DNA of 41,651 nucleotides from Alphaproteobacteria bacterium (GTDB lineage Bacteria > Pseudomonadota > Alphaproteobacteria > UBA11222), in contig JAHHGO010000002.1 in NCBI GenBank assembly GCA_023252275.1, positions 1 to 41,651 on the forward strand, in the 5' to 3' direction. Positions within the stretch are counted from its first letter, which is position 1, and each line of letters begins with the position of its first letter. The translations under genes and the position numbers were made by a program. The notes beneath the pieces are model-generated. The model had not been told where the DNA came from. It made no database searches and worked only from the letters and a program-made list of their open reading frames with translations. Shown here one piece after another: positions 1 through 41,651 of this stretch.

Positions 1-268
1 CGCCGTCAATCACGACAGTGCCGGGGCCATCACGCGACGCAACCAGCACGGGCGCGCCCTGCGTGCCGGAGTTCATGGGGGTAAAACGCATCTTTACGGC
101 GTAACGCCCCGGCGCGATTAATATTGTGGCGCCGGGGCGCGCCCCCGCGATCGCCGCGGTTAACTGAGCAGCATCCCTTACGAATACAGTCTCCGCCGCG
201 CCGGCCATCCCGGAACCCAGCAAACACACCACAGCCATTGCCGGCAGATATGCGCGCATGTTTATCAT
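1..268 (-). CDS. Secreted protein, N-terminal part only (gene runs off the window start); possibly a right-handed beta-helix / polysaccharide-lyase-like protein
   Basis: The minus-strand frame is open from ATG 268 (in-frame ATG also at 259) down to base 1. It is absent from the ORF track because no stop lies in the window. My translation, MINMRAYLPAMAVVCLLGSGMAGAAETVFVRDAAQLTAAIAGARPGATILIAPGRYAV..., has a signal-peptide-like start. An ATGA overlap with the stop of the upstream gene (265-268) suggests coupling. The fold guess is motif-level recall only. Confidence 0.4.
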   Translation of the reverse strand, partial: MINMRAYLPAMAVVCLLGSGMAGAAETVFVRDAAQLTAAIAGARPGATILIAPGRYAVKMRFTPMNSGTQGAPVLVASRDGPGTVVIDG

Positions 269-1122
269 GTAATCCTGACGCGCGCGAGCGGACGCGGCCT
301 TCCCGCGATATTCATCCGTGTACGGTAAATACACCCGCTGCCGCCTTCAACCTCCCGGTCCGGCCCGGTGACAATATAAAGATCGCGCCAATCCGAGCCG
401 CCAAAACACAGGCTAGTCACCAGCCGCGCGGGAACCTCTATGCGCGCAATTTCCCTGCCCGCAGTGTCATAGCCCAGCACGGCGCCGCCATAAGCCAGCG
501 CAATCCAGACCGAACCATCAGACGCCACCGCAAGGCCATCCGGCGAGCCGTTCCGTGTTGTCACGAATATGCGCGGCGGGCCCAGATCACCATTGGCGGC
601 CACGTCATACAGTTTGATGGCGTTCACCCCGGAATCGGAATGATAGAGCAGCTTTCCATCCAGCGAAAATCCAAGGCCGTTGGTCAGATGCACATCCTTG
701 CCCACAACACGATGACTGCCGTCAAGATCAACCAGATGCAGAAAAGCGGATTTGGGGCGTTCCTCGGCCAGCGCGCTTCCCGCCAGAGAGCCTGCATATA
801 TGCGCCCTGCATCATCGGTGACAAGATCGTTAAACCCCAGAATGCCGCCTGGGGGATTGTCGGGGATAAGATTGACCGTATCGCCGCCGCCCGGCGGCTT
901 ATAGGCAATGGTGCGGCCGCTGACGATCATGCCGCCCGAGACATGCATGGCCAGGCCGCCCATGCCCTTGCGGTGTGGCACAACCACAGAAATTTTGCCG
1001 TCCGCCGCCAGGCAATAGGCGCCGCCATTGGTGACATCGGTGAAAATCAACCCGCGCGCGGGATCAAACAATGGCCCTTCTATAAGCCCGTGGCCGCTGG
1101 ATAATTGTTGCAAAGCTTCCAT
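265..1122 (-). CDS. SMP-30/gluconolactonase/LRE-like (six-bladed beta-propeller lactonase family) protein
   Basis: The ORF reads MEALQQLSSGHGLIEGPLFDPARGLIFTDV...DGLAVASDGSVWIA...CFGGSDWRDLYIVT, which is typical of the family. I chose ATG 1122, preceded by GGGAGAG, over the longer track start at 1209. Confidence 0.8.
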   Translation of the reverse strand: MEALQQLSSGHGLIEGPLFDPARGLIFTDVTNGGAYCLAADGKISVVVPHRKGMGGLAMHVSGGMIVSGRTIAYKPPGGGDTVNLIPDNPPGGILGFNDLVTDDAGRIYAGSLAGSALAEERPKSAFLHLVDLDGSHRVVGKDVHLTNGLGFSLDGKLLYHSDSGVNAIKLYDVAANGDLGPPRIFVTTRNGSPDGLAVASDGSVWIALAYGGAVLGYDTAGREIARIEVPARLVTSLCFGGSDWRDLYIVTGPDREVEGGSGCIYRTRMNIAGRPRPLARVRIT

Positions 1123-1199
1123 GATCGGCTCTCCCAAATTTTGTGTTGCAGTGTTATGCTTGCCGCATTCGTTACATATCTTTTCAAGGAGCGCCCGCA

Positions 1200-1988
1200 A
1201 TGTCCACAAATTCCGAACCTGTACTGCTTGTTGAAGTATCCGGCGGGCTTGCTACGCTGACCCTGAACCGGCCGCAGGCCATGAATGCGCTGTCGAGCGA
1301 ATTGCGGGTGGCGCTGAGCGGCGCGATAGACAAGCTGTGCGCGGACCCTTCGGTTCGGGTGTTGATTCTGACAGGAGCAGGGCGCGCATTTTCCGCGGGC
1401 CTTGATCTGAAAGAACTGGGTAGCGGCGCAAGCCAGATTGGCGGCGTTCTGGATGGCGGCAATGTGGTGAAATCCCTGTCGCGCTTTCAGGGGCCGATTA
1501 TCGGGGCGATTAACGGCGCGGCGATCACCGGCGGGTTTGAGCTGGCGCTCGCCTGCGATGTGTTGATTGCATCCAGCACGGCGCGGTTTGCCGATACGCA
1601 TGTGCGGGTTGGCGTCATGCCGGGCTGGGGATTGAGCCAGAAATTGTCCCGCGCCATTGGCATTTCGCGCGCCAAGGAATTGTCATTGACCGGCAATTTC
1701 CTGCCGGCGGAACAGGCCGAAAGATGGGGGCTGGTCAACCGCGTCGTCGCGCCGGAAGAGTTGATGCCCGCCGCGCGCGCCCTGGCGCAGGATATGCTTT
1801 CAACAATTCCGGAAAATCTGATCGCCTATAAAAAGCTGATTGATGAAGGATTCGGCCAGGATTTCGCCACCGCAATGCAGACCGAACAGCGCATTTTCAA
1901 GGCCGCCGCCAAATCCGTCAGTTCAGAATCCATCGAGCGGCGGCGCGGGGAAATTCAGCAGCGCGGTCAATCGCAGGCCCAGCCATAA
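1200..1988 (+). CDS. Enoyl-CoA hydratase/isomerase (crotonase) family protein
   Basis: Crotonase signatures are present: LTLNRPQAMNALS, LTGAGRAFSAGLDLKE, INGAAITGGFELALACD. I chose ATG 1200, preceded by AAGGAG at 1185-1190. Confidence 0.85.
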   Translation: MSTNSEPVLLVEVSGGLATLTLNRPQAMNALSSELRVALSGAIDKLCADPSVRVLILTGAGRAFSAGLDLKELGSGASQIGGVLDGGNVVKSLSRFQGPIIGAINGAAITGGFELALACDVLIASSTARFADTHVRVGVMPGWGLSQKLSRAIGISRAKELSLTGNFLPAEQAERWGLVNRVVAPEELMPAARALAQDMLSTIPENLIAYKKLIDEGFGQDFATAMQTEQRIFKAAAKSVSSESIERRRGEIQQRGQSQAQP

Positions 1989-2015
1989 CCGGGCAGCCAC
2001 CCTCATACAACAGAT

Positions 2016-2049
2016 AGCGGGATGCGCGCCAACCGGCGTCCATCCCGCT
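2016..2049 (+). terminator. Hairpin downstream of the crotonase gene (possible terminator)
   Basis: A 9-bp stem, AGCGGGATG / CATCCCGCT, encloses a 16-nt loop, starting 28 nt after the stop codon. No clear U-tract follows. Confidence 0.35.
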
Positions 2050-2090
2050 GCTGATTCAAAATATCGTCAGTGGACGGAGAAGATTGCGCC

Positions 2091-3446
2091 ATGCCGCGTC
2101 AATTCCTTTCCTATATGATGGCGCAGACGCGCGATTTATTGCGGCTGGCGCTGCCGGTCATTGTGTCGCGCGCCAGCTTCATGACCATGGCGTTTGCCGA
2201 CACCTTGTTTGTCGGGCGCTATGGGGTCGCCGATCTGGGTTATCTGACCATCGGCAATGCGGTTATTTCGACACTCATCATGACATGCTTCGGCATATTG
2301 ATGGGAACATTGGTGATGAGCGCCAATGCGCATGGCGCGGGAAATTTTGCTGAATGCGGGCGGATATGGCGCCGCTCAATCCCCTATTCCGTTCTGATCG
2401 GCCTGGCCTGCGCCATTATCGGGCTGCTGTCGGAGCGTTTTTTGCGACTTTCCGGACAGAACTCGGATCTGGCCCGCGAAGGGGCGCGGATTGCAATCAT
2501 ACTCGGCCTTGGCGCGCCTTTTTTTCTGGGGCAGATGGCCTGCAGCTTTTTTCTGGAAGGTATCCGCCGCCCCATGCCCGGCATGATGATCATGCTGTTT
2601 GCCAATATTCTGAACATCGCCCTGAACTGGCTGTTTGTGTTCGGCAACCTGGGCCTGCCTGAAATGGGCGCAGCCGGATCGGCATGGGCGACCACGATAG
2701 GGCGTGTCGCCGCCTTTGGCCTGAGTGTGCTTTATATCTGGCATATGGCGGATCATGAAAAATTCGCCATCCGTGTCCGCCTGTTCAAGGGCTGGTGGCG
2801 GGATTGGCCAAACTGGCGCGCGCAGCGCCGGCTGGGCTATGCGCAGGGCGCCAGCAACACCATTGAGGCGGGCGCTTTTAACGCCATGACGTTGATGGCG
2901 GGAATTTTAGGCGTGGTGCCGCTGGCGGCCTATGGGATTTTGTTCAATCTGGTTGCACTGGCCTTCATGATTCCGATGGGCCTGGCAACTGCAACCGCCG
3001 TGCGGGCCGGGCAGGCGCATGGCGCACAGGACTGGCGCGGTGTCGCATCCGCCGGCTGGACCGGGCTGGGCGTAAGCAGTGTCATGCTGGGCGTTGTGGG
3101 CCTGATTTATATGAATTTTCCAATGCAGCTTGCTGGCTTTTACAGTTCGGAACAGGCCCTTATCGCTGCCGCCGCGCCGCTGATTGCATTTTCGGCGGTG
3201 CTGATCATCGCCGATGGCGCACAGGCCATCATGTCCAACGCCTTGCGCGGAATGGGCGACGGGTGGACGCCCGCCGCCATGCATCTGCTATCCTATGCCG
3301 GGATTATGATTCCCTTAGGCTGGCTGCTGACATTTACATGGCAGCGTGGCTCAATGGGCCTTGTCGAGGCGATCCTGATCGCCAGCCTGATTTCAGCCGC
3401 CATGCTGACCGGGCGGTTTTACAACCTCACCCGGTACAGCAGGTAA
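2091..3446 (+). CDS. MATE family multidrug/toxin efflux transporter
   Basis: The protein is about 450 aa and polytopic, with a MATE-like two-fold repeat organisation (LALPVIVSRASFMTMAFADTLFVGR ... ADGAQAIMSNALRGMGD). I prefer ATG 2091 to the GTG at 2070. Confidence 0.85.
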   Translation: MPRQFLSYMMAQTRDLLRLALPVIVSRASFMTMAFADTLFVGRYGVADLGYLTIGNAVISTLIMTCFGILMGTLVMSANAHGAGNFAECGRIWRRSIPYSVLIGLACAIIGLLSERFLRLSGQNSDLAREGARIAIILGLGAPFFLGQMACSFFLEGIRRPMPGMMIMLFANILNIALNWLFVFGNLGLPEMGAAGSAWATTIGRVAAFGLSVLYIWHMADHEKFAIRVRLFKGWWRDWPNWRAQRRLGYAQGASNTIEAGAFNAMTLMAGILGVVPLAAYGILFNLVALAFMIPMGLATATAVRAGQAHGAQDWRGVASAGWTGLGVSSVMLGVVGLIYMNFPMQLAGFYSSEQALIAAAAPLIAFSAVLIIADGAQAIMSNALRGMGDGWTPAAMHLLSYAGIMIPLGWLLTFTWQRGSMGLVEAILIASLISAAMLTGRFYNLTRYSR

Positions 3447-3451
3447 GCGCG

Positions 3452-3958
3452 TCAACCCGTCCGGCGATCGCGTTTTGCCTGCATGGGCTGATAAGCCATC
3501 TGGGCATGGCCTTCGCAATAGGGGCTGCCATCGCGCGACGAGCTGCCGCAAAATCTGAAGCCTTCATCGCCCGGATGTCCGATCGGCCATTTGCACATTT
3601 TATCGGTGACCTTCAGCAATGAAACGCTGGGGCCCAATGGAATTTCCGCCATTGGAATGATGGCGCGCAACTGCGGTTCAACCTGGCGCGGACGCGAAGG
3701 ATCGCCTGATTTTGCAAGCAGCGGAATTCGCCCCGCGCTGTTCAGGGGCCTTGGCTTTGAAGGCCGCGAGGCTGCCGCGCGGGCAGGACGTGGAGAACGG
3801 ACCGGAGATGGCCGTCCCGACAGGCCCAAACGGTGGGCTTTGCCAATTACTGCGTTTCGTGTGGTGGCTTCACCCAGCGCCGCGGCGATCTGACTTGCTG
3901 TCAGCCCGTCCGTCCAGAGCTTGGTCAAGAGGGCAATGCGTTCGTCTGTCCAGGCCAT
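3452..3958 (-). CDS. gcrA: GcrA cell-cycle regulator
   Basis: The N-terminus MAWTDERIALLTKLWTDGLTASQIAAALG..TRNAVIGKAHRLGL and the C-terminal CKWPIGHPGDEGFRFCG...YCEGH are the conserved GcrA N- and C-terminal blocks. The start is ATG 3958. Confidence 0.9.
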   Translation of the reverse strand: MAWTDERIALLTKLWTDGLTASQIAAALGEATTRNAVIGKAHRLGLSGRPSPVRSPRPARAAASRPSKPRPLNSAGRIPLLAKSGDPSRPRQVEPQLRAIIPMAEIPLGPSVSLLKVTDKMCKWPIGHPGDEGFRFCGSSSRDGSPYCEGHAQMAYQPMQAKRDRRTG

Positions 3959-4165
3959 AATATCCCCTTCATTTCGCGCAACTGCAAAGATTGTTAACAG
4001 CCCTAATCCAAGGAGAAACACCTGTTAACTACTAGGTATTGTAGCATGCGAGTTTCAAACTACAAGATAAACGTATTTCGGGAAGCCCCAATTTCATCAT
4101 TTCCTGTGCATAAAATGACGCAGGCCGCTTGCGTCACGCCCGCAAGCTGGGATAGGCATAAGCCC

Positions 4166-4990
4166 ATGAAGCATCAGAAGATTGATCCCGCCGGCATCCC
4201 CCCCTATGGCGCGGCGCGCATTCAGGGCGTTAACTGGCTCGGAGTATGGACCCTGTATGTCAAGGAGGTCCGGCGATTTTCGAATCTTTATCTGCAAACC
4301 ATACTGGCCCCGGTCGTCACCACGCTTTTATATTTTGCGATATTTGCGCTGGCCATCGGCGGCAGCCGGCCTGCGGTGCATGGCATTCCATTCACCGAAT
4401 TTCTGGCCCCCGGGCTGATCATGGTGGCGATCATACAGAACGCATTCGCCAATACGGCTTCATCCATTCTGGGCGCAAAAATCCAGGGCAATATTGTCGA
4501 TCTTCTGATGCCGCCATTATCGGATGGCGAGCTTGCCGCCGCTGTTATCATGGGCGGTGTAAGCCGGGGCATTGCCGTGGCGCTGGCCAATCTGATTGCG
4601 CTGTCGCCCTTTGTATCCTGGCAGCCGTCACATCCCTGGGCGGCTGTGTATTTCGGAATAATGGCCAGCATCTGCCTTTCAGCGGGCGGGCTGCTGTCCG
4701 GCATCTGGGCTGAGAAATTCGACCATATGGCCTCGGTGACGAATTTCGTCATTCTGCCATTGTCGTTCCTGTCGGGCAGTTTTTATTCCGTGGCGCTGTT
4801 GCCGCCCGTGTTTCAGATGATCAATTCCTTCAATCCATTTTTCTATCTGATCGATGGCATGCGCTATGGCTTTACGGGTGTGGCCGATAGCAATATCGCG
4901 CTTGGCATGGCTGTATCGGCCATGGCCGCAACCATCCTGTGGCTTACCTGCTATCTGGTGGTGAAGTCCGGCTGGCGGCTGAAACCATAG
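4166..4990 (+). CDS. ABC-2 type transporter permease (NodJ/YadH-like)
   Basis: The protein is polytopic, with the N-terminal WTLYVKEVRRFSNLYLQTILAPVVTTLLYFAIF motif typical of ABC-2 permeases. The start is uncertain: ATG 4166, or alternatively 4115 or 4046. Confidence 0.7.
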   Translation: MKHQKIDPAGIPPYGAARIQGVNWLGVWTLYVKEVRRFSNLYLQTILAPVVTTLLYFAIFALAIGGSRPAVHGIPFTEFLAPGLIMVAIIQNAFANTASSILGAKIQGNIVDLLMPPLSDGELAAAVIMGGVSRGIAVALANLIALSPFVSWQPSHPWAAVYFGIMASICLSAGGLLSGIWAEKFDHMASVTNFVILPLSFLSGSFYSVALLPPVFQMINSFNPFFYLIDGMRYGFTGVADSNIALGMAVSAMAATILWLTCYLVVKSGWRLKP

Positions 4991-5000
4991 AGATGAGACC

Positions 5001-5666
5001 CTAGCTTCTGACATGCTGCATCAGCGCGGCGGCGGCGGCATATGGGCACAGAGCCAGTGAACCCAGCAACAGCGCCAACAGCACAATCAAATGCGCCGCT
5101 GGGCCGATGCCAAACAGCGTTGCCTCGACACTGCCCGCGCCAAAAATCAGTACGGGAATATAAAGCGGCAACAGCAACAGGCTGAGCAGCATGCCGCCGC
5201 GCCGGACGCCAACCGTCAGCGCCGCACCTACAGCCCCGACAAGGCTTAGCGCCGGCGTGCCCAGTAGCATCGACAGCATTAATGTCAGCATGGTTTCATA
5301 TCCGAGATTGAAGGTCATCGCCACATAGGGGGTGGCAATAATCAGCGGCAGGCCAGTGGTCAGCCAGTGCGAAAAGACCTTGGTCAGCACCAGCGCCGAG
5401 GGTGAAAAAGAGGACAGCATCAAAAGATCCAGCGTGCCGTCTTCTTCGTCGGCCTGAAACATGCGATCCAGCGACAGCAGACAGGACAATAATGCGGAAA
5501 CCCACAATATTCCGGGAGCAATCCGCCGCAACAGAACAAGTTCAGGGCCTATGCCAAGCGGATACAGCGCAGCCGCCACAACAAAAAAGCCAACCGCCAT
5601 AGCCCCGCCGCCGCCGATGCGCGTCGCCAGCACCAGGTCCCGGATTACCAGAGAGCGGAATGTCAT
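5001..5666 (-). CDS. ccmB: Heme exporter protein CcmB
   Basis: A 221-aa polytopic protein containing LSLDRMFQADEEDGTLDLL, the CcmB signature region. It lies directly downstream of ccmA. Confidence 0.85.
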   Translation of the reverse strand: MTFRSLVIRDLVLATRIGGGGAMAVGFFVVAAALYPLGIGPELVLLRRIAPGILWVSALLSCLLSLDRMFQADEEDGTLDLLMLSSFSPSALVLTKVFSHWLTTGLPLIIATPYVAMTFNLGYETMLTLMLSMLLGTPALSLVGAVGAALTVGVRRGGMLLSLLLLPLYIPVLIFGAGSVEATLFGIGPAAHLIVLLALLLGSLALCPYAAAAALMQHVRS

Positions 5667-5675
5667 AATGCGTTC

Positions 5676-6317
5676 CTAACCGAAATGCAGATGCAGGCTT
5701 GGATTTACTCCGAAATCCGTGTGGCTGGCCATAATGACCAACCCGCCCGATTCGCGATGCCGTGCGATGAGTGCTGCCAATAAACGCTCTCCGCTCGCGT
5801 CCAGACTTACAGAGGGTTCGTCCAGCAGCCATAAGGGGCGCGGGATCGCCACCAGCCGCGCAAGATTGAGGCGGCGCTTTTGTCCGGCCGACAACAGGCG
5901 CGAAGGTATATCCGCCAGTCCGGCAATCTCCAGCGCCGCCAGCGCGTCATGTGTGCCATCCGTCACCAGCCCGCCGCCCCGGCCGCGTTTATATTCAATA
6001 TTCCGGCCCGCCAGCCCCATCCAGAAAACCAGATTTTCAGCGGCGCTGAAGGCGGGTTTGACCGGATCCTGATGGCCGATATAGAGCAGCTGGGATTGCA
6101 GGGACTGCCAGTCATCCGCAACCACATTGTCATCAAGCAGCAGCATTCCATCGGCGGGGCGCAGCAGCCCGGCCATCAGGCGCAGGAAGCTGGATTTGCC
6201 GCTGCCATTCGCGCCATTGAGAAAAATCATGCCGCCAGCGGACAATGTGAAATTGACCCCTGAGAATAATTGCCGCTCGCCCCGCACACAGGCAAGCCCC
6301 CGTCCCTCTAAGCGCAT
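5676..6317 (-). CDS. ccmA: Heme ABC exporter ATP-binding protein CcmA
   Basis: Walker A GANGSGKSS, signature LSAGQKRR and Walker B LWLLDEP are present, and the gene is adjacent to ccmB. The start is ATG 6317 (MRLEGRGLAC...). Confidence 0.85.
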   Translation of the reverse strand: MRLEGRGLACVRGERQLFSGVNFTLSAGGMIFLNGANGSGKSSFLRLMAGLLRPADGMLLLDDNVVADDWQSLQSQLLYIGHQDPVKPAFSAAENLVFWMGLAGRNIEYKRGRGGGLVTDGTHDALAALEIAGLADIPSRLLSAGQKRRLNLARLVAIPRPLWLLDEPSVSLDASGERLLAALIARHRESGGLVIMASHTDFGVNPSLHLHFG

Positions 6318-6443
6318 TTTATTTCCTAAAGTTCGTGACAAGACTATTAGACCTGCTGCAAGCACTTGGCAAATACAGGCTAACGACTATAGTGCAGTTA
6401 AGATTTTGTATCGATTCACCCAGCATTTTAAGGGAGCTCCGTC

Positions 6444-9149
6444 GTGACCGAATTTGGCCAGGATACGCTGAAAACCCGCCGCAAACTGAAAGTGGGCACA
6501 AAAAGCTATGATTATTTCAGCCTGAAAGCGGCGGAAAAAGCTGGCATCGGGGCGATTTCCCGGCTGCCATTTTCGCTCAAGGTGCTGCTGGAAAATCTGC
6601 TGCGCTGGGAAGATGGACGCACGGTTTCGGTGGACGATATCAAGGCGATTGGAAGCTGGCTGAAACAGCGCCGCAGCGATCGCGAAATTTCCTATCGCCC
6701 GGCGCGCGTGCTGATGCAGGATTTTACCGGCGTGCCCGCGGTGGTGGATCTGGCGGCCATGCGCAACGCCATGGTCGCGCTGGGCGGCAAGGCCAGCAAG
6801 ATCAATCCGCTGACCCCGGTTGATCTGGTGATCGATCATTCGGTGATGGTCGATTATGCCGGCGACGCCAAGGCGTTCAAACTGAATGTGGCCCGCGAAT
6901 ATGAGCGCAATATTGAGCGCTATGAATTTTTGCGCTGGGGCCAGGATGCGTTTGACAATTTCCGGGTGGTGCCACCAGGAACCGGCATCTGCCATCAGGT
7001 CAATCTGGAATATCTGGCGCAGACCGTATGGACCAAAAAGGACAAGACCAGCAACGGCAAGACCGTTGAGGTCGCCTATCCCGACACGCTGGTCGGCACC
7101 GACAGCCACACGACAATGGTCAATGGTCTGGCCGTATTGGGCTGGGGCGTGGGCGGCATCGAGGCCGAAGCCGCCATGCTGGGGCAGCCCGTATCCATGC
7201 TGATCCCCGAGGTGATCGGCTTCAAGCTGACCGGAAAATTGCGCGAAGGCATGACCGCCACCGATCTGGTGCTGACCATCACCCAGATGCTGCGCAAAAA
7301 GGGCGTGGTTGAAAAATTTGTCGAATTTTATGGCCCCGGCCTTGATGAATTGAGCCTGGCCGACCGCGCCACTATTTCCAACATGGCGCCGGAATATGGC
7401 GCGACCTGCGGCTTCTTTCCCATTGACAGCGAAACCATTGCCTATCTGAAAGCAACCGGCCGCAAGGCGGCCCAGATTGCCATGGTGGAAAAATACGCCA
7501 AGGCGCAGGGCATGTGGCGCACCTCGCGCACACCTGATCCCCTATTCACCGATTCGCTTGAACTGGATATGTCGAGCGTTGAGCCTTCGCTGGCCGGGCC
7601 GCGCCGTCCGCAGGACCGGGTTACGCTCGCCAATATCGCGCCGGAATTTTTACAGGCGCTGGCCAAGGATTATGGCAAGCAGGGCCAGGAAACAAAGCGC
7701 GTTCCCGTTGCCAAGTCCAAATATGATATCGGCCATGGCGATGTGTTGATCGCCGCGATCACCAGTTGCACCAACACCTCCAATCCAGGCGTGCTGATTG
7801 CCGCCGGACTTCTGGCGCGCAACGCGCTGGAGCTGGGTCTGAGCGTGAAGCCGTGGGTGAAAACCTCGCTCGCGCCCGGATCACAGGTCGTGACGGATTA
7901 TCTGAACAAAGCGGGCCTGTCGAAATATCTCGACAAGCTTGGCTTTAATCTTGTTGGCTATGGCTGCACCACCTGTATCGGCAATTCCGGCCCGCTGGCC
8001 GAACCCATTTCCGCCGCCGTCAAGGCGGGCGATCTGATTGCCGGATCGGTTTCGTCCGGCAACCGCAATTTCGAGGGGCGTATCAATCCCGATACGCAGG
8101 CCAATTATCTGGCCTCGCCGCCGCTGGTGGTGGCCTATGCCATTGCGGGCAACCTGGCCATCAATCTGACAAAAGACCCGATTGGCAAGGACAAAAAAGG
8201 CAAGCCGGTCTATCTGAAGGATGTCTGGCCGAGCAATAAGGAAATTGCCTCGGTCATGAAAAAATGCATCAGCGCCAAACTGTTCCGCGACCGCTATTCC
8301 GATGTGTTCAAGGGCGATGCGAACTGGCGCAAGATCAAGCCTGCGGCGGGTGAAACCTATAAATGGAATTCATCCTCAACCTATGTGCAGAACCCGCCTT
8401 ATTTCACCACCATGAAAAAAACCCCGGGCGGTTTCAGCGACATTAAGGGCGCGCGCGTTCTGGGCGTGTTTGGCGATTCCATCACGACCGATCATATCAG
8501 CCCGGCAGGTTCTATCGCGCTGAGCGGCCCGGCCGGAAAATATCTGTCGGCGCACAAGGTAACGCCGCTGGATTTCAATTCCTATGGGGCGCGGCGCGGC
8601 AATCATGAAGTGATGATGCGCGGCACCTTCGCCAATATCCGCATCAAGAACGAAATGCTGCCCGGCACCGAAGGCGGCGTGACCCGGCATTTGCCCGGCA
8701 GCACGCCGGTTTCGATTTATGACGCGGCTATGGCCTATCAGAAAGAAGGTGTGCCGCTGGTGATTTTCGCCGGCAAGGAATATGGCACCGGCTCCTCGCG
8801 CGACTGGGCGGCAAAGGGCCCCACGCTGCTGGGCGTCAAGGCGGTGGTTGCTGAATCCTTTGAGCGCATCCATCGTTCAAACCTTGTCGGCATGGGGATT
8901 TTGCCGTTGCAGTTTCTGCCGGGCGTCACCCGCAAGAGCCTGGGCATTACCGGCGAGGAAACCATCAGCATTGAAGGCATGGCGGCGGGCATCAAACCCA
9001 AAATGCATGTGCGCGCGACAATCACCGGCTCCGGAGGCAAGTCGCAAACTGTGCAACTGCTCTGCCGGATTGATACGCTCGACGAAGTGGAATATTTCCG
9101 CCATGGCGGCATATTGCATTATGTTTTGCGGAAGCTGGCGGCGGCCTGA
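6444..9149 (+). CDS. acnA: Aconitate hydratase A
   Basis: A 901-aa protein with the aconitase Fe-S ligand regions ([20 protein letters not shown]) and the C-terminal swivel domain. The start is GTG 6444. Confidence 0.95.
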
Positions 9150-10237
9150 TGATGCCAAAGCCACGCATGGCGCTGCCTGCAAGGATTGCGCTGCTCTATG
9201 GGCTTTGGCTTGGCTTGCAGGCGGGCGCAGCGCAGGCCGCCACCCTTCTGGTCAGCGATCCTGATAATCGTCAGGTGGTTTTTATCGACACCGTAACCGG
9301 GCAACGCCGCGGCGCGGCGGCGACCGGCGCAGGGCCACGCATGCTTGCCGTCAGCCCCAATGGGCAGCTTGCGCTGATCGGCAATTATGGCAGCGCAACG
9401 GCTGCCGGCAACACGCTTCAACTGCTCGACATTATGAGCGGGCGGATGCGCAGCACGATCAGTGTTGCGCCGCATCAGCGGCCATCGGCCATTCAGTGGT
9501 TGCCCGACGGGCGGCGCGCGCTGGTTGCCGTTCAGGGCGCGAAGTCGCTGCTGAAGGTCGATGCGCAGACGGGCCAGATCGAAGCCAGCTATGGCGCGAC
9601 GGCCGCCACGCCGCGGCAGTTCGTTATTTCGCGTGACGGACGGGCGGTTTTTCTGGCCGATCCGGCGGGCGATCATGTGCGCAAGATTGATCTGGCCACC
9701 GGCAAGGAAACCGCCATCAGCGAAACATCCGCAGCGGCGCAGAGCCTTGCCATTTCGTCGGATGGCGCAAGGCTGTGGGTGGTTGATCGCGGCAAGGATT
9801 CCATAAAGGTTCTGGATGGCGGCGATCTGCGGCTGATTGCCGAGCTGGATGCCGGCAATCTGCCCATGGGGGTGGCGCTGACGCCGAATGGGCGCTTTGC
9901 GCTGGTGTCGAATGCGCTTTCCGCCGATATTGCCGTCTATGACACTGCGTCTCTGGAGCAGACGCAACTGTTTTCAACCCGCAGCGTGGCGTCGGCCTCG
10001 CTTGAACCGCGTGGCGAGGAAGACAGATTCAGCGATGTAAAACGTCTGGCGCAGATTTCCATTCCGGTTGGCATTCTGGCCGCGCCGGACGGATTAAGCG
10101 CCTTTGTCATGAATAATTTTTCCGGTGAGATCATTCAGTTCGACATCTTCACCGGGGCGGCGCTGCATGTGTTTCAGGGCAGCCGCAGGGCTGGCGGCCT
10201 GGCCTTCTCGCCTGTCGCGGCAGGCGGGGGGCAGTAA
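9149..10237 (+). CDS. Secreted beta-propeller repeat protein (YVTN / YncE-like)
   Basis: It has a signal peptide (LWLGLQAGAAQA) followed by repeated blade-like units (..SPNGQ..., ..SRDGR..., ..SSDGARLWV.., ..TPNGRFALVSN..). The ATG overlaps the acnA stop by 1 nt (cTGATGatg). Confidence 0.6.
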   Translation: MMPKPRMALPARIALLYGLWLGLQAGAAQAATLLVSDPDNRQVVFIDTVTGQRRGAAATGAGPRMLAVSPNGQLALIGNYGSATAAGNTLQLLDIMSGRMRSTISVAPHQRPSAIQWLPDGRRALVAVQGAKSLLKVDAQTGQIEASYGATAATPRQFVISRDGRAVFLADPAGDHVRKIDLATGKETAISETSAAAQSLAISSDGARLWVVDRGKDSIKVLDGGDLRLIAELDAGNLPMGVALTPNGRFALVSNALSADIAVYDTASLEQTQLFSTRSVASASLEPRGEEDRFSDVKRLAQISIPVGILAAPDGLSAFVMNNFSGEIIQFDIFTGAALHVFQGSRRAGGLAFSPVAAGGGQ

Positions 10238-10240
10238 TAA

Positions 10241-11398
10241 TTACGGCTGGCCAAACTCCGGGTCAGCCTGGACGCCTGATTCATCTTCGGGTTTTTTAAC
10301 CGGGTCCGGCGTTTTGAACAGATCATAATAATCGCGCATCAGATCACTGGACTTCATGCCCGGCAACATGAACGCCCAGCCTTTGGTGCGCGCATTGATC
10401 TCCGCGATCTGTTTTTCAACCGCATCGGGTTTCAATAATTTCGGATGCTTTTCCAGGAGGCCGGCTTTGGCGGCGGCTTCGGCCTGTGCGGGATCAAAGC
10501 TGGCCTCGAAACGCGTCCAGCGGGCCCCGTCATGCATCACCGTCCAACTGGTCAGCAGCAGGCCATCGAACAGCCTATAATCGGCGCGAAACGCCTGACT
10601 GAAATCAATCCTGTCCGCCGGCATCGCATCATCCAGCGGCAGAAGCGCAATGGCCCTGGCGATATTGCCGGGCAGTTCCGGAAGAACCAGTTCCTTTCCC
10701 TTGAGCATTTTAGTGATGGCGAAACCGGCCCCGGGATCAGCGCGCTGAATATCATATTCTGCACCACTGGGCGGCACTATCCGGACGGAGGCAATACGCG
10801 GTTCGGCAATATCAAACAGCGCGCGGTCGATCCAGTCCGAAGTCAGCGGCGGAATATTCACATCGCCCTGCGCCAGAAAAACCTGCGCCTCACCATCGCG
10901 GCGCGCATAGGCGATGCCCGCGCGCGTGCCGCTGGGCGGCGATTGCACCTTGCCCAAAATCAGCGACGCCAGCGGTCTCTGGGCCGCATCAAACAAAGTG
11001 ATGCGCATCCCCTTGCCTTTATGCGCCGCATTTTTGTCATCCGGCGCGGCCAATAACAGAACGCCATGATTTTGCGCGAGCGCAGTGCGCTTTTCGATCG
11101 CCTCCAGCTTCGCCAGCGCCAGAATGGCCTTGCGCACCACATCAAAATTGGCGGGCCAGCCGCCACGTTCGGGCAATATCCAGCCGCCCTTGGCGTCGCG
11201 CATCACAAGGACATTCCCCTGCCCCGTCTCCACCTTAACCTGGCTGACGGATTCAATCTGCTGATCAAGCCCGGGGAAAAAAGCCTGGCGCGCAAATGGC
11301 GCCTGATTTGCGGTCTGGCGCGAAATGACCGCCACAAAGGCCGCCGCCACGAACAGCCCGGTCAGCGCCGCCAATAGTGTCAATTGCCGCGATTTCAT
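10241..11398 (-). CDS. DUF4340-like membrane-anchored protein, last gene of the ABC/GldG-like operon
   Basis: It has an N-terminal TM segment (LTLLAALTGLFVAAAFVAVI) and a large soluble domain. An ATGA start/stop overlap joins it to the upstream GldG-like gene. The family call comes from architecture and synteny recall. Confidence 0.55.
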   Translation of the reverse strand: MKSRQLTLLAALTGLFVAAAFVAVISRQTANQAPFARQAFFPGLDQQIESVSQVKVETGQGNVLVMRDAKGGWILPERGGWPANFDVVRKAILALAKLEAIEKRTALAQNHGVLLLAAPDDKNAAHKGKGMRITLFDAAQRPLASLILGKVQSPPSGTRAGIAYARRDGEAQVFLAQGDVNIPPLTSDWIDRALFDIAEPRIASVRIVPPSGAEYDIQRADPGAGFAITKMLKGKELVLPELPGNIARAIALLPLDDAMPADRIDFSQAFRADYRLFDGLLLTSWTVMHDGARWTRFEASFDPAQAEAAAKAGLLEKHPKLLKPDAVEKQIAEINARTKGWAFMLPGMKSSDLMRDYYDLFKTPDPVKKPEDESGVQADPEFGQP

Positions 11399-13383
11399 TG
11401 CGCACCCCCGGCTGGCGCGGATGTTTTACCGCGCCATTGGGCGCGGCGCGACTTGCGCCGCTGTTCGCGCAATTGCGCCAGCAGCAACGCCGCCACGCCA
11501 ACCAGAAATGGCGACAAAGCGATATTGATAAAGCGCAGCCTGTCTTCCAGCGCCTCGACATCGCTGCGCAGGGAATGCTGCACATTGCGCAACGCCTTGC
11601 GGGTCATGGCGATCTGTTCGCGGGCGCGATGAATTTCGGCCTCCTGTTCCGGCGTCACCAGGCTTTCGCCTGCCCCGCCATCGGGTTTCGGCATACCCGC
11701 TTCGGGTCGCTCCATCTGCGCCAGGCGCTGTTCCGTTGCCTGCAATTCCGTTTTCAGGCGTTCTTCTTCTTCCAGATAACGGGATTCGGCGGCGCGCATC
11801 AATTCCTGCACAACCAGAAACGGACGGGTGGATTTAGACCGGCTGCGCAGCGAAATCAGATCGCCGGAGCCGGTCATATTTTCGATCGCCGCCATGACCA
11901 GATTGGCATTGTCCGCCGTCGGCACGGCCACGCGCTCGCCGCGATATTCGCTGATCTCAACCCACCAATTATCGTCCCACAGATCTGTGTCGGCAATGGC
12001 GATGACATTGATCGGCTGCTGCGATTTCGTCAGATGCGGGCGCAGCGCCTTATAGCTTTCGCTCAGTTCGGGGCTGGCGTCGGCGGGCAGTTGCGGCGCG
12101 CCATTGGGAAAGGCCGATGGCGCATCGCCTGACAGGCGCGCCGCCATGACATAGCGTTCGCCGCTGGGTTCAAAGCCGCGCAGCAGATCAATCGGATTGG
12201 GCGCGCGGCGCAGCTTCATCGTGGCCTCAATCAGGGCCGCGTCGGTGCTGCTGCTGATCAGCGGCGTGAATTGCGTGGTGGCGTCCGGCAGTTTTTTCAG
12301 ATGCCCCGCCATCGCCATGGTGACATAGCTCAATTCGCCGGTCACCGGATCGCCCTGTTGTAGCGCGGCCTCGCGCAGGCCTAGCCAGGCAACGTAAGTT
12401 GTATCCTGCTGTTCACCCAGATTGTCGACCATGACACGCTGCCCGAAGGCGCGGTCGGCGACAATATAGTTTGGATCCATCTCAACGCCCCAGGCGCGAT
12501 ACAGTTCCGGCATGGACGAGGACGGCGAAAATGCATCGCGATCGGTAAGCGGATTTTTCGAGCGGGACATTGGCTTGCCAACCTCGGACACCGGATCGGT
12601 AAAGGCGATCACACGGCCGCCGCGCAATACATATTGATCAATCGCGTAGCGGGTCAGCGCATCCATTTCTTTCGGCTGGACGATCAGAACCACATTGAAC
12701 GCATCATCAATCCCGGCAAATTGCCCGGTCAGCATTTCGACATCAAAGGTCTCGCGCATCTGCTGATACAGCATGAAAGGCTTGATCTCGCCGCGCATCA
12801 GCGCCTCGATGCCGCCTTTGCCGATATCCAGCGGAAGGCCCGAAATGACGCCGATTTTGGGTTTTTTTATGGTGGATAATTTGCTGATCAATTGCGTCAG
12901 ATCATATTCCAGAAACTGTTCCCGGTCCTGGGTGAAGAAGGGAATGACCTCCTGCCCGTCCACCATATTGGCGGCGGCAAGGCCCAGAAAAAATTTCTCG
13001 CCGCTCTGGGCGCCAAGCCCCCGCATACCCAGATTACTGGCGCGTTCTTCGGCCTCGCTGAAGGGTTCCGGATCAATGATTTCAAGTTGCAGATTGCCGC
13101 CGGAATTGGCCTCAAATTCCTTCAGCATGTCACGCACCCGCTGGCCATAAACCTGCGCGCCCGGCACATTCTTGGCCAGCCGTTCCGAGAAAAAAAACTG
13201 TAGCCGCACCGGCTCGTTCAGTTTGGCCAGCACATTGCGCGTGCCCTGACTGAGTGTATAAAGCCTGTCCTGGGTCAGATCAAAGCGCGCCGAATAAAGC
13301 GTGGCGTTGGACAGCACATTGACCGCCAGAAACAGAATGGCGGTCAGAACCAGAGCGAGCGGGGCTTGCAGGCTGCGTTGCAT
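11395..13383 (-). CDS. GldG-like ABC-transport auxiliary component (N- and C-terminal TM anchors, coiled-coil near the C-terminus)
   Basis: A 662-aa protein with an N-terminal TM, a large periplasmic domain, a charged coiled-coil region (RYLEEEERLKTELQATEQRLAQME) and a C-terminal TM. It follows the ABC-2 permease. Confidence 0.65.
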   Translation of the reverse strand: MQRSLQAPLALVLTAILFLAVNVLSNATLYSARFDLTQDRLYTLSQGTRNVLAKLNEPVRLQFFFSERLAKNVPGAQVYGQRVRDMLKEFEANSGGNLQLEIIDPEPFSEAEERASNLGMRGLGAQSGEKFFLGLAAANMVDGQEVIPFFTQDREQFLEYDLTQLISKLSTIKKPKIGVISGLPLDIGKGGIEALMRGEIKPFMLYQQMRETFDVEMLTGQFAGIDDAFNVVLIVQPKEMDALTRYAIDQYVLRGGRVIAFTDPVSEVGKPMSRSKNPLTDRDAFSPSSSMPELYRAWGVEMDPNYIVADRAFGQRVMVDNLGEQQDTTYVAWLGLREAALQQGDPVTGELSYVTMAMAGHLKKLPDATTQFTPLISSSTDAALIEATMKLRRAPNPIDLLRGFEPSGERYVMAARLSGDAPSAFPNGAPQLPADASPELSESYKALRPHLTKSQQPINVIAIADTDLWDDNWWVEISEYRGERVAVPTADNANLVMAAIENMTGSGDLISLRSRSKSTRPFLVVQELMRAAESRYLEEEERLKTELQATEQRLAQMERPEAGMPKPDGGAGESLVTPEQEAEIHRAREQIAMTRKALRNVQHSLRSDVEALEDRLRFINIALSPFLVGVAALLLAQLREQRRKSRRAQWRGKTSAPAGGAQ

Positions 13384-13387
13384 CCGC

Positions 13388-14122
13388 CTATCCCGCCTTT
13401 TTCATTTCAAGGATCACGGCATTGGCATAAAGCCACGCACCGGTGAGCGAGGCGAAATACACCACATCGCGCAGATCAATCACGCCATTGGTGATGGCGT
13501 CGAAATGCGTCAGGAAACTGAATGAGGCAATCGCCGCCAGCAGCGCTTCTGGCGCCCAGGCGGAAAAGAAATCCAGCACCATGGGCAGGCCGCTGACCGT
13601 GAACAGGAAGCACACCGAAACCGTCACCACAAAGGCGATCACCTGATTGCGGGTGGTGGCGGAAATGGCCGAGCCGATCGCCAGATAGGCGCCCGCCATC
13701 AGCGCGCTGCCGATATAGCTGGCCAGGATCACCCCATTATCCGGATCGCCCAGATAATTGACCGTGATCCAGATCGGGAAGGTCAGCGCCAGCGCCACCA
13801 TGGCAAAGCCCCAGGCGGCCAGATATTTTCCCAGCACCACGGCCCATAGCGGCACGGGCAGGGTCAATAGCAGCTCGATGGTGCCGGATTTGGTTTCCTC
13901 GGCCCACAGGCGCATGCTGATGGCGGGGATTAAAAACAGATACAGCCAGGGATGAAATGAGAAGAAGTTTTTCAGGCTGGCCTCGCCGGCCTCAAAAAAC
14001 TGGCCGATATAAAATGTCGTAAGCCCGGTGAGAAACAGGAAAATGACAATAAAAATATAGGCCAGCGGCGTGGCGAAATAGCCCATAAATTCGCGCTTTA
14101 AGACCAGCATTAATCCGTTCAT
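13388..14122 (-). CDS. ABC-2 family transporter permease (GldF-like)
   Basis: Polytopic, with the EETKSGTIELLLTLPV motif characteristic of ABC-2 / NosY / GldF-type permeases. An ATGA overlap joins it to the ATPase gene. Confidence 0.8.
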   Translation of the reverse strand: MNGLMLVLKREFMGYFATPLAYIFIVIFLFLTGLTTFYIGQFFEAGEASLKNFFSFHPWLYLFLIPAISMRLWAEETKSGTIELLLTLPVPLWAVVLGKYLAAWGFAMVALALTFPIWITVNYLGDPDNGVILASYIGSALMAGAYLAIGSAISATTRNQVIAFVVTVSVCFLFTVSGLPMVLDFFSAWAPEALLAAIASFSFLTHFDAITNGVIDLRDVVYFASLTGAWLYANAVILEMKKAG

Positions 14123-14847
14123 GCGTGATGCCCGTGCAGATCGCCGGTGGTCAATTGCCGGAATACTTCATCCAGCCGCCCGCGCTTTTCAAGCTCGGCG
14201 GGCGTCGCGTCGGCCACGATGCGGCCGCGGTCAATAATGATCGCGCGGGTGCAGATGGCGTCCACTTCTTCCAGTATATGGGTGGAAATGATGATCGCCT
14301 TATGCGGCGCCATTTCGGCAATCAACTGGCGCACCGTATGTTTCTGGTTGGGGTCCAGCCCATCGGTGGGTTCATCCATGATCAGCACCGGCGGATCGTG
14401 CAAAATCGCCTGGGCCAGGCCGACGCGGCGCTTGAAGCCTTTGGAGAGGGTGTCGATCGGCTGTTCCATCACGCCGGCAAGGCCGGTGCGCTCCACCGTC
14501 TGCGCAATGGCGCGATCGCGCGCCGCCCCGCTCAGGCGGCGAACCCCGGCAATGAACAGCAGAAATTCGCGCGGTGTCATGTCCGGATAGGCGGGCGCGC
14601 CTTCCGGCAGATAGCCCAGGCTTTGCTTGACGCCGATCGGGTCAATCGTCACATCCCGGCCCAGCACCCGGGCCGTGCCGGAAGTGGGCGCCAGAAAGCC
14701 GGTGATCATTTTCATGGTGGTGGATTTGCCCGCGCCATTGGGGCCGAGAAAGCCCAGCACCTCGCCCTTATTCACTGTGAAACTGACGCCATCGACCGCC
14801 GTGATCAGCGGACCGAATTTTTTAACCAGTGCGTCGACTTCAATCAT
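14119..14847 (-). CDS. ABC transporter ATP-binding protein (GldA-like)
   Basis: Walker A GPNGAGKST, signature LSKGFKRR and Walker B LIMDEPTDGLD are present. The start is ATG 14847 (MIEVDALVKKFG). Confidence 0.9.
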   Translation of the reverse strand: MIEVDALVKKFGPLITAVDGVSFTVNKGEVLGFLGPNGAGKSTTMKMITGFLAPTSGTARVLGRDVTIDPIGVKQSLGYLPEGAPAYPDMTPREFLLFIAGVRRLSGAARDRAIAQTVERTGLAGVMEQPIDTLSKGFKRRVGLAQAILHDPPVLIMDEPTDGLDPNQKHTVRQLIAEMAPHKAIIISTHILEEVDAICTRAIIIDRGRIVADATPAELEKRGRLDEVFRQLTTGDLHGHHA

Positions 14848-15045
14848 ATAAGCGCCAAATGATGCGATAAAAAACTGCTCGCGCGGCTTTACCCTCAACT
14901 CACCGGACTAAATAGTCAAAGCGCCCCCCCTGCGCAAGTCATATGGTTGTGAACGGTATTATTCTATCCCGCGCGGAACATTGACCCCGCGCAATGATGG
15001 TGTAGGATGCAGCCAAGCAATATCAAACGAATCTCAGGGGAAATC

Positions 15046-15879
15046 ATGGGGCAGACCAGCAATCTGATGCAAGGCAAGCGTGGCCTGATCATGGGGGTCG
15101 CCAATGATCGCTCGCTGGCCTGGGGCATCGCAAAAACTTGCCATGAGCATGGCGCGGAACTGGCCTTTTCCTATCAGGGTGAGGCGCTGCTCAAACGGGT
15201 GACGCCGCTGGCGCAATCGCTGGGATCAAAGCTGGTGCTGCCCTGCGATGTGACCGATGCCGCCAGCATGGATGAACTGTTTGAAAGCCTGCGCCGGGAA
15301 TGGGGCCAGCTTGATTTCGTGGTGCATGCCATTGCCTATTCCGCCAAGGAGGAGTTGAAGGGGCGCTATGTCGATACTTCGCCCGAAAATTTCGCCATGA
15401 GCATGAATATATCCTGCTATTCGTTCACCGCGGTCACGCAGCGCGCGGAAAGGCTGATGCCCAATGGCGGCAGCCTGCTGACCCTGACCTATTACGGCGC
15501 GGAAAAGGTGATGCCGCATTATAATGTGATGGGCGTCGCCAAGGCCGCGCTGGAAGCCAGCGTGCGCTACCTCGCGGCTGATCTGGGCGCCAAAAATATT
15601 CGCGTGAACGCCATTTCCGCCGGGCCGGTCAAAACGCTGGCCGCCAGCGCGATTGGCGATTTCCGCTATATTCTGAAATGGAACGAACTGAACTCGCCGC
15701 TGAAGCGTAACGTCACCATCGAGGAAGTGGGCAAGGCGGCCATGTTCCTGCTCAGCGATCTGGGCAGCGGCGTGACCGGCGAATTAAGCCATGTGGATTG
15801 CGGCTACAACATTATCGGCATGAAAGACGAAAACGCCCCGGACATTGCCGTGGCGATGGCGGGCGGCAAAGGCGAGTAA
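15046..15879 (+). CDS. fabI: Enoyl-[acyl-carrier-protein] reductase (NADH) FabI
   Basis: Contains [21 protein letters not shown], the [22 protein letters not shown] catalytic Tyr/Lys region, and [17 protein letters not shown] 15046 is preceded by CAGGGGA. Confidence 0.9.
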
Positions 15880-16967
15880 TGTCGCACAACACATTCGGGC
15901 ATCTGTTTCGCGTCACCACTTGGGGGGAAAGCCACGGCCCTGCGCTGGGCTGTGTGGTGGATGGCGCGCCGCCGCGTCTGGCGCTCAGCGAAGACGATAT
16001 TCAGGCCTGGCTGGACAAGCGCCGCCCCGGCCAGTCACGCTTCACCACCCAGCGCCGCGAAGCCGATCTGGTGAAAATCCTGTCCGGCACCTTCGAGGGC
16101 AAAACCACCGGCACGCCGGTCAGCCTGCTGATCGAAAATACCGATCAGCGTTCCAAAGATTATGGCGATGTGATGGACAAATTCCGTCCCGGCCATGCCG
16201 ATTACACCTATCTGGCGAAATATGGCGTGCGCGATTATCGCGGCGGCGGACGGCAATCGGCGCGCGAAACCGCCGCGCGCGTGGCGGCGGGCGCCATTGC
16301 GCGCATTATCCTCGGAAAGAAAATCAAAATTCGCGGCGCGCTGGTGCAGATGGGGCCGCATAAAATTGACCGCGCCCGCTGGAACTGGAATGAGACGGAA
16401 AAAAATCCGTTCTGGTGCCCGGACGCAAAATCGGCGGCGCAATGGGAGACATATCTGGATGGGGTGCGCAAGGCGGGATCATCCTGCGGCGCGGTGATAG
16501 AAGTGCGGGCATCGGGCGTTCCCGTTGGGCTGGGCGCGCCAATTTACGGCAAGCTGGACGCCGATCTGGCGCAGGCGCTGATGAGCATCAATGCCGTCAA
16601 GGGCGTCGAGATCGGCGATGGCTTTGCGGCGGCCAGCCTGACCGGCGAGGAAAATGCCGATGAAATGCGCGTGGCCGCCAAAGGCAATATGGGCAAAAAG
16701 ACGCCGGAATTTCTGGCCAATCATGCGGGCGGCATATTGGGCGGCATTTCCACCGGACAGGACATTGTGGCGCGCTTTGCGGTGAAGCCCACCAGTTCGA
16801 TCCTCAGTCCACGGAATACCGTCACCACCGGCGGCAAAAATACCAGCATCATTACCAAGGGCCGCCATGACCCCTGTGTCGGCATTCGCGCCGTGCCGGT
16901 GGGCGAGGCGATGATGGCCTGCGTTCTGGCCGACCATCTGCTGCGGCACCGCGCGCAAAATGGCTGA
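15879..16967 (+). CDS. aroC: Chorismate synthase
   Basis: Contains [27 protein letters not shown] and [13 protein letters not shown]. The start overlaps the fabI stop (TAATG). Confidence 0.95.
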
Positions 16968-17463
16968 GCATCCGGAAAACATACCGGCGGGGTTTGAACC
17001 ACTGCCTGGAAAGACCACCTTTATTCATCACGCGGGGCCTGTCTATTGGGGCGAAAGCGAAGGGCAATATGTGCTGGGCTTTCGCGTTGCGCCGCATCAC
17101 GCCAATCCCGCCGGAATGTGCAATGGCGGCATGCTGATGACGGTCATGGATCTGGGGCTGATCGTCGGCATTATCGCCCGGCAGCCGGATGGAAATTTTT
17201 CACCCACCATGAGCCTGTCGGTGGATTTTATCGCGGCGGCGCAGCTGGGCGAATGGGTGGAAAGCCGCGTCGATTTTGTGCATCTGACCAAGCGCCGCGG
17301 CTATGCCAGCGGGCGGCTGGTTGGCCCCAAAGGCGTGATCATGCGGGCCAATGGCGCGTTCAGCTTTCCGCCAGCGGGCGACCCGCGCTTTAATGTCGAT
17401 GGTCCAACCCTGCGTGATGTGATCGTGGCGCGCGAGAAACAAAAACGCCAGCAGGCGGAATAA
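16960..17463 (+). CDS. PaaI-family (hotdog-fold) thioesterase
   Basis: A 167-aa protein with the hotdog motif [19 protein letters not shown]. It overlaps the aroC 3' end by 8 nt (ATGGCTGA). Confidence 0.7.
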
Positions 17464-17482
17464 TCATACACCTTGGCGCGGA

Positions 17483-18106
17483 TCAGAAATCCGTTTTGGA
17501 AAGCGCGCGCACACGCCGGTCATCGGGCCAGGGAACCGCGTCACCCGGCGCAATATCCGCGCCGCTGATCAGCGTGCCGGTGCGCGGCGTATCCAGCGTA
17601 ACCGTGCCCGCCGCATTGGAAACTTCGACCTTGCCGGTCAGCAACAACACGCCATAGACGCCGTCAATCGGCCCGGCCCAGAAATCCGTACCACGCACGC
17701 CAATGGTCGCGACCGGCGTTTTGATCGTCAGTGCGCCAGGATGCCCTTTGGCGCTGCTGACAAAACGCAATGCGCCCGTCACCAGATTGATGGTGGCCGA
17801 ACCATCCCCGTCATACACAAATTCATCGAGCCGGACCTCGGCATTTTCGCCCATCACCAGCGCGGTGGCGTCGCTGAGGCGCAATTCGGCGCGCGCCTGC
17901 GCCCCGGTATGTAAAATTTCATTGCGGAACACCGGATTGCCCACGTCCAGCGGCCGGGCGGGATCCGCCGGTGAGGGCCGTGCCGTAACGTCATTTTTAA
18001 CCCGTTCGACCTTGCCGGCGTGCCTCGCGTCCTGCGCCAGCGCCGGGCCAGACAGGCAGAGGCCCGCCATCAAGGCTGCGGCGCGAAGTGTGTGCATATT
18101 CAACAT
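17483..18106 (-). CDS. Secreted FecR-domain protein
   Basis: It has a signal peptide (AALMAGLCLSGPALAQ) and FecR-domain-like beta strands including IKTPVATIGVRGTDFW. Confidence 0.6.
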   Translation of the reverse strand: MLNMHTLRAAALMAGLCLSGPALAQDARHAGKVERVKNDVTARPSPADPARPLDVGNPVFRNEILHTGAQARAELRLSDATALVMGENAEVRLDEFVYDGDGSATINLVTGALRFVSSAKGHPGALTIKTPVATIGVRGTDFWAGPIDGVYGVLLLTGKVEVSNAAGTVTLDTPRTGTLISGADIAPGDAVPWPDDRRVRALSKTDF

Positions 18107-18172
18107 TTGCCCATTTCCTGTTCATGCTATGCTTTGGCGATGATTCACCCACAAAATGAATAGCCAGCGCAA

Positions 18173-19387
18173 ATGAAATTAGCGTGCAGGGCGTTTACCC
18201 TTGCTATAATGGCCCTGAGCAGCATCGCATCCGTTCAGGCGGGCGAATTTACCGATGCCCTGACCGGGGGCGGCGCCTGGCTGGATCTGCGCTACCGGAC
18301 TGAGCTGGCGGATCAGGAAAATCTGCCGCGTAACGCCGCCGCACATAGCTTGCGCAGCCGTGCGGGCTATGCCACCGGTCTGTATCGCGGCCTGTCGGCG
18401 CTGGCCGAATATGAATATATATTTCATCTGGGTACGGAGCGGTTCAATAATGGCAATGAACGCGGATCGCCCTATCCGCTGGTGGCCGATCCGGACACGG
18501 CCGAATTAAATCAGGCCGCGCTGCGCTATGAAGGGCCGCTGCAAACCACCTTCATTCTCGGCCGCCAGCGCATCGTGCATGACAATGAACGCTTTATCGG
18601 CGATGCGGGCTTTCGCCAGAACATGCAGACCTTTGACGCGCTGTCGCTGCTCAACCGCGCTATGCCCAAAACCGAATTGCGCTATGAATATATCAGCCGC
18701 GCCAACCGCATTTTCGGGCGTGAATCCGCCTTTGGCGATTGGGAAATGGACGGTCACGTCATAAGCGCCGCCTGGCAGGGATGGCGGGCGGGAAAACTGA
18801 CAGGCTATGGCTATCTGTTCGATATTGATGACCGGCAGGATCTGTCGAGCCAGACTTACGGAGTGCGCTGGGATGCCCGCGCCATTGACCTGCATGGCAT
18901 CAGCTTCAAATATAGCGCCGAGGCGGCCTGGCAATCAGACTATGGCAATCATCGCGGCAATTATGATGCGGGCTATTATCTGTTGCAGCCCAGCTTCTCA
19001 AAAGGGCCGCTCAGCCTGACTATTGGCTATGAAGTGCTTGGCAGCGGCAATAATACCGGCTTTTCTACACCGCTGGCGACATTGCACAAATTTCAGGGTT
19101 TTACCGATAACTTCAACGCCACTCCGCCCGGCGGCATACGCGATCTGATGGCTGATCTGAATTATCAGCGGACGGATATTGCGCCATTTGACATGCTCCG
19201 CGTCTGGGGCGGCGCGCATCATTTTTCCGCCCAGCAGGGCGGCCATGATTACGGACAGGAATATTACGCGGCGGCGGCAATTCTGTATCGCGGGGTTTAC
19301 AGCGAAATAAAAGCCGCCGGCTATGAAGCGGACGGGTTCGGCCCGGATACGGAGAAGCTGTGGATGACTGTGGCGAAGGATTTTTAG
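18173..19387 (+). CDS. Outer-membrane beta-barrel protein (alginate-export / AlgE-like porin family)
   Basis: It has a signal peptide (SSIASVQA), alternating amphipathic strands (LDLRYRTE.., LRSRAGY..), and a C-terminal aromatic residue (..TVAKDF). Confidence 0.55.
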   Translation: MKLACRAFTLAIMALSSIASVQAGEFTDALTGGGAWLDLRYRTELADQENLPRNAAAHSLRSRAGYATGLYRGLSALAEYEYIFHLGTERFNNGNERGSPYPLVADPDTAELNQAALRYEGPLQTTFILGRQRIVHDNERFIGDAGFRQNMQTFDALSLLNRAMPKTELRYEYISRANRIFGRESAFGDWEMDGHVISAAWQGWRAGKLTGYGYLFDIDDRQDLSSQTYGVRWDARAIDLHGISFKYSAEAAWQSDYGNHRGNYDAGYYLLQPSFSKGPLSLTIGYEVLGSGNNTGFSTPLATLHKFQGFTDNFNATPPGGIRDLMADLNYQRTDIAPFDMLRVWGGAHHFSAQQGGHDYGQEYYAAAAILYRGVYSEIKAAGYEADGFGPDTEKLWMTVAKDF

Positions 19388-19426
19388 GCGCTGCGCAATC
19401 AGGCCGGTATTATCGAGGGTGAGATT

Positions 19427-19645
19427 ATGGCTGATACAAACATTCCTGTTCACACTGGCGGCTGCCAGTGCGGCGCGGTGCGCTATGCGCTGTATGCGGA
19501 GCCAGCAAACCCATTAATTTGCCACTGCCGTTCATGCCAGAAGGCATTCGGAGCCTCTTTTGGGGCCCTGGCTACCATTGGCCATAATCATTTTAGCTGG
19601 TCGCGCGGAATTTCATGCCAATTTGGAAAACTATCAGCATCCTGA
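19427..19645 (+). pseudogene. GFA (glutathione-dependent formaldehyde-activating / CENP-V-like) family gene remnant
   Basis: Only the first Cys cluster is present (GGCQCGAVRY...CHCRSCQKAFG), and the ORF ends at 72 aa. The second CxxC block is absent. A different frame continues as FHANLENYQHPDHDMPEWPVKKG* up to about 19681. Confidence 0.4.
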
Positions 19646-19785
19646 TCACGATATGCCTGAATGGCCGGTCAAAAAGGGCTGAGACGGCTAATTTTCAGCC
19701 GCTCAAGTGCGATTCCGCTTGAGCCGCCTTCGCACCAGGGGTATAAGGCCCCCTCTCAACAGGCATATGCAGGGCTTACAGCAAC

Positions 19786-20052
19786 ATGGCGAATAACAGG
19801 CAGGCAAAAAAGCGTATCCGGCAGACAGCCACGCGAACCGTGGTTAATGGGGCCCGCCGCAGCCGCGTCCGCAGCTTTGTCCGCCAAGTCGAAGACGCCA
19901 TTTCAAAGGGCGATAGCGCAGCGGCGCAGGCGGCTTTGAAAGTGGTCGAGCCTGAGCTGATGCGGGGCGCGCAAAAAGGCGCCCTGAAGAAACGCGCCGC
20001 TTCGCGCAAAGTGTCCCGCCTGACTATCCGGGTGAACGCTTTAGGGGCCTAG
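19786..20052 (+). CDS. rpsT: 30S ribosomal protein S20
   Basis: [36 protein letters not shown]... is a textbook S20 sequence. Confidence 0.95.
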
Positions 20053-20689
20053 CGCAGCAATAGCCATCCGGCATGAGGCGGGGCCTTATGGTGGATGAAT
20101 GGGTTTGTTCTAAAAAAAACCCAGAAAAATCAATGCTTCTCAGGCCCTAATCCTTGTTACATCTCATATGGCCGCAGCCTTGATGCCTGGCTTGCGCCAA
20201 CTGCTTTATTGAGCGGCTGATCCATTAATTCATCAAATCATCACATGACACGATTTCGCCTGTAAGCGCGCAACCAGCCTGGATTGGGCTCCACAAGGGG
20301 CAGAATGTATCAAAATTGCAACATGGGATTTAGGGGTTTAGGGTTTGTCTATACAGGTCTGCAGGTTTCCCGCATGCCCGCATTTTTCCGCCTGCAAAAT
20401 GACGGCGTCAAGGTCAAGACAATTATCTGCTTAAAACAAAAATTTTATTTCCCAATACCTATTGCACAAGGAAAATGACCTAGATACACTGTGAACGGTT
20501 GGTTAGCATCGCGTACAACAACAGATAAAATAATAGAAAATTTGAATAAATGTAACAGATATACTTATCTGATTGGGCAATTATTGACTATTATTTGGGC
20601 AGATCAAAGCATTAAATAAAGATTTACTTTTATTCGATATTTTTTTGCCGTTTTACTTTGTTATTAACCTCAATCCCGTTCAGGAAGAG
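20053..20689. other. About 640-bp AT-rich non-coding region upstream of the rhodanese gene and dnaA (candidate dnaA control region; oriC status unproven)
   Basis: There is no convincing ORF here. The region is markedly more AT-rich than its flanks, especially 20400-20660. It contains short repeats (GGGATTTA GGGGTTTA GGGTTTG at 20325-20346; CCCGCAT x2 at 20369-20383). Confidence 0.5.
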
Positions 20690-21166
20690 ATGACCGCATC
20701 CGAACCAAATCATCCGTTGCCTGAAGAAAATTCCTCTCTGGGATATGCTGGTGATCTTGATCCCATTCAGGCTTGGGAACTGTTGTCAAAAGAGCGCGAT
20801 TCTGTGCTGATTGATGTACGCACCAGCGCCGAATGGAATTTTATCGGCCTTTCCGATCTTTCATCCGTAGGCAAACAACCTGTCACAATTGAATGGCAGA
20901 GCCTGCCCGGCATGGCGCGCAATCCGGATTTTGACAAACAGGTTAAACAGGCTGTGGCGCAGTGCAATGCCGGCGCTGATAGCGCACTGATTTTTATCTG
21001 CCGATCCGGGGCGCGTTCACGCGATGCGGCCATCAGCCTTGCGCAACAGGGCTTCAGGCGCTGCTACAATCTGTCCGGCGGGTTCGAAGGGGACCTTGAT
21101 GCGGAACGGCATCGGGGTAACAAAAACGGGTGGAAATTCAAGGGGCTACCCTGGAAACAGGGATAA
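20690..21166 (+). CDS. Rhodanese-like domain protein
   Basis: Contains LIDVRTSAEWNFIG and the active-site loop FICRSGARS. ATG 20690 is preceded by CAGGAAGAG. Confidence 0.8.
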   Translation: MTASEPNHPLPEENSSLGYAGDLDPIQAWELLSKERDSVLIDVRTSAEWNFIGLSDLSSVGKQPVTIEWQSLPGMARNPDFDKQVKQAVAQCNAGADSALIFICRSGARSRDAAISLAQQGFRRCYNLSGGFEGDLDAERHRGNKNGWKFKGLPWKQG

Positions 21167-21199
21167 ATACCATTACGGCAAGCACTGTGGGGGCGCTAA

Positions 21200-22753
21200 A
21201 TGACTAACATTAATCCTGACACGGATGGGCCGGAGGCTACGCCATCTGCCCCCCGGATTGCCGCTTCAGGAACCATTTCAGACAGGACGCCAGTGGAAAA
21301 TTCAACAGAGATTTCGTCCCATGAAGCCGCACAACAATGGCAGCAGGTGGTGGCCATTCTGCGCCGGGATCTGGGCGAGGCCACCTATCAGAACTGGTTG
21401 TGCATTATCGGATGCGACCGCATTGAGGGGGGGTGTGCGCTACTTACAGCGCCCAGCCGTTTCAAACGCGACTGGATCACGGCGCATCTGGGCGATCAAA
21501 TGCTGAAGGCCTGGGGCGCCGTTAACAGCCAGGTGCTGCGGCTGGATATTCTCGCCCGGGAAACCAGTCCGGCGGCGGGCGCCGGAAATGTTCCGCTTGG
21601 CGGCGCGAATAGCGGCAATTCAGCCGCCGTTAGCTCGGGCTTCGCCCAGGCGCAGCCGGCGGCGATCATCCGGTCCGAAATCCAGGCTGACCCCCGCAAC
21701 GGGCAATATGGCCGTCTGGGCGCGCCCCTCGACCCGCGCTTTACCTTTGAAGATTTCGTGGTTGGTAAATCCAACGAATTTGCCAGCGCCGCCGCGCGCC
21801 GCGTGGCCGAAAGCGACACGCCCCCCTTTAACCCGCTGTTTCTGCATGGCGGCGTCGGGCTGGGCAAAACCCATTTGATGCACGCCATTGCGCACGCCAT
21901 CCGCGCCCGGCGTCCGGAACGCACCGTATTGTATCTTTCGGCCGAAAAATTCATGTACCAGTTCATCAAGGCGCTGCGCGACAAGGACACCATGCCCTTC
22001 AAGGAGGCGCTGCGTTCCGTGGACGTGCTGATGGTGGACGATGTGCAGTTTATCGGCGGCAAGGGCTCCACGCAGGAAGAGTTTTTCCATACTTTCAACG
22101 CCCTGATCGATCATCAGAAACAGCTGATCATTTCAGCGGACCGTTCGCCATCAGATCTGGATGGCATTGAGGAACGCATCCGTTCGCGGCTGGGCTGGGG
22201 TCTGGTTGCGGATATTCACCCGACGGATTATGAGCTGCGCCTTGGTATTTTACAGGGCAAGGCCGAAATCGCCCGCCGCCAGATACCGGATATTGAAATT
22301 GCCGAGCCAGTGCTGGAATTTCTGGCCCATCGCATCAATTCCAATGTGCGCGATGTCGAAGGCGCGCTGACCCGGGTGATTGCGTTTGCAACCCTGGTGC
22401 GGCGTCCGATCACCGTGGATATGGCGCGCGAGGTGTTGCAGGACCTGTTGCGGGCCAGCGAACGGCGCATCACGATCGATGAAATTCAGCGCAAGGCCGC
22501 CGAATATTTCAATATCCGCCTTGCCGATATGCTGTCGGCCCGGCGCGCACGCGCCGTCGCCCGGCCCCGCCAGGTCGCCATGTATCTGGCCAAGCAATTG
22601 ACCGCCCGCTCGCTGCCGGAAATAGGCCGCAAATTTGGCGGACGGGATCATACCACCGTCATTCACGCGGTGCGGCGCATCGAACAGCTTCGGGAAAGCG
22701 ACAATGCGCTGAACGAGGATGTCGAGAAATTGCAGAGGCTGTTACAGGGCTAG
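21200..22753 (+). CDS. dnaA: Chromosomal replication initiator protein DnaA
   Basis: Contains the AAA+ Walker [15 protein letters not shown], the box VII/sensor regions, and the C-terminal DNA-binding helix [16 protein letters not shown]. Confidence 0.97.
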
Positions 22754-22773
22754 TTTTTCAGCCGCATTTACAC

Positions 22774-22805
22774 GGATTCCGGATGCGATTTTACTGCCGG
22801 AATCC
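22774..22805. promoter_or_regulatory. Inverted repeat carrying two GANTC sites in the dnaA-dnaN spacer
   Basis: GGATTCCGG-N14-CCGGAATCC forms perfect 9-bp arms. GATTC lies at 22775-22779 and GAATC at 22800-22804, with a third GATTC at 22823-22827. Confidence 0.35.
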
Positions 22806-22909
22806 TCACGCTCTGCTATACTGATTCGTAGCTTATACGCCCCCTCCTCCAACCTATCCGGATCGCGGGCGGTCCCCCGCAGGAGGCTACGAACAGGAAC
22901 GGTCTGAGA

Positions 22910-24049
22910 ATGAAATTCACCATCGAAAGAACAGTTCTTCTGCGCTCGCTGGGTCATGTGCAAAGCATTGTGGAACGGCGCACAACTATTCCAATCCTGT
23001 CCAATGTTTTGTTACAGGCGCGTGACGGAAAACTGGATCTGACCGCAACCGATCTGGACATTGCGGTGCGGGAATCGGCTGAAGCAAATGTGACGCAAGC
23101 CGGGGCCACAACCGCGCCCGCCCATACCCTGCATGACATTGTGCGCAAACTGCCGGAAGGCGCGCAGGTTGAAATTTCACTCGATGCGGATAATGGCCGG
23201 CTATTGTTAAAGGCCGGCCGCTCGGAATTTCACCTGTCCTGCCTGCCCGCCGCCGACTTTCCCGCAATGGATGCGGAAAGCACCGGCAAGACAGCCGATG
23301 CCGCATCGCAATTTGTCATTGCCGCGGCGGATTTGAAGCGGCTGATCGACAAGACGCGGTTTGCGATCTCCACCGAAGAAACCAGATATTATCTGAATGG
23401 CATCTATCTGCATGTGGTCAAGACCGGTGGCGTGACCATGCTGCGCGCCGTCGCTACGGATGGGCACCGGCTGGCGCGGGTGGAACTGCCGGCGCCCAGC
23501 GGCGCGGATGCAATGCCGGGCATTATCCTGCCGCGCAAGGCGGTGCTGGAACTGCACAAGCTGATCGACGGCGTAACCGGCGATGTGGCGGTTAACGTGA
23601 CCCCGGCCAAGATACGCTTTGCCTTTGATCATGTGACCCTGAGCACCAAACTGATCGACGGGACATTTCCTGATTATACCCGCGTCATTCCCACGACGAA
23701 TGACAAGCTGATGGAAGTTAATAATCTGCTGTTGCGTCAGGCGGTGGATCGGGTGTCGACCATATCGTCGGAAAAGTCGCGCGCTGTAAAAGTCAATCTG
23801 GGTAAAAACCAGATGACGGTATCGGTGAAAAATCCCGATCAGGGAAGCGCCAGCGAAGAACTGGCCGTCAGCTATACGGCGACGCCGATCGAGGTGGGTT
23901 TCAATGCGCGCTATCTGCTGGATGTGGCCGCGCAGATCGACGGCGACAATGCGATATTTGAATTTTTTGATGCGCATTCGCCCGCGCTGATCCGCGACAG
24001 CGGCGATGCGTCGGCGCAATATGTGCTCATGCCCATGCGGGTGGCGTGA
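22910..24049 (+). CDS. dnaN: DNA polymerase III beta sliding clamp
   Basis: A 379-aa protein beginning MKFTIERTVLLRSLGHVQSIVERRTTIPILSNVLL and ending ..YVLMPMRV. It sits in the canonical position after dnaA. Confidence 0.95.
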   Translation: MKFTIERTVLLRSLGHVQSIVERRTTIPILSNVLLQARDGKLDLTATDLDIAVRESAEANVTQAGATTAPAHTLHDIVRKLPEGAQVEISLDADNGRLLLKAGRSEFHLSCLPAADFPAMDAESTGKTADAASQFVIAAADLKRLIDKTRFAISTEETRYYLNGIYLHVVKTGGVTMLRAVATDGHRLARVELPAPSGADAMPGIILPRKAVLELHKLIDGVTGDVAVNVTPAKIRFAFDHVTLSTKLIDGTFPDYTRVIPTTNDKLMEVNNLLLRQAVDRVSTISSEKSRAVKVNLGKNQMTVSVKNPDQGSASEELAVSYTATPIEVGFNARYLLDVAAQIDGDNAIFEFFDAHSPALIRDSGDASAQYVLMPMRVA

Positions 24050-24083
24050 TACGCCATCCCGCAGCCCCCCCGCAATGGGTTTT

Positions 24084-24113
24084 GCACGCAATGGCCCATA
24101 TGGGTTCGCGTGC
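24084..24113. repeat. Hairpin in the dnaN-recF spacer
   Basis: GCACGC ... GCGTGC arms enclose the perfect palindrome CCCATATGGG. CGCAATGG occurs twice (24071 and 24087). Confidence 0.35.
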
Positions 24114-24228
24114 GCTATTGAAGTTTCGGCTGCCATGCTGAACAGCGCCGTTTAAGGAATTTGTCAGGGTGTTAGCGCAATCACCAATATCAGAGGCGCC
24201 CGGCCTTGCAACGGCCATCGCGGTGCGT

Positions 24229-24611
24229 ATGCTGAAAGTCACGAATTTCCGCTGTTACGCTCAGGCCAGCCTGAATCTGGATGGCCGTCCGGTGGTGCTG
24301 ACGGGCGAGAATGGCGCGGGCAAAACCAATTTGCTGGAAGCGCTGTCCTTTTTGTCGCCGGGGCGCGGCCTGCGCTGGGCGCGGCTTTCGGAAGTCACCC
24401 GGATTGGAGCGGACACAAATTGCTGGGCCGTGGCGGCCAGCCTGAACGCTTCGCATTGCAGCGGCGCGCCGGCGCGCATCAGCACCGGATTAGTCAGCGC
24501 ATCCGATACGGGCCATGCGCTGGAACGCCGCACCGTGCGCATTGATGGGGAAACCCAATCCTCCAGCGCGGTGCTTTCACAATTTTTGTCGGTGATCTGG
24601 CTGACGCCGGA
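24229..24611 (+). pseudogene. recF: recF, 5' fragment only (about 128 codons)
   Basis: MLKVTNFRCY...LTGENGAGKTNLLEALSFLSPGRGLR...RIDGE...LSVIWLTP matches the RecF N-terminal region. The resemblance stops at WLTP, and the frame then reads antisense ffh and stops at 24651. A start at 24223 or 24169 is also possible. Confidence 0.8.
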
Positions 24612-25022
24612 TAGCGACGCCATCAATACTTTTTTGCGATCCCGGGTCTGAAACCGCAGCGCCAGCTTGGCCGTTGTGGTGGTTTTGCCCGAACCCTGCA
24701 GGCCGACCATCAGCACCGGCACCGGCGAAGGCGCGTTGAGATCAATCCCCTGCGATGTGGAGCCCAGCATTTCCACCAGATTGTCATGCACAATCTTGAT
24801 GACCATCTGGCCGGGGGTGATGGATTTGATTACTTCCTGGCCAACGGCGCGGGTGCGCACCCTGGCGATGAAATCACGCGCCACCGGCAGGGCCACATCG
24901 GCTTCCAGAAGCGCCCGGCGTACTTCGCGCAGGGCTGCATCCACGTCCGCTTCGCTTAACGCGGCCTGCTTGCGCAGGGCGTCGAATATAGTGCTCAGCC
25001 GGTCTGAAAGCGTTTCAAACAT
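24612..25022 (-). pseudogene. ffh: ffh (signal recognition particle protein), 5' fragment only (137 codons)
   Basis: MFETLSDRLSTIFDALR...LREVRRALLEADVALPVARDFI...VLMVGLQGSGKTTTTAKLA...KKVLMASL is the Ffh N domain plus the start of the G domain. After ..MASL the 253-aa track ORF is just antisense recF. Confidence 0.85.
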
Positions 25023-25198
25023 AAGGGGTTAGCCCAATTACAAAGCAAAATTGCGCCAGTGGGCGAAACCTCGCTGACTGGCGGTACGGCGTTCTTGACC
25101 CGAAATGTGGTGGATCGGCTGGGAAACTAGGCGCGCTTTGGAGTAGTGTCAAGCAATTGTAGGGATTCGCAGCCTGAATAAAGTAAGGAATATCCGCC

Positions 25199-25687
25199 AT
25201 GTCATATCCCGGTTTAGCCGCCCTGTCCGCCGCCGCCGCCAGATTATTGATTGCGAACGGACAGACGGTGGCGGTTGCCGAATCTTCATGCGGCGGGCTG
25301 ATTTCCGCGGCGCTGGTGGCGGTTCCCGGCGCTTCGGCCTTCTATATAGGCGGCGGCATTGTCTATACCGCGCAGGGCGGCAAGGTGTTGCTGCCGGGGC
25401 GTCCGAAAGGCATGAAGTCCGCGACTACGGATTTTGCGCTGTTTGAAGCGCGCTCTATCCGCACAAGAATGGGCGCCGACTGGGGCATTGGTGAAACCGG
25501 GGCCAGCGGCCCAAGCGGCAATCCCTATGGCAATCCGCCGGGCCATGCCTGTGTCGCGGTCAGTGGCCCCGTTGAACGCGCGCTTGTGCTGTCCACGGGA
25601 AGCGCCGATCGCGAGGCCAATATGTGGGCCTTCGCAAAAGCAGCCCTTGATCTGCTGGCGGAGCTAGCGTCAAAAGGCGGTAGATAG
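25199..25687 (+). CDS. CinA-family protein (C-terminal PncC-type nicotinamide-nucleotide amidohydrolase domain only)
   Basis: LLIANGQTVAVAESSCGGLISAALVAVPGASAFYIGGGIVYT and ..GIGETGASGP.. are typical of the CinA C-terminal domain. Confidence 0.85.
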   Translation: MSYPGLAALSAAAARLLIANGQTVAVAESSCGGLISAALVAVPGASAFYIGGGIVYTAQGGKVLLPGRPKGMKSATTDFALFEARSIRTRMGADWGIGETGASGPSGNPYGNPPGHACVAVSGPVERALVLSTGSADREANMWAFAKAALDLLAELASKGGR

Positions 25688-25711
25688 AATCTTGCTGATT
25701 CGCATGAAATG

Positions 25712-25776
25712 CCTAGGGCAATCTGCATTAAGTTCGAGCCATGAGGCTCGAACTTAATGCGGAAAGCTGCTCTAGG
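25712..25776. repeat. Long palindromic hairpin element downstream of cinA
   Basis: A perfect 16-bp stem, GCATTAAGTTCGAGCC / GGCTCGAACTTAATGC (25725-25740 / 25745-25760), has a 4-nt loop. A second helix, CCTAGGGCA / TGCTCTAGG (8 of 9 bp), extends it across an asymmetric bulge. No U-tract follows. Confidence 0.6.
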
Positions 25777-25790
25777 ACAAGATTAGTGTA

Positions 25791-25806
25791 TTAATCAATT
25801 ATTAAC
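25791..25806. promoter_or_regulatory. CtrA-box-like motif TTAA-N7-TTAAC upstream of the secretin gene
   Basis: TTAATCAATTATTAAC matches the TTAA-N7-TTAAC consensus exactly. It lies about 100 nt upstream of ATG 25904, in an AT-rich spacer. Confidence 0.35.
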
Positions 25807-25903
25807 CTTAATAATTAACTATTTCAGCCAATAAGCGGTTTGTCAGACATAGCGTCATTTACCCATTATTGCTGGACAAGGGCGTCATGAGAGCAGGCAT
25901 TGC

Positions 25904-27853
25904 ATGAAATTGGCCTTAAGTTTTAGCCATCCCGATAGTGGAAAGGTCCGCACTCTTTATTGCCGCGCCGCATTGACAGCCCTGCTGTTGCTGGCCGGGT
26001 GCAGCAACCTGTCGCAACCTGATTTCGACAAACAGGACCGCACCGCCGGAATGACCCGGGATGATTATCGCGATGCGCTGAAGCCGCGCGCGCCGGAAAA
26101 TGACGCTTCCATCCCGCCGCCGCCAATTCCCCAGGCGGAACCCCTTATCCCGATGCCGAATCTGGCGCTGCCGGCCAATGCCAGGCTGGTGACGATTTCG
26201 GTCAATGAAGATGTGCCGCTGCGCGATGTGCTGAGCGAACTTGCGCAACAGGCCAATGTCGGGCTGGAGCTGGATCCGCGCATTACCGGCAGCCTTATTT
26301 TCTCGGTGCGCCAGCGCCCCTTTGAGGAGGTGGTTGACCGCATCGCGGACATGGCTGATCTGCGCTACGACCTTGAAGGCAATGTGCTGCGCATTGAGCG
26401 CGATCTGCCCTATTTGCAGAATTATCGCATCGATTATCTGAATGTCGTGCGCGACACCAGCAGCTCCGTTTCCACCACTGTCGATGTGGTGGGCGGTGAA
26501 TCGGTGGGCGGCGAAGGCGGCGGCCAGGGCAACAGTTCCGCAAGCGAGGTCAAAAGCGAATCCAAAAATAATTTCTGGGAGGAGCTTGAATCAAATATCG
26601 GTATGCTGATGAATCGTAGTTCGCAGCGGGAAAGCCTGCTGTCGGGGTCTGGCGCGGCCGGCGCCGAAGCCGATATTTTCGCTGATGTTCCCGCCCCTCA
26701 GTCCGCCGTGCCCAATCCCCTGCCAATAGTCCCGGCGGTGGCGCAACCGGAATCGGGGGCTGCTGCATCCGGCGGCGCGCCCGCGCCGGCAGCCGTTGCC
26801 GCAGTTGTGCAGGCGGCGGGCGGCGGCGCATCTCCTTTCCCCGCAACTGCCGCTGCAGTCCAGGCGGAGCAACCCGCCGACGCTGAAAGCCCCAATCAGC
26901 GTCCTTACAGCATCAACCGGGTTGCCGGCCTGCTCAATGTCTATGGCAGCCAGCGCCAGCACAAAATGATCGAAACCTATCTGCGCAAGCTTCGCCGCGC
27001 CATAGCGGGCCAGGTGCTGATCGAGGCGAAAGTGCTGGAAGTGCAGCTATCGGATAATTTTTCAAGCGGCATCAACTGGGCGGGCGTTCTGGGCGCGGCG
27101 ACCGGCGCTGCGCGGTTTGGCGATACCGTGGCCGTGCCGCAGACCCGGCCGTTTAATGATCTGAACACGGCGACGTCGGGCGTGGTGACCCTGGCGCTTG
27201 ATCGCAACGATCTTGATGCGGTCGCAAGCCTGGCGCAGCAATTCGGTACGGTGCGCACACTTTCCAGCCCGCGCCTCACAGTGCAGCACAATCAAAGCGC
27301 CGTGTTGAAGGTTGTTGAGAACCGGGTGTTTTTCGAACTGGATTTTGAACGCACCCTGCTTGACAATGGCGATGAACGCACGACGGTTGACAGCAATATC
27401 CGCACTGTTCCCGAAGGCGTCATCATCACCGTGCAGCCGTCCATTCACAGTGAGACGGATGAAATCGGCATGACGCTGCGCCCGACCATCACGCGCATTA
27501 CCGGCACCATCAATGATCCGGGCGTGTCGATTGCGTCCAACAATACGGTGCAATCGCCGGTGCCGATTATCGCCGTGCAGGAAATTGACAGTATGGTGAC
27601 GATGCGTTCCGGCCGCGTGCTGGTTATGGGTGGTTTGATGCAGGATACCAGCACAACCGGCGAAACCGGATTGCCCGGCGTCTCGGGTCTGCCAATTGTC
27701 GGCAATCTGTTCAAGGCGCGCAATGACATCAACAATCAGACCGAGCTGGTCATATTTCTGCGCGCCACCATCATAGAGGATAGCGGCGCCACCGCCGCCG
27801 ATATTGACCTTTACAAAACCTTCGGGCGCGACCGCCGTCCATTACCCTTCTAG
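25904..27853 (+). CDS. Secretin-family outer-membrane channel, lipoprotein type (MshL/PilQ/GspD-like)
   Basis: It has a lipobox (LLLLAGCS), an N-terminal secretin-N-like domain (DVLSELAQQANVGLELDP), a long Gly/Ala/Pro-rich linker, and a C-terminal secretin core (VRTLSSPRLTVQHNQSAVLKV, VPIIAVQEIDSMVTMRSGRVLVMGGL, LPGVSGLPIVGNLF, TELVIFLRATII). Confidence 0.85.
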   Translation: MKLALSFSHPDSGKVRTLYCRAALTALLLLAGCSNLSQPDFDKQDRTAGMTRDDYRDALKPRAPENDASIPPPPIPQAEPLIPMPNLALPANARLVTISVNEDVPLRDVLSELAQQANVGLELDPRITGSLIFSVRQRPFEEVVDRIADMADLRYDLEGNVLRIERDLPYLQNYRIDYLNVVRDTSSSVSTTVDVVGGESVGGEGGGQGNSSASEVKSESKNNFWEELESNIGMLMNRSSQRESLLSGSGAAGAEADIFADVPAPQSAVPNPLPIVPAVAQPESGAAASGGAPAPAAVAAVVQAAGGGASPFPATAAAVQAEQPADAESPNQRPYSINRVAGLLNVYGSQRQHKMIETYLRKLRRAIAGQVLIEAKVLEVQLSDNFSSGINWAGVLGAATGAARFGDTVAVPQTRPFNDLNTATSGVVTLALDRNDLDAVASLAQQFGTVRTLSSPRLTVQHNQSAVLKVVENRVFFELDFERTLLDNGDERTTVDSNIRTVPEGVIITVQPSIHSETDEIGMTLRPTITRITGTINDPGVSIASNNTVQSPVPIIAVQEIDSMVTMRSGRVLVMGGLMQDTSTTGETGLPGVSGLPIVGNLFKARNDINNQTELVIFLRATIIEDSGATAADIDLYKTFGRDRRPLPF

Positions 27854-27857
27854 CCGG

Positions 27858-28646
27858 ATGCGCGCGGGCCAGCTCACGCTCAGTACGGCATTGCTGCGCT
27901 ATATGTTTGCCTCCGCCGTGCGCGACCGGCTGTTTCTGGCGTTACCTGTGATGCTGGCGGTTGCGGCCGCGCTGGTTATTTTTCTCAGCGGCAGCGCAAT
28001 TATTGAACAGCGCGAAATGGCGGCGGCGCTGTTCGGCGCAACGAGCCGTGTACTGATTATTTTCGGCATGGTGATATTTGTCTGTTTTCATATCCGTCAG
28101 GCCATGACGGGCGGCGAGATAGCGCTGATTTTATCGCGGCCGGTTTCGCGCGGCGCATTCGTCCTGAGCTATTGCTTCAGTATGGTGTGTGCGGGGTTTA
28201 TCTGTGTGGCGGCGGGCCTTGTGATGGTGTGGCTGGGCGCGCGTCCGCCGCTTGGCGGTTTGCTGATCTGGGGGCTAACGCTCGCACTCGAAACCATGCT
28301 GATGATCCAGATGGCTATATTTTTCGGGCTGATTCTGAATAATGCCGTCAGCAGCGTTATGGCCTGTCTGGGATTTTACGTTCTGGCGCGGATGAGCGGC
28401 CTGCTTGGCGCGCTGGCGGTCAAGGCCGATGCGGGCGGAGGGATGCCGGATGTTTTTCTGGGTTATGGTTTCAGGCTTATCTCGCTCGTCATTCCAAGGC
28501 TGGATTTCTTTACCCGCAGCGAATGGCTTGTATATGGCGTGAATGGCGGCGAGCCGGGCCTGGGCTGGCCGCTGCTTCAGGCGCTGGTGTTTGCGCCACT
28601 GATCCTGGCCGCCACCATGATCGATTTCAGCCGCAAGCGGTTATGA
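27858..28646 (+). CDS. Polytopic membrane protein with an ABC-2/NosY-like permease signature; no ATPase partner nearby
   Basis: It has about 6 predicted TM segments. The motif GGEIALILSRPVSRGAFVLSY resembles the E-x-GT-xE-LLxxPVSR motif of ABC-2 permeases (compare 13388-14122). It starts 4 nt after the secretin stop. Confidence 0.55.
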   Translation: MRAGQLTLSTALLRYMFASAVRDRLFLALPVMLAVAAALVIFLSGSAIIEQREMAAALFGATSRVLIIFGMVIFVCFHIRQAMTGGEIALILSRPVSRGAFVLSYCFSMVCAGFICVAAGLVMVWLGARPPLGGLLIWGLTLALETMLMIQMAIFFGLILNNAVSSVMACLGFYVLARMSGLLGALAVKADAGGGMPDVFLGYGFRLISLVIPRLDFFTRSEWLVYGVNGGEPGLGWPLLQALVFAPLILAATMIDFSRKRL

Positions 28647-28647
28647 T

Positions 28648-29361
28648 ATGGGCGGCGAAGGTAAACTCAGACATGTGCCGCCGCCCTTTATTGCGGCTTT
28701 GATCGTGGCGCTGGCCGCGCAAATTCTGTTCTGGTCGGAGGCCCAGAATATCCGCATCCCCTGGAGCGGTGTGGAACTGGCTCCCACCCCCATCGCCGCC
28801 CGGGCCACGGCGCTGGGCGATACGCAATTTTATTACCGGACGGCGGGGCTGGGGCTGCAAAATATGGGGGATTGGGCCGGCGAAATGACCCCATTGGCGC
28901 AATATGATTATGGACGGCTTAGAGGCTGGTTCCGTCTGTTGTCGCAGATGGACCCTGAAAGCCAGTATGCGCCCTCATTGGCCGCCTATTATTACGGGTT
29001 TAGCCCTGATCCGGATGATGTGCGGCAGGTCATTGGTTATTTGCAGGAAATTGCCGCCGACAAGCCACGCGCGCATTGGCGCTGGCTGGCTTATTCCGTC
29101 TATCTGGCGCGCTACCGGGTGAAAGATCCGCAGCTGGGGCTGGCGCTTGCCAGACAATTGGCCGCACTGCCGGTCGCGGACATGCCGGTCTGGACGCGTC
29201 AGCTTCCGGCCTTTGTGCTGGCCGATGCGGGGGAAAAAGAAGCCGCCAAGGATATTCTGGAGGCAATATTGGCGACAACCCCTGATCTGCATCCCGCAGA
29301 ACAGTTCTTTATTCGTAACTATATTGCAACACGCCTGGGTTTTTCATCGAAAACGAGGTGA
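28648..29361 (+). CDS. Membrane-anchored protein of unknown function with a helical-repeat-like soluble domain
   Basis: One N-terminal TM (PPPFIAALIVALAAQILFW) is followed by an Ala/Leu/Tyr/Trp-rich, helical-looking sequence. It starts 1 nt after the previous stop. I recognise no family. Confidence 0.5.
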   Translation: MGGEGKLRHVPPPFIAALIVALAAQILFWSEAQNIRIPWSGVELAPTPIAARATALGDTQFYYRTAGLGLQNMGDWAGEMTPLAQYDYGRLRGWFRLLSQMDPESQYAPSLAAYYYGFSPDPDDVRQVIGYLQEIAADKPRAHWRWLAYSVYLARYRVKDPQLGLALARQLAALPVADMPVWTRQLPAFVLADAGEKEAAKDILEAILATTPDLHPAEQFFIRNYIATRLGFSSKTR

Positions 29362-29380
29362 ATATTTATTTTAGACAAAT

Positions 29381-29396
29381 TTAAGTATCTTTTAAC
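29381..29396. promoter_or_regulatory. CtrA-box-like motif TTAA-N7-TTAAC upstream of the prepilin gene
   Basis: TTAAGTATCTTTTAAC matches the consensus exactly. An extended -10-like TGTGATAAT lies at 29408-29416. Confidence 0.35.
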
Positions 29397-29422
29397 CAGA
29401 TACATGTTGTGATAATTTGTCA

Positions 29423-29440
29423 CTAGAGGGGTCCCTCTAG
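29423..29440. promoter_or_regulatory. Palindromic operator-like site abutting a -35 element
   Basis: CTAGAGGG-GT-CCCTCTAG forms 8-bp perfect arms and ends 2 nt before TTGACA. Confidence 0.4.
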
Positions 29441-29442
29441 GA

Positions 29443-29471
29443 TTGACAGTAAAAAACTCTAGCAATATATG
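29443..29471 (+). promoter_or_regulatory. Sigma70-like promoter candidate for the prepilin gene
   Basis: TTGACA (29443-29448), a 17-nt spacer, then TATATG (29466-29471). It lies about 85 nt upstream of ATG 29557. Confidence 0.35.
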
Positions 29472-29556
29472 CCTAAACTTATCTGAATTAGACGCAGAAA
29501 CGGTTTGGTAACTCCGCCATGCGATACTGCCGCAGCTTAAGAGAGAATGGAAATCA

Positions 29557-30342
29557 ATGATGACCTATAAAGCTGGTTTTAGGGGACTGACCAAAAACAC
29601 CCCAATAATTATTCAGGGTTCTGACAGCGGCCGGCAATCCGGTTTTACGCTTGTCGAGCTTTCGATCGTGCTGGTGATTATCGGATTGATTATCGGCGGT
29701 ATTCTTAAAGGCCAGGAATTGATCGGCAACGCCCAGGTCAAAAATGTGGTCTCGCAGGCGCAGTCCTATCAGGCGGCAACCGCTGCCTTCAGGGATAAGT
29801 ATGGCGCTCTGCCAGGGGATTTGGTCGGCGCAGACAATATAATCCCCAATTGTACGGCGGCGCCATGCCTGCCTGCGGCTGCGGGTAACGGAAACGGCAT
29901 TGTAGGCGCAAATGCCAACGCCACCTATTCAAATAACGTAAGCGCGGCCGCGGAAAATGTTGCGTTCTGGCAGCAGCTTGCCGCAGCCCGCTTCATCGGT
30001 AATATAGACACGGATGGCACAAGCGCGGCTATTTTTGGCGGCCGCTTTCCCAGCGCTGCAACCGGGGGCGGTTTTCAAGTTCTTTTCCAGCCGTTAACGG
30101 GCCGCCATGTGTTGCGGTTGACCGGGACACCGGGCGTGCCGGCCCCCGCCACAGGGGCCCTGCGGCCGGATCAGGCGTTGCAGATTGACCGTGTGCTTGA
30201 CGATGGGCGGCCTGGCACCGGTTCGGTGTTTACCAACACTACCTTATCCGCTGCCGCTACCTGCTTTTCAGGCGTGGTGACAGCTCCCTATCTGGCGGCC
30301 AGCGGTAATAGCACCTGCAATCTGGTTATCGACCTCAACTAG
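29557..30342 (+). CDS. Prepilin-type N-terminal cleavage/methylation domain protein (pilin or pseudopilin) with an unusually long leader
   Basis: ..SDSGRQSG/FTLVELSIVLVIIGLIIGGILKG is the class III signal motif. It is preceded by about 28 residues with no alternative in-frame start closer to the cleavage site. Confidence 0.8.
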   Translation: MMTYKAGFRGLTKNTPIIIQGSDSGRQSGFTLVELSIVLVIIGLIIGGILKGQELIGNAQVKNVVSQAQSYQAATAAFRDKYGALPGDLVGADNIIPNCTAAPCLPAAAGNGNGIVGANANATYSNNVSAAAENVAFWQQLAAARFIGNIDTDGTSAAIFGGRFPSAATGGGFQVLFQPLTGRHVLRLTGTPGVPAPATGALRPDQALQIDRVLDDGRPGTGSVFTNTTLSAAATCFSGVVTAPYLAASGNSTCNLVIDLN

Positions 30343-30374
30343 CCGGGCCAGTCTTAGGCCTTGAAATGAATGGG

Positions 30375-30400
30375 AAGGCCGGGGATTTCCCGGCCTTTTT
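30375..30400 (+). terminator. Rho-independent terminator after the prepilin gene
   Basis: AAGGCCGGG-GATTT-CCCGGCCTT forms a 9-bp GC-rich stem followed by TTT. It starts 33 nt after the stop. Confidence 0.7.
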
Positions 30401-30418
30401 GTCCTGGGGGATGCTAAA

Positions 30419-30685
30419 ATGCACCTGCCTGACGGGTGGTGGAAAAAACAGCGCTCGCGCGGCTTTACCCTGATAGAGCTGGCGATTGTTCTCGCCATAC
30501 TGGGGCTGTTGCTGGGCGGCGGCAGCATGCTGCTGCAACCCCTTATACCAGACGGCATCGAGTTCCTGATGGCCGAGATCGGCAGCGCCTCGACCAAAGC
30601 GCGCGGAGCCGTGCCTTTGGATCTTAACGACAGCTATGGCCAATTCAGCAGGCTGCGCCAGAATGGGCACGGCGTCATCCGCTGA
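30419..30685 (+). CDS. Very short prepilin-like protein (88 aa; about 73 aa mature)
   Basis: MHLPDGWWKKQRSRG/FTLIELAIVLAILGLLLGG is a class III signal motif. GGGGGA lies upstream of ATG 30419. Confidence 0.6.
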   Translation: MHLPDGWWKKQRSRGFTLIELAIVLAILGLLLGGGSMLLQPLIPDGIEFLMAEIGSASTKARGAVPLDLNDSYGQFSRLRQNGHGVIR

Positions 30686-30733
30686 GCAGCGTCATAACCG
30701 GATTGGCAACAGCATGGGGATGGAAAATCTCGC

Positions 30734-31528
30734 ATGAATGAAGCACCGCCCCTGGATCACGCCATTGTTGCGTTGGCGCGGCGTGAACGGGCGGTGGTGA
30801 CCGCCGGGCTGGCAGGCGCGATACTGCTTGCCTGGGCATATATTTTATCCGGCGCCGGCATGGACATGAACAGAATGGACATGGATATGCCAGGAATGGA
30901 AACCGCAACTTCCGGTTTCGATTATTTTCTGATGATGTTTCCCATGTGGATGATCATGATGGCGGCGATGATGCTGCCCGGCGCCGCGCCAATGATTCTG
31001 CTGTTTACCGCGATCAGCCAAAAACAGCGCGAGCGTGGCGCGCCAATTGCGTCCACCGCGCTCTTCACGCTTGGTTATCTGCTCGTATGGAGCCTCTTCA
31101 GCGTTGGCGCGACTCTGCTGCAATGGGCGCTTCGCGAGGCGGAGGTTATACAGCACGCCTTGAGCATCGACAGTCCGGCTATGAGCGCGGCGCTTATGCT
31201 GGGCGCCGGGCTATGGCAAATCACACCGGTCAAGCGCGCCTGCCTGGAATATTGCCGCTCGCCAGTTCATTATATTTCCGCGCACTGGCGCAAAGGCCGG
31301 ATGGGCGCGCTGCGCATGGGCCTTCAGCATGGCGCATTTTGCCTGGGTTGCTGCTGGTTTTTGATGGGACTGTTATTCGTGGGCGGTATTATGAATCTAT
31401 ACTGGATTATCGGCATCGCAGCCTATGTGCTGTTCGAAAAACTTGTCCCCAATGGTCAGGCGCTGGCGCGCATCAGCGGGGTGATGCTTATCGGCGCCGG
31501 CGTTTGGCTGGGCTTATATAATATTTGA
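30734..31528 (+). CDS. DUF2182-like predicted metal-binding integral membrane protein
   Basis: It is Met-rich (GMDMNRMDMDMPGME, FLMMFPMWMIMMAAMMLPGAAPM) with a Cys pair in FCLGCCWFLM. The family call is from recall. Confidence 0.65.
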   Translation: MNEAPPLDHAIVALARRERAVVTAGLAGAILLAWAYILSGAGMDMNRMDMDMPGMETATSGFDYFLMMFPMWMIMMAAMMLPGAAPMILLFTAISQKQRERGAPIASTALFTLGYLLVWSLFSVGATLLQWALREAEVIQHALSIDSPAMSAALMLGAGLWQITPVKRACLEYCRSPVHYISAHWRKGRMGALRMGLQHGAFCLGCCWFLMGLLFVGGIMNLYWIIGIAAYVLFEKLVPNGQALARISGVMLIGAGVWLGLYNI

Positions 31529-32554
31529 CCGGCCAGGCCCGCTGACCCCCGCTTGTTCAAACGTCGCCATGCCCGCATGGGTGACGGCGGCGGCGCGGAC
31601 AATGGAAATCGCCAGCGCGGCGCCAGATCCCTCGCCCAGCCGCATGCCCAGATCGAGCAGGGGTTTTTTGCCAATTCTTTCCAGCAAACGGCCATGCGCG
31701 GCTTCCGCCGACACGTGCGCCGCCAGGCAATGATCCAGCGCGCCCGGCTGCAACTGATGCAGCACGGCCGCCGCCGCCCCGACAACAAAGCCATCCAGCA
31801 GCACCGGGATGCGCTGCACGCGCGCCGCGATGATGGCGCCCGCCATTGCGGCAATTTCCCGCCCGCCGACACGGCGTAATATTTCCAGCGGGTCGGACAA
31901 CTGCCCCTTGTGAAATTGCATCGCCGCCCGGACCGCCGCCGCCTTGCGCGCCAGCCCTGCGTCATCGACGCCGGTCCCCTTGCCCACCCAGTCTTCCGCC
32001 TCGCCCCCGAACAGGGCGCAGCACACCGCCGCGGCCACTGTGGTGTTGGCGATGCCCATTTCACCGATGCACAGCAGATCGCCGCCCGCCGCCACGGCCT
32101 CCATGCCAAAGGCGATGGTGGCTGCGCAATCCGCCTCGCTCATGGCTTCGGCTTCGCAAATATCCGGCGTGGGTATGTCCAGCGCCAGATCGAATATTTT
32201 CAGGCCCGCGCCGGACACTTTGCACAACTGGTTGATGGCCGCCCCGCCGGCTGCAAAATTTTCCACCATCTGCTGCGTCACCGAAGCGGGAAACGCCGAA
32301 ACGCCACGCTGCGCCACGCCGTGATTGGCCGCGAAAATTGCCACCTGCGGCTGCAACACCATGGGCGGATGCCGCCCCTGCCAGGCGGCAAGCCAGCCGG
32401 AAATTTCCTCCAGCCGGCCCAGCGAACCCGCCGGTTTGGTCAGTTCCGCCTCACGCGCCTGCGCCTTTGCGGCCGCCGCCATATCCGGCCCCGGTAACTG
32501 GCGTACAAGATTGCGGATATCATCAAATGGCAAGGCGCTGGCGGAGAGGGACAT
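31514..32554 (-). CDS. cobT: Nicotinate-nucleotide--dimethylbenzimidazole phosphoribosyltransferase
   Basis: Contains LTKPAGSLGRLEE, FAANHGV, IGEMGIANTT and LDLGMRLGEGSGAA. Confidence 0.9.
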   Translation of the reverse strand: MSLSASALPFDDIRNLVRQLPGPDMAAAAKAQAREAELTKPAGSLGRLEEISGWLAAWQGRHPPMVLQPQVAIFAANHGVAQRGVSAFPASVTQQMVENFAAGGAAINQLCKVSGAGLKIFDLALDIPTPDICEAEAMSEADCAATIAFGMEAVAAGGDLLCIGEMGIANTTVAAAVCCALFGGEAEDWVGKGTGVDDAGLARKAAAVRAAMQFHKGQLSDPLEILRRVGGREIAAMAGAIIAARVQRIPVLLDGFVVGAAAAVLHQLQPGALDHCLAAHVSAEAAHGRLLERIGKKPLLDLGMRLGEGSGAALAISIVRAAAVTHAGMATFEQAGVSGPGRSNII

Positions 32555-32626
32555 TTTGTGCTTCCGTATAAGGCTGTTGCGGGTCTAACTCGCATGACTA
32601 TTAGCACAAAGAAAGCGTTTATTAAG

Positions 32627-33412
32627 ATGCAGGGGCCGCCGCGAAATGACCATATCCAGGAATGGCGGGATGAGCTGTTTAACGCGCTGGCCTTCCTGAC
32701 CCGGCTGCCCGTCCGTTCCAATGAGGAATGGGGGACCGGCACACTTTCCAGAGCCTTGCGGATGTCGCCAGCGGTAGGCGCCTTTGTGGGCGCGCTCGCC
32801 GGAAGCTTTTACTGGCTTGGTGTCAGTTTTGGGTTTTCCACCTTCATCGCCGCCCTGCTGGCGATTGCGGCCTCCGCTGTGCTGACCGGCGGCCTGCACG
32901 AGGACGCGCTCAGCGATATGGCCGACGGCATCAGCGGCGGCTGGACGCGCGAGCGCAAGCTGGAAATCATGTCGGACGGACGTATCGGCGCGCATGGCGC
33001 GCTGGCGCTGATGCTGGCGCTGCTGTTGCGCGTCGGCGCGATGGCGCAACTCGGCAGCCCGGACAGGGTCATGACAGCCCTGATCGTTGCGGGCGCCCTG
33101 TCCCGCGCCCTGATGTATCTGGCGATGGCCGCCCTGCCCCACGCCAAGGAAGCCGGTTTGGCCCGCAGCGCAGGCCGCCCAACCATGCGGGACGCCGCCA
33201 TCTCAATGGGCATCAGTTTCGTCATATGCTGGCTGGCTTTGCCCCTGGATACGGCGCTGGCCGCGCTGATTGCCGCCGGCGCTGGCGGATTGCTTACCGC
33301 CCGGATCGCCAGCAGCCAGATTGGCGGCCAGACAGGTGATATTTTAGGCTCTATTCAACAAATTTCGGAATTATGCGCCATGTTGCTGCTGGCGGCCCTG
33401 TTAACCTTGTGA
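32627..33412 (+). CDS. cobS: Adenosylcobinamide-GDP ribazoletransferase (cobalamin synthase)
   Basis: Contains ALAFLTRLPV, HEDALSDMADG and GGQTGDILG. The start is uncertain (32627 preferred; 32594 or 32558 possible). It is divergent from cobT. Confidence 0.85.
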   Translation: MQGPPRNDHIQEWRDELFNALAFLTRLPVRSNEEWGTGTLSRALRMSPAVGAFVGALAGSFYWLGVSFGFSTFIAALLAIAASAVLTGGLHEDALSDMADGISGGWTRERKLEIMSDGRIGAHGALALMLALLLRVGAMAQLGSPDRVMTALIVAGALSRALMYLAMAALPHAKEAGLARSAGRPTMRDAAISMGISFVICWLALPLDTALAALIAAGAGGLLTARIASSQIGGQTGDILGSIQQISELCAMLLLAALLTL

Positions 33413-33479
33413 AATACACTCATATGGTCTTATAGCTGCGGCGATACAGGACAGTTTCCATACCCCCCAGGATAGCGCA

Positions 33480-35930
33480 TTGAAATTATTGGGAAAATTT
33501 ATTCTTTACGGCCTCGTGCTGAGCTTGCTGCTGTCGATTGCGGGCGGTGCGGCGGTGGCTTTCGTCCTGTGGCGCTATGGCATCGGCCTGCCGGATTATT
33601 CCCAGCTCGCCAATTATGAGCCTGCCATTACAACCCGGGTGCATGCCGGAGACGGACGCCTTATCACCGAATTCGCGCGTGAAAAGCGGCTTTACGTGCC
33701 TTATGAAACGATCCCGAAACTGGTCATTAACGCCTTTGTTTCGGCGGAAGATCAGAATTTCTTCGTGCATCGCGGCGTTGATCCGATAGGCATCATGCGC
33801 GCTGCAATCATCAATCTGCAACATGCCGGAGATGACCGCAGGCTTGTGGGCGTATCGACCATCACGCAGCAGGTCGCGAAGAATTTCTTCCTGTCCGGGG
33901 AAGTGTCCTATCAGCGCAAGATCAAGGAGGCCATTCTGGCCTTTCGCATCGAGCGCACCTTCTCCAAAGAGCGGCTGCTTGAGCTTTATCTGAATGAAAT
34001 TTATCTCGGCAATACGGCCTATGGCGTGGCTGCGGCGGCGCTGAATTATTTTGACAAGCCGCTGGCCGATCTCACGCTGGAGGAAGCCGCCTATCTGGCG
34101 GCGCTGCCCAAGGCGCCAAATAATTATCACCCCGTGCGCTATCACGACAAGGCTGTGGCGCGGCGCAATTATGTCATCACCCGTATGCTGGAAGATGGCT
34201 ATGTCACCGCCGATGAAGCCATAAGCGCGACACAGAAGCCGCTGGTTACCGCCCCGCCGCGCGACCGGGAATTTGTCCATGCCGATTTTTTCGCCGAAGA
34301 AGTGCGCCGTGAACTGATTAACCGCTTTGGAGAAAATGCGCTGTATGATGGCGGTCTGTCGGTGCGCACCTCGCTTGATCCGCGCCTGCAGGCCATCGCC
34401 TACAAATCCCTGCGCGATGGCTTGATTGCCTATGACCGAAAACATGGCTGGCATGGCCCGGTCACGCGCATTGATGCGGGCGAGGGCTGGCCCGCGCGGC
34501 TGGCGGCAACGCCAATGCCGGCCGGTCTGGCGCCCTGGCGGCTGGCGCTGGTTCTGAAGACGCGCCAGGACAGTGCGCAAATTGGTTTTGCGGATGGCAG
34601 CCAGGGAATTATCCCGCTCGAGGAAATGCGCTGGGCCCGCAAACGGCTGATGGACGCCACACGCGGTCCCGCAGTGAACCGGGCCGAGGATGTGCTGCAA
34701 GCGGGCGATGTGATCGCGGTGGCGCAGATGGATGCAAAACCATCCGGCAAAGCCATAAGCAGATGGAGCCTTCAGCAGATACCCGAGGTGAGCGGCGCGC
34801 TGGTGGCGATGGACCCGCATACTGGCCGCGTTCTGGCGATGCAGGGCGGCTTTGCCTATGGCGACAGTGAATTTAACCGCGCCACCCAGGCGCTGCGCCA
34901 GCCAGGTTCCGCGTTTAAGCCATTTGTATATGCGGCGGCGCTGGAGGCGGGCTTTACCCCCTCCAGTCTTGTGCTGGACGCGCCCATGGTGATTGATCAG
35001 GGCCCCGGCCTCGCTAAATGGAAGCCGACCAATTATTCGGGCGAATATTTCGGCCCCTCCACCTTGCGGCTGGGACTTGAGAAGTCACGTAATCTGATGA
35101 CTGTCCGGCTGGCGCAACATATCGGCATCGGCCGGGTGAATGATTATGCCAGCCGCTTTGGCCTGACCCAGAGCGCGCCCAATCTGTTATCGACGGCGCT
35201 GGGCGCGGGAGAAACCACCGTGTTGAAGCTGACAACCGCCTACGCCATGCTGGTCAATGGCGGGCGGCAGGTGCAGCCCGCGCTGATCGACCGGGTGCAG
35301 GACCGGCGCGGCAGAACCCTGTATCGCAATGATCCGCGCGAATGCGCCGCATGCCGCGAGATATGGCGCGAAGGATTGCCGGAACCCGCGCTGCCCGATC
35401 TGCGTGAACAGCGCATCAATCCGGCCACGGCCTATCAGATGGTTTCCATGCTGGAAGGCGTGGTGCTGCGCGGCACCGGCAAGAGCATTGCCAGCGTAGG
35501 ACGGCCATTGGCAGGCAAGACCGGCACCACCAATGAAAGCCGCGACACCTGGTTCATTGGATTTTCGCCTGATCTGGCGGTTGGCGTCTTTATCGGCTAT
35601 GACACGCCGCGCACCATGGGCAAGAAAGAAACCGGCGGATCCGTGTCGGCCCCGGTGTTTCGCGATTTCATGGCGGCGGCGCTGGCGGGTTCGCCCGCAA
35701 TACCATTTCGTATTCCGCCCGGCATCCGCCTGATGCGGGTGAATGCCGACACCGGACTGCCTGCAAATCCGGGCGACCGCAATGTGATCCTGGAAGCCTT
35801 TCTGCCCGGAACTGAACCCAAAGGCCGCAAGCAGCCGGTGCTGGGAACGGACAATCCAGAAGATCTTGTGGTGACACCCGAAATAACCGGCGAGGAACCG
35901 GTTGCCGGCGGCACGGGCGGGCTATATTAA
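33480..35930 (+). CDS. mrcA: Penicillin-binding protein 1A (bifunctional transglycosylase/transpeptidase)
   Basis: GT51 motifs (SAEDQNFFVHRGVD, STITQQVAKN, RKIKEA, LELYLNEIYLGN) and transpeptidase motifs (SAFKPF, KTGTTN) are present. The start is TTG 33480. Confidence 0.9.
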   Translation: MKLLGKFILYGLVLSLLLSIAGGAAVAFVLWRYGIGLPDYSQLANYEPAITTRVHAGDGRLITEFAREKRLYVPYETIPKLVINAFVSAEDQNFFVHRGVDPIGIMRAAIINLQHAGDDRRLVGVSTITQQVAKNFFLSGEVSYQRKIKEAILAFRIERTFSKERLLELYLNEIYLGNTAYGVAAAALNYFDKPLADLTLEEAAYLAALPKAPNNYHPVRYHDKAVARRNYVITRMLEDGYVTADEAISATQKPLVTAPPRDREFVHADFFAEEVRRELINRFGENALYDGGLSVRTSLDPRLQAIAYKSLRDGLIAYDRKHGWHGPVTRIDAGEGWPARLAATPMPAGLAPWRLALVLKTRQDSAQIGFADGSQGIIPLEEMRWARKRLMDATRGPAVNRAEDVLQAGDVIAVAQMDAKPSGKAISRWSLQQIPEVSGALVAMDPHTGRVLAMQGGFAYGDSEFNRATQALRQPGSAFKPFVYAAALEAGFTPSSLVLDAPMVIDQGPGLAKWKPTNYSGEYFGPSTLRLGLEKSRNLMTVRLAQHIGIGRVNDYASRFGLTQSAPNLLSTALGAGETTVLKLTTAYAMLVNGGRQVQPALIDRVQDRRGRTLYRNDPRECAACREIWREGLPEPALPDLREQRINPATAYQMVSMLEGVVLRGTGKSIASVGRPLAGKTGTTNESRDTWFIGFSPDLAVGVFIGYDTPRTMGKKETGGSVSAPVFRDFMAAALAGSPAIPFRIPPGIRLMRVNADTGLPANPGDRNVILEAFLPGTEPKGRKQPVLGTDNPEDLVVTPEITGEEPVAGGTGGLY

Positions 35931-35960
35931 TCCGCATCAATTCATTTCAGGAGCATTTCC

Positions 35961-37089
35961 ATGAAGGCTGAAGTTCAGTCCCTGGCGCAAGACATCAAGC
36001 AGTCGTTTGAACTGCTGAGGAGGCATCTTTGACTGGGATCAGGCACAACGCAGATTGCAGGAACTGAACGCGCTCGTTGAGGATCCAAAGCTGTGGGATA
36101 ATCCGCAGCTTGCCCAGGACATGATGCGCGAACGCACCCGGCTTGAAACCGCCATATCGGCCGTGCGCCGCATGCAGTCCGATTTTGATGACACGCTGGG
36201 GCTGATTGAACTGGGCGAAGCCGAGAATGACGCGGGCATTGTAAGCGAAGCCGAAGCGGCGCTGCGCCGCTTGCGCGAAGAAGCGGCGGCGCGTGAAATT
36301 GACACCCTGTTATCCGGCGAAGCAGATCGCAACAGCGGCTATGTCGAAATCCATGCCGGCGCGGGCGGAACCGAAAGCCAGGACTGGGCCAATATGCTGT
36401 TGCGCATGTATATGCGCTGGGCGGAGAAACATGGCCATAAGGTTGAAATTGTCGAACTAAGCGACGGCGAAGAGGCCGGCATTAAATCCGCCACTATCCA
36501 CGTCAAAGGCGAAAGCGCTTATGGCTGGCTGAAAACCGAAGCAGGCGTGCATCGGCTGGTGCGCATATCGCCATTTGATTCAAACGCCCGCCGCCATACC
36601 AGCTTTGCCAGCGTCTGGGTCTATCCCGAAGTCGATGACCGCATCATCATCGAGATCGACGAAAAAGACGTGCGCACAGACACCTATCGCGCCAGCGGCG
36701 CCGGCGGCCAGCATGTCAACAAAACCGATAGCGCCGTGCGCCTGACCCATGCGCCCACTGGCATTGTCGTGCAATGTCAAAGCCAGCGCTCACAGCATAA
36801 GAACCGCGCCGAAGCATGGAACATGCTGCGCGCCCGGCTGTATGAAAATGAATTGCGAAAACGCGAAGAGGCCGCCCAGGCCGCCGCCAGTTCCAAAACC
36901 GATATTGGCTGGGGGCATCAGATTCGCTCCTATGTATTGCAGCCCTATCAGATGGTGAAAGACCTGCGCACCGGCGTGGAAAGCCCAACGCCCCACACGG
37001 TTCTGGATGGCGATCTGGACGCGTTTATGTCAGCCGCGCTGGCGGCGCGCGTCGAGGGCGCCAGCAGCGATGTCAAGGATCTGGATTAG
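35961..37089 (+). CDS. prfB: Peptide chain release factor 2, expressed through a programmed +1 frameshift
   Basis: Frame 0 runs ATG 35961 ... CTT (36027-29) TGA (36030-32). The +1 frame from GAC 36031 continues into the track ORF (36055-37089), which carries [16 protein letters not shown] (GGQ motif) and SPF. Confidence 0.9.
36017..36033 (+). promoter_or_regulatory. prfB +1 frameshift cassette
   Basis: GAGGAGG CAT CTT TGA C comprises an internal Shine-Dalgarno-like element, a 3-nt spacer, the slippery CTT, and an in-frame TGA followed by C. Confidence 0.85.
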
Positions 37090-37096
37090 GCCCCGC

Positions 37097-41483
<4,387 letters not shown>

Positions 41484-41489
41484 GGATGA

Positions 41490-41651
41490 TCAGGCCTTCC
41501 GCGCCCAGATGGCGTAATCCTGCGGCCCGTAGAAAAGCTGATTAAGCCGGCTTGCGACATCATCGGCGCCCTGCAGTTTCAGCGTGTCATCCGCCTCATG
41601 CAAGTAAATCACTTCTGAATCCACAAAACCACGCTGCCCCACCATGAAGCG
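41490..41651 (-). CDS. C-terminal end of an upstream gene in the same operon (function unknown; runs off the window end)
   Basis: The minus-strand frame is open from the window end to the TGA at 41490-41492 (..LNQLFYGPQDYAIWARKA*). It is tightly coupled to the glycosyltransferase start. Confidence 0.35.
   Translation of the reverse strand, partial: RFMVGQRGFVDSEVIYLHEADDTLKLQGADDVASRLNQLFYGPQDYAIWARKA

Follow-up and report, generated by a model that had tools for sequence, protein, structure and literature searches.

A recF-ffh junction in an alphaproteobacterial contig is almost certainly an assembly misjoin

In the stretch of DNA analysed here (41,651 nt, referred to throughout as the window), the 5' part of recF on the plus strand runs tail to tail into the 5' part of ffh on the minus strand. 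The ffh gene is essential in E. coli, as are gyrB, rpsP, trmD and rplS. Is such a junction carried by the organism, or was it made on the way from the cells to the contig? An earlier note on this DNA offered both an artefact of the assembly and a true rearrangement as answers. From the comparisons given below, the recF-ffh junction is almost certainly an assembly misjoin and not biology. The features that bear on the question are collected in Table 1.

Table 1. Features at the recF-ffh junction, the two blocks of the window and the near-identical contigs L001 to L005
Feature	Window coordinates	Strand	Details	Basis
recF 5' fragment	24169-24612	+	codons 1-148, Walker A region	TIGR00611; match to the RecF of L001
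Read-through tail of the recF ORF	24613-24651	+	antisense to ffh; 12 codons and stop	ORF coordinates and breakpoint
ffh 5' fragment	24613-25022	-	137 codons; N domain and P-loop of the G domain	TIGR00959
Read-through tail of the ffh ORF	24261-24611	-	antisense to recF; 116 codons and stop	ORF coordinates
Native 5' leader of ffh	25046-25093	-	Rfam 'ffh sRNA' motif, full model 1-52	RF01793
Junction	24613		single A common to both parent sequences	base-by-base comparison with L001-L005
Left block (native locus A)	1-24613		acnA, ABC-transporter cluster, aroC, rpsT, rhodanese gene, dnaA, dnaN, recF 5' part	
Right block (native locus B)	24613-41651		ffh 5' part, cinA, secretin, pilin-like genes, cobT/cobS, PBP1A; also prfB, gmd and the gene of a 1109-aa glycosyltransferase	
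Contig L001, 1-10209 (SRR13723395)	14405-24613		99.5% identity over 10,209 nt	blastn
Contig L002 (SRR14271333)	22567-24613		99.95% identity	blastn
Contig L003 (SRR24775929)	21865-24613		99.8% identity	blastn
Contig L004, 3738-4882 (SRR13723395)	24613-25757		99.7% identity	blastn
Contig L005 (ERZ25039601)	24613-27805		99.5% identity	blastn

Two genes cut in mid-frame

On the left of the junction, the recF ORF (24169-24651, plus strand, 160 aa) is matched by the NCBIfam RecF model TIGR00611 at positions 2-126 of 339, with 74.6 bits against a cut-off of 172, and by the Pfam families SMC_N and AAA_23 at residues 19-137. It has neither the score above the cut-off nor the end-to-end profile match of a RecF equivalog. 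The N-terminal Walker A segment of RecF is present nevertheless, and so is the gene order dnaA-dnaN-recF, with dnaA (21200-22753) and dnaN (22910-24049) lying directly upstream. An alternative ATG start at 24229 would give a fragment of 128 codons.

On the right, the ffh ORF (24261-25022, minus strand, 253 aa) overlaps the recF ORF convergently. It is aligned with the Ffh model TIGR00959 at positions 1-136 of 428, with a score of 164.7 bits where the cut-off is 473.2. In Pfam, the SRP54_N domain is complete, the SRP54 GTPase domain is represented by positions 4-36 of 196 only, and the SRP_SPB family (M domain) gave no match in this ORF. An Ffh/SRP54 equivalog, by comparison, has complete N, G and M domains and a score above the cut-off. 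Codons 1-137 span 25022-24612, the last base of codon 137 lying at 24612; Pfam and NCBIfam agree with the claim in the earlier note that ffh is cut after 137 codons, without the full G and M domains.

Upstream of the cut, ffh stands in its native 5' context. The match to RF01793 reaches 44.7 bits (gathering score 35), and the presence of this leader shows that the promoter-proximal side of the gene is intact. The motif, which is conserved, sits between ffh and a divergent cinA-like gene, and the ffh/cinA arrangement is identical in contigs L004 and L005 and in the MAGs L007-L009.

Past the junction, each frame reads on through the antisense strand of the other gene, and neither of the two tails is real coding sequence. 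When the 253-aa ORF was used in a homology search, other database proteins covered at most 53-55% of it (the Ffh part), the window's own singleton excepted. The ORF coordinates and the mapped breakpoint bear out the view that the 160-aa and 253-aa ORFs are read-through artefacts. Each gene is cut after about a third of its length. The remaining two thirds of recF and ffh were sought in every frame of the whole window, by tblastn with the intact proteins and by blastn with the missing DNA, and were not found. Since neither gene continues in another frame, a simple frameshift or other-frame continuation is rejected, and the earlier statement that similarity stops at the breakpoint stands.

Apart from recF and ffh, no gene pair in the window is cut. 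The 27 other large ORFs tested give no sign of truncation: 23 are covered by Pfam families essentially end to end, and four have no Pfam family. The contig is therefore not generally scrambled, and the possibility of several junctions was rejected.

Intact recF and ffh in near-identical contigs and in relatives

Six independent contigs were retrieved by exact-protein look-ups with the DnaN and CinA of the window; they are Logan assemblies of SRA runs and one ENA assembly. Identity to the window is 99.5-99.95% in five independent public contigs (L001-L005) that come from four samples, and L006 is also collinear with the right block (blastn). The DnaN carried by L001-L003 is identical to that of the window, as is the CinA carried by L004 and L005.

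These contigs show what lies beyond the breakpoint. On the recF side, recF is complete (399 aa) and followed by gyrB in L001 and L002, and L003 holds 322 nt more of recF before the contig ends. The window fragment corresponds to residues 1-148 of the intact RecF of L001, its last codons (...VIWLTPD) ending at 24612. On the ffh side, L004 contains a complete 480-aa ffh followed by rpsP-rimM-trmD-rplS, and L005 has 116 nt more of ffh; the window fragment is 100% identical to residues 1-137 of the Ffh of L004. The intact proteins score 228.3 bits over positions 2-339 of TIGR00611 (RecF of L001) and 582.4 bits over positions 1-428 of TIGR00959 (Ffh of L004). Both intact loci are found in one sample, SRR13723395, from which L001 and L004 were derived.

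A similar picture was obtained with relatives. RecF is full-length in the congeners L087-L092 (74-82% amino-acid identity) and Ffh in the MAGs L007-L009 (90-93%), which makes all nine congeneric or near-congeneric loci checked full-length. Even at 73-81% identity, the similarity of the relatives to the window stops or starts at 24611-24613: the synteny of the left block with L087-L092 ends there, and that of the right block with MAG L007 extends to about 30548. It can be seen that, first, both flanks of the window are collinear with independent assemblies up to one common breakpoint and, secondly, that independent assemblies cross this breakpoint into different, biologically coherent sequence, as is expected of a misjoin. 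Near-identical strains hold whole recF-gyrB and ffh-rpsP-rimM-trmD-rplS loci.

These findings bear on a first alternative, namely a real deletion or inversion from mid-recF to mid-ffh in the sequenced cell or in a dominant subpopulation, for example in a dying or defective lineage or in a single amplified cell. A blunt junction of the kind described below, with 1 nt in common, would be compatible with illegitimate recombination. However, either event would destroy ffh, and a deletion would also remove gyrB, rpsP, trmD and rplS, which are essential in model bacteria. The missing parts are absent from the window, the genes are intact in all near-identical strains and all relatives examined, and a rare variant would not be expected to become the consensus of an assembly. 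A genome with this as its only copy would be without a functional Ffh, essential in model bacteria, so that a fixed deletion or inversion is implausible; we regard this alternative as extremely improbable. Of the real structures, a duplication junction would alone be viable, given intact copies elsewhere.

The join and its possible origin

In blastn comparisons with the independent contigs, the join was mapped to 24612|24613 or 24613|24614, because base 24613 is the last that the window has in common with the left-hand contigs and also the first that it has in common with the right-hand contigs. At the join the window has CCGGAT-A-GCGACG, against CCGGAT-A-TGGACC at the same site in the recF contigs and CATCG-A-GCGACG in the ffh contigs. 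There are no inserted bases or N at the join, and the count of N in the whole window is zero. Codon 137 of ffh (24614-24612) is CTA in the window versus CTC in the intact gene, which indicates that its third base is derived from recF and that Leu137 is kept by coincidence. A cut of both genes at one common breakpoint, as the earlier note had proposed, is thus confirmed with one shared base; the single sharp join stands, but its true position (24613) is one or two bases away from the 24611/24612 originally given.

The neighbourhood of the join was examined for homology between the two parent loci. No shared k-mer of 14 or more was found within 150 nt of both parental breakpoints, none of 18 or more was found between the two whole loci, and no direct or inverted repeats beyond chance matches flank the join. 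Nor were the signs of a mobile element (terminal inverted repeats, target-site duplication, att-like repeat, element gene) observed at the junction. The join is blunt and essentially homology-free. As the two loci have no repeat in common, it is not a repeat-induced graph error; a repeat-mediated graph misjoin and IS/att recombination were both rejected for lack of k-mers of 14 or more near the breakpoints and of flanking repeats. The Walker A coding sequences of RecF and Ffh form a 40-nt inverted match of 73% (24289-24328 versus 24680-24719) that contains the exact 12-mer CGGGCAAAACCA. The two arms of this match lie away from the breakpoint, the left one 297 nt from the join and the right one about 70 nt from it, and the match is a by-product of the misjoin.

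The two halves of the window are alike in composition. GC is 0.584 in 1-24613 and 0.585 in 24614-41651, the tetranucleotide correlation between the halves is r = 0.983 versus 0.958-0.976 between sub-halves, and both halves have the same best-matching relatives. Equal GC, tetranucleotide signature and relatives indicate that both come from the same organism or population, and a chimera between organisms was rejected.

The junction was encountered in this contig alone. An exact match to the junction 33-mer was found in none of 185,579 GTDB species-representative genomes and in none of 241 million metagenome records, although the source record is apparently masked in both collections, which makes its absence there weaker, supporting evidence only. 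In the homology search with the 253-aa ORF, the window's own protein appeared as a one-member cluster on one contig of 41,651 bp, and exact look-ups of both chimeric ORFs gave no record elsewhere. (Exact look-ups of the two genes at the ends of the window gave no match either.) The junction was thus reproduced in no other data set searched, with the source record seemingly masked, and its uniqueness to this contig is supported by the absence of the 33-mer elsewhere and by the singleton ORF. The length of that contig equals that of the window, which means that the join is internal to one whole deposited contig. Contig concatenation as an effect of the scan pipeline, one of the options raised earlier, is excluded by this single 41,651-bp contig in the protein collection and by the lack of N in the window.

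Could the junction, then, be that of a real tandem or segmental duplication running from mid-ffh to mid-recF? On a chromosome with the order ffh(-)-cinA-...-dnaA-dnaN-recF(+), doubling of the segment would create a junction of the recF 5' part with the ffh 5' part, and a cell bearing it would be viable, since ffh would stay intact on the left side of the duplication and recF on the right. The geometry fits the join, both halves are from the same organism, a blunt 1-nt junction fits illegitimate recombination, and intact copies are clearly present in the population. Known bacterial tandem-duplication junctions are likewise novel, blunt or low-homology joins of a segment end to a segment start, with partial gene copies at the junction and persisting intact copies. 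In contrast to these, the window is unbranched through the join, and its junction occurs in no other sample searched, being absent from the five near-identical contigs and from the collections. An assembler given both the junction and the intact genes would be expected to meet a branch at 24613 and normally to break there, instead of running on through 24.6 kb and 17 kb. Moreover, the flanks of recF and ffh in congeners share nothing within 10 kb, from which it follows that the duplicated unit would have to be longer than the 41.6-kb contig. A further point against a duplication is that large ones are unstable and seldom become dominant in natural populations. It therefore seems scarcely probable that a tandem or segmental duplication produced the junction. 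Taken more broadly, a real junction of any such kind, that is, a strain-specific large duplication or another rearrangement by illegitimate recombination from ffh to recF over the dnaA region, is very unlikely. Should it be real, its interest would be modest, as a large duplication in the region of dnaA and no new kind of system.

Another possibility is that the linkage of the two blocks is genuine, recF and ffh being convergent, and that the sequence between them (the recF 3' part, gyrB, ..., rplS-trmD-rimM-rpsP and the ffh 3' part) was dropped when the N run of a scaffold gap was removed or a gap was wrongly closed. The relative orientation of the blocks is compatible with convergent neighbours. 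In addition, one distant relative (L071, 9939-21270) has acnA, which belongs to the left block of the window, some 8 kb downstream from ffh and in the matching relative orientation, and in a distant alphaproteobacterial relative (L131, 10001-18462) recF and ffh are 6 kb apart on one strand. However, the arrangements in distant relatives are mutually inconsistent in orientation; ccmB, for instance, is found near ffh in L051, L055 and L080 in differing orientations. Such relatives show a loose, variable proximity between genes of the window's two halves. In close relatives, by contrast, the 10 kb downstream of recF and the 10 kb downstream of ffh have nothing in common (blastn, tblastx). If the two genes were convergent neighbours, more than 20 kb would separate them, a gap beyond ordinary paired-end or mate-pair scaffolding, and the window contains no N. 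Convergent near neighbours with a small collapsed gap are not supported, as the congener flanks do not overlap. Downstream of gyrB, L091/L092 carry a PBP1A-like gene that is no more than a distantly related paralog of the one in the window. We consider it very improbable, as well, that a gapless scaffold accounts for the join.

With one sharp breakpoint, whole genes in near-identical strains, a junction seen once and halves of the same composition, the contig is, with high probability, an intra-genome chimeric join made during assembly. Two non-adjacent places of one genome or population, the dnaA-dnaN-recF-gyrB locus and the rplS-trmD-rimM-rpsP-ffh / cinA-secretin locus of an uncultured freshwater-type alphaproteobacterium, would have been joined bluntly. 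In the organism, recF and ffh would then be whole, and the halves of the window would not be neighbours. We infer that the origin of the join lies in silico or in the library, not in the cell, and the step responsible can be proposed only on the same footing. The likeliest cause would be a chimeric read or fragment along which the assembler crossed a strain-variation break or a local gap in coverage; the other possibility is mis-scaffolding that left no gap.

In several respects the junction resembles the relocation or inversion misassemblies of the QUAST/metaQUAST class: the flanks align to non-adjacent references, the breakpoint is sharp, genes are cut in mid-frame, and the junction is present in one assembly only. 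In de Bruijn graphs, misjoins typically occur where a repeat of k-1 bases or more is shared, whereas the two parents here have 1 nt in common at the join and nowhere share a k-mer of 18 or more. Two points speak against an assembly chimera. A blunt 1-nt join also results from illegitimate or NHEJ-type recombination in vivo, and de Bruijn graph assemblers rarely make overlap-free joins unaided, so that a chimeric template or some post-processing step has to be assumed.

Chimeras produced by phi29 during MDA were considered as a particular source, as the earlier note had included inverted MDA-type chimeras among its options. They reportedly join mostly to a nearby inverted segment, with microhomology that is said to range from a few to about 20 nt. 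The tail-to-tail meeting of two gene fragments is similar in the window. In contrast, the microhomology here is 1 nt, and the partners are not nearby inverted segments but different loci, more than 10 kb apart in relatives. Of the earlier options, therefore, an assembly chimera is favoured, while an inverted MDA-type chimera is unsupported.

The dnaA block and the cinA/secretin block should be treated as unlinked, in line with the caution about their linkage in the earlier note. When the contig is split at 24613, two coherent loci are restored, and the 160-aa and 253-aa ORFs are to be discarded. Uncorrected, the contig would lead to the wrong conclusions that functional RecF and SRP54 are lacking, that two spurious proteins exist, and that dnaA is linked to the cinA/secretin/pilin genes. 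The importance of the case is mainly one of quality control: two convergent truncated genes at one breakpoint, near-identical contigs that cross it and the absence of a repeat make up a flag for misjoins that can be raised without reads.

Other observations on the two blocks

In the left block, an AT-rich spacer of about 600 nt (20050-20650) lies between rpsT and the rhodanese gene, just upstream of dnaA; the GC of 20001-21000 is 0.449, versus about 0.58 elsewhere. No DnaA box TTATCCACA (at most one mismatch) was found inside the spacer, the count of such boxes over the window is not clearly above chance, and the spacer gave no DNA-level alignment with congeners. An origin-like or regulatory region is one possibility, a small insertion another.

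In the right block, a cluster beside ffh (25199-30342) comprises the cinA-like gene, a secretin gene (PF00263), two ORFs of 280 aa and 237 aa with no Pfam family, and the gene of a 261-aa protein whose N-terminus bears a methylation (pilin-type) motif. MAG L007 (4430-10425) has these genes in the same order. The cluster probably represents a type IV pilus or MSHA-like secretion module of small size. In L005 (1408-3302, equivalent to window 25904-27805), the secretin is called as two pieces of 274 aa and 364 aa, and the alignment with the window, where the 649-aa secretin is intact, contains two gaps. The split probably reflects indel errors of that assembly.

Further along, prfB contains, within 35962-36055, a classical programmed +1 frameshift site, AGGAGG followed by CAT CTT TGA C (about 36018-36034), which accounts for the start of the 344-aa prfB ORF at position 6 of the PCRF profile. 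Near the right end, the 1109-aa protein (38154-41483, minus strand), for which an exact look-up placed no identical product on record in the collection, contains at least two stretches of glycosyltransferase group 1 (GT4), including the 'GT4-conflict' Pfam family, and its gene adjoins that of a GDP-mannose 4,6-dehydratase.

Follow-up and report, generated by a model that had tools for sequence, protein, structure and literature searches.

A probable fragment of a type IV pilus cluster carrying an ABC-2-fold permease in an alphaproteobacterial contig

How can a secretin and its pilins work when no motor is encoded beside them? In the window, by which we mean the whole stretch of 41,651 nucleotides that was analysed, a lipoprotein secretin, a 6-TM permease-like protein, an anchored helical protein and two apparent prepilins follow one another (Table 1), and an earlier note on this DNA regarded them as an orphan, motor-less system lacking all of its expected partners. 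In fact the five reading frames, the gaps of 4 and 1 nt within the trio of secretin, 6-TM protein and helical protein, the 195-bp spacer and the terminator are all present as described, and our phmmer map of the window contains no ATPase, platform or peptidase gene. The absence stands for the window and fails for the locus, since sister contigs carry ATPase and platform. Positions 25904-30544 very probably make up the opening third of a conserved cluster of type IV pilus (type IV filament) genes from uncultured Alphaproteobacteria, whose remainder is read in the contigs of relatives; the locus is overall ordinary, while the contig is chimeric or rearranged.

Table 1. Features of the pilus block and its two edges in the window
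Feature	Positions	Strand	Description and basis
recF, 5' fragment	24169..24612	+	148 codons; cut at left junction; left flank dnaA-dnaN-recF, outside pilus block
Block from native ffh-cinA-pilus locus	24613..30544	.	5,932 bp; blastn ends at both points
ffh (SRP54), 5' fragment	24613..25022	-	137 codons, without 3' part; translation
CinA/PncC-domain gene	25199..25687	+	native upstream neighbour of the cluster; Pfam CinA 3.4e-31
Palindromic element, perfect stem	25713..25785	.	3' of cinA; fold energy -49.7 kcal/mol
Lipoprotein secretin	25904..27853	+	649 aa; Pfam Secretin, lipobox LLAGC; nearest is MshL
6-TM permease-like protein, ABC-2/NosY fold	27858..28646	+	262 aa from ATG; AlphaFold, Foldseek, profiles
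N-terminal TM anchor and TPR-like helical solenoid	28648..29361	+	237 aa; AlphaFold; next to permease gene
AT-rich spacer	29362..29556	.	195 bp, 5' of pilin gene; sequence
Prepilin, candidate major pilin	29557..30342	+	261 aa; N_methyl 1.2e-6; long leader ending ...RQSG, followed by FTLVELS
Hairpin and T-run, intrinsic-terminator-like	30371..30400	+	3' of pilin gene
88-aa ORF	30419..30685	+	42 pilin codons and 46 DUF1326-like codons, in-frame fusion
Second pilin gene, 5' fragment	30419..30544	+	42 codons; homology to L001, L087 pilins
DUF1326-like gene, 3' fragment	30545..30685	+	46 codons and stop; begins right flank

The block and the locus of its relatives

By blastn the block is 97.6% identical to contig L087 and 93.6% to L086, which were taken as same-species on the ground that their helical protein falls in the same 90% cluster. 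Both alignments stop exactly at 24613 and 30544, the homology to L001 likewise stops at 30543, and the right-flank homology to L090-L092 begins exactly at 30544/30545, the end points thereby coinciding across independent relatives. On either side homology breaks off mid-gene, within ffh on the left and within the second pilin gene on the right, so that the joins at 24612/24613 and 30544/30545 cut four genes, namely recF, ffh, the second pilin gene and the DUF1326-like gene. The translation of the recF fragment, for example, ends ...VIWLTPD and then reads into antisense ffh; in L087 a full-length ffh (476 aa) occupies the position of the cut one, and the cinA neighbour is present in both L086 and L087. 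In this contig the 5.9-kb block is flanked by two unrelated segments from a genome of the same kind. The neighbours of the cluster are as the earlier note named them, CinA and PpoB2/DUF2182 by Pfam and cobT recognised from translation alone.

The secretin call holds, as the Pfam Secretin score is 103.9 bits against a cutoff of 27.5 (E 9.3e-30), with PDB sequence matches to GspD and PilQ; the score for TIGR02519 MshL (213.5 bits) is under its cutoff of 250.2. N_methyl passes its Pfam cutoff of 21.2 in both pilin ORFs (28.3 and 35.5 bits), which upholds the prepilin at 29557-30342, and orthologues of this prepilin are found at the equivalent position in L001, L006-L010, L086 and L087. The 88-aa "mini-prepilin" was rejected as a separate gene: its 42-codon part is identical through GFTLIELAIVLAILGLLLGGGSMLLQPL to the pilins of L001 (258 aa) and L087 (269 aa) and diverges afterwards, and the origin of its 3' part is resolved by an L090 protein (241 aa) terminating in ...MPDGIEFLMAEIGSASTKARGAVPLELNDSYGQFSRIRQNGHGVVR, so that the 5' end of a 258-269-aa pilin gene is fused in frame to a DUF1326-like 3' end.

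In the same-species and sister genomes the gene order is ffh, cinA, lipoprotein secretin, ABC-2-fold permease, anchored TPR-like protein and major prepilin, the order in L001 and L006-L010 matching that of the same-species contigs. The native locus goes on 3' of the major prepilin with one or two further pilin-like genes, a GspE/PilB-family extension ATPase and a PilC/GspF platform, then three unnamed proteins (~540, 215 and 170-230 aa), and ends with a DrrA/GldA-type ABC ATPase. The extension ATPase lies immediately downstream in L087, L086, L001 and L007-L010, about 3 kb away in the same-species contigs; the platform is also present in L086, L001 and L007-L010, the L087 contig ending inside the ATPase gene, and genes beyond the platform are seen in L001, L007, L009, L010 and L086. 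The extension ATPase is GspE/PilB-like and passed NF053729, a MshE-related c-di-GMP motif (46.1 bits, cutoff 38), with all ATPase equivalogs under cutoff. The three unnamed proteins have no family matches in the libraries searched, and a PilMNOP-like role would be a guess. Thus the motor genes are missing from the contig and probably not from the system, because the block is cut at both joins, and a complete operon, which the earlier note named as evidence that would speak against its reading, lies adjacent in the sister genomes.

The permease, the TPR-like protein and the ABC ATPase

The ABC-2/NosY-like character first given to the 6-TM protein, in which motif GGEIALILSRPVSR is present, is borne out by structure and profiles. 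Its AlphaFold model (pLDDT 94.3) is matched by Foldseek to NosY (7qba_E, TM 0.71, E 6e-5), the NosY matches ranging over TM 0.63-0.71 at 17-19% sequence identity; moreover the family profile matches PmtD at 2.3e-6, and Pfam ABC2_membrane_2 (PF12679) is matched by 17 of 52 members. The family is large, with 521 clusters at 50% identity (E at most 1e-30), and the protein is a conserved pilus-linked ABC-2-type membrane protein without a family name in the libraries searched. Its neighbour, correctly described as anchored, helical and family-less, gives a TPR-like AlphaFold model (pLDDT 91.3) and falls in no family of Pfam or NCBIfam; it is a conserved pilus-linked partner, again without a family name in the libraries searched.

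Permease and TPR-like genes are neighbours in 74 of 78 loci, and a secretin lies upstream of the pair in 67 of 69. Among the 44 loci flanked by 9 kb or more in each direction, 43 have other pilus genes nearby; the same 44 contain a pilin (40), PilD (34), a PilT-like gene (33) and the ABC ATPase (34). This co-occurrence confirms the suspected association of the two unplaced genes with secretins and pilins. The ABC ATPase stands at the cluster end in L007, L009, L010, L011, L012, L019, L032 and L086, and a small single-TM protein is encoded directly 5' of it in loci of the family. Its best matches are DrrA, NodI, GldA and RbbA, ATPases whose names refer to export systems of ABC-2 or related type. 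Permease and ABC ATPase are each an orphan within the same cluster, and together with the TPR-like protein they appear to form an accessory module that is undescribed.

It is possible, though doubtful, that the permease/TPR pair serves the secretin and not the pilins, as an assembly or gating device replacing MshM/MshN, ExeAB or a pilotin; mechanical work in the periplasm would then be done by the ABC module. The pair is tightly packed behind a secretin gene that is directly upstream in nearly all loci, the stretches fetched for the window's clade contain no MshM-like AAA+ gene (some distant members have one), and NosDFY is an ABC-2 exporter able to act through periplasmic partners. Moreover the fold search with the TPR-like protein, which returned generic TPR matches only, is led by the pilotin PilF (2fi7), and FimV_Cterm is matched by 7 of 57 family members; however, every such match is weak (E 0.03 and TM 0.36 for PilF). 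Against a simple substitute there is also the MSH-like cluster of the cultured Massilia atriviolacea, where the pair lies between two pilin genes without adjoining the secretin, whose neighbours on either side are MshM- and MshN-like genes; no ABC ATPase was found within the fetched part of that locus. Finally, PMC3724824, citing Wu et al. 1998, reports that what PilGHI mutants lack is the export of pilin and not the secretin.

Known systems and a proposed working

Compared by gene type and arrangement, the nearest precedent of a pilus-dedicated ABC module would be PilGHI of Myxococcus xanthus, an ABC-transporter-like set that lies within a type IV pilus cluster, and the view that the locus matches no described system was therefore too strong. 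There the pilin gene of a type IVa pilus cluster has beside it genes for an ABC ATPase, a membrane permease and a small accessory protein, without which pilus-dependent motility fails (PMC5544727, PMC3724824); S motility is lost when pilGHI are deleted, and the literature calls the proteins ABC-transport-like (PMC5544727, PMC3724824, PMC6060248). The position of pilG 5' of pilH resembles that of the small single-TM gene before the ABC ATPase here. Unlike in PilGHI, the permease here is apart from the ABC ATPase, 3' of the secretin gene and followed by the anchored TPR-like protein, and the hosts are Alpha- and Betaproteobacteria.

The likeness to MSHA (Vibrio mshHIJKLMNEGF/BACDOPQ; MacSyFinder MSH model) lies in the secretin nearest to MshL, the c-di-GMP motif of the extension ATPase, and the order secretin, X, helical protein that echoes mshL-mshM-mshN. 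MSH is a single locus without prepilin peptidase (PMC6668835), and the window's clade is also single-locus with no prepilin peptidase encoded there. The differences are that MshM was not found in the window's clade (stretches fetched), that the MshL and ATPase equivalog scores are under their cutoffs, and that Micavibrio-type loci carry PilD and PilT/PilU (PilT above cutoff), which are missing from MSH loci. To our knowledge MSH has no such ABC module.

NosDFY(L), which matures nitrous oxide reductase, is the system that the 6-TM protein resembles most in structure, and its ABC-2 permease cooperates with a separate ATPase and with a partner in the periplasm; however, the sequence identity is low, the locus here has no NosD, NosL or NosZ context, and the periplasmic partner is a TPR-like solenoid instead of a beta-helix. 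PilF/PilW/Tgl pilotins, MshN and TadD are likewise helical-repeat proteins encoded with a secretin, but the anchor here is an N-terminal TM helix and not a lipid, the secretin is itself a lipoprotein, and separate MshN/Tgl-like TPR proteins occur in many clusters of the same family.

In the full system the pilins would be processed by a prepilin peptidase, acting in trans in the window's clade and encoded in-cluster in Micavibrio-type loci, and would be polymerised by the extension ATPase and platform under control of c-di-GMP, the filament leaving through the self-lipidated secretin. Judged by gene neighbourhood, the two orphans (permease and ABC ATPase) may join the periplasmic TPR-like protein in a pilus-dedicated ABC module of the inner membrane, analogous to PilGHI. 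Such a module could handle pilins at the inner membrane or, alternatively, transmit conformational work driven by ATP to a partner in the periplasm, as in NosDFY.

Origin of the joins and remaining readings

The joins are most likely an assembly chimera. It is unlikely that they are real and that the locus was rearranged or partly duplicated in this strain, which would leave secretin, permease, TPR-like protein and major pilin either to decay as a remnant or to act as a split system served from elsewhere. Real joins would agree with the four genes keeping intact ORFs in a block so close to L087, with the same composition in all three segments (tetranucleotide correlation 0.95-0.98), and with trios in other lineages, which are isolated within 20 kb in L004, stand alone in L004/L005, and in L002/L003 have only PilD and an AraC regulator nearby; moreover the joins show neither microhomology nor a shared repeat or k-mer by which a de Bruijn-graph (short-read) chimera could be explained. 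On the other hand, two breakpoints within 6 kb cut four genes, among them the normally essential ffh, the junction 26-mer is absent from the JGI metagenome contigs, and the locus is uninterrupted in every close relative with enough contig. The earlier suggestion of a remnant came close, the block being a cut-off fragment of its locus.

Improbable, too, is that permease, TPR-like protein and ABC ATPase constitute an unrelated exporter (e.g. of lipid, polysaccharide or peptide) merely travelling with pilus genes. The nearest solved relatives do export (PmtD, ABCG, NosY), and JGI annotates some family members as copper-enzyme maturation permeases; the synteny is nevertheless kept across Micavibrio, Rhodospirillales-like MAGs and a betaproteobacterium although the rest of the cluster is reshuffled, and permease and ATPase are both orphans in one cluster. 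Last, a novel motor-less system, in which an ABC-2 module drives the secretin in place of a PilB/GspE ATPase, would suit a window without PilB, PilC and PilD genes, the permease gene between secretin and helical protein, and the dedicated ABC ATPase of the family, but is extremely improbable for a cluster cut mid-gene whose same-species contigs encode the GspE/PilB-type ATPase (and in L086 the platform), and whose trio co-occurs with classical motor or retraction ATPases across the family.

The palindromic element 3' of cinA is a terminator or a REP/MITE-like repeat. L087 and L088 have a second copy of it between the TPR-like and pilin genes, and in L087 it is part of a 130-bp insertion at the point corresponding to the spacer of the window.

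A pilus cluster cut at both ends

The five open reading frames of the earlier note were recovered at the same positions and are correctly called, as listed in the table, and so were the gaps of 4 nt and 1 nt within the trio of secretin, six-transmembrane (6-TM) permease-like protein and anchored helical protein, the AT-rich spacer of 195 bp ahead of the prepilin gene and the hairpin with its T-run; CinA and DUF2182 (PpoB2/DUF2182) in the flanks are likewise backed by domain models. The secretin call holds, since residues 444-625 reach 103.9 bits with Pfam PF00263 against a gathering cutoff of 27.5. Its PDB sequence matches are GspD and PilQ, and its top NCBIfam model is the MshL equivalog TIGR02519 at 213.5 bits, under the curated cutoff of 250.2. 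A prepilin is recognized (PF07963, TIGR02532) by an N-terminal cleavage/methylation motif G|FTLxE and then a hydrophobic helix. Both proposed prepilins score above the N_methyl PF07963 cutoff of 21.2, with 28.3 bits for the longer and 35.5 bits for the shorter; as a gene, only the longer one stands, for the shorter is a pilin fragment of 42 codons fused to another gene. No ATPase, platform or peptidase gene was found anywhere in the window by a phmmer map with pilus components from relatives as queries.

Features of the window with their coordinates
Feature	Position	Description
Low-G+C bin	20001-21000	G+C 0.449
dnaA	21200-22753	
Left join	24612/24613	recF (+) meets ffh (-)
Palindrome after cinA	25713-25785	stem of ~19 bp, fold energy -49.7 kcal/mol
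Secretin ORF	25904-27853	649 aa
6-TM protein ORF	27858-28646	262 aa from ATG; 280 aa if TTG at 27804 is used
Helical protein ORF	28648-29361	237 aa
Prepilin ORF	29557-30342	261 aa
Hairpin and T-run	30371-30400	
Fusion ORF (earlier, mini-prepilin)	30419-30685	88 aa
Right join	30544/30545	pilin fragment meets DUF1326-like 3' end

The lack of a motor had been taken earlier as the mark of an orphan and new kind of system, which is not borne out by comparison with relatives. A contig from a metagenome-assembled genome of the window's clade (L001), reached through homologues of the 6-TM protein, carries the same trio, then two prepilins of 258 aa, a pair of unnamed genes, the genes of a T2SSE ATPase and a T2SSF platform, and others beyond. 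The blastn alignment of the window with this contig ends at 30543, within the second pilin gene; the 88-aa ORF and that second pilin have GFTLIELAIVLAILGLLLGGGSMLLQPL in common, and the sequences part after that. Exactly from the right join on, the window is matched by three metagenome relatives of the PpoB2 gene (L090-L092), and in L090 a 241-aa DUF1326-like protein stands upstream of PpoB2/DUF2182, its last 46 residues being the tail of the 88-aa ORF. From these two matches it follows that the 88-aa ORF joins, in one frame, the pilin fragment to the 46-codon 3' end of a DUF1326-like gene, which as a rule stands before PpoB2/DUF2182.

The window is an entire NCBI contig of 41,651 bp. Exact-sequence look-ups with its own proteins gave no match, the record of the window itself lying outside their coverage, but members of the same 90% protein cluster are present on other contigs, among them two of the same species, L087 (GCA_036275355.1) and L086 (a 102-kb ENA contig, contig_29209). 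The gene order in both is leuC, rplS, trmD, rimM, rpsP, full-length ffh, cinA, secretin, 6-TM protein, helical protein, pilin, pilin, a 278-aa protein and the ATPase; beyond the ATPase, L086 has the platform and further genes, the last of which is an ABC ATPase. The identity of the window to these contigs (97.6% for L087, 93.6% for L086) is confined exactly to 24613-30544. At the left join, the 5' 148 codons of recF meet the 5' 137 codons of ffh head-on, and the 3' parts of both are missing; this collision marks the left edge of the transplanted block and gives warning of a chimera or rearrangement in the contig. In L086, frameshifts divide most cluster genes into two or three ORFs, which is typical of uncorrected long-read assembly, and therefore they are not to be read as pseudogenes.

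The missing motor is thus explained by two mid-gene joins, with motor genes present in L086, L087 and L001, and of the two fallback ideas in the earlier note, that of a remnant comes nearest the mark. Most probably the joins are an assembly chimera: lying 5.9 kb apart, they cut four genes, one of which is the normally essential ffh. A real rearrangement is rather improbable. No microhomology was seen at the joins, nor any repeat that the two have in common. The tetranucleotide composition is the same across the three segments (r 0.95-0.98), and therefore they come from the same kind of genome; the 26-mer across the right join is absent from JGI metagenome contigs, which is weakly informative as the organism may be missing there. 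The window's species was not found among the best 80 loci of a scan of species-representative genomes, where the best match was 78%. A foreign or mobile origin of the block is rejected, because the block does not differ from its flanks in composition and corresponds to the usual chromosomal region around ffh and cinA in relatives. The contig is to be treated as chimeric or rearranged, and in either case the system is not one designed to lack a motor. There remains a cluster for a type IV filament that carries a conserved and unnamed module of an ABC-2 protein and a TPR-like protein (plus an ABC ATPase); the window has a truncated block of this cluster, in a contig that is probably chimeric.

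Two minor features were seen in the window. The 1-kb bin of low G+C (~0.58 elsewhere) lies just upstream of dnaA and is probably the replication origin region. The near-perfect palindrome after cinA has a second copy of 85% identity in the sister contigs (L087 9579-9640, L088 3685-3746), where an insertion of ~130 bp in the TPR-like/pilin spacer carries it, and it looks like a small mobile repeat of the REP/MITE kind.

Two protein families beside the secretin

The 6-TM protein of the window has no Pfam match at E<=1 and no NCBIfam family. An AlphaFold model built from its family alignment has a pLDDT of 94.3, and the top structural matches are NosY of NosDFY (TM 0.63-0.71, E 2e-5 to 1e-3), with ABCG25, ABCG5/8 and PmtD next, so that the protein is predicted to have the six-TM type V (ABCG/NosY-like) fold. 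Moreover, the family profile matches PmtD by sequence (2.3e-6), and Pfam ABC2_membrane_2 (PF12679) is matched by 17 of 52 family members, at best with 2.3e-7. The earlier suggestion of an ABC-2/NosY protein was therefore right. The family is large, with 521 clusters (50% identity) at E<=1e-30 and 2370 at E<=1e-3.

The helical protein also has no Pfam or NCBIfam family, and its family gives no significant PDB sequence match. Its model (pLDDT 91.3) consists of an N-terminal TM helix and an all-helical solenoid, and the fold matches are generic TPR proteins (TM 0.33-0.45), the pilotin PilF standing first but weak (E 0.03, TM 0.36); no TPR model of Pfam is above threshold for this protein, the best being TPR_14 with E 0.37. 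Positive charges precede the TM helix, which suggests that the helical domain is periplasmic. Weak NCBIfam matches to FimV_Cterm and SctY occur in a few family members only. Considering the generic TPR folds, these weak matches and the PDB result, the family was not assigned to the pilotins, MshN or FimV. Neither family has a name in Pfam or NCBIfam, but each can now be described as a constant partner of a pilus secretin.

Genomic context in the wider family

The species-representative genomes were scanned with the alignment of the helical protein as query, and the best 80 loci belong mainly to Micavibrio and other alphaproteobacterial MAGs, with the isolate Rhodospirillaceae LM-1 in addition. 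Together with the loci fetched earlier, they gave 82 non-redundant loci with the helical gene, which were mapped by phmmer. The synteny with secretin and pilus genes is strict: of the 78 loci with room for it, 74 have the permease gene immediately before the helical gene; the secretin is upstream of the permease in 67/69; and among the 44 loci flanked by 9 kb or more on each side, 43 have further pilus genes (pilin in 40, PilD in 34, a PilT-like gene in 33). This agrees with the earlier proposal that the two unplaced genes belong with the secretin and pilins. In 34 of the same 44 loci an ABC ATPase lies within 10 kb.

Two layouts are found, which look like a rotation of one gene set. In the window's clade and some others, the trio is followed by pilins, ATPase, platform, proteins of ~540 aa, ~215 aa and ~170-230 aa, and the ABC ATPase; in the Micavibrio-type loci the order is ~540 aa, ~215 aa, a small protein, ABC ATPase, a TPR protein, PilD, PilT, PilU, the trio, a membrane AraC regulator and a pilin. 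Neither Pfam and NCBIfam models nor PDB sequences match the three proteins encoded after the platform, taken here as ~540, ~215 and ~170-290 aa; by position, we would guess for them a PilM/N/O/P-like role. The extension ATPase is GspE/PilB-like, under every equivalog cutoff, and passes the model of the MshE-related c-di-GMP motif.

The gene pair extends to a cultured betaproteobacterium, Massilia atriviolacea (RXLQ01000003.1, 1-12042), with E 2.8e-64 for the permease profile and 1.4e-35 for the helical one. Its MSH-like cluster, in which MshM-like and MshN-like genes flank the secretin, reads MshM-like, secretin, TPR protein, ATPase, platform, three unnamed genes, pilin-like, permease, TPR-like and pilin. 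The pair here stands between two pilin genes with the MshM/MshN-like genes present, and therefore it is a conserved core and not a plain substitute for MshM/MshN; by the same arrangement, its place beside the secretin is not universal.

In L001, a 335-aa protein (14105-15112) lies between the minor pilins and the ATPase, with a weak match to a legume-lectin domain (E 8.6e-5, under cutoff). None of the other mapped loci showed it, and it could be a pilus-tip adhesin.

Comparison with known systems and a proposed module

The native locus resembles MSH in three respects, namely the secretin, the c-di-GMP motif and, in the window's clade, the single locus without peptidase (PMC6668835). As regards the mandatory mshA, mshE, mshG and mshL, it has a pilin, a GspE/PilB-type ATPase with the MshE motif, a GspF-type platform and an MshL-like secretin, none of them at the MSH-specific equivalog cutoff. 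The MacSyFinder model of MSH (PMC6668835) also makes mandatory mshM, an AAA+ ATPase adjoining the secretin. Searched with a partial MshM-like fragment of ~110 aa from Massilia, it was found neither in the window nor in its clade (L001, L006-L011), the only matches being in L016, L019, L026, L047 and L052; the gene lists of L086 and L087, which stood outside this search, have no AAA+ gene beside the secretin. Since MshM is missing in the clade and PilT/PilU occur in the Micavibrio-type loci, the system was not filed under MSH. Compared with a pilus, a type II secretion system is the less likely reading, because the Micavibrio-type clusters have PilT above cutoff and a second PilT/PilU-like ATPase; for the window's clade it stays an alternative of lower probability.

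The closest precedent is pilGHI of M. xanthus, likened here by gene content and placement. These ABC-transport-like genes stand beside pilA, and deletion mutants lose S motility and EPS production (PMC5544727); a paper citing Wu et al. 1998 describes PilGHI as required to move pilin across the inner membrane (PMC3724824), and the way in which they act remains without experimental support (PMC6060248). A set of this type, with ABC ATPase, permease and small accessory protein inside a type IV pilus cluster, occurs in the window's relatives and not in the window itself, where the contig is cut. For the combination of type IV pilus, secretin and ABC-2 permease, a full-text literature search found nothing relevant, and the Micavibrio genome paper names only dispersed pil genes (PMC3189940).

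The ABC ATPase that lies in the cluster in relatives, L086 included, is of the DrrA/NodI/GldA kind, and ATPases of this kind pair with ABC-2 permeases. Where its flanks were read (L029, L086) it has no adjoining permease; the best ABC ATPase of the window scores 99 bits as against 212-249 for the cluster orthologues, and hence no cognate ATPase is present in the window. One orphan permease and one orphan ATPase per cluster is the main argument that the two work together. We propose that a prepilin peptidase would process the pilins, that the ATPase, responding to c-di-GMP, would polymerise them on the PilC/GspF platform, that the filament would be extruded via the lipoprotein secretin, and that the ABC ATPase, the ABC-2 permease and the periplasmic TPR-like protein may form an inner-membrane module dedicated to the pilus. 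It seems somewhat probable to us that the module really works as a component of the pilus machine. By analogy, it might serve in pilin handling, as proposed for PilGHI, or with about equal probability it might do periplasmic mechanical work on the assembly, gating or alignment of the secretin in the manner of NosDFY.

A further step, which we put forward as a tentative and rather doubtful one, is that the permease, the TPR-like protein and the orphan ABC ATPase are an obligatory second ATP-driven subcomplex, by which mechanical work of the ABC type would be coupled to the handling of pilins or to the function of the secretin, in an undescribed subclass of type IV filament machines. If this is true, the subclass would be widespread in Alphaproteobacteria, including the predatory Micavibrio, and reach Betaproteobacteria, the window being one cut piece of it. 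The two families, with their putatively dedicated ABC ATPase, give the long-unexplained PilGHI module of Myxococcus possible counterparts in other phyla. Some counterparts are in cultured organisms, namely Micavibrio (named MAGs in the scan), Massilia atriviolacea and Rhodospirillaceae LM-1, where the role is testable, and Massilia atriviolacea is a tractable host for genetics. For epibiotic predators, such pili may serve in attachment to prey (PMC3189940).

A regulator of ~350-360 aa follows the trio, usually before the pilin gene, in the Micavibrio-type loci (L020-L085, e.g. L029 10735-11823) and in a TARA locus (L002). It has a C-terminal AraC-type HTH, and its hydrophobic N-terminal half, as read in L029 only, looks membrane-embedded; the protein is a candidate pilus regulator.
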